From contig CAWBOC010000009.1 in assembly GCA_963790305.1 (NCBI GenBank), positions 512,001 through 576,000 on the forward strand: DNA of 64,000 bases, written 5' to 3'. The position numbers and the translations under genes were made by a program. Positions within the stretch are counted from its first letter, which is position 1; each line of letters begins with the position of its first letter. Source of the stretch: an uncultured Gemmatimonadaceae bacterium (lineage in GTDB: Bacteria > Gemmatimonadota > Gemmatimonadetes > Gemmatimonadales > Gemmatimonadaceae). Of the stretch, positions 1 to 64,000 are shown one piece after another. The notes under the pieces are model-generated. The model was given only the letters and a program-made list of their open reading frames with translations, made no database searches and was not told the DNA's origin.

Positions 1-990
1 GTGGGCGCCGTACGGGCGGTGGACGGGATCTCCTTCGACGTGAAGCAGGGCGAAACGCTGGGCCTCGTCGGCGAATCGGGCTGCGGCAAGACGACCGCGG
101 GGCGCGCCATTCTCCGCCTCATCGAGCCGACATCGGGCCAGGTGAGGTTCGACGATGTCGATGTGCTCGCCCTCGACCCGGAGCGCCTGCGCGCGCTGCG
201 GCGCCGCATGCAGATCGTTTTCCAGGATCCCTTCTCATCGCTCAACCCGCGGATGACGGTGGGCGCGATCGTCCGCGAAGGGCTCATCATCCACCGGATC
301 GCGGAGGGCGCGGCGGCGCAGGCGCGCGTGAAGCAGCTCCTCGAGGAAGTGGGGCTTCGTGCGGAATACGCGACTCGATACCCGCACGAGTTCTCTGGCG
401 GCCAGCGGCAGCGGATCGGTATCGCACGGGCGCTCGCCGTCGAGCCGCGGTTCATTGTCTGTGACGAGCCGGTGTCGGCGCTCGACGTCTCGGTGCAGGC
501 GCAAGTGATCAACCTGCTCCAGGATCTGCAGCGCGATCGCGGTCTCACCTACCTGTTCATCGCACACGACCTGTCGGTCGTGGAGCATGTGGCGACGCGC
601 GTGGCCGTGATGTACCTCGGCCACATCGTCGAGCTCGCTGCGGCCGAGGACCTCTACGCCGAGCCGCTCATGCCCTATACGCAGGCACTCTTGTCGGCGG
701 TTCCCATCCCCGACCCGCGCAAGCGGAAGCAGCGCATCGTACTCACGGGCGACGTTCCTTCGCCGGCGAATCCCCCCCCGGGATGTCCATTTCATCCGCG
801 ATGTCATCATCCGGCACGAGACACCGCGTGCACGCGAATCATTCCGCCGCTCGAGGCGAAGGCGGAGGGCCACCTCGTCGCTTGCATCAAGCAGCTTCCA
901 ACCCGCATCAGCTGGGAAGAACAGCAGGCCGCAGGCGCGACAAACCGGCCCGAGCGCTACGTTCCGCTCGCGCTGGCCCCGCGCAGCTGA
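1..990 (+). CDS. Oligopeptide/dipeptide ABC transporter ATP-binding subunit (OppF/AppF type), probably 5'-truncated
   Basis: Walker A GESGCGKT, signature FSGGQRQR, Walker B IVCDEP, C-terminal oligo_HPY-like region (PYTQALL...GCPFHPRC). Confidence 0.93.
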
Positions 991-1018
991 CCCTCACCCG
1001 AACCGCCGAGGACTTCTC

Positions 1019-2585
1019 GTGACGTCTCCCGTCAACGCCGGCGCGACTACGCTCGACCAGCCGCCGTCGCTCGATCGCCGGTTCTTCGGACACCCACGAG
1101 GGCTCGCCACACTCTTCTTCACGGAGATGTGGGAGCGGTTCTCGTTCTACGGCTTGCGTCCGCTGCTGGTGCTGTTCATGACGGCGGCGCTCGCCAGTGG
1201 CGGCTTTGGCTTCGACCGCACGGAGGCCTCGGCGATCGTCGGCATCTACGCCGCGAGCGTCTACCTCGCGTCGCTCCCCGGTGGGTGGGTGGCCGATCGC
1301 CTCCTTGGACTGCGGCGCGCCATTCAGGTTGGCGCGGTCTTCATCTCCGCAGGCCACCTGAGCATCGCGCTGTCCTCCTTCGCCGGGTCGAAGCTGCCGT
1401 TCTTCCTCGGCCTCATTCTGATCGTCATCGGCACCGGCCTGCTGAAGCCGAACATTTCGGCGATCGTTGGCGATCTGTATCCGGAGAGCGGAGCGCGGCG
1501 GGATGCGGGGTTCGCGATCTTTTACATGGGCATCAACATCGGTGCGACCGTCGGCCAGATCGTCACCGGCGTGTTAGGCGAGAAAGTCGGCTGGCACTGG
1601 GGCTTCGGCGCGGCCGGCGTCGGAATGCTGCTCGGTCTCATCGTGTACACGCTACGCGCACCGAAGACGCTCGGCTCCATCGGCGTGGAGCCGACACGCG
1701 ACCCCGACGCCGCGCGACAGGCCCGGCAGGAGCGCAACGTCAAGCTCACGATCGCGGTCGGGCTCGGAGCTCTCGTTCTCGCGATCGTGCTGGTGGCCAC
1801 CGGAACCGTGAGCGTGAGCGCCTCGGCGATCGCTCAGTCCATGACCTACGTGCTCGTGGGGACCGCGGTACTCTACTTCGCGTACATCTTTGCCGCGGGC
1901 GGCCTCAACAGCGACGAGAAGAAGCGCGTGGTGGTGATCTTCGTTCTCTTCCTGTTTGCGGCGGTATTCTGGGCGGCGTTCGAGCAGGCGCCGACGTCGC
2001 TCAACCTGTTCGCGAGAGACTTCACCGATCGCCAGATCGGTGGATTCGAGGTCCCGTCGACCTGGTTCCAGTCCGTAAACTCCGGGTTCATCATCCTGCT
2101 CTCCCCAGTGTTCGCGGCGTTGTGGATGACGCTGGCGCGGCGCGGCATCGATCTCTCCAGCCCGGCGAAGTTCGCCATGGGACTGTTGCTGGCGGGCATC
2201 GGCTTCTGGATGATGATCGGGGCCGCGAACATCATCCTCGAAGGCGGGCCGGGCACGCGAGTCTCTGCCTGGTGGCTCGTCGGCAGCTACTTCTTCCAGA
2301 CCATGGGTGAGCTGTTTCTGAGCCCCGTGGGTCTCTCGTCCATGACCAAGCTCTCACCGCGGAAATACGTCGGCCAGATGATGGGCATTCTGGTTTCTCG
2401 CGACCGCAGTCGGCAACCTGATTGCCGGGCTCGCGGGCGGGCACATCGATCCGAACAAGCTCGAGCAGATGCCCAGGCTATTCACGATTACGACCGTCTT
2501 TCTCATGGTGGCCGCGGCCGTTCTCGCGCTGCTCATCGTGCCGATTCGCCGTATGATCGCAACCACGAGAAACGCGCCGGCATGA
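1019..2585 (+). CDS. POT/PTR family proton-dependent di/tripeptide MFS transporter (apparent +1 frameshift at ~2388)
   Basis: FGHPRGL, EMWERFSFYG (ExxERFxYY-like) and GTGLLKPN motifs. Removing one base at ATGGGCATTCTGG restores MMGIWFLATAVGNLIAG... ending at TGA 2583-2585. Confidence 0.88.
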
Positions 2586-3250
2586 GACTGTGGCTCGCGT
2601 TGGCGTTTTCTCCTGTCCTCGCGGCGGCGTGTACGCCGGCGCCCCGTGGGATGCAGTCCATGGAGGTCGCCGCGGTAAAGGAGGGTGCGCCGCTTGGGCG
2701 GACTCGGCAGCAGGCGCGCGTCGTAATTACACGCGCATTGATCGAGATCGAGGTCGAGCAGGTCGCGCCGGCGATCGAGCACGCCACGCGCCTGGCGCAG
2801 GGCTTTGAAGGCTACGTCGAGAACGCAACGACGCGAGAGGACAAGCACGCGTACCTGCGGCTCCGCGTCCCATCATCGCGTCTCACCGAAGCGCTCGACT
2901 CGCTGGGTCGTCTCGGGAAGGTCACCGGCCGCAGCATGTCCCACGATGACGTCACCGCGCAATCGATCGACCTCGAAGCGCGCGTCGCGAGCTTTCGCGC
3001 CGCGCGTGACAAGCTGCGTGAGCTGCTGGATCGCGCCGTTTCCGTGGCGGACGCGGTTGCCGCCCAGGGCGAGCTCGCCCGCGTCCAGGCGGAGCTCGAC
3101 AGCCTCGAGGCTCAGCTGAAGACGCTGCAGAGCTCGGTCGCGCTTTCCGAGCTCACCGTCACCTTGAACCGCCGCGTCGTTCTCGGCCCTCTCGGCCTCG
3201 TCGCGTCGGGCCTCGCCAAGGTGATCGGCAAGCTGTTCGTCTGGCGTTAG
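2582..3250 (+). CDS. DUF4349-like lipoprotein
   Basis: ATGA overlap with the corrected transporter stop; lipobox-like LAAAC; LRLRVP...DVTAQSIDLEAR...coiled coil; hydrophobic C-terminus. Confidence 0.78.
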   Translation: MRLWLALAFSPVLAAACTPAPRGMQSMEVAAVKEGAPLGRTRQQARVVITRALIEIEVEQVAPAIEHATRLAQGFEGYVENATTREDKHAYLRLRVPSSRLTEALDSLGRLGKVTGRSMSHDDVTAQSIDLEARVASFRAARDKLRELLDRAVSVADAVAAQGELARVQAELDSLEAQLKTLQSSVALSELTVTLNRRVVLGPLGLVASGLAKVIGKLFVWR

Positions 3251-3261
3251 GCGAGCAGGCC

Positions 3262-4941
3262 TCAGGGCCAGTTGAACACGCTGGCCGGAACCGAGCGCTC
3301 ACGGCTTCTGCTGACGTCACCCGGCTCGCGCCAATCACGGCCGGCCACCAGGTGCGTAAGGCGAGCCTCCCACTTCGAGTTCGGATCGCCGCGCATGGGC
3401 ACCGCGATATCCAGGCGCCATGTCCGCTTCGACCGGGGTGGAACGGCGGCGAGGAGGCTGGCCCCCACGGCGTACCGCACCGGCGTATCTATCCCGTAGG
3501 GTGCGTCCCCCTTCCACACGCGTCCCGCGTCGGCAAACACGGCCACGCCAATATCCGCCTGGCGCAGCAGCTGGCCCACGTACCAGCGATCCTCGAGTCG
3601 AGCAACGGACCGTCGCGCACCAGCTTCCTCCGACCGTCGATACCCGCGGACGCCACCAGGGGCAGAGCCTAACGTCAGCTGAAATGGTATGCGCTGTCGC
3701 CATCCGGCCGACCAGTCGAGCGAGGCAGTCACGGTGTGCCGCGCCGACACGCGCCGAATTCCAGCGAGGCGAGCGCTGCCGAGCACTCCGTCCCATCGGT
3801 TCAAGTCGTAGTTCTGCCGTCCTTCGCCGCGCGCCGTGAGCATGAGGATGCCACTCTCGCCTCCGATCGCTCCATAGAGGTCGGCAGCGAGTAGGTAGTC
3901 GTCGTCGGTCGTATTGAGAATCGACAAGCTTCGGCCGATCAGTGTGCCGATCTGGAAGCCGAGCCGGATGTCCTGCGTTGCCGTCAGTCCATCGAACCGC
4001 TCGACGCGCCGGAATCGCACGTTGCGAAGCCCCCAGAGGGCATTCACCCGGGCGTTGCGTCGTCCGGCATGTCTCGCGAGCAGCGAGTCGTAGTCGAATC
4101 CCGCGATGGCCGTCGGCGGAAGAAAGGGCGTGTCCTCCTCCTGCGAGAAGGAGACACCGAACAGGCTCAGGCGCCCGGGCAGGCCAATGCGTACGACCGC
4201 GCCGAGGTCGAGAAACTTTCGCTCGAACGCGAACGGAATTCTCTCGGCGTCCGGACGGCGGAACTCGAAGAGCTCGCGAATGGCGCCGAACGAGGCTCGC
4301 CAGGCGAAGCGCTGCTGGTCGGTGAAAAAGGGGTGCGACAGGTCGGTGTTCCAATCCGCCATGTCATGATCGCGGCGGGCGATCAATGCAGCGAGCACGT
4401 AATGCCGCCCGAGAAACTGGTGATCGACACCCTGAATCGCGTACGTGTCGCGTGATGTGCCGTCGCGCCACTGTCCGGCGACGTAGGTGCCGCTGCCAAA
4501 CAGGTTGCCCTCGCCGAGCTTGAGCCCCCTGATTCGCGCGCCCGACGTCGAAACTCCGACGACGGGCGTGAGCTCATCGCGCGTCTCGACCAGCAGCGAG
4601 ACGGTCCCCGCCGTATCCGGGATGACGGCGATGCTGGCGTCGGCGAGGAATGGCTGGGCGCGGAGAATACGCTCCGACTCCGCACGCTCCAGCTCGATAC
4701 AGGGTCTCCCCTCTTTGAGGATGAGAAACCGTCGAACGACTCCCGGCTGCGTCGTCGTGTGCAAATCGGTGGCGAAGCGGAGCGGAGCCTCCCACCAGCG
4801 GGTTCCCAGCGCCTCGAAGGGCCCGTGCGTGACAATGGATACGTCAGAGATGATCTCGCCCTGACACTGCGCTGTCTGCGCGCCGGCGTTCGCGGCAATG
4901 ACGGGGACGACCGCGGACCACCACAACCGAGCAACCCGCAC
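3262..4941 (-). CDS. Omp85/BamA-TamA-like outer membrane protein
   Basis: Signal peptide, POTRA-like segment (ESERILRAQPFL, GEGNLFGSG), VRGY loop motif, AVFADAGRVW strand. Confidence 0.7.
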   Translation of the reverse strand: MRVARLWWSAVVPVIAANAGAQTAQCQGEIISDVSIVTHGPFEALGTRWWEAPLRFATDLHTTTQPGVVRRFLILKEGRPCIELERAESERILRAQPFLADASIAVIPDTAGTVSLLVETRDELTPVVGVSTSGARIRGLKLGEGNLFGSGTYVAGQWRDGTSRDTYAIQGVDHQFLGRHYVLAALIARRDHDMADWNTDLSHPFFTDQQRFAWRASFGAIRELFEFRRPDAERIPFAFERKFLDLGAVVRIGLPGRLSLFGVSFSQEEDTPFLPPTAIAGFDYDSLLARHAGRRNARVNALWGLRNVRFRRVERFDGLTATQDIRLGFQIGTLIGRSLSILNTTDDDYLLAADLYGAIGGESGILMLTARGEGRQNYDLNRWDGVLGSARLAGIRRVSARHTVTASLDWSAGWRQRIPFQLTLGSAPGGVRGYRRSEEAGARRSVARLEDRWYVGQLLRQADIGVAVFADAGRVWKGDAPYGIDTPVRYAVGASLLAAVPPRSKRTWRLDIAVPMRGDPNSKWEARLTHLVAGRDWREPGDVSRSRERSVPASVFNWP

Positions 4942-4944
4942 GTG

Positions 4945-5484
4945 CTACTTCCCCATCCGGCGCTTGAGCTCGTCGAGCTGACGCTGCGCGGTGGCGTCGC
5001 GAGCGGTGCGATCGATGTCGCGACGCAGGGCATCGCTCTCGGCGCGCGCTTCCTCCAAGGGATCGGCCATCGTCGGCGCCGGGGCGACGTCAGGAGGCAC
5101 GACGCCGGCGTACGCCGCTCGCACCTGCGCTGTCATGTCTTCGATCTCGTGTTCGGCCAGGGCGAGCTCGTCCTGCTGCGCCACGAGCTTCTTTTCCAAC
5201 ACGGCGACCCGCTCGCTGTGTTTCCGCTCATACTGTTCCGCGATGCGCACCGTCTCGCGATCGTCGATGTCGGCGGCGAGCTTGCCGCGTCGCCGAACCG
5301 TGTCGAGCTCGGCTCGTTCTGCCTCGAGCCGCGCACGCGTGCGGTCGACGCCCTGGCGCAGGTCGGCAAGGCCGACCTTCGCCTGCACGAGCGCGTCGCG
5401 CATTTGTGCAAGAGCCGCGCGCCCCTGCGGAGAGGACGCGCGGCTCACGGCGTCGCGCAGCGTCTCCTTCAGGCGCTCGAACAT
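4945..5484 (-). CDS. PspA/IM30-like coiled-coil protein
   Basis: MFERLKETL start, long helical heptads, C-terminal QLDELKRRMGK typical of the PspA family. Confidence 0.6.
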   Translation of the reverse strand: MFERLKETLRDAVSRASSPQGRAALAQMRDALVQAKVGLADLRQGVDRTRARLEAERAELDTVRRRGKLAADIDDRETVRIAEQYERKHSERVAVLEKKLVAQQDELALAEHEIEDMTAQVRAAYAGVVPPDVAPAPTMADPLEEARAESDALRRDIDRTARDATAQRQLDELKRRMGK

Positions 5485-5512
5485 CGCCGGGCGTGCGAGG
5501 AGGAGCGGACGA

Positions 5513-5677
5513 TCACGACTTGCGAGGAGTTTTTGCGTAGAAGCTGGACATGACACGCTCCACTTCCTGCGACTTGCATTCTGGGCACGTCGCGGCGCCG
5601 GCGTTGTGATCGGCGATCTTCTCGCGAGTGGTGAACTGCTGGCCGCATTTCCGGCATCGATAATCGTAGCTTGGCAT
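5513..5677 (-). CDS. FmdB-family zinc ribbon protein
   Basis: MPSYDYRCRKCG...CPECKS...VERVMS; GAGGGG RBS upstream. Confidence 0.88.
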   Translation of the reverse strand: MPSYDYRCRKCGQQFTTREKIADHNAGAATCPECKSQEVERVMSSFYAKTPRKS

Positions 5678-5763
5678 GACGCCCCTCGGGTCGAATGGTC
5701 CGCCCGTGTAGGATACTCGGAGAGCGTCCGCGCGCAAGCGTTTCGGGTGCGCGCGCCCCGCGC

Positions 5764-6492
5764 CTAACTCAGCCGCCAGCGCGCCTCGTCCCGGACCTGC
5801 CGCAGGAGGCGATCGGGCGTGTTCAGGTCGGGGAATAGCAACGTGTCGCTGACCTGGTTCAGGGCCACGCGAAGGCGCTCGAAACGCTCCGCCGCCACCA
5901 GGTATAGCTGGGACAGACCATATTGATGCGCCAGGCGGTGATCCGCGGCCATTCGGAACCCGCGTCGGCCCATCTCCGCGTAGTAATCGAGATCGGGGCC
6001 ACCGCGCCGCCATTTCCGGTGCTCGATGTAATCGGGGAACAGGCCGCTCACCCACAACGCGTAGTTCCCGAGATGCGCCCGTACGAGGAACGCACGGCGC
6101 GGATCGGAGCGCTCGGCATCCTCGAGCAACGTCGCCAACGTGTCGTATTGCTCATCATCGCTCGAGCCCACGCGCGACGCACGATCCTTCAGACCGAAGT
6201 GCACCACGATCGCCGCGACATAGTCTGCCAGCGTCCGGTCGTCCTCGCCCACGCCGCGCAGCGCATGCCGCACGACGACGTAGCAGAACAGCGGCAGCGA
6301 TGCGCGACCGCCGAGGGGCTGTTGCACGAGCGCGGCGAGCAGCCGGGGATCGTCGAGCACCGCATCGATCCCTTCTTCGCGCAGCATTGCTTCGGCATCG
6401 TCGGGGCGGCCGACGCCGGCGCGCGCGAGGAGATGCACGGCCAGCTGCGCATCATCACGCGTGAGAGATTCGCGAACGTTCGCGAGAATCAT
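5764..6492 (-). CDS. Conserved hypothetical protein
   Basis: Natural-looking 242-aa ORF with motifs LGNYALWVSGLFPD and YYAEMGRRGF; function unknown. Confidence 0.7.
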   Translation of the reverse strand: MILANVRESLTRDDAQLAVHLLARAGVGRPDDAEAMLREEGIDAVLDDPRLLAALVQQPLGGRASLPLFCYVVVRHALRGVGEDDRTLADYVAAIVVHFGLKDRASRVGSSDDEQYDTLATLLEDAERSDPRRAFLVRAHLGNYALWVSGLFPDYIEHRKWRRGGPDLDYYAEMGRRGFRMAADHRLAHQYGLSQLYLVAAERFERLRVALNQVSDTLLFPDLNTPDRLLRQVRDEARWRLS

Positions 6493-6645
6493 GAGTCCCC
6501 CACCCGAAACGGAGTCGTGCCTGTTCTCACCGTGGTACACCGTACGTGCCATGGAGTGCGCACGATAGGTCCTACCCGTGTGACGATCGCCCACACCCGG
6601 AGTAAAACCACGCGTTGGCAGTCTCACCTCGAGGCTGCTAACGAA

Positions 6646-6678
6646 AGACGCGCGGAACCACGTGGGTCCCGCGCGTCT
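6646..6678 (-). terminator. Probable intrinsic terminator of the M28 peptidase gene
   Basis: Stem AGACGCGCGG/CCGCGCGTCT followed by a short U-rich tract on the minus strand. Confidence 0.55.
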
Positions 6679-6698
6679 CGATTTCGGTGCGCCTGCGG

Positions 6699-8285
6699 TC
6701 AGCGGCCAGGCCGCGGTCGCTCAGCGCGATTGGCGACCGCGAGCGCCGATCGCATGATCAGCTCCGACACTCGAGACAACTTGTTGAAATCGATCTTCGA
6801 CACCTCGTCGCTGACCTTGTGATAATCCTCATGAAGCCCGGTGGTGTAGAACACGATCGGGATGCCGCGGTTGGCATAGCTGAAGTGGTCGCTGCGGTGA
6901 TAGATGTCCTCGGGATGGTTGGGAGAATCCCAGTCCCTATTGATCGTGAATGGGCGGGCGAGCGCCGAGTTGACGGAGTCGACCAGTTGCCCCAGCAGGC
7001 GATTCTGCCCGTTAGGTTCGGCCCGCGGACCCACGAGCATGAGAGAGTCCGGCGCATTGCGGCCGATCATGTCGGCGTTGAGCTGCGCCACGATCGAATC
7101 GACTGGTACGGTCGGGTGGGTGACGAACCACTCCGATCCCAGCATTCCCGATTCCTCGCCGGTATGCCACACGAACAACACCGATCGCCGAGGTTTCGTC
7201 GGCGACGCCGCAAGAGCACGTGCGATCGCGACGAGTCCCATCGATCCCGACCCATCATCGTCGGCTCCATTGGCGATCGAGTCGCTCCCGCTCCGGGGCT
7301 GCACGCCGATGTGGTCGAGATGGGCGCCGAGGGCGACATAGCTTTGCGCGAGCGCGGGATCTGCGCCGCGTAACACCCCGACGACGTTGTAGCTTGCTGC
7401 CTGCGCCCGCCCGAGGTTGATCTTCGCGGTCAGGTGGCGGCCCAGAGCCTGCGGCTTGTCATCCGCCGGCCACCCCGATGGAAGCAAGGGCGAGCCCGCA
7501 CGTGGCCGGGCGAACATCACCATTGGCACGACGCGCTCTGGCTCCCGCGCCCCGGCGCCCAGCTCGAGCGAGCCATTCGTCACTTCGCTCGCCACAGCGT
7601 CGAAATCGTCCTCGAGGTTGCCTGTTGCGACGATGACCACTCCAGCGGCACCGCGATTCAGGATCGCACCGAGTCGCTCGCCAAGCTGCTCGGGCATTTC
7701 CAGTCGGGCTCGCGTCGCCGAATCTGCGTTGGCCGGTGCGCCGCCCAGGAAGACCACGATCTTCCCTGTCACGTCCAGTCCAGCCAGGTCATTGCGGCCG
7801 AGTTGGGGCGCAGTGAGGGCATATCCGGCGAAAACCAGCTCGCCTTCCGCGGCTAGTTGAGTATGGTACTGCGCGACGCGGAGCACCGGGGCGATGTCCT
7901 TGCCGAGCTCGAGCTCGGTGGCACGTCCTCGCGAGGTGACGAGGAATTTCGTCGTAGCACCAAAGACCTGGCGCGACAGCGGCACGCGCTGAAAGAACCC
8001 GCTGTCTCCCGCCGGCTGGATTCCGATCGCCGTTAGGCGTTCGGCGATGAACTCGGCGGCCCGGCGTGCCGCTGGAGTCCCCGCCAGCCGTCCTTGAAAG
8101 CCATCCGACGCGAACACCGTGAGGTCTGCGCGCAGGGCAGACACGTCGATTGGGGGAACGACCGCGGGGGGCGCCGCCGTCGACGGCGCGTCGGTGGCGG
8201 GTGCACGTGCGGGCGTCGGATTACTGACCGGCGTCTGGGAGCACGCTCCCAGACAGACAAAGAGCAGCGTCGCGAGGCGGCGCAT
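6699..8285 (-). CDS. M28 family metallopeptidase lipoprotein with PA-type insert
   Basis: Lipobox LGAC; GAHLDH, NGADDDGSG, GEESG, NADMIGR, RSDH and DYH metal-binding motifs. Confidence 0.92.
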   Translation of the reverse strand: MRRLATLLFVCLGACSQTPVSNPTPARAPATDAPSTAAPPAVVPPIDVSALRADLTVFASDGFQGRLAGTPAARRAAEFIAERLTAIGIQPAGDSGFFQRVPLSRQVFGATTKFLVTSRGRATELELGKDIAPVLRVAQYHTQLAAEGELVFAGYALTAPQLGRNDLAGLDVTGKIVVFLGGAPANADSATRARLEMPEQLGERLGAILNRGAAGVVIVATGNLEDDFDAVASEVTNGSLELGAGAREPERVVPMVMFARPRAGSPLLPSGWPADDKPQALGRHLTAKINLGRAQAASYNVVGVLRGADPALAQSYVALGAHLDHIGVQPRSGSDSIANGADDDGSGSMGLVAIARALAASPTKPRRSVLFVWHTGEESGMLGSEWFVTHPTVPVDSIVAQLNADMIGRNAPDSLMLVGPRAEPNGQNRLLGQLVDSVNSALARPFTINRDWDSPNHPEDIYHRSDHFSYANRGIPIVFYTTGLHEDYHKVSDEVSKIDFNKLSRVSELIMRSALAVANRAERPRPGR

Positions 8286-8457
8286 GTGGTCTCCGGAGAA
8301 GGTTCGGTGGGGGAACAGGTCGGAGGCTAACCGTCAGGCACGTGACGGGCAAGCGTGGAACGTTTGCCAAGTCGTTCGAAGGGCGTCAGGTTTGTTGACA
8401 CCAACCACGACGACTTCACAGGAACGCAACGCTGCTCGACAGGTATCATCATACCGT

Positions 8458-9210
8458 ATGCTCTACCTCTGCATTCCGACCTACGACGAGGCGCCTACCA
8501 TCGGGTTGCTCCTGTGGCGCATCCGAAAGGTCTTCGAGAGTTTCCCGCGTGAGTACGAGATTCTCGTGCTCAACGACGGAAGCACCGACGGGACGGCTGA
8601 AACACTCGAGCCGTATCGTGAGGTGCTCCCGCTCACCGTGCTCCGGCACGACGAGCGGCGCGGGTACGCCGCAGCGATCGAGACCCTGTTGCGGGCGGTG
8701 GCGCAGCGCACGCGGTACCCACGGCGCAATGCGGCCATCCTCATGCAAGCGGACTTTACCGATCAGCCCGAGCACCTTCCGGAGCTGATCAAGCGGCATG
8801 AGGGCGGCGCCGACCTCGTTGTCGCCGAACAGGCGGTCGCGCCGGCGAGCGCGCCGGCGGCTGTGCGCCGGCTCCGTCGAGTCGGCCAATGGCTGCTGCG
8901 TCCCTTCGTGCGCGTGCCGGGCGTGAACGATCCACTCGGTTCATATCGTTTGATGCGTATCGCCGTGGTCCGTGATCTGCTCAAGGAGAACGGCGAGGCC
9001 CGTCTGCTCAAGGCAAATGGGTGGGCCGCGAACGTGGAGCTGCTGGCCAAGGCGGCGCGATTCGCGCGACGAATCGAAGTAGTTTCGCTCGAGCCGCGTT
9101 ATGACCTCCGTCCGCGAGCGACGCGGGTTCGGCCTCTTGCCGGCGCAATGGATCTTTACCGTTTCGGTCGGGCCGCTGGGGCCCGCCGAGCCGCACCGAC
9201 ATCGACATGA
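8458..9210 (+). CDS. Glycosyltransferase family 2 protein
   Basis: IPTYDE, LNDGSTDGT and QADFTD motifs. Confidence 0.88.
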   Translation: MLYLCIPTYDEAPTIGLLLWRIRKVFESFPREYEILVLNDGSTDGTAETLEPYREVLPLTVLRHDERRGYAAAIETLLRAVAQRTRYPRRNAAILMQADFTDQPEHLPELIKRHEGGADLVVAEQAVAPASAPAAVRRLRRVGQWLLRPFVRVPGVNDPLGSYRLMRIAVVRDLLKENGEARLLKANGWAANVELLAKAARFARRIEVVSLEPRYDLRPRATRVRPLAGAMDLYRFGRAAGARRAAPTST

Positions 9211-9956
9211 CAACAACTCTGGTGGCTGATCTGCTCGCGATCGTCGTGGCACTCACGACGGCCGTCGAGCCGGCACGACAGATTCCCGTCCCTTTCTCCA
9301 TCGGCGAGCGCCTCGAGTACGATGTGAAGTTCGGCGTGCTGAAGGTGGGAAACGGCAAGATGGAAGTGCTGGGCATCGAGAACATCCGTGGCCGCGACGC
9401 CTGGCACACCGCGTTTACCGTCAAGGGCGGAACGTTCTTCTACAAAGTGAACGATCGACTCGAGAGCTGGATCGATACCGAGACGTTCGCATCGCTGCGC
9501 CACGTGCAGGACCTTCAGGAAGGCAAGCGCGATCGTGAGCGCCGCTTCGAGATTTATCCCGACCGCCTGGTGTATACGGAGAATGACAGCGAGGAGCGGC
9601 CCACCGCGCGCGACCCGCTCGATGATGGATCGTTCCTGTATTTCATTCGCACTGTGCCGCTTTCGGTGGGGCAGACGTACGACTTTCCGCGATACTTTCG
9701 ACCGGATCGCAATCCCGTTCGGGTGCGCGTCCTCCGGAAGGAGTCAGTGAAGGTCCCTGCCGGACGATTCGATGCCATCGTTATCCAGCCGATCATCAAG
9801 TCGAAGGGCATCTTCTCCGAGAACGGTCAGGCCGAGATCTGGTTGTCGGATGACGACCGCCGTATCATGCTGCAGATGAAGTCGAACCTGTCGTTCGGCA
9901 CCCTCAACCTGTACCTGAAATCGTACACCGCAGGGACGGCGACCGCGGCGAAGTGA
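9207..9956 (+). CDS. DUF3108-like exported protein
   Basis: GERLEYDVKFG, KVPAGRFDA and IWLSDD motifs; ATGA overlap with the GT2 gene. Confidence 0.78.
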   Translation: MTTTLVADLLAIVVALTTAVEPARQIPVPFSIGERLEYDVKFGVLKVGNGKMEVLGIENIRGRDAWHTAFTVKGGTFFYKVNDRLESWIDTETFASLRHVQDLQEGKRDRERRFEIYPDRLVYTENDSEERPTARDPLDDGSFLYFIRTVPLSVGQTYDFPRYFRPDRNPVRVRVLRKESVKVPAGRFDAIVIQPIIKSKGIFSENGQAEIWLSDDDRRIMLQMKSNLSFGTLNLYLKSYTAGTATAAK

Positions 9957-10924
9957 CGCCAGAGGCGGACCTGTCACGGGTCCGCACCGTTCCCATCGCG
10001 CACCGCCCGAACAAGGTACGCGCCGAAGAGTTCGCTGCGCCGCCCGGCGCCGATCGCTCTTTCGGCGCGTTCTTGCGCTCGCTTCCGGATGTGCTCGCCG
10101 CGCGCGACTTCCGGCGCATCGTGGAGGCCGTAGCCGACGCCGCCCGTCGGCGCGCCGTGGTCGCGATGGCTGGCGGGCACGTCGTGAAGACCGGAGTCGC
10201 TCCCGTGCTGCTCGAGCTGATGCGGGAACGCGTCATCACGCACCTCGCCTTGAATGGATCGGCGGCGATTCATGACTACGAGGTCGCGCGCTGGGGTGGT
10301 ACCTCGGAGGACGTCGCCGCTGGTCTGCGCGACGGGACGTTTGGCATGGCCGAGGAGACCGGCCGCGAAATGAACGAGGCCATCATCAAAGGGCAGCGCT
10401 CCGGATGGGGGATGGGTGAGGCGCTCGCGCGGGCACTGGCATCACGCTCCGATCTTGCGCACGCGGAGCTGTCCCTGATGATCGGCGCGCACGAGCTCGG
10501 TATTCCCACGAGTGTTCACGCGGCGATCGGGGCGGAAATCATCCACCAGCACCCGGCGGCTGACGGAGCCGCGATCGGCGAGACGAGCCATCGCGACTTC
10601 CGCCGGCTCGCCGCGTCGCTCCCCGCGCTGCATGACGGCGGCGTCGTGCTCAACCTCGGAAGCGCCGTGATCCTGCCAGAGGTGTTTCTCAAGGCGCTGA
10701 CGATCGCGCGCAACCTCGGGAATGGACGGCCGACGCACTTCACGACATGCGACTTCGACATGCTTCGTCACTACCGGCCGCGCGTGAACGTCGTGCAGCG
10801 TCCCACACTCGAGGGAGGCGCCGGCTACGAGATCACCGGGCACCACGAGATCATGGTGCCCCTCCTGGCCTGGTCAGTGATCGAGAGGCTCGAGTCGAAC
10901 CAGCCGGCGAGCCGTCACGGGTAG
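9953..10924 (+). CDS. Deoxyhypusine-synthase-like (DHS-like fold) protein of unknown function
   Basis: GGHVVKTG, NGSAAIHD, GSAVILPEVFLKAL and GHHEIMVP motifs; GTGA overlap. Confidence 0.6.
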   Translation: MTPEADLSRVRTVPIAHRPNKVRAEEFAAPPGADRSFGAFLRSLPDVLAARDFRRIVEAVADAARRRAVVAMAGGHVVKTGVAPVLLELMRERVITHLALNGSAAIHDYEVARWGGTSEDVAAGLRDGTFGMAEETGREMNEAIIKGQRSGWGMGEALARALASRSDLAHAELSLMIGAHELGIPTSVHAAIGAEIIHQHPAADGAAIGETSHRDFRRLAASLPALHDGGVVLNLGSAVILPEVFLKALTIARNLGNGRPTHFTTCDFDMLRHYRPRVNVVQRPTLEGGAGYEITGHHEIMVPLLAWSVIERLESNQPASRHG

Positions 10925-10932
10925 CGGCGACG

Positions 10933-11418
10933 CTACAACTGCGCGATTCGTTCCTTGCCTAACGTGCGTCGCACGTATCCCATCTGGCCAATGTGGTAGC
11001 CTTCGTGAAACAGCGCAAACACGATGGCCCCACGCAACGTCCCGTCGGTGGAGGGGATCTTCACCTGGAGATCCCCCTGGAGGTCGCCGTCGCTCATCGC
11101 TCCAAGGCGCGTGCGCAGGGCCATCCCGGCGGTCTCCCAGGCGCGACGAATCTCGGCCAATGCGGGATACTGTTCGCTGCCCGGAGCAGGCACGTCCCGC
11201 TTGAACAGCGAAGGCCATGGGACCTCCTGCTCCGCCCCGAGCAATCGCGCGAGCCGGACACGACTCTGCGCCAGGTGGCCTGCCATCCACACCATCGGAT
11301 TTGCGTTGGGGCAAGGCGCCCGGGTCAAATCTGCCGGATCGAGATCGTGCAACGCCTTCGCGTACAGGTTGTCCACGACGTCCATGAGGCCCAGCACGTG
11401 CGCGATGGCGTGATCCAT
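10933..11418 (-). CDS. DinB-family protein
   Basis: NPMVWMAGHL and HEGYHIGQ His-triad pattern. Confidence 0.85.
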   Translation of the reverse strand: MDHAIAHVLGLMDVVDNLYAKALHDLDPADLTRAPCPNANPMVWMAGHLAQSRVRLARLLGAEQEVPWPSLFKRDVPAPGSEQYPALAEIRRAWETAGMALRTRLGAMSDGDLQGDLQVKIPSTDGTLRGAIVFALFHEGYHIGQMGYVRRTLGKERIAQL

Positions 11419-11469
11419 GGCTGTTCCGGGTAGGGGTGCGCCTGAGCTAGTCTCAGATATAACGCACAC

Positions 11470-11510
11470 GATGCGGGCGAAAGATCCGTGTCGGATCCTC
11501 CGCCCGCATC
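11470..11510. terminator. Hairpin/terminator downstream of the small membrane protein gene
   Basis: GATGCGGGCG..GATCCG-tgt-CGGATC..CGCCCGCATC. Confidence 0.5.
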
Positions 11511-11534
11511 TATTCTCCCAGGAAACGCCGGCCG

Positions 11535-11759
11535 CTAGGCCGTCGGACCGCTCCAGCGCTCCCGCAGCCGTCGAGCCGTATCAGGGCTCACAATGCGGAT
11601 GACGAGGTAGACGATCAACCCGACGATCGCGATCCGAATCGCGAGGCCAAGAAGAAAGAGCGCGAGACCAATGAGGCCCTTGAGAATGCCGAACACGAAG
11701 CTGAGGAGGAAAAGCCCCAGCACGGCCAGCGCGCCAATCGTGAAAATTGTACGAAGCAT
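11535..11759 (-). CDS. Small membrane protein (74 aa)
   Basis: Two long hydrophobic helices; GGAG upstream. Confidence 0.72.
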   Translation of the reverse strand: MLRTIFTIGALAVLGLFLLSFVFGILKGLIGLALFLLGLAIRIAIVGLIVYLVIRIVSPDTARRLRERWSGPTA

Positions 11760-11783
11760 CTGTGTGAGCTCCAGGCGGTTGCT

Positions 11784-12894
11784 GTGAGTACTACGCGCGA
11801 GACGCGCGGGGTGTTTCAGCCCAATGTCGTCGTCGTAGGTGGCGGGCTCATCGGCCTCGCCTGCGCGGCCGCGGTAGCGCGAGAGGGTCTCCGTGTCCTG
11901 GTCGTTTCATCGAGCCACCCAGGCGCCGCATCCCCGGCCTCGGCCGGGATTCTCGCGCCAAGCGTGGCCAACATCGGCCACCAAGGACGCGCGCTTGGCA
12001 TCGCGGCTCGCGATCTGTATCCCCGATACCTCGAGGCGCTCTCGGCCCGCACCGGACTCCAGGTCCCGCTCGATCGCTCTGGCGTCCTGGAGGTCGCGTT
12101 CAACGAGGCGGAAGCCGCTATCCTGCGCGCCAGCCTGCAGAGCGGGACAGAGTGGATCGACGCAACGCAGCTCGGGGAGATGGAGCCCTTGCTCGCACCC
12201 GCCGCCGGAGCGGCGCTGCACAACCACAATGGCGTCGTCGACGCGGCCGCCCTTCTGGCGGCGGCGAGGGCGGATTGCGAGCGAGATCCGCGCATCTCGC
12301 TGACCGATGGCCGCGTGATTCGAATCGACGCGGCGCAGCGGCCGATCGCGGTCCAGCTCGAAGATGGCGTCCGGCTCGAAGCCGACAATGTCGTCCTCGC
12401 CGCGGGAGCGTGGGTGGGATCGATTCGGGGGCTTCCCCTCCCGCTCCCCGTCACGCCCGTCCGCGGGCAGATACTGGAGCTCGAAGGTCCGCGACTGCGC
12501 CACGTGGTGATGGGGGCGGGCGGCTACGTGGCCCCGCGCGGGACGCGGTCCCTCGTCGGCAGCACTATGGAGCACGTTGGGTTCGACGCACGAGCCACCC
12601 CGGAGGCCGCGGTACTGATCCGTGAGATCGCGAGAGGGCTATCTCCATCGGTGGCGTCCGGCGCCGCAGTTGGCCACTGGGCGGGGCTCCGTCCGGTTAC
12701 CCCGGACCTCCTTCCAATCCTAGGGGCAGATCCGGAAGTCCCAGGATTGTTCTACGCGTGCGGCCACTCGAAAAACGGCGTGCTCCTCGCACCGCTCACG
12801 GCGCACATCATCGGCCAGCTGGTGGCCCATGGGTCGACCTCCATCGAATGCGTCGCCGTACGCACCCGACCGGTTCGGCGAGGCGAATCGTTAG
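11784..12894 (+). CDS. FAD-dependent oxidoreductase, glycine oxidase ThiO/DAO family (apparent +1 frameshift at ~12847)
   Basis: GGGLIG, ASAGIL, WAGLRP and GHSKNGVLLAP motifs. Removing one A from ATCGAATGCG gives the typical ending DASPYAPDRFGEANR* at 12892-12894. Confidence 0.85.
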
Positions 12895-13127
12895 GCGCGA
12901 CCCTTCTCGCGGCCAGCGGGTCGGACGGCACGACGAGTGCGGTTTCAGGAGCGATCGAAGAGGACCAGCCGGGCGGCATAACCGACGATTCAGCCGAAAA
13001 AGGGTTAGCAACTGCTACCGAAGCCAACCGCAACGGGATAGCTTACCGCTTCGTCGACGCGAACGCGGGTAACCGGCCACGACGACCCTGCGTTTCCACT
13101 TCCGGACCCTTCAAACCCGGGACGACA

Positions 13128-14045
13128 TTGGCCGATACGCTCTACCAGATACTTGGCCGTCGGCGAGCGGACCCCCTCCCCGAGCGGAAGCCCTCGTGGC
13201 TCAAGGTGCGCGCGCCCGGCGGGCCGAACTACTCGCGACTCAAGCACCTCATGCGGGAGCTCGACCTCCACACGGTCTGCGAGGAGGCCCACTGCCCCAA
13301 TGTCGGCGAATGCTGGGAGCATGGCACGGCCACGTTCATGGTCCTCGGCGACGTCTGCACCCGCAACTGCGCTTACTGCGCCGTCGCGCATGGGCGGCCG
13401 CCGAAGTACGACATTGAGGAGCCGGCGCGTGTCGCGCAGGCGATCGCCGAGATGCGCCTGCGCCATGCCGTGATTACGTCGGTCGACCGCGACGATCTCC
13501 CCGACTTTGGGGCGTATGTCTTCGCCGAAACCATCCGGCAAATTCATGAGCAGGTTCCGGGGTGCTCCGTCGAAGTGCTGGTGCCAGACTTCCAGGGAAA
13601 CGAAGGCAGCATGCGCACCGTGCTCGACGCGCGACCGGAGATCTACAACCACAACACGGAAACGGTGCCTCGCCTGTACAAGCGCTGCCGTCCCGGCGGA
13701 CGCTACGAGCGCGTCATGCGCATTTTCCGCTACGTGAAGTCGTATGCCCCCGACATTCCCACCAAGACGGGAATCATCCTCGGGATGGGCGAGACGATCG
13801 AAGAGGTGCTGGTCACGATGCGAGACCTCCGTGAGGTCGACGTCGATATCCTCACCCTGGGTCAGTACCTCCGCCCGTCGGCTGACCACATCCCTCTCGA
13901 CCGCTACGTCACGCCGGACGAGTTCGCCCTCCTTCGCCAGGAAGGGCTGGCGATGGGCTTCAAGCACGTGGAGTCGGGACCCCTCGTTCGGTCCAGCTAT
14001 CACGCCTGGGAGCAGGTGCAGGCCGCGAATCTGGTGACCCCATGA
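13128..14045 (+). CDS. lipA: Lipoyl synthase
   Basis: CEEAHCPNVGEC, radical-SAM CTRNCAYC and VRSSY motifs; probable TTG start. Confidence 0.96.
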   Translation: MADTLYQILGRRRADPLPERKPSWLKVRAPGGPNYSRLKHLMRELDLHTVCEEAHCPNVGECWEHGTATFMVLGDVCTRNCAYCAVAHGRPPKYDIEEPARVAQAIAEMRLRHAVITSVDRDDLPDFGAYVFAETIRQIHEQVPGCSVEVLVPDFQGNEGSMRTVLDARPEIYNHNTETVPRLYKRCRPGGRYERVMRIFRYVKSYAPDIPTKTGIILGMGETIEEVLVTMRDLREVDVDILTLGQYLRPSADHIPLDRYVTPDEFALLRQEGLAMGFKHVESGPLVRSSYHAWEQVQAANLVTP

Positions 14046-14125
14046 GAGACGTGAGCCGTTCACGCCGCCGTTCCCCTGCGCGCAGCGCGGGCGACGCTGG
14101 CGCATCGAATTCCACGACGACTGAC

Positions 14126-15160
14126 ATGCCACAGAAGAAAGGCAGCGAGCAGAACGGTGCGAGCGGGTCCATCGACGCCGCGGCGCGTGGTGACGCGGCG
14201 CTCCGCCGCGACCTGCTTCGGGAGATGCTGCTCATTCGGCGCTTCGAGGAGCGGTGCGCCGAGGCGTACGCGATCGGCAAGATCGGCGGCTTTTGCCACC
14301 TCTACATCGGCCAGGAGGGCGTTGGCGTCGGAGCTATCTCGACATTGCGTGACGATGACTACGTGATCGCGAGCTACCGCGAGCACGGTCAGGCGCTCGC
14401 GAAAGGGATTACCCCGCGCGCGATCATGGCGGAGCTCTTCGGCCGTGCCAATGGCTGCTCCAAGGGCAAGGGCGGGTCGATGCATCTCTTCGACCGCAAC
14501 GTGAACTTCCTGGGCGGACATGGCATCGTCGGCGGGCATCTTCCCATCGCGACCGGCGTCGGCTTCGCGATCAAGTACCGGGGCGGCGACCAGGTGTGCG
14601 TGTGCTTCTTCGGAGAGGCGGCCGTCAACAACGGCGCATTCCACGAGGCGCTCAACATGGCGGCGCTCTGGAAGCTGCCGGTGATTTATCTCATCGAGAA
14701 CAACCGGTACGGCATGGGCACCGCGCTCGAGCGTGCGTCGGCCATCAATGACATCGCCGAGCGTGCGTGCTCGTACGACATGCCGAGCGAGGTTGTGGAC
14801 GGGCAGGATGTCCTGGCGGTGCGTGCGGCGACCATGCGCGCGCTTCAGCGCGCTCGAAGCGAATCGATCCCGACGTTGCTCGAGGTGCGCACGTACCGGT
14901 TCATGGGCCATTCAATGTCCGATGCGGTGAGCGGAACGTACCGCAGCAAGGAAGAGCTCGAAGAGCACATGAAGCGGGATCCGATCGTCGTCCTGCGCAT
15001 GATCATGGAGCAGGAAGACGGCTGGACCGACGCCGACATGTCGAAGCTCGACGAGGAGCTCAAGGCGGTCGTTCAGGACGCCTGGGACTTTGCCGACGCG
15101 AGCCCGGAGCCTCCTCTCGAGGCGCTGTACGAGGACGTCTTCGTCGACACCACCTCCTGA
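14126..15160 (+). CDS. pdhA: Pyruvate dehydrogenase E1 alpha subunit
   Basis: GFCHLYIGQE, YREHG, GKGGSMH and YRFMGHSMSD motifs; start could be 14042. Confidence 0.95.
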   Translation: MPQKKGSEQNGASGSIDAAARGDAALRRDLLREMLLIRRFEERCAEAYAIGKIGGFCHLYIGQEGVGVGAISTLRDDDYVIASYREHGQALAKGITPRAIMAELFGRANGCSKGKGGSMHLFDRNVNFLGGHGIVGGHLPIATGVGFAIKYRGGDQVCVCFFGEAAVNNGAFHEALNMAALWKLPVIYLIENNRYGMGTALERASAINDIAERACSYDMPSEVVDGQDVLAVRAATMRALQRARSESIPTLLEVRTYRFMGHSMSDAVSGTYRSKEELEEHMKRDPIVVLRMIMEQEDGWTDADMSKLDEELKAVVQDAWDFADASPEPPLEALYEDVFVDTTS

Positions 15161-15171
15161 TCACCAAGACC

Positions 15172-16155
15172 ATGCCGATCATCACGTATCGCGACGCCTT
15201 GAACCAGGCACTCCGCGAGGAGCTGCAGCGGGACGACCGCGTCTTCCTCATGGGTGAGGAAGTGGGCGTGTATCAGGGCGCCTACAAGGTCTCGAAGGGG
15301 ATGCTCCAGGAGTTCGGTGAGATGCGCGTGGTCGACACGCCGATCACCGAGCTGGGATTCGCTGGCGTGGGGGTAGGCGCCGCAATGGTGGGTCTCCGGC
15401 CGATCATTGAGTTCATGACCTGGAATTTCGCGCTCCTCGCGCTCGATCAGGTCGTCAACTCCGCCGCGAAGATGCTGTCCATGTCGGGCGGACAGTATCC
15501 CATGGCAATGGTGTTCCGCGGGCCTAACGGGGCGGCGCTTCAGCTTTCGGCGCAGCACTCGCAAGCATGGGAGTCGTGGCTCGCGCACATTCCGGGGCTC
15601 AAGGTCGTTGCGCCCGGAACGCCTTACGACGCGAAGGGGTTGCTGAAGAGCGCGATTCGGGACGACAACCCGGTCATCGTGCTCGAGGGCGAGATGCTCT
15701 ACAACACGAAGGGCGAGGTTCCCGACAACGAGGAAGTGATCGTGCCGCTCGGCCAGGCGGAGGTGAAACGCGAAGGGGCCGACGTCTCTTTCATCACGTG
15801 GGGAAAGATGGTGCTGGTCGCGCAGCAGGCCGCCGAGCAGCTCGCCAAGGAGAACATCGCGGCAGAGATCGTCGACCTTCGCACCCTGGCTCCGATGGAC
15901 GCCGACGCGATCGCGACCTCGGTAAGCAAGACGAACCGCGCCGTCGTGCTGGAGGAGGGATGGTCGGTCGCCGGATTCGGGGCGCACGTGGCTGATTTCG
16001 TCCAGCGCGAGTGCTTCGATGATCTCGACGCGCCGGTCCTCCGCGTCCACCAGGAAGACGTGCCGATGCCATACGCCAAGAATCTCGAGCGGGCCGCGAA
16101 GCCGGACGCGAAGAAGGCGGTCGCGGCGGCGCGAAAGGTCCTGTACCTCGACTAG
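15172..16155 (+). CDS. pdhB: Pyruvate dehydrogenase E1 beta subunit
   Basis: GEEVGVYQGAYKV, DTPITE, EFMTWNF and AQHSQ motifs. Confidence 0.95.
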   Translation: MPIITYRDALNQALREELQRDDRVFLMGEEVGVYQGAYKVSKGMLQEFGEMRVVDTPITELGFAGVGVGAAMVGLRPIIEFMTWNFALLALDQVVNSAAKMLSMSGGQYPMAMVFRGPNGAALQLSAQHSQAWESWLAHIPGLKVVAPGTPYDAKGLLKSAIRDDNPVIVLEGEMLYNTKGEVPDNEEVIVPLGQAEVKREGADVSFITWGKMVLVAQQAAEQLAKENIAAEIVDLRTLAPMDADAIATSVSKTNRAVVLEEGWSVAGFGAHVADFVQRECFDDLDAPVLRVHQEDVPMPYAKNLERAAKPDAKKAVAAARKVLYLD

Positions 16156-16161
16156 GAGAGA

Positions 16162-16216
16162 CGAATACGGAATACGGAATGCGGTTACCGCGTTCCGCAC
16201 TCCGCATTCCGCACTC
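16162..16216. repeat. Inverted heptamer tandem-repeat element
   Basis: GAATACG GAATACG GAATGCG ... TTCCGCA CTCCGCA TTCCGCA between pdhB and pdhC. Confidence 0.85.
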
Positions 16217-16224
16217 AGATACCC

Positions 16225-17580
16225 ATGGCTACCAAGGTCGTGATGGAGGCGCTCTCCCCCACCATGGAGGAGGGGCGCCTGGTGAAGTGGCTGAAGAACG
16301 AGGGCGACAAGATCGCGTCGGGCGAAACGCTCGCCGAAGTCGAGACCGACAAGGCGGTGATGGAGCTGGTCGCGCGCGGCGAAGGCGTGCTGCGCAAGCG
16401 ACTGCTCGGTGAAGGGGCGACGGCGCCCGTGGGGCAGCTGGTGGCTGTCATCGCTGCGCCTGACGAGAACATCAATGCGCTGATCGGGGGGGCCGGCACT
16501 GCCGACGCCAAGCCCGCCGAGGAGGTCGTGGCGAAGACGGAGGAAACCGCGGGCGCATCGTCGGCGCCTCGGACGACCGAGCAGTCGCAGGGCGAGGCGT
16601 CGACGCCGCCGCAGCAGAAGGTGCCAGCCTTTCGAAAGGGTACGGCCGCGCCGAAGGGCCAGGTGCCGCCGAGCCCTGCGCCCGCGACCGAGCAACCGCG
16701 CGACGGCGGCAACGGCGAAGGCCGCGCACGCACGTCGCCGCTGGCACGGCGGCTGGCGAACGAGCGCGGTCTCGACCTTCAGAACGTCCGAGGGAGCGGG
16801 CCAGGCGGAAGGATCATCAAGCGCGACATCGAAGCCGCGGTCGCCGGCGGCGGCACCGCGCAGCCCGCGGCCGCGGCACCGGCTCCGACCCGCGAAGGGG
16901 ACTTCAACGACGTCCCCCTCACGCAGATGCGGAAGACGATCGCGCGGCGGCTGTCCGAGTCGCTCGGCCCCATCCCGACGTTCTATCTCACCGCCGAGTT
17001 CGACATGGACCGCGTGTCCGAGATGCGCGCCGCGATGGTGGAGTTGGGAGACGAATTCAAGGTATCGGTGAACGACATCGTCATGAAAGCGGTCGCGACG
17101 GCTCTCGCGCTTCATCCGGAAGTCAACGCCCACTGGCTCGGTGATCGCATCCGCTACTTCAACCGCGTACACCTCGGGATGGCGGTGGCCGTGGAAGACG
17201 GACTGATCACCCCAGTCGTCTTCGACGCCGATCGCAAGCGCATGAGCGAGATTTCTCGTGAGGCACGCGAGTTGGCCAAGCGGGCGCGCGACCGCCGCCT
17301 CAAGCCGGATGAATACATGGGCGCCACGTTCTCCGTGTCGAACCTGGGCATGTTCGGCATCGAGCACTTCACTGCGATCATCAACCCGCCCGAAACGGCC
17401 ATTCTCGCGATCGGCGCCGTCGAGCGCAGGCCCGTGTACATCAACGGCGAGCTGGTCGCGCGCCAGCGCATGAGCGTGACGATGAGCTGCGATCACCGCG
17501 TGATTGATGGCGCCACCGGCGCGCGCTTCCTCCAGACACTGCGTCGGATGCTCGAGAATCCGTTGATGCTGGTGTACTAA
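16225..17580 (+). CDS. pdhC: Dihydrolipoamide acetyltransferase (PDH E2)
   Basis: Single lipoyl domain (EVETDKA), E3-binding SPLARRLA...GSGPGGRI, catalytic DHRVIDG. Confidence 0.95.
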   Translation: MATKVVMEALSPTMEEGRLVKWLKNEGDKIASGETLAEVETDKAVMELVARGEGVLRKRLLGEGATAPVGQLVAVIAAPDENINALIGGAGTADAKPAEEVVAKTEETAGASSAPRTTEQSQGEASTPPQQKVPAFRKGTAAPKGQVPPSPAPATEQPRDGGNGEGRARTSPLARRLANERGLDLQNVRGSGPGGRIIKRDIEAAVAGGGTAQPAAAAPAPTREGDFNDVPLTQMRKTIARRLSESLGPIPTFYLTAEFDMDRVSEMRAAMVELGDEFKVSVNDIVMKAVATALALHPEVNAHWLGDRIRYFNRVHLGMAVAVEDGLITPVVFDADRKRMSEISREARELAKRARDRRLKPDEYMGATFSVSNLGMFGIEHFTAIINPPETAILAIGAVERRPVYINGELVARQRMSVTMSCDHRVIDGATGARFLQTLRRMLENPLMLVY

Positions 17581-17581
17581 A

Positions 17582-17646
17582 CGCGATTGCGGAATGCGGA
17601 ACGCGGAATCTGTAATGACGTCCGCATTCCGCAATCCGCATTCGGC
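17582..17646. repeat. Inverted heptamer tandem-repeat element
   Basis: GATTGCG GAATGCG GAACGCG GAAT ... TCCGCAT TCCGCAA TCCGCAT between pdhC and lpdA. Confidence 0.85.
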
Positions 17647-17670
17647 AACCAACAATCTCCGAAATAATCC

Positions 17671-19074
17671 ATGGCCTCGTTTGACGTGATTTTCATCGGC
17701 GGCGGACCCGCGGGGTACGTCGGCGCCATTCGCTGTGCACAGCTCGGACTCTCCGTCGCCGTGTTCGAGAAGGAGAAGCTCGGTGGCACGTGTGTCGTCA
17801 TTGGGTGCATTCCCGCCAAGGCGATGCTGGAGGCCGCCAACCTCGCCAACCACGTTCGACATGCCAAGGAGTTCGGCGTCAACGTGGGGGACGTCTCGTT
17901 CGATTACGGCGTGGCCATGAAACGATCTCGTGGCGTGAGCGATCAGAACGTGAAGGGCGTCGAATTCCTGTTCAAGAAAAACAAGGTGACGTGGACGAAG
18001 GGCACTGCACGTCTCGGTGGCGGGAACTCCGTCGTCGTAAAGACGGCCGATGGCAAGGAGGAGAAGCACGACGCGAAAAAGGGAATCGTCATCGCCACTG
18101 GCTCACGGGTAAAAGGGCTTCCGCAAGTTGGCCTGGAGCTCAACAAGAAGACCGTCATTTCCTCTGACGAGGCGCTCCTGCTCGAGAAGGCGCCGAAATC
18201 GATGGCGGTCATCGGCGCGGGAGCAGTGGGATGCGAGCTCGCGGACGTCTTCAACGCCTTCGGCACCGAGGTCACGCTCATTGAGGTGATGCCCAACATC
18301 CTTCCCCTCGAGGATGCCGAGGTGTCGACCACGCTCGCACGCGTGTTCAAGAAGCGCGGCATCACCGTCATCGCCGGCGCGAAGATCGGCAACGTGAAGG
18401 TTGGCAAGGACTCGGTGGCGATGTCGCTGGAGTCCGGCGGCGCGAAGAGTGATCTCAAGGTCAATGTGGTGCTTGTCGCTGCGGGGCGGGCACCGGTCGT
18501 CGAGGATATCGGGCTGAAGGAAGCCGGCGTGCAGCTGACCGAGCGCGGATTCATCAAGATCGACGACCAGTTCCGCACCGCGGCCAAGGGCGTTTTCGCG
18601 ATTGGCGACGTCGCCGGTCCGCCGATGCTCGCCCATAAAGGGTCGCGCGAAGGGATCGCGCTCGCCGAACAGCTTGCTGGCAAGCACGCGCACCCGGTCA
18701 ACTACGGGAACATTCCGAACGCGACCTACTGTCATCCCGAAGTCGCATCGATCGGCCTTACCGAGCAGCAGTGCAAGGACAAGAAGCTGGAATACAAGGT
18801 CGGGAAGTTCCCGTTCTCCGCGAATGGCCGCGCTCGCACCAGCGGCGAGACGGACGGCTTCGTGAAGATCATTCGCGATGCGAAGTACGGCGAGATTCTC
18901 GGCGCGCACATCATCGGCCCACACGCGACCGAGCTCATCCATGAGCTGGCGGTGGCGCGCGAGAACGAATTCACGGTCGAGGAGATCGATCTCGCCGTCC
19001 ACGCCCATCCCACGCTGTCAGAGGCGGTGGCGGAGGCGGCGCTGGACTCGATGGGGAGGATGATCCACGCGTGA
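17671..19074 (+). CDS. lpdA: Dihydrolipoyl dehydrogenase (E3)
   Basis: GGGPAG, GGTCVVIGCIP redox motif, GAGAVG, HAHPTLSE. Confidence 0.96.
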   Translation: MASFDVIFIGGGPAGYVGAIRCAQLGLSVAVFEKEKLGGTCVVIGCIPAKAMLEAANLANHVRHAKEFGVNVGDVSFDYGVAMKRSRGVSDQNVKGVEFLFKKNKVTWTKGTARLGGGNSVVVKTADGKEEKHDAKKGIVIATGSRVKGLPQVGLELNKKTVISSDEALLLEKAPKSMAVIGAGAVGCELADVFNAFGTEVTLIEVMPNILPLEDAEVSTTLARVFKKRGITVIAGAKIGNVKVGKDSVAMSLESGGAKSDLKVNVVLVAAGRAPVVEDIGLKEAGVQLTERGFIKIDDQFRTAAKGVFAIGDVAGPPMLAHKGSREGIALAEQLAGKHAHPVNYGNIPNATYCHPEVASIGLTEQQCKDKKLEYKVGKFPFSANGRARTSGETDGFVKIIRDAKYGEILGAHIIGPHATELIHELAVARENEFTVEEIDLAVHAHPTLSEAVAEAALDSMGRMIHA

Positions 19075-19105
19075 TCGCGCCCACGGCGCTCTCCGAGCCG
19101 GAGCT

Positions 19106-19786
19106 ATGCAGCTTCTGACCACGCAGCTCGGCACCGTCCCGTACGCGATCGCCCTGGAGCTCCAGCGCGATATCGCGCGGCGTCGCATCACGGGAGAGAT
19201 CGACGAGGACGTGCTGCTCCTGCTCGAGCACCCGCCGGTAGTGACGCTCGGTCGTACCGCGAAGGAGGCACATATCATCTCCTCGCCCGAGCGTCTGCGT
19301 GCGCGCGGCGTCGAGGTGCACGAGGTCGAGCGCGGCGGCGACGTCACGTTCCACGGCCCTGGTCAGCTCGTGGGCTACCCTATCTTCGATCTCAAGCGAC
19401 ACCGGCAGGATCTTCACTGGTATCTGCGCCAGGTCGAGGAAGCGCTCATTGTCGCGCTTGGCGCAGTCGGGATCGACGCCGATCGTCACCCCGGCTACAC
19501 CGGCGTGTGGACGCACGGACGGAAGATCGCTTCGATCGGAGTCCATGCTCGCGACTGGGTGACCTGGCACGGTTTCGCGCTCAACGTGACGACCGATCTG
19601 TCCTTTTTCGATCTGATCGTCCCCTGCGGTATTCCGCAGGTGCAAATGACCTCCGTGGCTCGCGAGCTCGCAGCCGACATGACGGTCGATCGTATGTCCG
19701 CCATCGTCGCGGACGCATTCGGCCAGGTCTTCAGCCTCGAACCGCGCGACGTCGGTCGAGAGATGCTCGAGCCCGTGCCGCGCTGA
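19106..19786 (+). CDS. lipB: Lipoyl(octanoyl) transferase
   Basis: EHPPVVTLG, RGGDVTFHGPGQLVGYP, KIASIG, HGFALNV and IVPCG motifs. Confidence 0.95.
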   Translation: MQLLTTQLGTVPYAIALELQRDIARRRITGEIDEDVLLLLEHPPVVTLGRTAKEAHIISSPERLRARGVEVHEVERGGDVTFHGPGQLVGYPIFDLKRHRQDLHWYLRQVEEALIVALGAVGIDADRHPGYTGVWTHGRKIASIGVHARDWVTWHGFALNVTTDLSFFDLIVPCGIPQVQMTSVARELAADMTVDRMSAIVADAFGQVFSLEPRDVGREMLEPVPR

Positions 19787-19929
19787 CCGCGCGCCCCCTT
19801 CCCCTCGCCTCTGTTCGAACGCGCTTCCCCGCATGTCACTGGAACCTCGCGCCGCAGCATCCTAGCGTGATCGGTCCGGCGCCAGCATGACTCGCGCAGT
19901 CGCGCCGGTGATCCGAGCAAGGAGGGGCG

Positions 19930-20331
19930 ATGCTCTCGTTTCGTGCGTTGCCGACCCTGCTGATCGGCCTCGCGCTCACGGGGTGTGGCTCGTCAGGCGG
20001 CACCGAGCCACCGCCTGCTCCGGGAGGCGGCCCCACCGGGGGAGGCAATACCGGTGTCACCGTGACCGTCAGCAACAATGACTACTCCCCGGGCCAGGTC
20101 TCGGTCGCGCCCGGCACGACGGTCACGTGGCGGTGGGACAGCTGCAGCGGCGACGGCTATGGCGGGCAGGTGTGCGTCGCTCACAGCGTCACGTTCGACG
20201 ACGGTGGGCCGAGTTCGGCGGCCCGGAACGATGGGTCGTTCGCGCGGTCGTTCAGCAACGCCGGGACCTTCACGTATTACTGCACGTCGCACGGGCGGGC
20301 GGCGATGGCGGGGAGCGTCGTGGTCCAATAG
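19930..20331 (+). CDS. Plastocyanin/cupredoxin-type copper-binding lipoprotein
   Basis: Lipobox LTGC; type-1 Cu ligand pattern H (AHSV) ... YYCTSH...M; GGAGG RBS. Confidence 0.85.
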   Translation: MLSFRALPTLLIGLALTGCGSSGGTEPPPAPGGGPTGGGNTGVTVTVSNNDYSPGQVSVAPGTTVTWRWDSCSGDGYGGQVCVAHSVTFDDGGPSSAARNDGSFARSFSNAGTFTYYCTSHGRAAMAGSVVVQ

Positions 20332-20357
20332 CGCGGTAGAACGTTCCGATGCGGGAT

Positions 20358-20391
20358 GAAGCGCGGAGCCTCCGTCACGGCTCCGCGCTTC
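20358..20391 (+). terminator. 13-bp perfect hairpin after the cupredoxin gene
   Basis: GAAGCGCGGAGCC-tccgtcac-GGCTCCGCGCTTC. Confidence 0.6.
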
Positions 20392-20409
20392 GACGTATAT
20401 TCACCCGCG

Positions 20410-22482
20410 ATGGCCGAGCCACGCGTCTACGCGCCGCGCGCGAGTCAAACCCCAGGTGAGCCGCGGGACTTCGCGGCCGAGCTGAATCCCGAGCAGCTCG
20501 CCGCGGCCACGCATGGCGACGGACCGCTGCTCATCGTCGCCGGAGCCGGCACCGGAAAGACACGCACCCTCGTCTACCGCGTCGCGCATCTCATCGAGCG
20601 CGGCGTGCGCCCCGATCGCATTCTCCTCCTGACCTTCACACGGCGCGCCGCTCAGGAGATGCTGGCGCGTGCGGAGCGGCTCGCCGGAGCGCGCAGCGGA
20701 CGGGTGCATGGCGGCACGTTCCACGCGACCGCGCACCGGCTTCTTCGCGTGTACGGCTCCGCGGCCGGGCTCGCCAAGGATTTCTCGATCATCGACCAGG
20801 GAGATGCCGAGGATCTCATGGGCCTCTCCCGCGCCGCCCTCGGCTACGCCCAGAAAAAGTCGCGCTTCCCCAAGAAGGAAACGCTGCACCACGTCTACTC
20901 GCGACACGTCAACACCGGCATCGCGATCGACGATATCGTCGCCGCCGAGTATCCGCAGTTCCTCGACTATCGCGAGGATCTCACGCGGATCTATGCCGAC
21001 TACACCAGTCGTAAGGAGGAGCGCAACCTCGTCGACTACGACGACCTGCTTCTGTTCTGGGCGGGAATGCTGGAAGGCGACACCGAGCTCGGGAAGCGGG
21101 TGTCCGGCCTCTACGACCACGTGCTCGTCGACGAATACCAGGATACGAATCTGCTGCAGGCGCGCATTCTGCTTGGTATGGCGCGCGAGCACCGGAACAT
21201 CACCGTTGTCGGGGACGACGCGCAGAGCATCTATGCGTTCCGCGGCGCGACGATTCGCAACATCCTCGACTTCCCCAGGCAGTTCACCGGCGCACGGGTC
21301 GTCACGCTCGAGCGCAACTACCGATCGACGCAGCCCATCCTCGACGTGACGAACACGCTCATCGCGCGCGCGCGTGAGCGCTACTCGAAGACGCTTCGCA
21401 CCGAGCGAACTGGCGGGGAGCCGCCCTGGCTCGTCGCCGCCCGCGACGAGTCGGCCCAAACGCGCTTCGTCGTGGACCGCATCCTCGAGCTGCACGAGTC
21501 GGGGACCGCCCTGCGCGAGATCGCCGTGCTCTTTCGTGCCGGCTACATGTCGGCGGATCTGGAGATCGAGCTCACCAATCGCAAGATCCCCTTCGAGAAA
21601 TGGGGCGGCCTCAAGTTTCTCGAAGCCGCTCACGTGAAGGACGTGCTCGCGTTCTTGCGAATCCTCGAGAATCCTCGCGATGAAGTGAGCTGGTATCGTG
21701 TACTGCTGCTGCTGCCCGGAATCGGCGACGCGACTGCGCGCGCCGCGGTCGAGGCAATGGCGCAGATGGCGTGGACATCGTCCGCCTTCGGACGCTTCAC
21801 GCCCCCGGCACGTGCGCGCGCCGCGCACGGCGCCCTGGTGAAACTTCTCGACGATCTGCGCAGCGGCGCCGATCTGGAAGGCCGAACCCTCAGCGCCGAG
21901 ATCGGTCACGTGCGCCGGCTCTACGACGATATTCTGCGCGAGCGGTACGATCGTCCCGAGCCCCGCCTTGCCGATCTCGATCAGCTGGAGGTGATCGCGG
22001 CCGGCTTCCCTTCGCGAGCGGTCTTTCTTTCCGCGCTGGCTCTCGAACCACCCTCGTCCACGCAGGATCTGGCCGGCCCGAGCGACCGGGAGCGGGACGT
22101 GCTGGTGCTCAGCACTGCCCACAGCGCCAAGGGACGCGAGTGGGACGGGGTGTTCCTGATCTGGGCGGTCGACGGATTCTTCCCGTCGTCACGCGCGCTC
22201 CGCAGCGAGGAGGAGACCGAGGAAGAGCGCCGGCTCATGTACGTCGCGCTCACACGCGCGCGGAACGACCTGGCAGTCGTCTACCCGCTCAACGCCTACC
22301 ACTCGCGCCGCGGCGCGGACTACTCCATGGATCAGTTGTCGCGGTTTATCGACCGAGGAGTCCGCGAAAAAATGCAGCGCGTGGCCACCGGCGAGGAGCC
22401 GGCCGCGACGGTGACCGCCACGGGCGGGCGGCAGCTCATCGACCTTCGCGCCCTCATGCGGGGGAAGTTCAAGACGTCCTGA
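20410..22482 (+). CDS. UvrD/Rep/PcrA-family (SF1A) ATP-dependent helicase
   Basis: LNPEQ, AGAGTGKT, DEYQD, VGDDAQSIYAFRGA, NYRS, HSAKGREW and EERRLMYVALTRA motifs. Confidence 0.94.
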   Translation: MAEPRVYAPRASQTPGEPRDFAAELNPEQLAAATHGDGPLLIVAGAGTGKTRTLVYRVAHLIERGVRPDRILLLTFTRRAAQEMLARAERLAGARSGRVHGGTFHATAHRLLRVYGSAAGLAKDFSIIDQGDAEDLMGLSRAALGYAQKKSRFPKKETLHHVYSRHVNTGIAIDDIVAAEYPQFLDYREDLTRIYADYTSRKEERNLVDYDDLLLFWAGMLEGDTELGKRVSGLYDHVLVDEYQDTNLLQARILLGMAREHRNITVVGDDAQSIYAFRGATIRNILDFPRQFTGARVVTLERNYRSTQPILDVTNTLIARARERYSKTLRTERTGGEPPWLVAARDESAQTRFVVDRILELHESGTALREIAVLFRAGYMSADLEIELTNRKIPFEKWGGLKFLEAAHVKDVLAFLRILENPRDEVSWYRVLLLLPGIGDATARAAVEAMAQMAWTSSAFGRFTPPARARAAHGALVKLLDDLRSGADLEGRTLSAEIGHVRRLYDDILRERYDRPEPRLADLDQLEVIAAGFPSRAVFLSALALEPPSSTQDLAGPSDRERDVLVLSTAHSAKGREWDGVFLIWAVDGFFPSSRALRSEEETEEERRLMYVALTRARNDLAVVYPLNAYHSRRGADYSMDQLSRFIDRGVREKMQRVATGEEPAATVTATGGRQLIDLRALMRGKFKTS

Positions 22483-22486
22483 GTCC

Positions 22487-23581
22487 CTACGGCCGCAGCC
22501 GGTCCACCCAGGCGTGGAGCTCGGCGTACGGATCGTCGGGGCGGCGTTTCGCCAGCGCCATCACGCGGGCGATCGCTCGGCGAAGATCCCGCCCTTCCGC
22601 CTCGTACACGCGCTCGAAGGCGTCGAGGTCAGTGAGATAGATACGTCGTGCGAGGAGCGCCGCGTTGTCCAGCTGCACGCGCGAGAGTGCGCGGGGATCG
22701 ACGCGGCGCAGCTGCGGCCCCACCGAGTCCACCAGCACGCGTCTCGCGCGCGCGTAGACCGTGTCGCGCGCGGCGAGCCGTGCCTCACGACTCTCCGGAT
22801 TGGCGCGATACGCAGAATCGAGGTGGCGCCACAGCGCCGTCCAGAAGCGTCCCAGCGTCTTGTCGTCCTCCCAATCCACCGCGGCTATGCGCGCGCGGAC
22901 GGAATCGCCTTCCGTGCGAAAAAACCACTCAGCCCCGTGGGCCCCGACGAACGTCGCGAACGACTCGTTGAACACCGCCTGCCCGGGGGCGTAGAACGTG
23001 TTGTGCGTGACCTCGTGAATCACGGTGTTCGCGAGGTCGAGAGAGTCGTAGCGAAGCGTCGTCGACAGCAAGGGATCGTTGAACCAGCCAAGCGTGCTGA
23101 ACGCAGCCGACGGCCGGAGATAGGTGTCGAGCCCCTGAGCCTCGAGATCCCGCGCCGCCTCCTGCGCCGCGCCGAAATCGAAGAATCCCTTGTAGGGAAC
23201 GCGCCCTACGATCGGGAACCACCAGGTGTGCGGCTCGAGCCGATCGCGATAGGCGGCCGACAGCACCAGCACCAAGGTGTCGCGCCGGAGACGGCTGTAC
23301 GTGGTGAAGCTCTCGCCTACGTCGAGCCTGATGGAGTCACGCGCGAACGCGCGCGCCTCGAGGACGAGCTGAAGCTTGAGTCGCGTTGCCTGGTCAGTGC
23401 CGGGATCATCGACGAGGCGCGCGATCTCTTTCCGGCCCGCGAGAATCCGTGCTTCCTCCCATCCAGCGCGACTCAGATAGCAGCCGGTCGGGGTGAGCGC
23501 GAGGAAGAGCACCACGGCGATCGTGAGCGCCGCGACCACGCGCTTGACGACCCGCCGTACCCGGGCCACGAAAGGCGTCAC
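22487..23581 (-). CDS. Putative exported zinc aminopeptidase (DUF2265-like)
   Basis: WWFPIVGRVPYKGFF, AFSTLGWFNDPLL and HEVTH...FNESFA (HExxH...E); GTG start after GGGAGG. Confidence 0.85.
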   Translation of the reverse strand: MTPFVARVRRVVKRVVAALTIAVVLFLALTPTGCYLSRAGWEEARILAGRKEIARLVDDPGTDQATRLKLQLVLEARAFARDSIRLDVGESFTTYSRLRRDTLVLVLSAAYRDRLEPHTWWFPIVGRVPYKGFFDFGAAQEAARDLEAQGLDTYLRPSAAFSTLGWFNDPLLSTTLRYDSLDLANTVIHEVTHNTFYAPGQAVFNESFATFVGAHGAEWFFRTEGDSVRARIAAVDWEDDKTLGRFWTALWRHLDSAYRANPESREARLAARDTVYARARRVLVDSVGPQLRRVDPRALSRVQLDNAALLARRIYLTDLDAFERVYEAEGRDLRRAIARVMALAKRRPDDPYAELHAWVDRLRP

Positions 23582-23603
23582 CGCCTCCCGAAGAGCGTGC
23601 CGC

Positions 23604-24551
23604 CTAACGCCACCACCGGAGCCCGAACCAATGCGTCGTGAGCGCCAGCGCGTCGAAGGACTGGTATGCGTAGTCGAGCGCGAAGTGACGCGCACGCACG
23701 CCGCCACCGAAGGAGAGAGGCAATGTCGCCGCACCCTCGCTCTGGGCCAGGGCGCCGACGCGTGCACTGAACGCCAGCCCGTTCGCTGAAGTCCAGGTCA
23801 CCTCGGCGCCGCCGAGCGGAAGGACATCGCCCTCGCGGTGCTGGGCGACTTCGACCGTGCCGAGTACATCGAAAGGCCCGATGCCGCGCCAGGGCAGCGA
23901 TGCGCCGAGTCGGAGAAACCGCGGGAGGGGTGCGCTCGATCCGGCGGTCTTCAGGGTGGGGCCGATATTCTGGATGCTCACGCCGACGGTGGCGCCGCGC
24001 CACACGTCGATCGCGGCGCCGACGTCGATCGCCGGGGCACCGCCGCTGGCATCGGCGAGCGACTGCCGGACGTACTTGGCGGCGGCGCCGAGTCGCACCA
24101 TGCGCCACGTCATGCCGTATCCCACCGAGGCGGCCACATCGTTCGCTGACACGGTTCGACCGGTGGCCTCGCCGCGGTCGCACCCCGTACTGTCATCGCA
24201 CACGTATTCGTCGGCACTCCCGTAGCTCAGCACCTGGACACCGATGCCCACCGTCCCGGGGCCGAGCTGAAAGGCCGCCGAGAGCGCGCCGAGCGTGGAT
24301 CCCTCAATGTAGGGCTGCACGGACATGCTGGCCGCCCGACCCTCCACCGTGGCGAGCTGCGACGCGTTGTAGAAGAGTGCCGCGTCATCCGCTGCGGCGG
24401 TGACGTAGGCACCGCCAAGGGCCAGTGCGCGTGCGCTCGCGGGGAGCTCGAGGATGATGGCGCCGGTGCGCCCGCCCTGCGCCAGCGCGATCGACGGCGC
24501 AGCGGCTGCCACGGCGACGAGGGCGAAATTCGTGAATCGCATCATGGTCAC
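23604..24551 (-). CDS. PorV/PorQ-like (FadL-superfamily) outer membrane barrel
   Basis: Signal peptide, SARALALGGA...ALFYNASQLA, GAAAKY, DVG, LDYAY...THWFGL. Confidence 0.78.
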   Translation of the reverse strand: MTMMRFTNFALVAVAAAAPSIALAQGGRTGAIILELPASARALALGGAYVTAAADDAALFYNASQLATVEGRAASMSVQPYIEGSTLGALSAAFQLGPGTVGIGVQVLSYGSADEYVCDDSTGCDRGEATGRTVSANDVAASVGYGMTWRMVRLGAAAKYVRQSLADASGGAPAIDVGAAIDVWRGATVGVSIQNIGPTLKTAGSSAPLPRFLRLGASLPWRGIGPFDVLGTVEVAQHREGDVLPLGGAEVTWTSANGLAFSARVGALAQSEGAATLPLSFGGGVRARHFALDYAYQSFDALALTTHWFGLRWWR

Positions 24552-26845
24552 CGCACGATGAAGACTTTGCGCCGCATCATTCCCGACGGCATGTCGGCCA
24601 CGAGCACGTACACCCCGTTGACGACGGCCCCGCCGCCCTCGGTCTGAAGATTCCAGCGCAGCGTGGTAGCGTCGTCGAAATCCGTGTCACGGAAGGAACG
24701 GACCCGTTTCCCGGCAAAGTCGTAGAGGTCAACGCGGCGTGGTGCCTCGGCAAAGCGGATCACCACCGGCGACGAGCGCACCGGGTTCTGCGAGATGTTG
24801 AACGATTCGCCCTGCGCGAGCATGAGCGCGCGCACATTCGCCACCGCGGCAGCGACATCCAGCTTTCCGAATCCCCACAATGCGTTAGGCGACGTGTTGG
24901 GTTCACCCGTGAACGTGCGATTCGTGAACCCGTCCCGCCGCGCACCACGCTGGAGGGCGTCAATGGCCTGCTCCGGGGTGAGATGCCGGTAGACCGAGAG
25001 CATGAGGGCGACGGTCCCGGTGACATGCGGCGCCGACATGCTCGTACCAACCTCGATGACGTGTGCGCTGTCCTGGCTCACCGCCCGCTGATCGCCGCCG
25101 AAGTTTGCGTCACGTGACAGTGACGACAGCGCGACTCCAGGAGCCGTGATTTCCGGCTTGAGTCGGCCGTCTCGGGTCGGGCCTGGAGAGCTGAAGTAAA
25201 GCAACTCGTTCGGTGGAACGAGCTGGGCGTCGAAAAGGTAGTCCTGCCCGTCGAAGCCGCGCCACGAGACGAAGGCGTGGTAGCCTCCGACGGCAATCAC
25301 GCGCTCCGCATCTGCGGGAGACTGCACGAGCCGCCGGTTTGTCCCGCCAGTCGTAAAGTACGCCTCGGTGCTGATGAGCGAGAAGGGAATGTACGCGTCG
25401 ACGAGCCCGGGTCCGGAGCCGGATGTCTTCCTGAAAATGAGGCGCCACGTTCCCACTGCCGGCGCGGTTCCGCCGTCGAGCCATTCCCCGATGAACGCCG
25501 TGAAATAGTTGGTGCTCGAGGTAGAAAACCCGGACGACGACTCGAAGTCGTCGAGAATGGAATCGCCGCGCGCGGTGCCGTTGTAGGCGAGTACACCGCC
25601 CCCGGCGCCCAGTGACGCGGTAGCCGCGTTGAACCCGACATCAATGCGACTGCCGTCTGGGCGCTGGAGCGTGACGGCGAAGGTGTCCTGCGGCGAATAG
25701 AACGCCTGAAGCAGCATCAGGTCGTCATCGCTCCCCGAGCCTCGGGTGTAGTTAGGCCTGACGAACTCGATCACCCCGCTGTCGCCACGCGCAACCGTTG
25801 TCTCACCGTGCAGCGAGCCGATGAGCGCGAAGTTCGACCCGTCGTTCCCGGCCGCCGCCACGATGATGCGGCCCGGTCCCGACAGCTCATCCATGATCAC
25901 CGACAGGGCCTGCCGGCCATCGTGAGGGCCGAACTGCGTCCCGAGACTGAGATTCACCACTGCCGGCTTTCCGAGCTGCTCGGCCCTTGCGAAGATGTAC
26001 GCGACGCCATCGACGACCGAGGTGCTGGAGAGGCTCGTTCGTACGACAATCAGGTCAGCCTCAGGCGCGACCCCGACGTAGTCGTAGCGCGGCTGCCCTC
26101 GGTTCGCGCCGGAGCCATCGCCGGCGGCGATGCCTGCCACGTGAGTGCCATGGCCGTCACGATCGCGCGACGGACAGGTCCCGTTTCTCCCGAGCTGCTC
26201 CTGCCGGCATTCGATGCCGTAGTTGAACGTCAGGCCAGACACGTTTCCCGGGGGCCCACCGGTGGCCGCGGGCGGCGGAGCGTGGTCCCAGAGATAGAGA
26301 ATACGCGAGCGCCCGGTCACGTCGTCAATGAAATCACCGTGACGGAAATCGATTCCCGAATCGACGATGCCGACAATGGTGCCCTGCCCCGTCGCTCCCG
26401 AGAACTCATCCCGATCGACACGGCGTCGCACGCCGGAAGCGCGGATCTCGTCCATCGTGGATGTGCTGTAGCTCACTCGCGGCGCGAACTCCACGGCGCG
26501 AACGCCAGCGAGGGAGCGAACCTCGCGCAGCCGCTCCACCGGGACGCGCGCGGTGAGCCATTCACCGGCGCGGATGCCAACGCGCGCACCGAGCGCTGTG
26601 AGCGCGTCCTCGACACCGGGAGCACCCCGCACGAACACGTCGACGGTGATCGCACCGGACTCGTCACGAGACAGCGACACTCGAGCGCTTCGCGCAGAGA
26701 GACCGAGCTCATGGGCGCGTGCAATTTCATCGAGCGCCCGGCGCTCTCTCGATTGCGACGCGCGCTTCGCGGGGCGCTCAACGACCCCCTGCGCCGCGAG
26801 CGCCGGCGCGCAGAGGAGACCGAGGACAAGCAGTCGCAAATGCAT
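24548..26845 (-). CDS. S8 subtilisin-like serine protease with a C-terminal T9SS-CTD/FlgD-Ig-like domain
   Basis: Catalytic motifs VDSG, HGTHVAG, AAGN, GTSMS; tail QNPVR...DLYDFAGKRVR...RWNL...NGVYVL...KVFIVR. Confidence 0.9.
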   Translation of the reverse strand: MHLRLLVLGLLCAPALAAQGVVERPAKRASQSRERRALDEIARAHELGLSARSARVSLSRDESGAITVDVFVRGAPGVEDALTALGARVGIRAGEWLTARVPVERLREVRSLAGVRAVEFAPRVSYSTSTMDEIRASGVRRRVDRDEFSGATGQGTIVGIVDSGIDFRHGDFIDDVTGRSRILYLWDHAPPPAATGGPPGNVSGLTFNYGIECRQEQLGRNGTCPSRDRDGHGTHVAGIAAGDGSGANRGQPRYDYVGVAPEADLIVVRTSLSSTSVVDGVAYIFARAEQLGKPAVVNLSLGTQFGPHDGRQALSVIMDELSGPGRIIVAAAGNDGSNFALIGSLHGETTVARGDSGVIEFVRPNYTRGSGSDDDLMLLQAFYSPQDTFAVTLQRPDGSRIDVGFNAATASLGAGGGVLAYNGTARGDSILDDFESSSGFSTSSTNYFTAFIGEWLDGGTAPAVGTWRLIFRKTSGSGPGLVDAYIPFSLISTEAYFTTGGTNRRLVQSPADAERVIAVGGYHAFVSWRGFDGQDYLFDAQLVPPNELLYFSSPGPTRDGRLKPEITAPGVALSSLSRDANFGGDQRAVSQDSAHVIEVGTSMSAPHVTGTVALMLSVYRHLTPEQAIDALQRGARRDGFTNRTFTGEPNTSPNALWGFGKLDVAAAVANVRALMLAQGESFNISQNPVRSSPVVIRFAEAPRRVDLYDFAGKRVRSFRDTDFDDATTLRWNLQTEGGGAVVNGVYVLVADMPSGMMRRKVFIVR

Positions 26846-26926
26846 TCGGTGCGTCCGAGTGGGGCGTCGGGACGAGGCGCGGCGGAGTCGCCGGCGCAGC
26901 AACATAGCGGCGGGACCGCTGGACGG

Positions 26927-27013
26927 CGAGGTAGTTGAGGTCAGCGACGTACTCGAGGGTGTCGAGGTGAAAACGGCTAGCTTCGACACCCTCGACAACC
27001 TCGACAACCTCGA
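26927..27013. repeat. Inverted 9-mer tandem-repeat element
   Basis: CGAGGTAGT..CGAGGGTGT CGAGGTGAA versus TTCGACACC CTCGACAAC CTCGACAAC CTCGA. Confidence 0.8.
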
Positions 27014-27014
27014 T

Positions 27015-28703
27015 TTACGGAAGTCTGAACAGCCCCAGCTGTGCCTTCAACGCCGCGGCGAACACCTCTCCCTCCGGCCTTGCGAACCGGAAACCGATCG
27101 CCGGGTCAGCGGGGGATACGGTCTGGAAGTACTCCATCGTTCCGGGATACATGGAGGCCTCCACGCTTGCCCCGGCCGCGAGCGCCCGAGGGACGAGCGG
27201 ATACACTCTCGGAAACTGCGCCGGCGCGATCTCGTTCAGACGCGCAAAAATCCTACGCAGGTTGCGCGACTTGTATCGGTTCCGCTCGGGAACGCTCGTT
27301 CGCGGATGGCCCGGAATGCTGTCCGTCCAGAGCGCGAGGGCCCAGTCACCGAAGAGCACCGGGAACGACTCCGCCGCCACGTTTTCGACGTTGGCGATAC
27401 TCGTAAGGTTCGTCTGCACCAGACGGCGGAAGATCGTGCTGTCTTTCTGATCGGCGAGCCACCGAAGAAAGAGCCACGCCGCACCGCGCTCCTCGAGCGT
27501 GCCCGTCGACGCGAACAGCGTCACCGATGTCGTCGCAGGCGACTCGAGGAAGTCGTACGAGTTCGAGAGATCGTTGTTGATGAAGATGTTGGCCGTGTCG
27601 CTGAAGAGCCGTCCGGGCGGCAGGATCGGATACTTGTTGTCGTAGTGCCGCGCGACCATTTCCTCGGCGATATGGCTCAGCCCTTCGTTCAGCCATGACT
27701 CCTCGTCCGGACCACTGCGGGCGAGCACGTGCTGATTGAACGAGATCATGTGCTGGAACTCGTGGATGAACGTCGGCGGCGTGCTGGCTTCGACGACGTT
27801 CACGGGTCGTGCACAGGAGAACTGCCCCTGTGGATCGGGGACGAGTGAATAAAAAACCTCGCCCTGATTCGAGTTGGTACCTGTCGTGAGGTCCAGTCCG
27901 AAGAAGAATCCGGAGATGACCACCTCGCAGTTGCTCCTCGGCGTGAGCCCGTTGACGATCGGCGTCATGAGCACGATGACGCGGTCGTTGGCGTCGATGT
28001 CGGACTCCGAGCCGAAGGTGCTCACTCCGATGGGGTACAGGTCCTGATCGAACCACGTGCCGAGCTTGGTGATCACGGAGTCGGAGAGACCATTCGGGCC
28101 CGACGGCGATTGATTGTCGATGTAGATCAGGATGTTCTGACCCGCGAAGCGGAGTGTCGCGGTAACGGTGACGAAGGTCGGCTGCTGCTGGCTATTCTCG
28201 GGGATGGACGACAGCACCCTGAACGTTCGGGAGGAGCCGACCTGCTGGAACGAGGGACCGCGGATCGCCTGGGACGACAGCGAGAGTGCGCGAAGCTCCC
28301 GCGCTTCGCGCGGCGCTGACGGCGCGAGGCGGCGCTCGATCTGCCGAAGGACGTTGTCGAGCCGAGCCGCCGGCGACACCGTGCGCGGGCCAACCGCGCT
28401 GGCCGCAGCGGCGAGGGACCCACCGTTGCCGAGGGCGTACCGGACGAGCGCGCGGGTGGCAGTCTCGGTTGGGAACTGGGGAACGACCAGGTATTTCGCC
28501 CCGTTGCCCGTCACCCAGGCGCACTCGTTGAGATCCGAGCTGCGGATGGTCCTGGCCTGAAATACCGCCATAGGCACCGTGCCGCTCGCGGCGTCGGCGG
28601 CCTCGCACGAGACGACGACTGACGGGTCCGGCCCGGGGGAATCTGAGCAGCCCGCGACAAGAACGACGCTCGGAACCAGTAAACGGGATAGGAACGGGCG
28701 CAT
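27015..28703 (-). CDS. Zinc metallopeptidase lipoprotein (M30/hyicolysin-like)
   Basis: Lipobox VAGC; FGSESDIDAN, HEFQHMI and WLNEGLSH motifs. Confidence 0.78.
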   Translation of the reverse strand: MRPFLSRLLVPSVVLVAGCSDSPGPDPSVVVSCEAADAASGTVPMAVFQARTIRSSDLNECAWVTGNGAKYLVVPQFPTETATRALVRYALGNGGSLAAAASAVGPRTVSPAARLDNVLRQIERRLAPSAPREARELRALSLSSQAIRGPSFQQVGSSRTFRVLSSIPENSQQQPTFVTVTATLRFAGQNILIYIDNQSPSGPNGLSDSVITKLGTWFDQDLYPIGVSTFGSESDIDANDRVIVLMTPIVNGLTPRSNCEVVISGFFFGLDLTTGTNSNQGEVFYSLVPDPQGQFSCARPVNVVEASTPPTFIHEFQHMISFNQHVLARSGPDEESWLNEGLSHIAEEMVARHYDNKYPILPPGRLFSDTANIFINNDLSNSYDFLESPATTSVTLFASTGTLEERGAAWLFLRWLADQKDSTIFRRLVQTNLTSIANVENVAAESFPVLFGDWALALWTDSIPGHPRTSVPERNRYKSRNLRRIFARLNEIAPAQFPRVYPLVPRALAAGASVEASMYPGTMEYFQTVSPADPAIGFRFARPEGEVFAAALKAQLGLFRLP

Positions 28704-28910
28704 TGAACCTCGATCGTTAAGAGGGCGCCCCACTCAATGGTGCGGCGCCCTGCTGTTATTCAGACGAGCGGATGAGCTCGCCCGTTCCGACGTTTAAACG
28801 GCAGCCATCTCCCCGGCAACCCGCTATTATTACAGATTGCCGGGTAAGGACATGCGAAGCCGCCTGTCCCCTTCATACACCCCGCTCAGGCAGAGGTTGT
28901 CACCCACCTG

Positions 28911-31900
28911 ATGTCCTTCGTTCACCTGCATTGTCACTCCGAGTACTCCCTCCTCGATGGCGCCAACCGCATCAATGACCTGATCGCGCGCGCCAAGGAG
29001 CTCGAGCAGCCTGCCGTCGCCATTACCGACCATGGTAATCTGCACGCGGCGTGGGAGTTCCAGGAGAAGGCGAAGAAAGCCGGCCTCAAGCCGATCATCG
29101 GCATGGAGGCATATGTCGCGCCCGGGGACCGCCGGGAGAGGGGCCGAAACCGCATCGCCGGCGACCCGAATCGATCGTTCGCCAAGCCCTACTACCACCT
29201 CGTGATCCTCGCGCGTGACGCCGTCGGGTACCGAAACCTGGTCAAGCTGTCGTCGCTCGCGTACACCGAGGGGTTTTATGCCAAGCCGCGGGTAGATCGC
29301 GAGCTCCTGGCCCTGCACAACGAGGGACTGGTGGTCACCTCTGCCTGCATGGCGGGGGAGGTGGCGACCCATCTTCTGAACGACGACTACCAGCGGGCCG
29401 CGAGCGCTGCCAGCTGGTACGCCGAGGTGTTCAAGGACCGGTACTTCCTCGAGGTGCAGGGGCACGACTCCGAGGGACAGGCTCGGCTCAACAAGCTCGT
29501 GCTCGGCCTCGCCAGCGACCTCGGCTTGCCGGTAGTCGCGACGAACGACGCCCACTTTCTGCGGGCGACCGACCACGACGCGCACGACGTGCTCCTTTGC
29601 ATCGGCCTTGGGAAGGATCGCGGGGATGCGGACCGGTTGCGTTATGACCGCGGCCTGTACTTCAAGAGCGCCCCCGAGAATGGCGCAGCGCTTTCCAGAT
29701 CGAGGCGACCTGCTCGAGAACACGCTGCGGATTGCCGACGAGGTCGACGTTCCGTTCCAGAAGAAGTACTTCCTGCCGTCGTTTCCGCTCCCGGCTGGAA
29801 CGGCGACGGAAAACGAGCTGCTCGTTCGTCTGGCCACCTCGGGCGCTGTGGCGCGGTACGGCGATCCACTGCCGGACAATGTGCGCGAGCGGCTGGAGTA
29901 CGAGCTCGGCGTCATCACGACGACGGGGTACGCCGGCTACTTCCTCATCGTCTCGGACTTCATCGCCGCCGCGCGCGAGCGAGGCATCCCGGTCGGACCT
30001 GGGCGTGGGTCGGCGGCTGGATCGCTCGTCGCGTATTCGTTGCGCATCACCGACGTCTGCCCGCTTCGATTCGATCTGCTCTTCGAGCGCTTCCTCAATC
30101 CCGAGCGCGTCTCGATGCCCGACGTCGACGTCGACTTCTGTTTCGAGCGGCGAGGCGAGGTGATCGACTACGTTCGCCAGAAGTACGGACGCGAGTCGGT
30201 GTGCCAGATCGTGACGTTCGGGACGATGAAGTCTCGCGCCGCCATCAAGGATGTGGGACGCACGCTTGGCTTCACGCCGGCGGAGACGGACGCGTTGGCC
30301 AAGCTCATCCCGAACCAGCCGAACTTCTCGCTGACGGTGAAGCAGGCCGTCGAAGAGATCTCCGAGATCGCCAAGCTCTACCGGACGGACGAGCGCTACA
30401 AGCAGCTCCTCGACTACGCCATGGCGCTGGAGGGACTATCGCGCCATACAGGCGTACATGCCGCTGGCGTAGTGATCGCACCGGGACCGGTCGACGACTA
30501 CGTGCCGGTGTGCACGCAGGCGACGAAGGGCTCGGGATCGAGCACCGAGGACGAAACGGTCGTCGTGAGCCAGTACGACATGAACTGCCTGGAGAAGGCA
30601 GGCATGTTGAAGATGGATTTCCTGGGCCTTACGACGCTCACGGTCATCCACGATACCGTTGCGTCGGTGCAGGCGCGCACCGGATCCAGCCTCGACCTCA
30701 TGGCCCTTCCGCTCGACGATCCCGACACGTACCGCATGCTGCGGTCGGGACGAACGGCGGGGGTGTTCCAGTTCGAGTCCAATCTCGCTACGGACGTATT
30801 GCGACAAATGCGCTGCGACCGCTTCGATGACCTGGTCGCGTCGAACGCGCTCCTGCGTCCGGGCCCGCTCGATAGCGGGATGCATCTCGTGTACATCCGC
30901 CGCAAGCGGGGGGACGAGCCGGTGAGCTACGCGCTTCCCGAGCTCGAGCCGATTCTCAGCCCCACCTACGGTGTCATCACCTATCAAGAGCAGGTGATGC
31001 GCGTGGCGCAGAGCATCGCGGGCATCTCCCTCGCTGAAGCGGACGTCCTCCGCAAGGCGGTCGGCAAGAAGGACGCGGAGCTCATCAAGCTCGAGCTCGG
31101 CAAGTTCGTTCAGAAGTCGGTGGCGCGCGGGTACGACCGCCGGATCATCGATGACCTCGCGGCGCAGATCGAGACGTTCGGCCGCTATGGCTTTCCCAAG
31201 GCCCACTCGGTCGCGTACTCGATCATCTCGTATCAGACCGCGTGGCTCAAGACGCACTACCCCGCCGACTACATGGCGGCGCTGCTTTCCAGCTGCATCG
31301 GCGACACCGACAGCGTGGTGAAGTACATCGCCGAGGCGCGCGAGCTTGGCCTCGAGGTGCTGCCGCCCGATGTGAACGAGTCGGGCTACAAGTTCACCGT
31401 CGTCGGCGATCGCCGGATTCGCTTTGGCCTGGGCGCCATCCGAAACGTCGGTCGCACCGCGATCGATTCGATGCTCCAGGCGCGCGCCGAAAAGGCATTC
31501 ACGGACATCTTCGATGTCTGTGAACGCGTCGATTTGAGAATCTGCAACAAGCGCGTGTTCGAAGCGCTCATTCATTCGGGCGCACTCAATGGGTTGGGCG
31601 GACATCGCGCCCAGTTCGCCGCAATCCTCGATTCCGCCATGCAGGAAGCGTCGCTCAAGCAGGACGAGCGGATCAGCGGACAGGTGTCGTTGTTCGGCGA
31701 CGCATCGCAGGACGACTCCGGTCGGCATCACCTGCCGATGACGCTGCCGAACCTCTCCGCGATGACGGACGTCGAGCGGCTCGCCAAGGAGAAGGAGATT
31801 CTCGGGTTCTACATCTCGGGACACCCACTCGAACCGTTCCGCACCGAGTGCGAGCTCTTCGCGACGCACACCGTGGCGCAGCTCGGTGCCTGGTCCGACC

Positions 31901-32421
31901 AGCCGGTCGCGCTTGGCGTCGTGGTGACGGCGGTACGACGGCAGATCTCGAAGCGGTCGGGGGCCGAATTTGCCCGCTTGACGATCGAGGATTTTTCGGG
32001 ATCTTCGGAAGTGCTCGTGTTCCCCGAGGCCTGGACGCTGCTCGCCGACCGGATCCGGACCGACGTGCCAGTCCTCATGCGCGGCGGATACTCGCGTCGT
32101 GATCAGGGTGCCGACACGCCGGCGTTCATCGTGGAGTCGGTGACGCCGTTCTCGGAGCTGCGGGCCACGGGCAACGTCGCGATCGCCCTCGAGCTGGGCG
32201 GCAACGGATCGGCGGTGCCGGCCGATGTGCTGCGCGATGTCCGGGCGATCGTCGAGTCACATGCAGGGTCTGCACCGGTCGAGGTCCGGTGGCGCGACCA
32301 CAACGGCGCGAACGCCCGATTCCGGTCGCGCTCGCTCAGGATCGCCGTGACGAACGCCGCATTGAACGAACTACGCGCGTTGCTCGGCGATGAGCGCGTG
32401 AGACTCGTACGCGGGAGCTGA
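28911..32421 (+). CDS. dnaE: DNA polymerase III alpha subunit (apparent +1 frameshift at ~29679)
   Basis: PHP domain FVHLHCHSEYSLLDG; GRGSAAGS, PDVDVD, KMDFLGL. Frames join as APEMAQRFP when one A is removed from GAGAATGGCG. Confidence 0.96.
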
Positions 32422-32422
32422 G

Positions 32423-33391
32423 GTGGCCACTGCGACCACGCTCGAGTTCGAGAAGCCGATCGTCGAATTGCAGAATCAGATCGACGAGCTGAAAAAGATG
32501 GCGGAGAAGCAGCAGCTGACGGTGGGCGACGAGATCGCGCCGTTGGAGAAGCGGCTCGCCGATTTACGCGTCGAGATCTATCGGAACCTGTCCCCGCTCC
32601 AGCGGGTGCTGGTCGCGCGGCACAAGGATCGACCCTTCACGCTCGACTACGTGCGGCTCGTGTTGACGGACTTCATCGAGCTCCACGGCGACCGCGCCTT
32701 TCGTGACGATGCGGCCATTGTCGGCGGGTGGGCGCGCCTGGACGGCGAGACGGTGATGATCATTGGGCAGCAGCGCGGCCGGGATACCAAGGAAAACCTC
32801 CGCCGGAACTTCGGCATGCCGCACCCCGAGGGTTACCGGAAAGCGCTGCGGCTCATGAAGCTCGCGGAGAAGTTCCAGGTCCCCGTGCTCACCTTCATCG
32901 ACACTCCCGGCGCGTGGGCCGGACTCGGCGCCGAAGAGCGCGGCCAGTCGGAAGCGATCGCGCGCAATCTCCTCGAAATGAGCCAGCTCCAGGTGCCGAT
33001 CATCGCGACCGTCATCGGCGAAGGAGGCTCGGGCGGCGCGCTGGCGTTGGGCGTCGCCGACCGCGTGCTCATGCTCGAGAACGCCGTGTATTCGGTGATC
33101 ACGATCGAAGGGTGCGCCGCGATTCTGTGGAAGGATGGCAAGTCGCCCGCCATGAAGGAACGCGCGGCGAGCGCACTGCGCATCACGGCGCAGGATCTCT
33201 ACGAGCTACGCGTCATCGATGAGATCGTCCCCGAACCGCCCGGAGGCGCGCACGCCAATCACGACGAGACCGCGCACGCGCTGCAGCAGACGCTGATGCG
33301 CAATCTCGAAGAGCTGCGGAAGTACAAACCCGACAAGCTCGTGCGCCGGCGGCGGGAAAAATACTTGCGCATGGGACAGTATGCTGAGTAG
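32423..33391 (+). CDS. accA: Acetyl-CoA carboxylase carboxyltransferase alpha subunit
   Basis: LEFEKP, RNFGMPHPEGYRKA, IDTPGA and GEGGSGGAL motifs. Confidence 0.96.
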   Translation: MATATTLEFEKPIVELQNQIDELKKMAEKQQLTVGDEIAPLEKRLADLRVEIYRNLSPLQRVLVARHKDRPFTLDYVRLVLTDFIELHGDRAFRDDAAIVGGWARLDGETVMIIGQQRGRDTKENLRRNFGMPHPEGYRKALRLMKLAEKFQVPVLTFIDTPGAWAGLGAEERGQSEAIARNLLEMSQLQVPIIATVIGEGGSGGALALGVADRVLMLENAVYSVITIEGCAAILWKDGKSPAMKERAASALRITAQDLYELRVIDEIVPEPPGGAHANHDETAHALQQTLMRNLEELRKYKPDKLVRRRREKYLRMGQYAE

Positions 33392-33392
33392 G

Positions 33393-33489
33393 GCGAATGC
33401 GGAATGCGGGATGCGGATTCCTGATTCGGCCATTGGCGCCTTGGTGGTAGGGTTCATCATCGACTTCCGCATTCCGCCTTCCGCTTTCC
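33393..33489. repeat. Inverted heptamer tandem-repeat element
   Basis: GCGAAT GCGGAAT GCGGGAT GCGGA ... TTCCGCA TTCCGCC TTCCGCT between accA and ricT. Confidence 0.85.
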
Positions 33490-33493
33490 AATC

Positions 33494-34558
33494 ATGCCCC
33501 ACCTCATAGAAGTCTCGTTCAAAGGGAATCGCCGCGAGTTTTTCGTCTGGGACGGCGAGGAGCCGCCTCGGATGCACGCGCCGGTCATCGTCGAGGCGGA
33601 CCGTGGCGAGGACCTGGGCCGTGTCAACGCCATCGGCGAGCTCGCCGAGCGTCGCTGCGGCGGGTGCGCGCATGGGTGTGGAACCGAGCAGCCGACGCGC
33701 AAGGCAATCCGCGCCGCGACCGCCGACGACGAGCGCCGTGCCGCCGAGCTTCGAGTCCAGGACGAGGAAGCGCGCCGCAAGGCGATGGAGAAGGTTCGCG
33801 CGCACGCGCTCGTCATGAAGGTCTCGGACGCGGAATGGCAGTGGGACCGGCGCAAGCTCACGTTCTATTTCACTGCCGAGAAGCGGGTGGATTTCCGCTC
33901 GCTCGTTCGGGATCTCGCGGCCGTGTTCCGCACCCGCATCGAGCTCAAGCAGATCGGGGTGCGCGATGAAGCCAAGCGATTGAGCGGCATTGGACGGTGC
34001 GGTCGAGAGTACTGCTCTGCCTCGTGGCTCCCCGATCTGCGTCCGGTGAACCTTCAGATCGCGAAGGATCAGCGGCTGTCACTCAACCCGTCGCAGATCT
34101 CGGGCGCCTGCGGTCGCCTGATGTGCTGCCTCCGGTACGAGCACGACTTCTACATCCAGGCCCGGAAGCGTTTTCCCAAGGAGGGCCGGATCCTCGTGAC
34201 CGTTCACGGCGAGGAGAAGGTCATCGCCAACGACATCTTCCGCGAGCGAGTCACGCTGCGCTCGAGCGAAGGCGACATTCGCGTTGTCGCGGTCGCTGAC
34301 CTCGGCCGCGAGCTGCGCCAGCCTGCACCTTTCGCCGTCGAAGCGGAAGAGGAATCCACCGTCGCGACCGCCCTCGACGTTCACGACGACGAGGTGCCTG
34401 ACGAGACCGACGTCATCTCGCCGGTGCGGGCCCCAATCGCCGACGGGGCAGCAACGCGCGAGGGGGCGGCACGACCGAGCGCGCGCCGGCGGGGCCGTCG
34501 GGGCGGCCGGCGCGGCCGGCCGGGAGGCGACGCGCCCGGCTCTCCGCCCAAGGAATAG
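33494..34558 (+). CDS. ricT: RicT/YaaT (PSP1 C-terminal domain) Fe-S protein
   Basis: FYFTAEKRVDFRSLV, QIGVRDEA, CGREYCS and SGACGRLMCCLRYE motifs. Confidence 0.9.
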   Translation: MPHLIEVSFKGNRREFFVWDGEEPPRMHAPVIVEADRGEDLGRVNAIGELAERRCGGCAHGCGTEQPTRKAIRAATADDERRAAELRVQDEEARRKAMEKVRAHALVMKVSDAEWQWDRRKLTFYFTAEKRVDFRSLVRDLAAVFRTRIELKQIGVRDEAKRLSGIGRCGREYCSASWLPDLRPVNLQIAKDQRLSLNPSQISGACGRLMCCLRYEHDFYIQARKRFPKEGRILVTVHGEEKVIANDIFRERVTLRSSEGDIRVVAVADLGRELRQPAPFAVEAEEESTVATALDVHDDEVPDETDVISPVRAPIADGAATREGAARPSARRRGRRGGRRGRPGGDAPGSPPKE

Positions 34559-34559
34559 A

Positions 34560-36117
34560 GTGGGAAAGTTCTACATCACGACGGCGATCGACTACGCGAA
34601 CGGCGATCCGCACATCGGGCACGCGTACGAGAAGATCGGCGCCGACGCCATCGCGCGATTCCACCGGTTGCGCGGCGACGAGGTCCACTTTCTCATCGGC
34701 ATGGACGAGCACGGCCAGACCGTCGCTCAGAAAGCCGCCGAGCGCGGTCTCACGCCGCAGCAGCAGGTCGATGAGATCTCGCCGCGGTTTCGCGCGATGT
34801 GGACCAGGCTGGAGATCTCCGACGACCAATTCATCCGGACGACCGAGGACGCGCACAAGGCAGGTGTGCGCGCCCTCATCAAGCGCATCTTCGACAACAA
34901 TCCCGACGACTTCTACGAGAGGTCGTATCGTGGGCTGTACTGCATCGGATGCGAGTCGTTCAAGCAGGCGTCGGAGGTCGTCGATGGGCGCTGTGTGCTG
35001 CACCCCACACGCGTGCTGGAGCAGGTCGAGGAACGGAACTGGTTCTTTCGGCTGAGCAAGTACGAGGGGTTTCTGCGACGGCTTTTTACCGAGCGACCGG
35101 AATTCCTGCAGCCGGATTCACGCCGCAACGAGATGCTCTCGCTGCTCGACCAGGGCCTCGAGGACATTAGCGCCAGTCGTGCGCGCTTCACATGGGGAGT
35201 GCCCTTCCCGGCCCCGCTCAGCGATGGGGAGCACCAAACCACGTACGTGTGGTTCGACGCGCTCCCCAACTATCTGACCGCGACCGGCTTTCCCGCGAAG
35301 GGTTACCGCGACCGCTGGCCCGCCGACGTGCACATCATCGGCAAGGACATCACGCGGTTTCACAGCATCATCTGGCCCGCGATGCTGCAAGCCGCCGAGC
35401 TCCCACTTCCTCGCCGCGTGTGGGTGCACGGCTTCGTTCTGTTCGGCGGTGAAAAATTCAGCAAGACGGCGGGCGTCCGGCTCGATCTCGAGGAAGCCAT
35501 CGCGCGATTCGGTGTTGACCCGTTCCGGTATTTCTTGCTGCGTGAGGTGCCGTTCGATGGGGATGGCAGCTTCACGTGGGAGCGGTTCGAGGACCGCTAC
35601 AACGCCGATCTGGCAAACGCGTTCGGCAATCTCGCGAGCCGCGTCGTGACAATGATCGAGAAGTACACCGGTGGGACGGTCCCTCCCGGCCAGTCGAACG
35701 AGATCGATCGGGCCGACGCATCCGATCTCGCCGAATACATCTCGGCCATGGATGGGAGTCGCGGCTATCTGCTGCACGAGGCGCTGCGCGTCGTGTGGAA
35801 GAGCGTTACGCGTGCGAACGAGTACGCCCAGCAGAAGCAGCCGTGGGCACTCTCCAAACAGCCTGACTGCCGCGCCGAGCTCGAGCAGGTGCTGGCTTCA
35901 CTCGTGCGCCAGTTGGCGCGCCTCGCGGTGTTGGTGTCCCCGTTCATGCCGCTCAAGGCGCAGGAGCTCTGGGAGTCGCTGGGGGGCCCCGCACACCGTG
36001 TCCGAGCAGCGTCTGGATGCCCTCCAGCGGCTCGATCCTGCGGGGTGGCGAGTGACCAAGGGGCCGGCCCTGTTCCCTCGCGACCAGCACGCGACGCAGG
36101 CTTCCAGCCCGGTCTGA
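34560..36117 (+). CDS. metG: Methionyl-tRNA synthetase, short form (apparent +1 frameshift in G-run ~35981-35986)
   Basis: FYITTAIDYANGDPHIGH, DEHG, YVWFDAL, GKDI, KFSKT; the alternative frame supplies the typical ...KGPALFPR C-terminus. Confidence 0.94.
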
Positions 36118-36358
36118 CGCCGCCCTCGCGGCGCTTTGGGATGTGCTCGGGAATTCGCGCGGATTGGTGACGTGGCGCACGCGCGCAATGTGTCGGCAAA
36201 CATTTGCCGCATAACAACTTAGCGACATCGTACAGTGCGCTCCGGCCCGTTTTTTGACTTAGGGTCGGACGCAGGGATTCGACGGATGATTCAACGTGAC
36301 GGGCGCCTCTGGCAGACCGTCCTTGAAGTGTATCCCGCATGCTGTCACGAGGAGCCGC

Positions 36359-37288
36359 ATGACCCAGCGAAGCTGGACGCTATTGGTCGTTCCCCATGGG
36401 AGCGACTCGCCCCGCACGTTCACGCTCACCGAGCGTGTGCTGCGCCTTGCCTCGGGCTTCGCCGCCCTGGTCGGTATCGTGGCGGCGATTGGTATCGGCG
36501 TCCTCGTCAGCACCGTCGGGATGCCCACGTCCCGCATTGCACAGCGCGAGAACCGCCTGCTGTCGCAAGAGCTGATCGATCTCAAGCTCCGGCTTCGCCA
36601 CCTCGAGGATACCCTCGACGTGATCGGAAAGCACGACGAGCGCGTGCGACTCCTCGCGGGTCTGGCGCCGGTCGATTCGCAGGTGGCGCAGGTCGGCATC
36701 GGGGGTCCTGGCATGCCGCAGGTCACGGATGATCCACTCTTCCGGACCAACCCGACGCTCGGGCGAATGGCATTCGATACGCGCATCGATCTCGACAAGC
36801 TGTTGCGGCGCGCGAACCTGCTCGCGCAGAGCTTCGCCGACGTGTCCGACTCGCTCACCAAGCATCACGAGCGCTATCAGCGTATTCCCTCGATCATGCC
36901 GACGGCCGGATGGCTCTCGAGCACGTTCAAGCGAAGCCGATTCCATCCGATCCTGCACATCAGCCGCCCGCATGAAGGGATCGACGTCAGTGCGCCAATG
37001 GGCGCCCCGATCGTCGCGCCCGCTGCGGGTATCATCGTGCGCGTTGCTCGCGAAGCGGGGTACGGACTTGTCCTCGAGATCGACCACGGCAACGGCATCG
37101 AGACGAAGTTCGCCCACATGTCGCGGGTGATGGTGCGCAAGGGTCAACGGGTGAAGCGCGGTCAGGAGATCGCCGCCGTCGGCAATAGCGGACTCTCGAC
37201 CGGCCCGCATCTGCACTACGAGATTCACATCAATGGGAAGGTCGTGGATCCGCTCACGTACGTGATGCCGGACGCGATTCCGGACTAA
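36359..37288 (+). CDS. M23 family metallopeptidase
   Basis: N-terminal TM and coiled coil; HEGID, FAHMS and STGPHLHYE motifs; GAGGAG RBS. Confidence 0.93.
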   Translation: MTQRSWTLLVVPHGSDSPRTFTLTERVLRLASGFAALVGIVAAIGIGVLVSTVGMPTSRIAQRENRLLSQELIDLKLRLRHLEDTLDVIGKHDERVRLLAGLAPVDSQVAQVGIGGPGMPQVTDDPLFRTNPTLGRMAFDTRIDLDKLLRRANLLAQSFADVSDSLTKHHERYQRIPSIMPTAGWLSSTFKRSRFHPILHISRPHEGIDVSAPMGAPIVAPAAGIIVRVAREAGYGLVLEIDHGNGIETKFAHMSRVMVRKGQRVKRGQEIAAVGNSGLSTGPHLHYEIHINGKVVDPLTYVMPDAIPD

Positions 37289-37294
37289 GGAAAA

Positions 37295-37408
37295 TCCGGA
37301 GACGTCAGGGATCAGATCTCAGAAAACCTAACGGGGAGCCGATACTGTGGCTCCCCGTTGGTGTTTCTGACCATTGATCCCTGACGTCTGATCCCTGACG
37401 TCTCCGGA
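37295..37408. repeat. Long inverted repeat of 7/14-mer units enclosing a terminator-like hairpin between convergent genes
   Basis: TCCGGAGACGTCAGGGATCAGA...AACGGGGAGCC-8nt-GGCTCCCCGTT...TGATCCCTGACGTC TGATCCCTGACGTC TCCGGA. Confidence 0.85.
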
Positions 37409-37429
37409 AGTTGCCCCTGCTGTTGCCTG

Positions 37430-38050
37430 CTACCTCGGCGGCCCCGAGCCGCTCGCGCCACCACCACTGGGATTACTCCCCGACGTCCCCGTCGGCGATC
37501 CGAAATCCACCCGCGGCGCTTGCCCCGCTTCTGCTGATGCCTCGAAATACTGCCGAGGCTTGGCGCCCGTCACCTTGGCGGTGAGGTTCTGCGGGAACTG
37601 GCGGATGTAGCTGTTGTAGTCGCGTGCCGCTTCGTTGTAGTCCTGTCGAGCGACGGCAATCCGGTTCTCCGTCCCCGCCAACTCGTCCTGCAAGCGAAGG
37701 AAAAGCTGATCGGCCTTCAGCTGGGGATAGTTCTCCGCCACCGCGATCAGCCTGCCTAACGCCCCGGTGAGCTGCGTGTTCGCCGCCTCCATCTGCGCCG
37801 GGTCGCCGGACCGCACGGCCTCGCCCACACGGGAGCGAGCCTCCGCTACCCCGGTGAACACCGCCTGCTCGTGCTCCGCATACCGCTTGACCGTGTTGAC
37901 GAGATTCCCGATCAGGTCGGAGCGGCGCTGCAGCTGCACCTCGATCTGCTGCTTGGCCCCCGCGGCACGCTCGTCCATGCTCTGGATCGTGTTGTAACCG
38001 CAGCCGACCATCAGTGCGCCAGCGAGTGGCGCCAGCCAGCGAAGTCGCAT
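37430..38050 (-). CDS. lemA: LemA family protein
   Basis: GCGYN, QRRSDLIGNLV, ENYPQLKA and LAGTENRIAVARQDYN motifs; GGAGGAG RBS. Confidence 0.93.
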   Translation of the reverse strand: MRLRWLAPLAGALMVGCGYNTIQSMDERAAGAKQQIEVQLQRRSDLIGNLVNTVKRYAEHEQAVFTGVAEARSRVGEAVRSGDPAQMEAANTQLTGALGRLIAVAENYPQLKADQLFLRLQDELAGTENRIAVARQDYNEAARDYNSYIRQFPQNLTAKVTGAKPRQYFEASAEAGQAPRVDFGSPTGTSGSNPSGGGASGSGPPR

Positions 38051-38073
38051 GTCTCTCCTCCCAATGTGCGATA

Positions 38074-38592
38074 TCATCCCGTGCCACCACCGGTAAACCG
38101 AAGATCGACCTGATAGGTACCCGCGGGCACCTCGCCCGGGGAAACCTTCCAGGCATTCGCCGCGCGCTCGTTCAGGCATTCGTTCACGGCCTTCCCCGAG
38201 CTCGACGACCATGAATCGGCGCCGACGCGGGCCGCGGAGACGCCGTTGCGACCCACCGTCACGATCATCGCGACGCCGCCTCGCAGCCGCGGATCGCTCT
38301 TCAGTCCGAATTCGCGGTAGCAGAAATTCGAGAACGCCTGCTCCCGCTCAACGGCATCCATCAAGGCTGCCGGCGCGACTGCATAACGCGTCGTCACCGT
38401 CCTCGGCGTCTCGAGCTTCGGTGGCGTGAACGTATCGGGTGCAGCTGGGGGCAGCGACGTCGTCACCGAATCGAGGTTCAACGGCGTCGTGTCTCGCGGA
38501 ATCGTGTCCACGGGCACCTGCGCGGTATCGTCGTCCTTTGGACAGGCGAGCAGCGCGAGAACGAGTGGCGTGGCAAGCAGTAATCTCTTCAT
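38074..38592 (-). CDS. Lipoprotein with AgmX/PglI-type (TonB-C-like) C-terminal domain
   Basis: Lipobox LLAC, Pro/Thr linker, FCYREFGLKSDPRLRGGV...SW...C...W matching the C-terminus of 40954-41985. Confidence 0.7.
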   Translation of the reverse strand: MKRLLLATPLVLALLACPKDDDTAQVPVDTIPRDTTPLNLDSVTTSLPPAAPDTFTPPKLETPRTVTTRYAVAPAALMDAVEREQAFSNFCYREFGLKSDPRLRGGVAMIVTVGRNGVSAARVGADSWSSSSGKAVNECLNERAANAWKVSPGEVPAGTYQVDLRFTGGGTG

Positions 38593-39320
38593 GCGTGTCC
38601 CATTCGGTCGATGTGTTCGACGAGCCGGTGCACGGTCTCGAGGTATCCCGAGAGAACGGCGGTCGTCTCCTGCTCGGTCAGCACTTGTGCTCCTCGCACG
38701 TGCCGGACCACTCGGGCGAACGGGGCCGCATCAAACGCGGCCAGCCGCCCGACCTTCGTGCTCAGCTCCTCGTAATCGCGAGGCGGCGTTTCGCCGTGCA
38801 GGCGCACCACTGCCCGAAAGATCACCATGAAGGTACTGAGCGAATCCCGCAACAGCTCCACGATGCGACGATGGTCGCCTCCCGTCCGCAGAATTCCCTG
38901 GCGGAACTGGATCAGCTTCCCCATGGCCTCGTGCTCGGTCTGAAGTCTGAGGTGCTCGCGGCTCGGCTTCACGCCATCGAACGGCGGCGTGCCATGCAGC
39001 ACCCGATGCCCCTCGAGAATGTCGGCGTACTCCATGGGGAAGATGTCGGCCGAGGCGCGCCATTCGGCGTCGGTCATGGTGAGCGGCGGCGGGTTGCCCG
39101 CCTCCCCCCACGCTCGCGCGATCGCCGCCTCGCGGCGCAGACGGTCGACGTCGATGCGCTGCACGATCACCAGCACGTTGAGGTCGGATCGCTTCGCGAA
39201 GTGCTCCCCGGCCGCCGCCGATCCGTAGAGTACGACGCAGCGCAGCTCGTCGCCGTAGGCCGTGCGCAGTTGTGAAACGAGGTCGTCGAGTGTCATCGAA
39301 GCCATGGACTCACTCCTCAC
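38589..39320 (-). CDS. Pol-beta-superfamily nucleotidyltransferase-domain protein
   Basis: LYGSAAAGE...SDLNVLVIV and DIFPMEY; start uncertain (39320, 39305 or 39296). Confidence 0.8.
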   Translation of the reverse strand: MRSESMASMTLDDLVSQLRTAYGDELRCVVLYGSAAAGEHFAKRSDLNVLVIVQRIDVDRLRREAAIARAWGEAGNPPPLTMTDAEWRASADIFPMEYADILEGHRVLHGTPPFDGVKPSREHLRLQTEHEAMGKLIQFRQGILRTGGDHRRIVELLRDSLSTFMVIFRAVVRLHGETPPRDYEELSTKVGRLAAFDAAPFARVVRHVRGAQVLTEQETTAVLSGYLETVHRLVEHIDRMGHA

Positions 39321-40198
39321 CAGCTCGAGCCGCCACCACCACCACTGAACCCACCCCCACCACCGAACCCACCGAAGCCACCGCCACCGAATCCACCACC
39401 GCCGAATCCGCCACCGCCCCAGCCGCGTCCTCGATGTCCTCCAGCAGGGAACGGAAGGAAAATCGGAAGGCAGCCTCCGCCACCACAGCCACCGCGGCGG
39501 CCGCGGCGCCCACGCCGAGCTATCGAGCTGATGAAGATGATCGCGACGAGGGCCAGCAGGAACAGGGTCTGCGGCGGGATTCCACCGGGAGTACGCACGC
39601 GAATGGGCGGCTCCTGCGCGCGCCCCAGCTCACGGCCCAGCTGAGGGCCGAAGAGGCTGTCCAGCGGTACGTTGAACTCGCGCGCGAACTCGCTCGCGAC
39701 TCCGGCAGCAAGCTGGAGTGTCGCTTCACTGTAGTCCCGCCGCTGAAAAACCGGAATGACGGACCGGCAGAGCTCCCCCCCATCGCCATCGCTGATGAAC
39801 CCTTCAGCGCCACGGCCCACCTCAATTCGGCAGCGCCCGCGCCCATCGGAGGCGGTCTCTTTCGGGACGATCAGAATCACGACACCCGCGTTGCGTACTC
39901 GGTCGCCCGGCTCGGCTTTCGCGCCCACGCCCCATTGACGCCCGATCTCGAGCGCGACGTCCGCGGCATCGCGCTGCCCAATATCGGGCAACGTCACGAC
40001 CGCGAGCTCGCCGCCCGTGCGTTGCTTGAGCTGGAGTGCGATGCGGTTGATCGTTGCTTCCGCGTCCGGCGAGAGCACGTTCGCCTCGTCGACGACGACT
40101 TCAGCCGCCGTCGGAGAGAAGCCGCGCGGCGGCGACGGCACCTGGATCGCTTGCAGCGCCATCAGGGCGCCGATAGCTTGCAGCCCGCTATGCCACAT
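39317..40198 (-). CDS. TPM (TLP18.3/Psb32/MOLO-1) domain membrane protein with Gly-rich tail
   Basis: VVDEANVLS, WGVG...NAGVVILI, RIEVGRGAEG, TM helix, FGGFGGGGGFSGGGGGSSW; start approximate. Confidence 0.9.
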   Translation of the reverse strand: MWHSGLQAIGALMALQAIQVPSPPRGFSPTAAEVVVDEANVLSPDAEATINRIALQLKQRTGGELAVVTLPDIGQRDAADVALEIGRQWGVGAKAEPGDRVRNAGVVILIVPKETASDGRGRCRIEVGRGAEGFISDGDGGELCRSVIPVFQRRDYSEATLQLAAGVASEFAREFNVPLDSLFGPQLGRELGRAQEPPIRVRTPGGIPPQTLFLLALVAIIFISSIARRGRRGRRGGCGGGGCLPIFLPFPAGGHRGRGWGGGGFGGGGFGGGGFGGFGGGGGFSGGGGGSSW

Positions 40199-40237
40199 CA
40201 CGTCGGTGGGCGTTGGTCGGGGGCAGCGCGGTACGCC

Positions 40238-40888
40238 ATGGCGATCGCGCTGCTCGTCGTACATGGGTGCACGTCCGACGACGCACGTGTCATCGTGCGC
40301 GTGACGAGCGGGTCGGGACGCGCGGTGATCGCGTCGCCAGTCGATCCGCGTGCGCTACGCGCGTGGGACTCCCCACGCAGCGCGACGGGAGCCGTCGCAA
40401 GATCCATTGCGCGCTACTACGCGGCCAGCGACAGCGCGGATTCACTCGACGCGGCTTTTCAGCAAGCACGCGACTCGCTTAACCGGGAGGCGCGAAGCCT
40501 CACCGGCGGCGATCGCCGCAGCATGGAGTACGGGAAGCGATACGACGCGTACATGGCGCGCGTCGCTGTGGCAACCCGTACTCGTGAGGCGCGCGATCGC
40601 GCTCGGCGCCACGCCGCCACGCTCCGCGCGCAGCTGGGCGCCGACGCGCCCGACCCGGCGCAACGACGAGCCGACCCGGGCGCGCGCCTTCGCACCGCCC
40701 TCGACAGCGCAGCGCGCGCCGCCGGAAAGCAGATCGTTCGCGGCTCGCTTCGCGATGGCCAGGCGGCGCTCGAGCTGACGCCGGGCGTCTGGTGGTTGGC
40801 GGTCGAGACTAGCGAAGGACTGCTCACGGGCGTGAGACGACACGAGATGCGCCCTGGAGCGCGAGACACGGTGCAAATCGGCGCCTGA
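40238..40888 (+). CDS. Hypothetical helical protein, possibly a lipoprotein
   Basis: MAIALLVVHGC start, helical middle, LTPGVWWL beta-motif; start uncertain. Confidence 0.5.
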   Translation: MAIALLVVHGCTSDDARVIVRVTSGSGRAVIASPVDPRALRAWDSPRSATGAVARSIARYYAASDSADSLDAAFQQARDSLNREARSLTGGDRRSMEYGKRYDAYMARVAVATRTREARDRARRHAATLRAQLGADAPDPAQRRADPGARLRTALDSAARAAGKQIVRGSLRDGQAALELTPGVWWLAVETSEGLLTGVRRHEMRPGARDTVQIGA

Positions 40889-40904
40889 CAGCCCCGAACG
40901 AGAA

Positions 40905-40930
40905 CGCGGGGCGGATTGCTCCGCCCCGCG
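40905..40930 (-). terminator. Terminator of the Agl/Glt-like operon (possibly bidirectional)
   Basis: CGCGGGGCGGA-4nt-TCCGCCCCGCG; GCAA tetraloop and TTCTCGTT tail on the minus strand. Confidence 0.65.
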
Positions 40931-40953
40931 CTGCGTGATCCCCGCGGGATCGG

Positions 40954-41985
40954 TCATCGCGTGAAGTTGAACGTGAAACCGTACGTCCCGCCACCACGAT
41001 CGGACGCAGGGAACCGCCACCCGCGGATGCGCTGCCGAATGCAGTTCTCCGCCTCGGACGCACCCGCACCACCCCAGCTACGCCCTGTGACGTCCACGCC
41101 GGTGACGCTCCCGGCACCCGTCAAGGTAATCGCGACGTTCACCTTACCGGCGAGGCTCGGGTTGACTTTGAGCCCGTACTCCTGGTAGCAGAAGCGTAGC
41201 TGCGACTCGCGCGACCGCACGAAGTTGCCGAGGTCTCCGACGTCCCGTCCGGGACCGCCGAGCGCGTCCGGCGCCACCACGCGAGGCGGCTCGACACGAA
41301 CGGCGGCACGCGTCATCCCACCACCGGCACCGACGCCGCCGATTCCGCCGCCGCCGCCACCACCGGTGCCAAGTCCACCGCCAATTCCGCCGCGACCGGG
41401 GGTGCGAGAGCCCTCGCCTCCCTGGCCATAGCCAATGACGGCCTTCCCGCCAACGCCGCCACCACCGGTGCCGGCTCGTCCACCACCGGTACCGCCGGTG
41501 CCTGACGATACGTCGACCCCGCGCAGGATATTCGAGACGTCACCGACGAGACCGCCGCTGCCCTGTCCCGCCCCTGTCCCGAACGCAGCACCGATCGCCC
41601 CGGCGCGGTTGGTCTCGGTCTGGGAGCCGGGTCGGTTGGGCCGCGGGCTGCCCGCCTCGGGGCCACGCTGGCCCGGCGGGCGCGTGGTCGGCCCTGGCGC
41701 GGGCTGCTGTTCCGCTTCGCCTGGCTGCGGGGCCGGCGGTTGCGTCTCCTCGAACTCCACCGTCAACGGCGCGCTCAGCTCCTCCTCCGGGATCAGCTGG
41801 ATCGTCGGTTCGACTGCCGGAAGGAAGATCACCAGCGCAATCCACAACAAGCCAAGCGCGACCGCGACGACGTACGAGCCGACGATGGCACGGCCCTCCT
41901 CACCCATGATCTCATAGCGGAGATTCCGGGTGAAGGTCGTTTCGTCTCGTGACCGCTTGGGCGGTGCTGAACGTGTTTCTGCCAT
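40954..41985 (-). CDS. GltG/AgmX-PglI-like TonB/TolA-type energy transducer
   Basis: One N-terminal TM, Pro-rich then Gly-rich linker, C-terminal QLRFCYQEYGLKVNPSLAGKV...ENCIRQRIRGWRFP...FTFNF. Confidence 0.8.
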   Translation of the reverse strand: MAETRSAPPKRSRDETTFTRNLRYEIMGEEGRAIVGSYVVAVALGLLWIALVIFLPAVEPTIQLIPEEELSAPLTVEFEETQPPAPQPGEAEQQPAPGPTTRPPGQRGPEAGSPRPNRPGSQTETNRAGAIGAAFGTGAGQGSGGLVGDVSNILRGVDVSSGTGGTGGGRAGTGGGGVGGKAVIGYGQGGEGSRTPGRGGIGGGLGTGGGGGGGIGGVGAGGGMTRAAVRVEPPRVVAPDALGGPGRDVGDLGNFVRSRESQLRFCYQEYGLKVNPSLAGKVNVAITLTGAGSVTGVDVTGRSWGGAGASEAENCIRQRIRGWRFPASDRGGGTYGFTFNFTR

Positions 41986-41986
41986 T

Positions 41987-42532
41987 CTACCTCGAGGCCT
42001 GCGTGGCCCCCGGAGCTTCCGTCTTGTGAACCTGCAGCGATATGGAGCGGAACCCGGCCAGCCTCGCTGTTTGCATCACGCGCGCAAGGAGGTCGTAGCG
42101 CATCGACTTGTCGCCCTGTACCGCCAGCGGCACGTCGATTGACTGATCCTGTCCCAGGTTCTTGTCTCGCCTGAGCGAGTCTGCCTTCTGCCGAAGCGTA
42201 TTGTACAAACGGGGAATCAGCAGCGGCTGATTTGGATCGTTCGACACGGCCCGCGCCGCGTCGACCGTCTCCATGATAGCGTCCTCGCCCAGCGTGATTT
42301 GCCGTCCAATGCCGAGCGTGAGCTGCTTGTGCGCCACCGCGCCAACGCGCGACTCCGGCAGTGTCACACCCGATACGACCTCGGTGAGCTCGCTGACGGT
42401 CTGCGTCGTCAACGCGAAGAACACGATGGAGACAAATGTATCTACCAGCGGAATCAGATTGAGTTCCGTGATTCGGAACTTCGCGAACTGGGCCGCCCGA
42501 CGCGCGGCTCGATTCTCACGGGCGCGACTCAT
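41987..42532 (-). CDS. ExbD/TolR-family protein (AglS/AglQ-like)
   Basis: LNLIPLVDTFVSIVFF with conserved TM Asp; VQGDKSMRYDLLARVMQTARLAGF. Confidence 0.9.
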   Translation of the reverse strand: MSRARENRAARRAAQFAKFRITELNLIPLVDTFVSIVFFALTTQTVSELTEVVSGVTLPESRVGAVAHKQLTLGIGRQITLGEDAIMETVDAARAVSNDPNQPLLIPRLYNTLRQKADSLRRDKNLGQDQSIDVPLAVQGDKSMRYDLLARVMQTARLAGFRSISLQVHKTEAPGATQASR

Positions 42533-43068
42533 GGACGAGCTCCGGCGGCGTTATTGGCTACCTGCCGCGCGCGGTTGCTCAACGACATCCCCGTGAATCC
42601 CGCGAGCTTCAGTCGCTCGAGCACCTGAACGACGCGCTCGTAACTGACGTCGTCGTTGGGCACCACGGTCACGTCCCTGTTCTGCGGAAAGTCGGTCCGT
42701 ACCTGCTTCATGAGAGCCTCGAACCGGTCGAGCGCGGCCGCGTCCGTGCCGGCCACGGGCTGGTTGAGCCCCTCCGAATGTTCCACTTGCACCCTGTCGG
42801 TATAGATCCGCACGCCCACGAGGAGGTTGATGACTTCCTGCTCGGAGCGAATGCGCGCCGCCTCCTCTGGAGTCGTGATGACGACAGGAGGAAGCACGAG
42901 ATCGAACGCCGTCAGCGCCGCCATTGCGGCGCCGGTGTACGTCAGCAGGCTGAAGAACACGATCGACGTCAGAATGTCCACGAGCGGGATGAGATTCAGG
43001 CTCCCGTGCGCGGTCATCGGCGCCCGCTCGGCGCGACGCTGTTTCGATCGATGAAAGAGACTAGCCAT
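42529..43068 (-). CDS. ExbD/TolR-family protein (AglQ/AglS-like)
   Basis: LNLIPLVDILTSIVFF with conserved TM Asp; VPNDDVSYERVVQVLE. Confidence 0.9.
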   Translation of the reverse strand: MASLFHRSKQRRAERAPMTAHGSLNLIPLVDILTSIVFFSLLTYTGAAMAALTAFDLVLPPVVITTPEEAARIRSEQEVINLLVGVRIYTDRVQVEHSEGLNQPVAGTDAAALDRFEALMKQVRTDFPQNRDVTVVPNDDVSYERVVQVLERLKLAGFTGMSLSNRARQVANNAAGARP

Positions 43069-43077
43069 ATCTGATCG

Positions 43078-43142
43078 ATGAGGAGTGAGGCATGAGGAGT
43101 GAGGAAATCGATTCCCTCACTCCTCGGTCCTCGTTCCTCTCC
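43078..43142. repeat. Inverted heptamer tandem-repeat element
   Basis: TGAGGAG TGAGGCA TGAGGAG TGAGGAA versus CCTCAC TCCTCGG TCCTCGT TCCTCTC. Confidence 0.8.
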
Positions 43143-43786
43143 TAACGGTGCCCCAGTCGCACGTCCGGCCGATCGATGAGCGCGTTGATCAACCGAACGG
43201 AGAACTCGTCGACTTGCTCGATGATCGTCTCCGCCTGGCTCACGAGATACGCGTGCGCCACGGACAGCGGCACAGCGACCAGCAGTCCGAAACCTGTCGC
43301 ATTCAGCGCGATCGCGATACCCTGCGCCAGCGATGCGGAACGCTCAGCGGCGGAGGCGAGGCTCACGGAGCTGAACGCCTCGCGCAGGCCGAAGATCGTG
43401 CCGAGCAGTCCCAGCAGCGTGGCGACGTTCGCCAGCATCGGGAGATAGTGGAGCCGCCGCGTCAGCCGCGGGAGCACCGCGAGCGCCGCGGCATCGGCGA
43501 CGTTCTGGAGGTCCGCCTCATCACGGCTGCGACTGCGCAGAATCAGCAGTCCCATGTCAGGCAGCACCGCGTGCGACTGGGTGCAGAGCTTGATGGCATC
43601 CTCGACCTTGCCGGACCGCACGAGCTGAATGACGCGCTCAATGAAGGCGCGCCCGTTGATCTTCGACCGGATGACGATGGTGTAGAATCGCTCGAGGAAG
43701 ACGGCAAGTCCGATCACCGCAACGACGAGGATGAAGTGCATGATTGCACCGCCGCTCCGGTAGTACTCCAGCAGGTTGTTCAACAT
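43142..43786 (-). CDS. MotA/TolQ/ExbB proton channel protein (AglR-like)
   Basis: Three TM helices; NVATLLGLLGTIFGL and GIAIALNATGFGLLVAVP motifs. Confidence 0.93.
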   Translation of the reverse strand: MLNNLLEYYRSGGAIMHFILVVAVIGLAVFLERFYTIVIRSKINGRAFIERVIQLVRSGKVEDAIKLCTQSHAVLPDMGLLILRSRSRDEADLQNVADAAALAVLPRLTRRLHYLPMLANVATLLGLLGTIFGLREAFSSVSLASAAERSASLAQGIAIALNATGFGLLVAVPLSVAHAYLVSQAETIIEQVDEFSVRLINALIDRPDVRLGHR

Positions 43787-43879
43787 TTACGCGCGTCCTC
43801 CGAGGGAAGTTCTAGCTCTATCGTCGTTGTCTTACCGGCAAAAGCGCAGGAGCCGTGCCCGGCCCCTGTTCAGATGTCG

Positions 43880-44416
43880 CTACGGCCTGCGAGTGGTGTC
43901 ACGCGGCGCCGCCGGAGCGCCCATGCTCTGCACACGACCCGCGATCGAGTCGAGGCGGGCCCGGCGAAGGGCAATCTCCTTCCGAATCGCCTCGATCTCC
44001 GCTCGCCGTGCCGCATCGCCTGAGGTATCTGCTGGAGCAGCCGGCGTCACACCCGCCACGGGAGCAGGAAGCGGAGCTGGCGTCGTAATGACGCCCACGG
44101 CGGGCGGCGTCATCTGCCGCTCGGCCAGGCGAACGGTGTCGGCCTGGCTCCCCGTAATCGTGCTTCGTGGCACGAGCTGGTATCCGACGGTCGCCAACCC
44201 CAGGAAGTCGGGGTTGTAGAAGTCCGGTACCAGCACGTTCCGATCGAACTGCGGCGCTTCGCGGGGGCGGACCGTCACCACCTGCGGTGTCGGAACCTGG
44301 CCACGAATCTCGATCGTGCGTGAGGTGCCGCGCCGCGTCGGCTGCTGCGCCTCGCCGATCGAGGCGCAGAGGGTCAGCGCGACTGCTACCCCCAATGAAG
44401 CCTGTATCCTGCGCAT
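43880..44416 (-). CDS. Exported GltF/CglF-like protein with C-terminal Pro-rich and coiled-coil extension
   Basis: Signal peptide; IEIRGQVPTPQVVTVRPR resembles the I-x-G-x3-P motif I recall for CglF-like proteins; lies directly upstream of the ExbB/TolQ gene. Confidence 0.5.
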   Translation of the reverse strand: MRRIQASLGVAVALTLCASIGEAQQPTRRGTSRTIEIRGQVPTPQVVTVRPREAPQFDRNVLVPDFYNPDFLGLATVGYQLVPRSTITGSQADTVRLAERQMTPPAVGVITTPAPLPAPVAGVTPAAPADTSGDAARRAEIEAIRKEIALRRARLDSIAGRVQSMGAPAAPRDTTRRP

Positions 44417-44417
44417 A

Positions 44418-47400
44418 CTATAAGCCTCCAGCGAGCACGGCTGCCTCGCGTAAGATCATGGCCATCGGCGGGTCGGCCGGAACGTTTCCACGCAGGGCCT
44501 CGCGGGCCCGCTCCACCCAGTCTCGTGCTTCCGCGTCGGTCACACCAGGCGTCTGCTCCGCCTTCTCCACGAGCGACTGCCAGGTCTTCCGCGCCGCCTC
44601 GAAGAATTGCTCCGCCTGCTGCGCGGCCCCCTGCTCTCCCGCTTGCTGCTCTTCCGGCGTGAGCCCTGCAGGCAGCTGCACGTTGCGAAGGAACGTTCCG
44701 TAATCCCACTGAGCGAGTCCGAGGTGATACGTCGCGGCAGCGAGCCAGCGAGCATTCCCCGTCTTGATCGCGTTCGTAAAGTGGGTCGACATCTCGCGCA
44801 GCACCGCCTGCTTCTGTCGCTGCGCGCGTTGGACGCCCGCCGCCGTCAGCTGAGCCTTCGTCGAAATCACGAAGCGGAGTGTTCGATATCGAGGCCACAG
44901 CGCCGCGCCCCGACGGAAGTGTCCCTCTGCCACTCGCGCCGCGCACTGGCCTCGGATCTCCGGGGTCGGGCGCGCGCACAGGGCCGTGAGCTCGCGGCTC
45001 GCCGCTGCCGTGTCGCCAGCTGCCCGCAGGAACTCCAGTCGGGTCTGGCGAGCAGCTGCCGCACGCTGATCACTTGGGAACCGCGACGCGAACGATCCGT
45101 AGGCGCGTGCCGCCGCCGCCGTGTCGCCCGCTTGCGCGAACGTCACCGCCGCATTGATCTGCGCATCGGCAGCGCGTCGATCGCGTGGATACGTCCGTGA
45201 GAATTCCTCATAGGCCTGCGCCGCTTCCGCTTTCCTGTTCAGCGAGTCGAGCGCGACCGCGAGACGCACCATGGCGTCGGCGCGGCCCTCCCAACGAGGA
45301 TTGTCGCGGATGAGCCCGCGAAGCGCTTCGACCGCTTCTTCGCGCCGGCCAACCTCGGCGAGCAGACGGCCCTGCAGTGCCTGGTACTGGAGACGATACC
45401 GGTAGCTCGGATACTGCGTGACCAGCCGCTGCGAAAGCTCGATCGCACGGTCGCGCGCCTGGCGCGATGCCGCGTCATCACCCCGCGCACGCGCCGCGCT
45501 GTCAGCCAGCAGATAAACCTCGATCGCATCACGCAGCGCTTCGGGGGCGCGCTCAGACGTCGGATTCCGTTCCGCGATCGCGACGTAGATCTCTTCCGCC
45601 GCGCGCCGGTATTCTCCCTGCTTCACGAGCGTGTCGGCGAACGTCGCCGCGGCACCGGTGCGAATGCGGCTGATGGAGTCGGCAAGCGCACGACGCCCGG
45701 TACTCGTGGCGACTGTCTGCGCCGCTTCCCACTGAATCTGTGCTTCCGCGTACTGTCCACCGCGGTACATCGCGTCACCGACGAGCTTCTGTGCCGTCGG
45801 CGTGTACGCATCGTTCGGGTACAGCTGCGCGTACCGCTGAAACGTCTGGGCCATCACGTCCCACCGCTGCGATTCGGACGCGCGTTTCCCCTTCTGGATC
45901 AACGCGCGCTTCGCGAGGTCGGTCTGCGGGAACGCGGCGACATATCGATCCACCACGGCGAACATCGAATCCTGCGCCGCACGGTCGTTCTTGTTGCGCA
46001 CCAGCGCCGAATCAAACGCCACGATCGCATTCTGCCCCGCCCTCTGCGCGAGCGCGGTGTCACGCGGAGGATACGCGTAGGCGGCACGAGAGTACTGTAC
46101 GCCGGCCTCCGCATAGTTCTGCTGTCCGAACAGCGCTTCGCCGTAGAGCAGCGCCACGCGTTGTGCGCTGTCGGCCTGTCCGAATTCCTGCATGTACCGC
46201 CCGTACAGCTGCGCCGCCTCCGCAAAGCGAGCGCGGTCGTTGCGCTGCTGCGCCTGCGAGAGGCGGAACTGCGCGCTCTGGCGCAGCGCCTCCTCGCGGG
46301 CCGTATTCGCTGCAGCGACCGCGCCCGGATTGGCCTGCGCCCAGCGGGAGCTTGGTCCGAAGTTCTCGACGAGGGCGAGTCGAGCCTCCTGCGCCTTTTC
46401 GGGGTCGAGGACGCGGTTCTGATAGATGTCGACGATCTCGCGCTGAATGCCGAGCGCTGCCGAGTCGGTCGGAGCTTCGGTGATGACGGCGCGGTAGGCC
46501 TCTACGGCGCCCGCGAAATCACCTTGATCGCGCAGGCTCTGCGCAACGCGACGCATGACTGGCAGGCGATAGCGCCCGGTGCCTTCGCGACCGCTGAAGT
46601 ACTGGTCGGCCGCTTGGGCGCCACCGACCTGCGTGAACGCGATCGCCATGTATTCGATGGCTTCCGCCTGCAGACCGAGTCGAGCCTGCTGCTCCGACGA
46701 CAGCTGATCGTAGGACGCGACCAGTCGGCCGAACACCTCCACCGCGCGTCGGTACTCTTCCTGATTCGCCGCCGTCGCCTGGTTGTAGTAGGCCCAGCCG
46801 AGCTTGTAGAGCGCGAGGAAGTAGATGTCGCCGTTAGGCGGCGCCGACTGGGTCGCGGCCTCGTAGGCGGCAGCCGCGCGGGCAAAGGTCTCACGCCGCG
46901 CCGCACCACGCTGCTGGGCCGCGAGCTCGAACATCGCGTCGCCAAGACGGAAGAACGCCTCGGGGCGGAATCGCGAGGAATCGTCCTTCGTGACCGCCTC
47001 GAACATCCGCGCGGCATCGGCATACCGCTGCGCGGAAAAATACATCGTCCCCAGGGTGTACGAGGCCGCGTCGAACTTCGAGAAGTTCGGATAGCGCCGT
47101 ACCAGATCCTCGAGGCGTGCGATCGCCGGCTCGTAGTTCGGACGAATCGGGGTGTCCGCGCGAGCGGCACTGTCACCGCCGACGGCGCGCTGCGACTCGG
47201 CGAAATCCTCATCCGCCTTGCGAACGAGCAGCTCGCTCAGTTGAAAGAGGGCGTTGGGCCGCAGGTCGCTCGCGGGATACTTATTGAGAAATGCCTCCAG
47301 CTTCACGATCGCCTCGTCCCGCACGGTATCCGCGGATGAGGTCGCCATCGCGACGAGCCGAGTACTCCCCTGCTGCGCGGGCGCCTGGGAGGGTGCGGTT

Positions 47401-47435
47401 GCGAGGAGAGCGAGGAGTCCGAGTAAACGCTTCAT
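44418..47435 (-). CDS. Large periplasmic TPR protein (GltD/AgmU-like)
   Basis: Signal peptide; many TPR-like repeats (ALFQLSE, AFFRLGD, ALYKLGWAYY); C-terminal WLAAATYHLGLAQW. Confidence 0.82.
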   Translation of the reverse strand: MKRLLGLLALLATAPSQAPAQQGSTRLVAMATSSADTVRDEAIVKLEAFLNKYPASDLRPNALFQLSELLVRKADEDFAESQRAVGGDSAARADTPIRPNYEPAIARLEDLVRRYPNFSKFDAASYTLGTMYFSAQRYADAARMFEAVTKDDSSRFRPEAFFRLGDAMFELAAQQRGAARRETFARAAAAYEAATQSAPPNGDIYFLALYKLGWAYYNQATAANQEEYRRAVEVFGRLVASYDQLSSEQQARLGLQAEAIEYMAIAFTQVGGAQAADQYFSGREGTGRYRLPVMRRVAQSLRDQGDFAGAVEAYRAVITEAPTDSAALGIQREIVDIYQNRVLDPEKAQEARLALVENFGPSSRWAQANPGAVAAANTAREEALRQSAQFRLSQAQQRNDRARFAEAAQLYGRYMQEFGQADSAQRVALLYGEALFGQQNYAEAGVQYSRAAYAYPPRDTALAQRAGQNAIVAFDSALVRNKNDRAAQDSMFAVVDRYVAAFPQTDLAKRALIQKGKRASESQRWDVMAQTFQRYAQLYPNDAYTPTAQKLVGDAMYRGGQYAEAQIQWEAAQTVATSTGRRALADSISRIRTGAAATFADTLVKQGEYRRAAEEIYVAIAERNPTSERAPEALRDAIEVYLLADSAARARGDDAASRQARDRAIELSQRLVTQYPSYRYRLQYQALQGRLLAEVGRREEAVEALRGLIRDNPRWEGRADAMVRLAVALDSLNRKAEAAQAYEEFSRTYPRDRRAADAQINAAVTFAQAGDTAAAARAYGSFASRFPSDQRAAAARQTRLEFLRAAGDTAAASRELTALCARPTPEIRGQCAARVAEGHFRRGAALWPRYRTLRFVISTKAQLTAAGVQRAQRQKQAVLREMSTHFTNAIKTGNARWLAAATYHLGLAQWDYGTFLRNVQLPAGLTPEEQQAGEQGAAQQAEQFFEAARKTWQSLVEKAEQTPGVTDAEARDWVERAREALRGNVPADPPMAMILREAAVLAGGL

Positions 47436-47438
47436 ATG

Positions 47439-49709
47439 CTATCGGGGTGTCGATGGCGTGACAGGAGCGGGAGTCGTCTGTTCTGCTCCCGCGACGGTGC
47501 CCGATCCAGTACCCCCCGCCCGACCCTGAGTGCCCGCTGCACGCGTGCCGGTTGGCTCGACCACCTGGAAGAACGACGCGCTCGCCGATCCGAAATCAGC
47601 AGCCTCAGCGTCCTTCCGCAGTTGCGCGATCATGCGCTCCGCACGCGACCGAAGCTCGGCGTCCACCACGGCAATCACCTGGGCTTCACCCTGCGCCAGG
47701 GCTGCCTGCGCACTGGCGAGCGCTGCCCGCGCGGCTTGCACCCGCTCCGTGTCCCCGCCCTGCATTGCGGCGAGCTCGGCAGCCACGATCTGCTGCGTCG
47801 CGTCGAGCTGCGTGCGAACGGAGTCTACCAGCGCGAACGCATGCGCCGACTTCTGCTGCAGCGAATCGCGCAAGGCTACCACGGGGTGGCGGCGCACGGC
47901 GCTCTCGATGTTCTGCTCGATCGCCGTGGCGAGCCGCAAATAGATTTCGGCGGTCGAGCGCTCGGACTGCAGGATGTTTGCTTCCGTTGAGCCCGAGCTC
48001 GCGCCCAATGCGGCTCGCGTGCTATCGACCTTCGTCAGATTCGCTTGTGCGAGCTCGCGTGTCTCGGCCGCGCTCGCCACGAGCATGTCGCGCACCATAT
48101 TCGCGACCTCATCCACCACCGCGGAAACACGCTGCAGGGAATCGCGAGCGCCGGTCAGGCGAGCCGTCACTGTGTCGAGACTCGACCGCTCCTGGCCAAT
48201 CACTTCCTGCAAACGCTGGAGTGTCGCCAGACGCAGCTGCTGCGCGTCGAGCTGCTCCTGAAGGCGGAGCTGCGCCATCGCCACCACCACGTCGCCGGCG
48301 GCCAGCCGCTCCGCGGCCTGCGCATAGCGGCCGAGGTTCTCGGCGGAGGCGGGCACGTACAGCACGCGTCTCGGGAACTCCGCGCCAAGCGCGTTGGCCA
48401 CGGTATCGAGGCGAACCTCGACATCGGCCAGCGTCACGACGTCAGGCGCCGGCGGCTCCATCGAAACGCGCGCCAGGGTGCTGTCCGCGAACACCGCTGC
48501 CAGGACCGAGACGTCGGCGCCTGCGGCGTCAGGAAGCGCGAGCGTCTTTCCCGCCGCCGGATAGCTGAGGAACAGCAGCCCAGCGGCGCGAGTCGCCACG
48601 AGTGCCCGGGCGGCGTTGCCCATCTGGGCCGCGCGGCCCTGGACGACGTTCACCTCGGCCGCCAACGAATCGGAGATCGCCTCGAACAGGCGCTCAGCGT
48701 CCGCGGTCCGCCCCTGCTGCAGCTGAATCTGCGCCGCGAGGACGCGTGCTTCGTCGCGCTCGGGCAGCTTCGGGTAGCGAGTGGCGAATTCCGTAAACGA
48801 CGCCGCCGACGCATCGAGCTGGTTGGCGCGGAACTGCGCCCACGCACGAATCAGCAGTGCCTGCGCCCCGAGTCCACGCGCCGCGTCAATCTGGCCGGCG
48901 AGCGAGATGGCGTCATCGTACCGACGGGCAGAATACGCGAGCTGCGCGGCCGTGAGGCGAACGTGGTCAGCGGCATCACCCGTCGCGGTGCCGGCGACCT
49001 GCCGGAGTGCGTCGATGGCGGCGCCGACCTGCGAGGTATCGGCTCGCACCATCGCGACGGCATCCATGTAGCGCGCGTACGTGTTGAATGGTCCTTCACT
49101 TTGCGCGGCAGCGCCGAACGACGTCCGGGCCTGCGCGATGTTCCCCTGATTGTACGCGACGAGACCGGACACCAATGCCGTTAGGCCGCGATCGGTCGCG
49201 ACACCCGCGCCGGCGGCGAGGGCCGTTGCACGTCCATAATCGCCGCGGCGGTATGCGTCCACCATGAGCTGAAGGCGCAGGAGCCCCGCGTATCGGCCCG
49301 ATGGCGACGCATTCAGAATATCCTGCGCGGCGCCGCGGAACCGCTCGCCGACGCCGAGGCGATAGTACGTCTGCGCCAGGAGGAAGAGCAGATCCTGCCG
49401 GCGGTTAACGCTGGCGCGCGAGACGCTGTCGCCGGTCAGCGCGATGGGCGAAGCGCGCAGGAACTCCAGCCGATTGAGCGCGACGAGCGCCCGATCGGTG
49501 GCGATATCGTAGAGCGCCGCGCGAAGCTCCGCATCGACGCCGCGCGCCTGATCCGGCCGCGGCGTGACGACAGTATCACGTCTCGCAGTCGTGTCGACCG
49601 GCGTCGGCCGCTGCGCCGTATCGGCGGGAACCTGCGCCGATGCGGCGGCGCCGGCGATGAAGAGCGCCGTCGCGGCGCCATGGATGCACGACCGCAAGAG
49701 GGAGGACAC
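47439..49709 (-). CDS. Exported TPR and coiled-coil protein (GltC-like position)
   Basis: Signal peptide, TPR-like helices (QALLIRAWAQF), long C-terminal heptads; start uncertain (49709 or 49718). Confidence 0.72.
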   Translation of the reverse strand: MSSLLRSCIHGAATALFIAGAAASAQVPADTAQRPTPVDTTARRDTVVTPRPDQARGVDAELRAALYDIATDRALVALNRLEFLRASPIALTGDSVSRASVNRRQDLLFLLAQTYYRLGVGERFRGAAQDILNASPSGRYAGLLRLQLMVDAYRRGDYGRATALAAGAGVATDRGLTALVSGLVAYNQGNIAQARTSFGAAAQSEGPFNTYARYMDAVAMVRADTSQVGAAIDALRQVAGTATGDAADHVRLTAAQLAYSARRYDDAISLAGQIDAARGLGAQALLIRAWAQFRANQLDASAASFTEFATRYPKLPERDEARVLAAQIQLQQGRTADAERLFEAISDSLAAEVNVVQGRAAQMGNAARALVATRAAGLLFLSYPAAGKTLALPDAAGADVSVLAAVFADSTLARVSMEPPAPDVVTLADVEVRLDTVANALGAEFPRRVLYVPASAENLGRYAQAAERLAAGDVVVAMAQLRLQEQLDAQQLRLATLQRLQEVIGQERSSLDTVTARLTGARDSLQRVSAVVDEVANMVRDMLVASAAETRELAQANLTKVDSTRAALGASSGSTEANILQSERSTAEIYLRLATAIEQNIESAVRRHPVVALRDSLQQKSAHAFALVDSVRTQLDATQQIVAAELAAMQGGDTERVQAARAALASAQAALAQGEAQVIAVVDAELRSRAERMIAQLRKDAEAADFGSASASFFQVVEPTGTRAAGTQGRAGGTGSGTVAGAEQTTPAPVTPSTPR

Positions 49710-49723
49710 CGAGCCCACCCTTA

Positions 49724-50419
49724 TCAGAAAGGAGTAGTGCCGCGACTCGTCCACGTCGTCGGGACGAGCTGTCCGTTGCGCACCGCGAACTGCAGGTACG
49801 TGACCGTTTCACCCGCTGTGTTGACGTCGATCGTTTGCACGAGCAGCTGTCCGTTCACGGTCGCCTGGAAGCGGATCGAGTGCCGCGTCGGCAAGACGTC
49901 GGAGCGATACAGCTGGTCGACGGCCCCGAGCTTGAGCGCCTCGTTCGCGGTGGCCGAGTACTCGCGGCTTCCGGCGACCGCGCCATCCACCTCGAGCCGG
50001 GCGTCGGTAATGGTCTGTCCTTGCGCCGCCGAGTCCGCACGCACCATCACGACCAGGACTGAACCGGTGCGCCGACGAACAGCGTCCCCCAGAGAGCGGA
50101 ACCGCTCGCGCTGCGCGATCAGATTGTCCTGCGATGACGTCAGGATCGCATCGAGCTGCATCAGCGCGTCGCGCTCGTTGCTCATCATCAACTGCTGCGC
50201 GCGCCGCTCGAGCTCGGCGGCGAGCACGTTTTCAATGCGGGCCTGCAGCTGCACGCGCTGGCCGCGCAGCTCGCTGAGCCGCTGCTGCGTCGTCTCGAGC
50301 TCTTTCACCAGCTCGGCGCGGCGACGCTCGTAGGCCTCGTCGGCGGGCGAGCGCTGGGCGGCCGCCGCGACGGGAATGAGAAGGGCGAGGGCCGGGGCCC
50401 ACCATCCACGAAGGTTCAT
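49724..50419 (-). CDS. Exported coiled-coil plus beta-domain hypothetical protein
   Basis: Signal peptide, coiled coil of about 90 aa, C-terminal LEVDGAVAGSREYSATANEALKLGAVDQLY domain. Confidence 0.75.
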   Translation of the reverse strand: MNLRGWWAPALALLIPVAAAAQRSPADEAYERRRAELVKELETTQQRLSELRGQRVQLQARIENVLAAELERRAQQLMMSNERDALMQLDAILTSSQDNLIAQRERFRSLGDAVRRRTGSVLVVMVRADSAAQGQTITDARLEVDGAVAGSREYSATANEALKLGAVDQLYRSDVLPTRHSIRFQATVNGQLLVQTIDVNTAGETVTYLQFAVRNGQLVPTTWTSRGTTPF

Positions 50420-50446
50420 GAGATCTCGTCGAATGTGCGCACTGGA

Positions 50447-51661
50447 TCAGCGGCGACGCGGCGGTGGCGCACGTTCCTCGATGCGGCGGAGCCGCTCCTC
50501 GAGGCGCTGCAGTGCTTCACGCTCCGCCCGGAGCTCGGCTTCGGCGGCGGCGCGGCGCTGCTCGAGCTCGAGAAGGTTCTGCGCCTCGTACCGGTTGATC
50601 TCGAGCTCCAGCGCTGCGATGCGCTGCTGCCGGGTCTGAATCTCGGCCAATAGCGCCTCGCGCTGCCGTTCGAGCTGCGTCACGCGCGTCCGAAGGAAGT
50701 CTCCCTTCAACAGCGCGAAGATGTTGCTTTGCAGACCGATCGTGAACGCGAACTTGCTGTAGTTGTACAGCGCGCGCGCGGCAGTCTCGGTGGTGGTGTT
50801 GCTGGGCGACCGCGCTGCGCCGGCGCCAAGCTCGGTCCAGTAGAGGCCAGCCCGCATTCCGCGCCAATCGAGCGACGCGCCAACGTTGTAATCCCAGGCG
50901 TTGTTCTCTGCCATGAGCGACAACACGGTGTTCGGTGTCGGCGTGAAATCAACCTTGAGGCCCCCGAAGAGTCCGCCGGTCGAGTTCTTCGCGTACGCAT
51001 CGCCGAGCTCGCCGTCGTCCGAGAAAAGTCCGTTCCCGTATCCGACCGAGACCGACAGGTTCACGTCCGGCCACCCCGACCGAATATCGGCGAGCGAGAA
51101 GGATTTCGTCCCGACACCGTACACCGTGGGGGTGACGTCGAACGACTCGTGGATGCTGTCCGCGACGTGGCGATAGTTTGGCGAGCCCGGGTTCGGCGGC
51201 AGAAGCGAATACCCGATACCAAAACGATCGATTTGATCGTACGGACCAATGCCGCGCACGCCGAAGGCGATACTCGGAATGAACCACCCGCCCGGACGCC
51301 CCCGGAACTGCTCCTCGTTGAGGACCAGCGCCTGCCCGAAGAATCCGTACTCCGGATTGCTCGAGTAAAAGGCAACGCCGGCCTCGACGCGACCAAACAC
51401 CGACAGCGAGAACGTGAGCTGCGAGTTCAGCTGATCGTTGTAATTGATCTTCGTGACGGTCTGGTCGCCCTTTTCGAACGTCTTGACCGAGTAGTTGAGC
51501 GCGAAGTCACCGCTCAACGGCGCGACCCACGCAACGGGGATGTCGACGAGTCCCGCGCCCCAATAGAGCGTCTGCGGGTACGTCTGCTGTGCCGCGAGTG
51601 GACTCGCCAGGGCGCCGAGCCCAATGGTGGCTGCGGTCACGACGCGACGACGGATGCTCAT
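50447..51661 (-). CDS. YjbH-like outer membrane beta-barrel with C-terminal coiled coil (paralog 2)
   Basis: Signal peptide, GAGLVDIPVA, PSIAFGVRGI, YGVGTK, SVGYGNG, LFGG; coiled-coil tail. Confidence 0.65.
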   Translation of the reverse strand: MSIRRRVVTAATIGLGALASPLAAQQTYPQTLYWGAGLVDIPVAWVAPLSGDFALNYSVKTFEKGDQTVTKINYNDQLNSQLTFSLSVFGRVEAGVAFYSSNPEYGFFGQALVLNEEQFRGRPGGWFIPSIAFGVRGIGPYDQIDRFGIGYSLLPPNPGSPNYRHVADSIHESFDVTPTVYGVGTKSFSLADIRSGWPDVNLSVSVGYGNGLFSDDGELGDAYAKNSTGGLFGGLKVDFTPTPNTVLSLMAENNAWDYNVGASLDWRGMRAGLYWTELGAGAARSPSNTTTETAARALYNYSKFAFTIGLQSNIFALLKGDFLRTRVTQLERQREALLAEIQTRQQRIAALELEINRYEAQNLLELEQRRAAAEAELRAEREALQRLEERLRRIEERAPPPRRR

Positions 51662-51673
51662 CGTTCTTTCCTC

Positions 51674-52928
51674 TTAGCGGAACGCGGGCGGAGTAGCGCT
51701 CGACGACGGCGCGCTTGGCGGCGGCGAGCTGGACGGTGGCGGAGTCGTCGGCGGCGGCGGATTGCGCTCGAATGTTCTGGAGCCGCTCCTCGGCGCGCCG
51801 AATCGCATCGCGCTCTTCCTGGATCTGACGCTCGAGCTCCTCGCGGCGACGTGCAATGTCCGCGAGCTCGCCGGCCTGGGCGCGGCGCAACGCGACCTCC
51901 AGCGCCCGAATGCGGCGCTCACGGTTCGCGATCTCGGCGCGCAACCGGTACTGCTCGCGCGTCAGCTCCGTCACCCTCGTGCGGAGAATGACGCCGCGCG
52001 AGATATCGATCAGGTTTCCTGCATACCCGAGTGAAACGTTCCACTTGCGGTAGTTATACACGCGGCAGAGCCCGCACTTCAATGGGTCGCGCGACCCTTC
52101 CTCGAGCTCCGTCCCGTAGAGTCCCAGGGCGATACCACGCCAATCGAGAATGACGCCCGCGTTCCAGTCCCACGCGTCGTTTTCGGCGAGTACCGTCAGC
52201 GAGGTGTTCAGTGACGGGTGAAAGGACACGCGGCCCCCGAGAAACATTCCCTCGACGAGCGTGCCCTTCATGTTGTATTCGTCGCCGAGACCGCCGTCAT
52301 CGTTGAAGATGCCGTTGCCCCAGCCGATTGAAAAACTGCCGCTGGTGGCGAGGGGGCTGCCAAACTCCTTGGTCGCGACGGCATACAGCGTCGGCGTTGA
52401 CTTGAGATCGTCGAAGACCGACGCACGCGCCTCGCCATACTCGACGCCTTCGAGGACGATGTCGTGCGCGATCAGCAAGCGGTCGGAATGATCGTACGGG
52501 CCGATGTTGCGAACGCCGATCGCGACCGAGGGCACGACGCCTCCGAATTGCTCTTCCCGGAGCAGCATGACCTGGCCGAAGAATCCCCACTCGGGATTCT
52601 GGCTGTAGGCCGCCGCGCCGATGGAGAACCGCCCGAGCCAGTGCGTGTCGATAGCGATGTTCGTGTTCCACTTCGTCGCCCAGTTCATCGCATCGGCATC
52701 GATATAGTGCTCGATTGTCTTGCCCGACGTATTCAGCCACATGTCGGCGTTGCGTGGAGACACCCACGCCACCGGGATGTTGATGAGGCCCGTGCCGAAC
52801 TGAAGCGTCGCCGGATACGGCGTGCGCTGCACGGTCGGGGCGTCCTGCGCCGCCACAGCGGACGCCAGGAGCAGCGAAGCTGCGAGGGCGCGCGGCATCA
52901 AGCCGACAGCCGACCGCATCGTGCGCAT
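51674..52928 (-). CDS. YjbH-like outer membrane beta-barrel with C-terminal coiled coil (paralog 1; apparent +1 frameshift at ~51771)
   Basis: GTGLINIPVA, PSVAIGVRNI, YAVATK, IGWGNG. Removing one base gives NIERNPPPPTTPPP...PAFR* ending at 51674, just before the RBS of the next gene. Confidence 0.65.
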
Positions 52929-53142
52929 GAATCCTCCACTCACTCGGTGTTCATCGGTGATCATCGTAGCGCTGCGCCAACGACGCGTCTCGTTTTCGAC
53001 GACGCCGCGACGGCGGGAAACTTGTACGACGCGTGCGCCAGAATCAAACCCCTACGGGGTGCAAGAGGTATGCCCCATGCCAGCGAGTCACGCGCCCGTC
53101 CGTCAGGTAGCGATCCTCGCGCACGATACGTATCTCTCGTCC

Positions 53143-54300
53143 GTGCACACCCGCCTGCTGATTCCAGCTTTGCTGCTCGTTGCCACTCCGCTCTCGCTCG
53201 TCGCGCAGAGCGATGCTTCTACCGCCGCGGCCGGTCGCATTCCACGCCGGACACTGCTCGCCGTAGTCGGTGCACTCGTCGGCGGAGCGGGTGGTGCGGT
53301 GCTTCATCACGACGAAAGCGGCACCGCGTGCCGCCCCTGTACCATCGGAGCTGGCGTACTCATCGGCGGCATCGCCGGGCTGTTCATCGGTCGCGAGGTC
53401 GATCAGACGTACGCGCTCCGGTACCGCGGAGCACCACGCCTGCGGATCCCGTTCGCGGAGCAACCACTCGACGGTGATTTGCTCGCCCTCACCGCACGAG
53501 ATACGCTTCTCGCCGTCGCTACATCGACCGGCGTCACTGTCTTGTCCAGCACCAGCGCACTGCGCACGCGCGGGCGACGCGCCACCGGCATTCGCGGGAT
53601 CTCCGCGCTCGACCTCACAAGTCGCACACACGCGCTGGCCGTTGCGACTCCCACCGGCCTTTACCTCTACCCACCCATCCAGGGCGCAGGCGTGCTTCTG
53701 CGGGAGGGCACGATTCAGGCCGCCAGCGCGTCGGACGACCACGTATTCTTCGCCCTCGGCTCGAGAATCGAGTGGGCCCCGCTAACCAGCGACTCCGCAC
53801 GCGTTTGGCGGGGGCTGGAAGTTAACACGTCGGTGGTCGATCTCGAATGGCAAGGCCGCCGGCGGACGCTCTGGGCGCTGACCGATACCCTCATCATCGC
53901 TCTGGAGTGGAATGGCGACAGCCTGGCGACGTCGTCTCGAACGCGCGTCGACGCTGGCGGACGTTCGCTGACCATTCATGGAGACATGATGGCCGTGGCG
54001 CTGGGAAGCGCGGGCGTCGCGATCTTCGACGTGGCGGACCCGACGGCGCCGCGCGAGGCGGCGCGGTGGTCGGAAGCTCGCTTCGTATACGACGTCGCAC
54101 TCGCGGCTGACCGCCTGTACGCCGGCGCCGGTCCGGAGGGCGTCTTCGTCATCGATGCCACCACGATACCACCACGCACCATAGGGCTCGCGTTCGATCT
54201 CGGGTTCGCGGCCACCCTCCTGTCCCGCAACGGATATACGTACATTCTCGACCGGCGCACGTCGTCCGTGCGCCGCATCTCCACTCCGACGACCCGGTGA
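53143..54300 (+). CDS. Membrane-anchored beta-propeller protein with LVIVD-like repeats
   Basis: Signal and glycine-zipper region; VALGSAGVAIFDVADP and YAGAGPEGVFVIDA repeats; start uncertain. Confidence 0.6.
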   Translation: MHTRLLIPALLLVATPLSLVAQSDASTAAAGRIPRRTLLAVVGALVGGAGGAVLHHDESGTACRPCTIGAGVLIGGIAGLFIGREVDQTYALRYRGAPRLRIPFAEQPLDGDLLALTARDTLLAVATSTGVTVLSSTSALRTRGRRATGIRGISALDLTSRTHALAVATPTGLYLYPPIQGAGVLLREGTIQAASASDDHVFFALGSRIEWAPLTSDSARVWRGLEVNTSVVDLEWQGRRRTLWALTDTLIIALEWNGDSLATSSRTRVDAGGRSLTIHGDMMAVALGSAGVAIFDVADPTAPREAARWSEARFVYDVALAADRLYAGAGPEGVFVIDATTIPPRTIGLAFDLGFAATLLSRNGYTYILDRRTSSVRRISTPTTR

Positions 54301-54303
54301 GAC

Positions 54304-54987
54304 ATGACTCGGTCACTCGCGCATGGCGCGGTGTCGCTTTCGTTGCTGCTCGTCCTCGGCTGCGGCGAAAGGGCGGCCGAGGGCGAGACGGCGCAAGCCG
54401 CGGCCCCGCCCTCCGCCACTCCCGACTCCCTGACGGCGCGAGCCGACGCCGCGCGCATTCAGGGGAGCCCAAACGCGCCAATCTGGGTGATCGAGGTAAG
54501 CGACTTTCAGTGCCCCTTCTGCAAGACGTGGCACGACTCGACCTATCGCACGCTCCAGCGGGAGTTCGTGACGCCCGGCACAATCCGGCTGGCCTACATC
54601 AACTACCCGCTGCCGAATCACGAGAACGCCATGCCCGCGGCCGAAGTGGCGATGTGCGCGGGCACCCAGGGCAAGTTCTGGCAGACGCACGACCGCCTGT
54701 TCGATACCCAGGAGCGCTGGGCGCACCTGCCTAACGCGGCAGCCCTGTTCGATTCCGTTGCGCGGTCGGCCGGCGTGGACGTCACGGCTATGCGCCGGTG
54801 CATCGACCAGGGCACCATACGCGCGCTCATCCAGGCGGATGCGGACCGTGCGCAGGAGTCCGGCGTCCAGGCAACGCCCTCTTTCATTATTGGGGGCGAT
54901 GTGCTCATCCGAGGCGCTCAGCCCATCGAGGCGTTCCGCAGAGCGATCGCGCAGAAGCTCGCGGCGCGCCCGGCCACAACCCCGTAG
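54304..54987 (+). CDS. DsbA-family thioredoxin-domain lipoprotein
   Basis: Lipobox VLGC, SDFQCPFC, GVQATPSF and GAQP motifs. Confidence 0.92.
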   Translation: MTRSLAHGAVSLSLLLVLGCGERAAEGETAQAAAPPSATPDSLTARADAARIQGSPNAPIWVIEVSDFQCPFCKTWHDSTYRTLQREFVTPGTIRLAYINYPLPNHENAMPAAEVAMCAGTQGKFWQTHDRLFDTQERWAHLPNAAALFDSVARSAGVDVTAMRRCIDQGTIRALIQADADRAQESGVQATPSFIIGGDVLIRGAQPIEAFRRAIAQKLAARPATTP

Positions 54988-54997
54988 CCGCCGCTCG

Positions 54998-56287
54998 GTG
55001 CGCCCGCTGATCGCCGCCGCGTACGAGGCTGCGGCGCGACTCGCGCTGGCCGCTGCACAGGTGGTCCCGTTCGGCCAGTCGAAGCTGATTCGTACGCTGC
55101 GCGCACGTCGCGGTCTCGCGAACCGCTATCGAATCTGGGCGAGCCTGCATCGTGACCGCTCGCGTCCCCTCCTCTGGATGCACGCGCCATCGGTAGGTGA
55201 GGGTCTCCAGGCGCGCCCGGTGCTCGAGCGCCTCCGGGACACGAGGCCTGACCTGCAGCTCGCGTACACGCATTTTTCCCCGAGCGCCGAGGCGTTCGCA
55301 GCGCGCCTGAACGTGGACTTTCGCGACTATCTGCCGTTCGACGCCACGAACGCGACTCGCACCGCGCTGGACGCGCTCCAACCCACGGCGCTCATCTTCT
55401 CGAAGGGGGATGTCTGGCCCACGCTCACTCGTGAGGCCCGCGGGCGCAATGTCCGGCTGGGACTGATCAGCGCCACGCTTGCCGCGCGATCCTCGCGACG
55501 CGGCGGTATCGCCTCGGCGATGCTGCGTGAGGCATACGCGAGCCTCGACGCTGTCGGGGCCATCAATGCGGATGACGCGGAGCGGCTCGCGGAGCTCGGC
55601 GTACGGCGCCACGTCATCGAGGTCACCGGCGATACCCGGTACGATCAAGTGTGGGCTCGTGCGATGGCGGTCGATCGATCGAGCGCGCTCCTCGCTCCCC
55701 TGGAATCGACTCGGCCCACGCTGGTTGCCGGAAGCACCTGGCCCGCGGACGAGCGAGTGCTGCTCACCGCATGGAGTCGCGTTCGGCGCGAGATTCCCCG
55801 CGCAAGGCTGATCATCGCCCCCCATGAGCCAACGGCCGCGCATCTCCAGCCGATTGAGCGTTGGGCGAACGAGGGTCATCTCACGCACGCTCGCCTAACC
55901 ACACCCATGGCAGGGACCGCCAATGTCGTCGTCGTCGACCGCGTCGGCGTGCTGGGAGATCTCTACGCACTGGCGACTGTGGCGTTCGTCGGCGGAGGGT
56001 TTCACGCCGCTGGCTTACACTCGGTGGTCGAGCCTGCAGCCTTCGGCGCGCCGGTCATGTTCGGCCCGCGCTGGCAAATGAGTCGCGATGCGGGGCTCCT
56101 TGTACAGGCAAAGGGGGCAGCGGCGGTGTCGAGCGCGGCGGAGCTCGCCGATCGGCTCGTCGAATGGATGGCCGCCTCGGACGCCAGACGGGCGGCCGGT
56201 GATCACGCACGCGAGGTCGTGCGCTCCGGGCTGGGGGCCGCCGATCGTACCGTCGCGCTCGTGGCGCGACTGCTCGAACGCCGCTAG
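54998..56287 (+). CDS. waaA: 3-deoxy-D-manno-octulosonic acid (Kdo) transferase
   Basis: WMHAPSVGE, YLPFD, TGDTRYD, AGSTW, IIAPHEP and AFVGGGF...HSVVEPAAFG motifs. Confidence 0.9.
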   Translation: MRPLIAAAYEAAARLALAAAQVVPFGQSKLIRTLRARRGLANRYRIWASLHRDRSRPLLWMHAPSVGEGLQARPVLERLRDTRPDLQLAYTHFSPSAEAFAARLNVDFRDYLPFDATNATRTALDALQPTALIFSKGDVWPTLTREARGRNVRLGLISATLAARSSRRGGIASAMLREAYASLDAVGAINADDAERLAELGVRRHVIEVTGDTRYDQVWARAMAVDRSSALLAPLESTRPTLVAGSTWPADERVLLTAWSRVRREIPRARLIIAPHEPTAAHLQPIERWANEGHLTHARLTTPMAGTANVVVVDRVGVLGDLYALATVAFVGGGFHAAGLHSVVEPAAFGAPVMFGPRWQMSRDAGLLVQAKGAAAVSSAAELADRLVEWMAASDARRAAGDHAREVVRSGLGAADRTVALVARLLERR

Positions 56288-57924
56288 CGCGGCGCTCTCG
56301 CCGCCGGCAAGCCGAAGGTGGGAACGAGGTCGGGGCGATGCAGGAAGAATCCCTGCACCAATGGGACGCCGAGCTGCTTGACCGTCTCGAGCTCCTCCGC
56401 CCGCTCCACTCCCTCCGCGATCACCATCGCGTCGTGCTCTTCGGCGAACTTCACCATCGTCTCGACGAGATTCTGCTTGATGAAGTTCGTGTCGATCGAG
56501 TTGATGAGAGAAATGTCGAGCTTGATGAAGTCGGGCTCCAGGTTCGCGATCGACCCGAGTCCGGCGTAGCCGCTCCCGGCGTCGTCGACGGCGAATCGGA
56601 AACCGCGGTCGCGGAATGCCTGGAGCCGTTCACGGAACTTGGGATAGTCCTTGATCGCGGTTCGCTCGGTGATCTCGATGACGACGCGTTCAGGATCCGT
56701 CGTCTCGAGCGCGTCGAAGGTGGGATCCGAAAAATCGTGAGGATCGACGTTCAGGAAGAGCAGCTGCTGGTCGGTCAGCCATGACGCCATCCCTTCGACT
56801 GCGCGGCTTCGGCACAACCGCGACAGCTCCCAGATGAGATCGGCCTCGGCAGCTACTTCGAACATTACTTCCGGGCTCCGCAGGCTCCGCATGACGCCGC
56901 GGGCCAAGGCTTCATACCCGAAAATCTCGCCGGTGTCCGTGGTGAGAATCGGGTGATAGTCGATGTAGACGCTGCGAGCGCGAAGCGTGGCCTTGAGATC
57001 GGACACCTTGCGGGCGCGCTCGCGCTCCTCCACGCTCTTCGCGGCGTTGGCCGCCTCGCGAATGCCGCGGTAGATGAGACGCTCGAGTCGGATCTTGGGA
57101 TTGTAGTAGACGTGCGACGAGCCGATGTAGATGTCGAACAGCGCGGCGATCTCCTCACCGTGCGCCTCCTCGAGTCGCTGCGCCACGTGGCGCTCCAATC
57201 GGCTGGCGAGCTCGGTGATCATGCGCTCGCTCGCCGCGGGCACGCCCGGCGCGGGCACGTGGAAGAAGATGAAGTCGTCATCGTTGGTGAAGCCGACCAT
57301 CATCCGCGAGGAGCGAAGCGCGCTGTCGTCGAGGAACTCGTGCACCGATCTGGCGGTGGTCTCGAGAACGGCATCGAGCTTCTCCCATCCGTAGATCTCC
57401 TCGATCTTCGAATATCGAACGAAGTTGAGGTACATCACGACGAGCTCGCCACGCTTGCGGATCCCGCCGCGCATGCGTTCGATCATGACGGGGAGGGTAG
57501 GCAGCCCCGTCAGGGCATCGTACAGCATCTCCTGGTGCTCGACGCGCTCCGCCCGCTCGGCGACCTCGGCCCCCGTTGGCGCGACGCGGCCTAACGCCGT
57601 ATGGATGCGAGCCGCGATCTCCTCGGGGGATGCCGGCGAGCGATACCATTCCTCGACGCGGAAGTCGACCGCCCGGCGGCGCGCCGTCTCATCCTTGCAG
57701 CCCATGATGACCGCAATGCGTCGCTCATGGCTCTTCTCGACCGCGGCGCGGAGAATGGTCGGGTCATCCGTGGTCAGCAACACCGCACGGATATCCGACA
57801 TCGCCTCCAGCGTCTCGACGAGCTCGTCGAGCGGACGCATCTCCAGGCGCCAGCCCGGTAGGGCGGCGACGGCCTCGCGAACTTCCTGGTCGTTGGTGTC
57901 GCTGAGCAGTACGGAAACGGTCAC
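56284..57924 (-). CDS. EAL-domain c-di-GMP phosphodiesterase with degenerate REC and GGDEF domains
   Basis: YEALAR, EITER, DDAGSGY, IKLD, AEGVE, QGF; DALTGLP with GGDEF replaced by NDDDF. Confidence 0.88.
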   Translation of the reverse strand: MTVSVLLSDTNDQEVREAVAALPGWRLEMRPLDELVETLEAMSDIRAVLLTTDDPTILRAAVEKSHERRIAVIMGCKDETARRRAVDFRVEEWYRSPASPEEIAARIHTALGRVAPTGAEVAERAERVEHQEMLYDALTGLPTLPVMIERMRGGIRKRGELVVMYLNFVRYSKIEEIYGWEKLDAVLETTARSVHEFLDDSALRSSRMMVGFTNDDDFIFFHVPAPGVPAASERMITELASRLERHVAQRLEEAHGEEIAALFDIYIGSSHVYYNPKIRLERLIYRGIREAANAAKSVEERERARKVSDLKATLRARSVYIDYHPILTTDTGEIFGYEALARGVMRSLRSPEVMFEVAAEADLIWELSRLCRSRAVEGMASWLTDQQLLFLNVDPHDFSDPTFDALETTDPERVVIEITERTAIKDYPKFRERLQAFRDRGFRFAVDDAGSGYAGLGSIANLEPDFIKLDISLINSIDTNFIKQNLVETMVKFAEEHDAMVIAEGVERAEELETVKQLGVPLVQGFFLHRPDLVPTFGLPAARAPR

Positions 57925-57939
57925 AGAGGAGAGTGCACG

Positions 57940-58335
57940 TCAGCGTCCGGCGCCAATGAGCGCGAGATTGCGTTCGACGCGTGCGTTCAAGTCGCTGAAG
58001 TCGATAGGCTTCGTGATGTAGTCATCCGCTCCCTGCTGGAGCGCCGACTGTTTGTCGTCCCAATCCTTCAGCGCGGTTACCATGATGATACGCACCGACT
58101 TTCCATGCTCCGAATGCTGCTTCATGATCCGGCACACGTCCCAGCCACTGCGGCCGGGCATCATGATGTCGAGCAGCACGAGCGCGGGTCGGGTCTGCTC
58201 GAACTGCGCGAGCGCCTCATCGCCGCCGTTCGCCACCACCACGTGATATCCCCGTGAGGTGAGAAAGTCTCGAAGAAGATCCGCGTTATCGACGTTGTCA
58301 TCGACGACGAGCAGCGTTGCGGCGTTGTGCTCCAT
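57940..58335 (-). CDS. Stand-alone response regulator receiver protein
   Basis: LVVDDN, LLDIMMP, MVTA and DDYITKP motifs. Confidence 0.93.
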   Translation of the reverse strand: MEHNAATLLVVDDNVDNADLLRDFLTSRGYHVVVANGGDEALAQFEQTRPALVLLDIMMPGRSGWDVCRIMKQHSEHGKSVRIIMVTALKDWDDKQSALQQGADDYITKPIDFSDLNARVERNLALIGAGR

Positions 58336-58438
58336 GGGCGTCGTCCTGCCTAGGCTAGTCTAGTGTGTGAATTGGGAAGATGAGGGGCAAGACTCGGGCC
58401 CTATTCCGGGGTGGCGGTGCATCTCGTTGTCGGACAAA

Positions 58439-58500
58439 GAGGTGCTCGAAGTGCTTGCCGTCCCTCGAGCACCTCGAGCACCTCCGACTACCTCGAGCAG
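58439..58500. repeat. Inverted 9-mer tandem-repeat element
   Basis: GAGGTGCTC GAAGTGCTT versus CTCGAGCAC CTCGAGCAC ... CTCGAGCAG. Confidence 0.75.
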
Positions 58501-58510
58501 CGCTTGCCAA

Positions 58511-59173
58511 TCACCGCGGCGATAGCGCCGCCGGTCTCCACGCGATCGAGATGCCGAACCCGTCGTCTTCCCCGAAGAGGTCTCCGCCCGCAAACAGCGC
58601 CGCGAAGCGCAGCGACAGCTGACGGGAGAGCTCCAGATCGGCGCCCAGATCGAAGTTGATCGAGATGTCGTTGTCGTCCTCCCCGCCGCAGTCCGAGCAG
58701 AAATCTACGGACACGCGAGGGTGGACGTATGGCGTCACCGCCATCGCCCCCTCGAGGGGAAAGCGATGCCCTACCGACAGCCCCACTGGAACCCGGAAAA
58801 GGTTGAAATCGCCGAACGCGCCATAGAGCCCAGCGGTCAGCACGAGGTCGAGCGGCATGTCCGGCGTCGCCACGGCCAGCCGACGACCGAGCGCGCCGCC
58901 CAAAATGAAGTACCCATCACCGTTGTCCGGATCGGCAAACCCCGCATCCAGCTTCAGCTCGGTGCGAATGCCGAAGCCCTCGCGCCACTGAAACACCAAC
59001 GCAGTCCCGTAATCGCCTCCGTCAGCGAGCGCGAAGTTGAATTCGCGACTCATGATTTGAGGGTGATTGAACGAGGGGTAGTTCCATCCCTGTGCCGCGG
59101 CGGGCGCGGCGGCGATCACCGTGCAGGCGAACGCGAGAGACCACCGGCGTGCGCGAGCGAGGCCGAGCGACAT
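58511..59173 (-). CDS. Small outer membrane beta-barrel-like hypothetical protein
   Basis: Signal peptide, alternating amphipathic strands (VTPYVHPRV, FDLGADL, FGISIAW). Confidence 0.65.
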   Translation of the reverse strand: MSLGLARARRWSLAFACTVIAAAPAAAQGWNYPSFNHPQIMSREFNFALADGGDYGTALVFQWREGFGIRTELKLDAGFADPDNGDGYFILGGALGRRLAVATPDMPLDLVLTAGLYGAFGDFNLFRVPVGLSVGHRFPLEGAMAVTPYVHPRVSVDFCSDCGGEDDNDISINFDLGADLELSRQLSLRFAALFAGGDLFGEDDGFGISIAWRPAALSPR

Positions 59174-59207
59174 TCACTCTCCCGGGTAGTGGTAGAGCTC
59201 CGCGGCT

Positions 59208-59879
59208 CTACTGCCCACGCCGCAAAGCGTAAGAGACCCCAACTCCGAACGTCCCGCCGGTCGCGCCGGGCTCGCCTTCATCTGCCTTTTGCCCGAGCTC
59301 ATATCCGACGGTGATGCCGAGCGCAGGAACGACAGCGACGTCCACACCGAATGACGCGCGGATGAGACCCTTGCTCTCGGACTCGTCGTCGAAGCTCACA
59401 CGAGTCCAGCTATAAAATGGCGCGGCATAGATTGAAATGCCACGCCGCTCACCGAGTCGTGTCCGCCACGAGATACTCGCGCCGGCCGGCACGTGCAGCA
59501 ACGACACCTCATCCTGCGACGATCCCCCCACGCCCGCGAACGCGCCAATGCCGAGTTTTCCAGCCATCATGGTCTGCGTGATTGGCACCGCTGCCCGCGC
59601 CCCCCATCCCCAGGCTCGATCGCCCTCATCGGGCTTGAAGGCGCCGAACCCTCCGGTCACCTGAAAGCGGGCACTGGCGGGTGACCACGCGAGCGCTCCG
59701 GCGTAACCCTTGGACTCGTCGGATTGCCCATAGTTCACCCCAATGGTAAGGCCCGGGTTGGCAAAAGCGTTCTGAAGCACGGGCACGCCTGGCAGCTGCG
59801 CGTTGACGCTGGTCAATCCCGCGAGTGAAAGCGCCGCCGTCATGATCTGGATGTGACGCCGCGACATGATCGCATTCAT
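59208..59879 (-). CDS. Small outer membrane beta-barrel-like hypothetical protein
   Basis: Signal peptide, amphipathic strands (SIYAAPFYSW, FGVDVAV, FGVGVSY). Confidence 0.65.
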   Translation of the reverse strand: MNAIMSRRHIQIMTAALSLAGLTSVNAQLPGVPVLQNAFANPGLTIGVNYGQSDESKGYAGALAWSPASARFQVTGGFGAFKPDEGDRAWGWGARAAVPITQTMMAGKLGIGAFAGVGGSSQDEVSLLHVPAGASISWRTRLGERRGISIYAAPFYSWTRVSFDDESESKGLIRASFGVDVAVVPALGITVGYELGQKADEGEPGATGGTFGVGVSYALRRGQ

Positions 59880-59934
59880 TGATGTCTCCGTCGGTGATTC
59901 GCGTCACCCGACCGCGCAATGATCGTGCTCCCGA

Positions 59935-59978
59935 GATGCGAGCAGGGGGGCGCCACGTGGCACCCCCCCGTTCGCATC
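59935..59978 (-). terminator. Hairpin after the susD-like gene
   Basis: GATGCGAGCAGGGGGG-CGCCACGTGGCA-CCCCCCCGTTCGCATC. Confidence 0.55.
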
Positions 59979-59993
59979 CTGTTCAACCCACTA

Positions 59994-61400
59994 CTACGCG
60001 CTGCGATTGAGACACCCTGTAAAGTTCGGATTGTTCGTTTCCGCGAACGGGACCGGAAGGTTCACGTCATCCCCGTACTCGCCACCCTTGTAGTGGGTGC
60101 CGCTCGGGAACGTGTTGTCCTCCGTTCGATTGTATTGTCTGATGAGGCGTCGCAGGTCGCCCAGCCGCTGGCCGCGACTGAACGTCCAGAATGCCTTTTC
60201 CCGGAAAAACACGTTGATTGCGTCCGCGAGCGTCGCAGGGACTGGCAGCGCCGCCATGACGGGCGCTTGTACCTCTCCCACCTTTGGCGGTGCCGCGCGG
60301 AGCCCGTTCAGAATCGTCATCATGCCGGCGAAATCCTGCGCACGCATCCGAGCTTCCGCGACGATGAGTCGAGCGTCCAGTCCGCTCACGACCGAGATCG
60401 CCGTCGTCCGGCCGTACAGCGTCGTCGTCCGCGAGTTCGTCTGTCCGTCCTGCGACTTCACGGTGTCGCGTCCATTGGCCGCGATCGTGTACACGACCGG
60501 CAGGCGCGGGTCGGCCGCGGTGAAGAATGGAATGGCGTTTCGAACGAGGAAATTCCGCCCGTTTCCTTCCAGCGAGTCGCCAACCGTGTAGCGCCGTGAG
60601 CTCGCAGGCTGCGCCCAAATGGTATTGTCGCCCGACGTGATGGCGAACGTGTGATTGTATGCGAAGGACAGCGGAATCGAATCGACGAGTGCCGCGGCTT
60701 GCGTCACATCGTTGAGTCCGACCAGCGCACGCCCTTTCGAGACCAGCGCCGCCCGCCGGATAGTGACCGTTGCCGAGTCCGTTGCCGTGGCGATCGCTAT
60801 CGCGGAATCGAACGACGCGATCGCCGTTCGGAACACCGAGTCGATGGACAGCGGCATGCCCGGAATCACCTCGTCGCCCTCGAAGCGGCTCAGCGGGATG
60901 CCGTTGCAGAAATCCTGCGCCATTTGCATCTCGGCGTATCCTCGAGCGAAGAACACGTCCGCAATCGTTCGCGGCGGGTCGGGTCGATACTCTCTGAGTC
61001 CGCGAATCGCGAGATCGGATGCGAGGCGAACTCGCGACAGACCGCGAAACATTCCCGTGACCGTCGAATTGTTGGTCTGGACCTTCCGCTGATCGGTTTC
61101 GTCGTTCTGCACGAACGTCGAGCTCGTCGACCACTCGTCGGCCAGGAGACCGCCGAACAACCACGTACTTCCTTCTCCCCCGGTCCCACCCCCGCCGGTG
61201 ATATCGCGGAAGAAGTCCAGCGCGCCGTTGGCGAGCGCCAACGCCCCTTCCGCATTCTGCACATCCTCCGGACTGATCAGGTCCGGATCCTTTGCCTCCA
61301 GGAGCGAGTCCGTGAGGTCGCACGCCGCAATCGCGAGCAGTCCCGCCGCCGCGAGCACGCGCACCCCCGCTCGGCTCCATGCGGTCATCTCTCGTCTCAT
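59994..61400 (-). CDS. SusD/RagB-family outer membrane lipoprotein
   Basis: Lipobox IAAC, GLLADEW, ARLIVAEA, FREKAFWTFSRGQRLGDLRRL, LPVPFAETNNPN. Confidence 0.88.
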   Translation of the reverse strand: MRREMTAWSRAGVRVLAAAGLLAIAACDLTDSLLEAKDPDLISPEDVQNAEGALALANGALDFFRDITGGGGTGGEGSTWLFGGLLADEWSTSSTFVQNDETDQRKVQTNNSTVTGMFRGLSRVRLASDLAIRGLREYRPDPPRTIADVFFARGYAEMQMAQDFCNGIPLSRFEGDEVIPGMPLSIDSVFRTAIASFDSAIAIATATDSATVTIRRAALVSKGRALVGLNDVTQAAALVDSIPLSFAYNHTFAITSGDNTIWAQPASSRRYTVGDSLEGNGRNFLVRNAIPFFTAADPRLPVVYTIAANGRDTVKSQDGQTNSRTTTLYGRTTAISVVSGLDARLIVAEARMRAQDFAGMMTILNGLRAAPPKVGEVQAPVMAALPVPATLADAINVFFREKAFWTFSRGQRLGDLRRLIRQYNRTEDNTFPSGTHYKGGEYGDDVNLPVPFAETNNPNFTGCLNRSA

Positions 61401-61427
61401 GGGTCTGAGTTCTCCAGGGATGGTCGT

Positions 61428-64000
61428 TTAGAAGCCGAGGTTGACTCGGAAGATGAGCGTCGATGTCGGCCCGAACGTCTGGAACTCGTCAGGCGTATCA
61501 CTCGATTCGCCGGCGAGCCGGTCCGTCTCCGGATCGACGCCACGATAGTCGGACCAGACGGCCAGATTGCGCGCCGTCAGGACGAACTGGGCGCTCGACG
61601 CTCGCATCATCGCCGCCCACCGCTCGGGGGCGCGCAGCGATAGCGACATTTCGCGGAACCGCAGGAAATCGCCCTTCTGGATGAACCCTGCCACCGTGCG
61701 TGTGGGATGGTCGCGCGTGGCGACGACCATGGCCTGCTCCTCGAACGAGGCGCTCGGGTTCATGAGCCCGTTGCAGTTTCCACGGCTCACGCACCGAATC
61801 CGCTCCGTGTTGTTGTACCAGTAATGCCCGCCACGCCAGTCGAACATCGCCTGGACGCGGAGCACGCGCTTGAAGAGATCGAGCCCGCCGGTGGTGGTGA
61901 TGTTGTGGCGCGGCTGGGTGTAGCCGATGAAGCTCGCGACGCTATCGACGAACACCTCGTTCAGCGCCGCGCTCGAGTTGTACGTCAGAATGCCGTCGCC
62001 GTTCTTGTCGTCCCATCCCCGGATCTTCCGCTCCCAGAAACCGAACAGCGGATAGCCTTCCACGACACGAGTGGTGACGCCGATCTGCGGCGGCGTTCCA
62101 CCCAGGCTGATGAGCTTGTTGGAGTTCGTGGAGCCACTCACCGTCAGATCGAAGCCGACCGATTCGCGCTGCAAGAGCTGGGTGTTCACGAGCAGCTCCC
62201 ACCCGTGGTTCTGGACCGCGCCGAGGTTTCTCCGCACCGTCGTGGCGAGGGCGCCGTAGGAGGGAGGAATGACGGCACTGATGAGCGCGTCCTTCGTGCG
62301 CTTGCGGTAATGTGTGAGATCCAGCGTGGCGCGGTCATTGAGGAATCGCGCCTCGAACCCCATTTCGAGCTCGGTCGTGCGCTCCGGCCGCAACACTTCA
62401 TTCCCGATCTCGTCGAATCGGACAGCCGGCACGTCGACGGCGCGGAGGTTCGTCGCCTCGCCGCCATACGTGCGCAGCGCATCATTCGACCCGGGCTGAA
62501 CCCCGGACGCGCCGTACGCCGTGCGAAGTCGGAAGTAGCTCATCCATCCCAGCTCGGGGAAGAATGCCTCATCGGACAGAATCCACGAGACGCTGAACTT
62601 GGGATAGAACACGCGCTGGAACTCGGTGCCGAACGCGCTGTTCTGGTCGGTGCGTACCGCCGCCGTCAGGAAGAGCCGATCGTTGAGCGTGACGGACTCC
62701 TCGACGAACAGGCCGAGCGTCTTGGAATACGTCGACGACTCTCTCGAGCCGGGCTGGGCCGCGTTATTCGGGATCTGCTGTCCCGGTGGAAGGTCTTCAC
62801 CCGACGCCTCACCGAACTGAAGCTTGTAGTCGACGTACTGTACGCCGACCGTCGTCCGCGACAGGATGTTCTCTCGGAATTGCCACGATGCGCTGCTCGC
62901 GAGATCGGCGCTCACGTTCCGAATGTCGGCGCGCGTGTTCGTCTTGAAGCCGAGGCGGTACGTGTTGTTGATCGGGCGGGCCACTCCCGCGCAGCAGCAG
63001 GTTATCGTCGACGCGATCCGTGAAGTCGTTGCCGAAGTTCATTCGCGTGTCGAGCCACGACGTCGGCCGCCAGTTCGCGCTGACGCTGCCAATGTAGCGA
63101 TTGAGCTTCTGACCGAGCTTCTCCTCCCACGAATACCCCGGCGTCCACGCGCGGTAGCCATTGAGCGGAGTGCCAAGGCCGCCGCCCACGGTGCCGTTCT
63201 CGCGATAGCCGGGGCCACCGAACACCTGCGAGCCGATGCCCACCGTCGCGTTGGACTCGGGCGAGTAGCGCTGGTCGATGTTGATGAAGTTGAAAAACAC
63301 CGAGATGTCCAGCGTCGAGCTCGCCGCGGCGCTCAGGTTCGCGCGGAAGCTGTTCCGCCCGAGCACGTTCGGGCGCTCGGTCCACTCTGGAATCGGTAGC
63401 CCTAACGAGTCGAACCGCCGCCGCTCGAACTGTGGCAGCTCGAACACGCCGGTCTCGCCCTCGCGCTCGGCGGACACGAAGTAGCGAACGATCTCGGTGC
63501 CGCCGGAGACCTGCGCGCCGAACTGGTAGCGGTTGCCCATCCCGATCGGCGTGAGGTCGTCGTCTTCCATGATGTCGAGCGTTCGCACGCTGTCGCGGAT
63601 GCACGAACCCGCGGACACCTGTGGGAGCGTGCAAGAGCGTCCGGCCGTCAAGCCGGGGGAATGTCCCCAGATCGTGTAGTTCGTGGGATAGTCGTTCCGG
63701 TCTTTGAGGAGGCCGCCTTCGACGTAGGCCGTCCACTTCGCCGGGCCGGCGCGACCGCGCTTGGTCGTGATCACGACGACGCCGTTCGCGGCGTCGGTGC
63801 CGTACAGCGTAGCCGCCGACGGGCCCTTGACGATCTCAATGTTCTCGATCTCGTCGGGGTTGATGTCGCCCGCCCGGCTCGGCTGCGTGCCACCCGTGAA
63901 GAGCTCCGAGGAGTTGGAGTTCCTCGTCATGCGCACGCCGTCGATGATGTAGATCGGGTCGTTGGAGAGATTGAGGCTGCTCTGCCCGCGAATGCGGACG
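61428..64000 (-). CDS. SusC/RagA-family TonB-dependent receptor, 5'-truncated by the window edge (apparent +1 frameshift at ~62975)
   Basis: RIRGQSS...DPIYIIDGV, DINPDEIENIEIVKGPSAATLYGTDAANGVVVITTKRG, terminal VNLGF; frames join as GSGPPINNTY. Confidence 0.93.

Follow-up and report, generated by a model that had tools for sequence, protein, structure and literature searches.

A probable Gemmatimonadaceae variant of the Agl-Glt core with YjbH-type outer-membrane barrels

The window analyzed here, a 64,000-nt stretch of DNA from an uncultured Gemmatimonadaceae bacterium with a 94% complete genome, carries ten co-oriented open reading frames on its minus strand (40954..52928), encoding two barrels, a coiled-coil protein, the TPR proteins TPR1 and TPR2, a small exported protein, ExbB/TolQ, two ExbDs and a TonB-like protein, in that order (Table 1). 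The open reading frames confirm the place and order given in the original prediction, but a probable eleventh gene lies outside this interval. As predicted, the operon encodes no TonB-dependent receptor, tolB or pal; an ordinary TonB-ExbB-ExbD-ExbD locus and a Tol-Pal locus lie elsewhere in the genome, by gene labels read by eye. The terminator proposed to close the operon corresponds to a 13-pair hairpin, but its U tract is weak and the hairpin is not among the terminators called by a consensus scan. No sigma-70 promoter was found.

Table 1. Features of the locus, in positions of the 64,000-nt window
Feature	Position	Strand	Description
Barrel 1	51674..52928	-	corrected frame; exported beta-barrel of YjbH-N/FapF type, coiled coil at the C terminus
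Barrel 2	50447..51661	-	404 aa; 12-stranded outer-membrane barrel with C-terminal helical hairpin
Coiled-coil protein	49724..50419	-	231 aa; exported, coiled coil and beta-sandwich
TPR1	47439..49754	-	771 aa; TPR hits and long coiled coil; gltC position
TPR2	44418..47435	-	1005 aa; large exported TPR scaffold; TPR hits; gltD position
Small exported protein	43880..44416	-	178 aa; position of the core's 'additional gene'
ExbB/TolQ-family channel subunit	43142..43786	-	214 aa; PF01618, 79.6 bits; AglR position
ExbD/TolR-family subunit 1	42529..43068	-	179 aa; PF02472; AglQ position; Asp31
ExbD/TolR-family subunit 2	41987..42532	-	181 aa; PF02472; AglS position; Asp31
GltG-type TonB-like transducer	40954..41985	-	343 aa; AgmX/PglI C-terminal domain
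Hairpin 3' of TonB-like gene	40903..40932	-	13 pairs, GC-rich, weak U tract (folding)
Lipoprotein, probable eleventh component	38074..38592	-	second AgmX/PglI (TonB-like) domain
Sigma-54-type (-24/-12) promoter motif	53060..53075	-	pattern conserved upstream in relatives

Both ExbD subunits, which are 25% identical to each other, keep the transmembrane aspartate (D31), as the original prediction had noted and as do all 13 aligned operon ExbD rows. The operon ExbB has a mean column identity of 87% across 30 rows, with Thr130 and Thr164 invariant. In a tree of operon, Vibrio plasmid and ordinary ExbB/TolQ rows, which holds no AglR or Myxococcus sequences and excludes two wrong-frame rows (L180 and L181), the 10 operon ExbB rows form one group (92/87). 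Its sister (99/98), on a long branch, is the ExbB from a Vibrio plasmid operon of similar build, and together they stand apart from 13 ExbB/TolQ rows (100/99). Judged by sequence, and in a tree without AglR, the motor subunit lies outside the phylum's ordinary ExbB/TolQ groups sampled and does not nest within them.

The TonB-like protein consists of a short cytoplasmic start, one membrane helix, a Pro- and Gly-rich linker and a C-terminal domain. It matches NF033768, the AgmX/PglI C-terminal domain, at 58.1 bits (cut-off 40), the GltG model at E 4.7e-10, far below that model's cut-off, and the TonB C-terminal model at E 0.0015 only. About 35 residues lie ahead of the membrane helix, and a search for an FHA domain on the protein gave no hit. 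The lipoprotein encoded further along the strand also matches NF033768 (E 1.3e-4, below cut-off), and its lipobox Cys17 is invariant in 26 rows. Its gene directly follows the TonB-like gene in three related loci (L111, L112 and L114). Of 94 family genomes, 21 have strong matches to it (E<=1e-35), the very 21 that have the operon ExbB, and it is probably an eleventh component of the system.

A profile search of 1.84 billion representatives identified homologs of the coiled-coil protein among gammaproteobacterial proteins mis-named 'AraC family regulator'; hhalign relates it to this family at 98.3% (E 2e-14), and at the one locus seen the gammaproteobacterial gene is followed by a GltC-like gene. 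A fold search with its model returned common beta-sandwich matches (best Z 8.7). TPR1 has a weak match (E 0.0017, probability 15%) to a pair of gammaproteobacterial proteins resembling GltC, in an alignment of 153 columns whose internal order agrees; the control alignment with TPR2 gives E 0.0097 over 49 columns. The GltC HMM reaches E 0.29 at best, in 2 of 38 TPR1 members; NF033756 (GltC) has no hit at the locus or in the two GltC-like gammaproteobacterial proteins themselves. TPR2 repeats score best against CpoB/YbgF models, and a lead comes from its C-terminal part, residues 770-995, which is similar (0.93-0.96) to unnamed TPR clusters from Pseudomonadota and Myxococcota. By position and size, TPR1 and TPR2 would occupy the gltC and gltD slots. 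No ORF lies between TPR2 and the small gene that could be gltE, and NF033758 gives generic TPR hits only, far under cut-off, across the genome. In an alignment of 21 small proteins, a single beta-strand motif at about residues 35-80 is conserved and the rest of the sequence varies; the CglF/GltF HMM NF033764 does not match, and position and the single strand motif suggest a GltF-like role. PDB sequence searches returned TolQ/ExbB and generic TPR proteins only. By sequence, TPR1, TPR2 and the small protein are weakly supported as homologs of GltC, GltD and GltF: similarity is weak or undetected, and their assignment is by position and size.

An extra base near 51771 makes barrel 1, as assembled, a 473-aa ORF (51507-52928) that runs 155 bases into barrel 2. 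Four of four close relatives lack this base, as do contigs from four of four sequencing runs, all of which stem from relatives (share of words at best 0.29), and the extra base is probably an assembly error; the frame that matches the relatives ends at the stop at 51674. The two barrels are paralogs, with 34-43% identity across relatives. An AlphaFold2 model of barrel 2 (mean pLDDT 83) contains 12 long strands in residues 52-313 followed by helices at 321-397, with a conserved, confidently modelled segment, residues 30-45, ahead of the first strand. In a fold search the best match is FapF (Z 16.1, rmsd 4.2 over 206, identity 10%), tied with KdgM (Z 15.9, rmsd 2.1 over 159), and GalP and NanC (Z 14.1) and COG4313 channels are also near. 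The barrel profile aligns with a 9-row profile of the YjbH N-terminal barrel (hhalign, 96.6%, E 6e-10), Atlas YjbH clusters match it at 0.92, and one homolog at 60% identity bears the name YjbH-domain protein. Single-sequence comparison with E. coli YjbH is weak (E 0.0025), and among the families shown Pfam YjbH (PF06082) matched nothing in the genome or in the 67 barrel rows. Both barrels stand alone in their chains, have 12 strands and are homologous to the N-terminal, FapF-like barrel of YjbH/GfcD; in this they appear to differ from GltA/B/H, which are 8-stranded OmpA-like barrels. Complex prediction for barrel 1, barrel 2 and the coiled-coil protein gave a score of 0.01 and a mark of 0.32, which count neither for nor against binding.

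Gene order is conserved among 80 related loci, all from metagenome-assembled genomes: counted by eye, 43 contain the complete ten-gene set in the same order and strand, and of the other 37, 6 lack the barrels, 31 stop short of at least one gene, and none has another order. The title Gemmatimonadota on 79 of the 80 bears out the predicted phylum. By operon ExbB matches, 21 of 94 sampled family genomes, about a fifth, carry the operon; the single match beyond the family, G220, proved to be an ordinary ExbB-ExbD-TonB locus. In 8 of 9 regions fetched, the TPR1-TPR2 interval is one ORF of 1539-1767 aa, and by sequence the two genes are fused in some lineages. Two barrel copies are present in 20 of 21 genomes with the operon and in 0 of 20 without it; six genomes of one clade (completeness not given) have the motor genes with no barrel match. 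The predicted combination of an Agl-Glt-like core with its own outer-membrane module stands in its parts, order and GltG-type domain, but not in that clade. A sigma-54-type motif, found with a pattern picked after its sighting in the window, occurs in 26 of 53 upstream regions (200 shuffles: mean 0.47, maximum 4) and on the opposite strand in none of the regions examined. It was not found in the other 27, including 5 of 5 barrel-less and 6 of 6 divergent loci, where starts are approximate. The source genome encodes RpoN, and the motif is a predicted promoter through which sigma-54 may control the operon.

Because a non-myxobacterial Agl-Glt core has been described since 2011 (PMC3169522), the system is a Gemmatimonadaceae variant of this core and not a new kind. 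The published core complex, Group B, occurs in Gammaproteobacteria, Geobacter and Fibrobacter and comprises aglR, aglQ, aglS, gltC, gltD, gltE, gltG and one additional gene, in the order gltC-gltD-gltE-extra gene-aglR-aglQ-aglS-gltG, with a GltG of 308-371 aa; Gemmatimonadota are not mentioned in the main text or the searched supplements (PMC3169522). The Fibrobacter core list also lacks gltE, so gltE is not universal in the core. GltF, which the original prediction had counted as a core component, is not a core gene in PMC3169522, but the 'additional gene' takes the small gene's place, since the published locus-tag gap falls between gltE and aglR; for the same reason we dropped the coiled-coil protein as a candidate for it. 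The locus shares with the core a single operon in the same order, one ExbB with two different ExbDs, a short FHA-less GltG (343 versus 308-371 aa), two large TPR proteins and a small gene immediately ahead of the ExbB gene. It lacks gltE, its TPR genes are fused in some lineages, and it adds to the core a pair of barrels, a lipoprotein with a TonB-like domain and a sigma-54 site. What is new here is the YjbH-N-type barrels, the second TonB-like domain on a lipoprotein, the conserved sigma-54 site and the TPR fusion.

The Myxococcus xanthus machines, Agl-Glt for gliding and Agl-Nfs for the spore coat (PMC11761067, PMC3858216), share with our locus the stator type, a TPR shaft and more than one outer-membrane barrel; a GltG/GltJ-type C-terminal domain on two proteins is a further likeness. 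In contrast to those machines, the operon lacks FHA, zinc-ribbon and GYF cytoplasmic domains, GltI, GltJ, GltK, CglB and GltE, and its barrels are 12-stranded and YjbH-N-like with C-terminal hairpins. For GYF_2, the 94% complete genome gave no match and the positive control was silent too. Barrels 1 and 2 have the fold of FapF and are homologous to the N-terminal, FapF-like barrel of YjbH/GfcD, double-barrel proteins encoded in group 4 capsule operons. Unlike YjbH/GfcD, the proteins here are single barrels with a coiled-coil tail (the barrel 2 chain ends in a helical hairpin), no second PgaA-like barrel and a linked proton motor, and no gfcABC/etk or other capsule genes lie at the locus. TonB-ExbBD and Tol-Pal have stators of the family found here and likewise a tethered transducer of TonB type. 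The ExbD pair here, in contrast, is probably heterodimeric and may belong to another clade, and it is accompanied by a TPR shaft, with no 22-stranded receptor, TolB or Pal.

Gene order, protein sizes, the GltG-type domain, the motor tree, the coiled-coil homologs, TPR fusion and barrel co-occurrence together make it very likely that the family and architecture are those of an Agl-Glt core; counting against this are the unmatched GltC, GltF and Pfam YjbH HMMs, the missing gltE, and a tree with no AglR row and a long Vibrio branch. While the parts, their order, the intact motor residues and the barrel fold are read from sequence, the steps of the mechanism are drawn by analogy with the Myxococcus model. 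We propose a third proton motor, separate from TonB and Tol-Pal, that would deliver force to its own outer-membrane module. Five ExbB-like subunits would surround an ExbD heterodimer and use the proton gradient to pull on the GltG-like protein, whose C-terminal domain could catch the small protein's conserved strand and dock on TPR2. TPR2 and TPR1 may form one periplasmic shaft, which the coiled-coil protein and the barrels' periplasmic hairpins would couple to the barrel 1-barrel 2 pair, and the lipoprotein's second TonB-like domain may correspond to the periplasmic part of GltJ. As output, the most likely reading, at a probability of roughly 40%, is that the machine, controlled by sigma-54, would move a surface polymer, probably a sugar polymer, outward through the barrels or along them. 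YjbH/GfcD, whose N-terminal barrel is homologous to ours, are encoded in exopolysaccharide operons, and the two characterized relatives, Agl-Glt and Agl-Nfs, both act on extracellular polysaccharides (PMC3858216). Against polymer movement, the barrel matched is the N-terminal, FapF-like one of YjbH, suggested there for amyloid peptides, and not the PgaA-like C-terminal barrel proposed for polymer passage. In addition, the operon contains no glycosyltransferase, OPX, Wzc or other linked substrate gene (the genome's two OPX-type genes lie elsewhere), and the six barrel-less genomes keep the motor genes.

Unlikely, though foremost among the alternatives, is energized import, in which the motor, in the manner of TonB and its receptors, opens a plugged barrel pair to oligosaccharides or other large solutes. 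The fold's tie with the acidic-sugar porin KdgM and its nearness to GalP, NanC and COG4313 channels fit import, as does the plug that barrel 2 residues 30-45 might form, but 12-stranded sugar porins are known as passive channels, an ordinary TonB system is already present, and the neighbors tested include no conserved hydrolase, binding protein or inner-membrane transporter. A Fibrobacter cluster of two TPR, ExbB, two ExbD-type and TonB genes is up on cellulose and proposed to take up cellodextrins (PMC6851124); by gene order it appears to be the cluster listed by Luciano et al. Energized export or display of a protein (an amyloid subunit, adhesin or lipoprotein) through FapF-like barrels would suit the best fold match, the amyloid exporter FapF, the amyloid-peptide passage suggested for YjbH, and the Vibrio plasmid operon, which starts with an Ig-like protein and a barrel. 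With no linked cargo gene, 10% identity to FapF and a Z tied with KdgM, we consider protein export improbable.

Lower again we place a gliding machine that arose from the core separately from that of Myxococcus and whose barrels grip slime or an adhesin. Flagellin was not found in the source genome and occurs in 2 of 21 operon-positive versus 10 of 20 operon-negative genomes (naive Fisher p 0.006), but kinship and habitat confound the comparison, since soil members are mostly without flagella (PMC10581226). The genome's Roadblock/MglB-like genes would also suit gliding but occur in 40 of 42 genomes irrespective of the operon, and the second TonB-like domain, which parallels GltJ, is set against an operon with no gltI-, gltJ- or cglB-like gene. 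Compared with surface-polymer movement, Myxococcus-type gliding is less likely because no cytoplasmic FHA domain or GltJ-type cytoplasmic linker was found (GYF_2 unmatched, its control silent), and Luciano et al. considered the core alone unlikely to drive motility (PMC3169522). Least probable of all is a Tol-Pal-like device for envelope maintenance or vesicle shaping that sigma-54 induces and in which the barrels are anchors only. The CpoB/YbgF scores of TPR2, the barrel-less clade and the frequent neighbors lemA, a TPM-domain gene, dsbA and kdtA would fit such a role; yet Tol-Pal is encoded separately, CpoB-like scores are typical of generic TPRs, and about four fifths of the sampled family genomes gave no match to the operon.

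More broadly, the locus adds to a view of the core as a general force-delivery device that has been equipped with different outer-membrane tools in different lineages. It is doubtful, though conceivable, that the proton motor drives cargo via the TPR shaft through a small FapF/YjbH-type barrel heterodimer, forming an energized translocator without a TonB-dependent receptor and possibly also a flagellum-free surface motor in soil Gemmatimonadota; a driven translocator, if true, would be the first function for the Glt core and for the YjbH/GfcD N-terminal barrel. The two are joined here in a compact, single-copy eleven-gene set that could be expressed or modelled as one unit.

The ten genes lie co-oriented and in the order foreseen from the sequence: barrel 1, barrel 2, a coiled-coil protein, two TPR proteins (TPR1 and TPR2), a small protein, ExbB, ExbD1, ExbD2 and a TonB-like protein, with ORFs separated by a few up to ~90 bases. 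Pfam and NCBIfam recognize one MotA/TolQ/ExbB, two ExbD/TolR and two TPR proteins here, and assign no family to the barrels, the coiled-coil protein or the small protein. The expected transmembrane aspartate is indeed kept in both ExbD proteins as Asp31, and is present in all 13 operon ExbD rows of our alignment. ExbB is strongly conserved (mean column identity 87% over 30 rows), and Thr130 and Thr164, which we take to be its channel threonines, are invariant in the same alignment. The hairpin of the terminator proposed to close the operon is real, but its U tract is weak. Barrel 1 contains one surplus base that is absent in all four close relatives, and contigs from all four sequencing runs compared have one base fewer at 51771; judged from these relatives and run contigs, an assembly error is the likeliest explanation. 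Since a tolQ match elsewhere in this genome (contig C13:140580-141416) also contains an internal stop, the two cases together suggest scattered single-base errors in the assembly.

Positions of features in the window
Feature	Position	Basis
Ten-gene operon, minus strand	52928 to 40954	ORFs
Lipoprotein with a second AgmX/PglI domain	38074-38592	domain match and alignment
Sigma-54-type motif	53060-53075	upstream pattern scan
TPM-domain, nucleotidyltransferase-like and lemA genes around the lipoprotein gene	37430-40264	
dsbA-like, kdtA-like, EAL-domain and receiver genes, upstream	54304-58335	kdtA and EAL labels by eye
SusD-like lipoprotein and SusC-like receptor, ~7 kb upstream, same strand	59994-64000	labels by eye
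Exported protein, presumably with a PorV-like N-terminal pattern	23604-24551	recognized by eye

We propose that this operon belongs to the Agl-Glt core, with a probability of about 85%, on the basis of gene order, protein sizes, a GltG domain, coiled-coil homology and the separation of its motor from other ExbB proteins. As defined and tabulated by Luciano et al. 2011, the core comprises aglR, aglQ, aglS, gltC, gltD, gltE and gltG, clustered in non-myxobacteria with one additional gene, in the order gltC, gltD, gltE, unlisted gene, aglR, aglQ, aglS, gltG (PMC3169522). The window operon follows this order without gltE, which is also missing from that paper's list for Fibrobacter. The TonB-like protein (343 aa, against 308-371 aa for GltG in the tabulated rows of PMC3169522) scores poorly against the TonB model and bears the AgmX/PglI C-terminal domain common to GltG and GltJ (58.1 bits, cut-off 40). 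Profile search connects the coiled-coil protein with a gammaproteobacterial family (hhalign 98.3%), and at the single locus of that family examined the next gene encodes a 568-aa TPR-plus-coiled-coil protein predicted from its size and position to be GltC-like. Homologs P0088-P0091 and their relatives, Marinobacter among them, are named 'AraC family transcriptional regulator', a name that is probably wrong because the gammaproteobacterial proteins are homologous to the operon's exported coiled-coil/beta-sandwich protein.

In an ExbB tree of 26 rows, ten operon ExbBs form one group (support 92/87), which joins the ExbB of a similarly built Vibrio plasmid operon (99/98) and then two ExbBs from G220, a genome outside the family with an ordinary ExbB-ExbD-TonB locus. 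The operon proteins stand apart from 13 ExbB/TolQ rows, E. coli among them (100/99), in a tree that is without AglR and whose Vibrio row is a long branch. Compared directly with Glt proteins, both TPR proteins and the small protein gave weak matches or none. The Vibrio operon, on the V. alginolyticus plasmid pMBL96 (L121:627-11502), begins with genes for an Ig-like protein and a barrel, continues with four hypothetical genes and ends with ExbB, a pair of ExbD-like genes and a TonB-like gene; a second plasmid (H2) has an equal ExbB score. In the mostly open-access literature covered, including passages of PMC12505986 and PMC12204202, we found no account of this system in Gemmatimonadota, nor of YjbH-like barrels tied to such a motor.

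Gene order is conserved in relatives. A genome scan with the operon ExbB (136 relatives, 80 loci retained, every one from a metagenome-assembled genome) gave 79 loci titled Gemmatimonadota or subgroups thereof; counted by eye, all ten genes keep the same order in 43 of the 80, another 31 stop short of one or more genes, 6 lack the barrels and none shows a different order. A further 400 genomes drawn from the phylum comprised 94 of this family and 306 others: the coiled-coil profile hit 19 of the former and none of the latter, whereas the ExbB profile (E<=1e-32) hit 21 of the 94 and, outside the family, a single ordinary TonB locus. These 21 include the unpublished genome G155, which is counted once among the genomes with a lipoprotein match too and is perhaps also one row of the 80-locus and lipoprotein-alignment sets, and on which no conclusion hangs. 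Two barrel copies occur in 20 of the 21 operon-positive genomes, in none of 20 operon-negative ones and in none of the six barrel-less genomes. That barrel-less clade (L078, L079, L082-L085) keeps eight genes, with no barrel match genome-wide, and thereby offers a natural comparison for the barrels' contribution; the N-terminal half of its coiled-coil protein is also remodelled in four aligned rows. In 8 of 9 further regions a single ORF of 1539-1767 aa occupies the TPR1-TPR2 interval, and we infer from position and length that it contains both halves.

PMC11761067 describes an AlphaFold model of the Myxococcus machine in which GltG sits in an AglR5QS stator and its C-terminal domain contacts both GltD and a GltF strand; the GltJ domain also binds GltD, and the link between shaft and barrels is made by GltC. 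The operon's parts map onto this force path, and force would probably take the same route. Unlike the Myxococcus machine, the operon has no cytoplasmic platform: an FHA domain is absent, and GltJ, GltI, GltK and CglB are not encoded in it. At the surface, the AlphaFold2 model of barrel 2 (pLDDT 83) is twelve-stranded and ends in a helical hairpin, and its best fold match is a tie between FapF (Z 16.1) and KdgM (Z 15.9). An Atlas search of the barrels points to YjbH clusters, and a 67-barrel profile aligns with the N-terminal barrel of YjbH, represented by a 9-row profile (96.6%, E 6e-10); the Pfam YjbH model gives no match. YjbH and GfcD are described as double barrels encoded in exopolysaccharide operons, with a FapF-like N-terminal barrel and a C-terminal barrel that is a candidate polymer porin (bioRxiv 10.1101/2021.02.17.431615, PMC9603273). 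Since the porin candidate is the C-terminal barrel and the match here is to the N-terminal one, the barrels' tie to polysaccharide is real though indirect. Single YjbH-N barrels also exist outside the operon system, as seen in a lone 243-aa 'YjbH domain' protein of Parabacteroides (L124:2950-3681).

What the machine does can be read only tentatively, and movement of a surface polymer is our best reading, because Agl-Glt and Agl-Nfs are both described as acting on extracellular polysaccharides (PMC3858216) and the barrels come from a capsule-operon family. Two observations count against polymer movement: the barrel-less clade, and the lack of any polymer synthesis or OPX gene found linked to the operon. 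Import through the barrels ranks next but is doubtful; in its favour, sugar porins share the barrels' fold, and in Fibrobacter a cluster of similar gene order is reported to be up-regulated on cellulose (PMC6851124). Protein export is unlikely, and gliding slightly more so. In favour of gliding, operon-positive genomes less often have flagellin (2 of 21) than operon-negative ones (10 of 20), but these counts come from kin and hence are not independent, and soil members are described as mostly lacking flagella (PMC10581226). Envelope upkeep is the least probable of these outputs.

In three divergent loci the tabulated lipoprotein gene comes immediately after the one for the TonB-like protein. 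At E<=1e-35 its matches fall in precisely those 21 family genomes that carry the operon ExbB; two additional genomes match only near 1e-17. Of 53 upstream regions, 26 contain the sigma-54-type motif, where shuffled sequences give a mean of 0.47; the pattern was picked after its sighting in the window. The genome encodes RpoN. The tabulated genes around the lipoprotein gene come after the operon in most long loci and have no match in the most divergent loci. The dsbA-to-receiver group recurs in several relatives, and a link to c-di-GMP is possible. The SusC-like receptor is apparently divided over two ORFs. Elsewhere in this genome, orphan paralogs of operon genes (C9:730811-731326, C10:249051-249932, C10:17036-17479 and C9:788267-788764) comprise one ExbD1-like, one membrane-anchored GltG-like and two small exported AgmX/PglI-domain genes, possibly swappable subunits.
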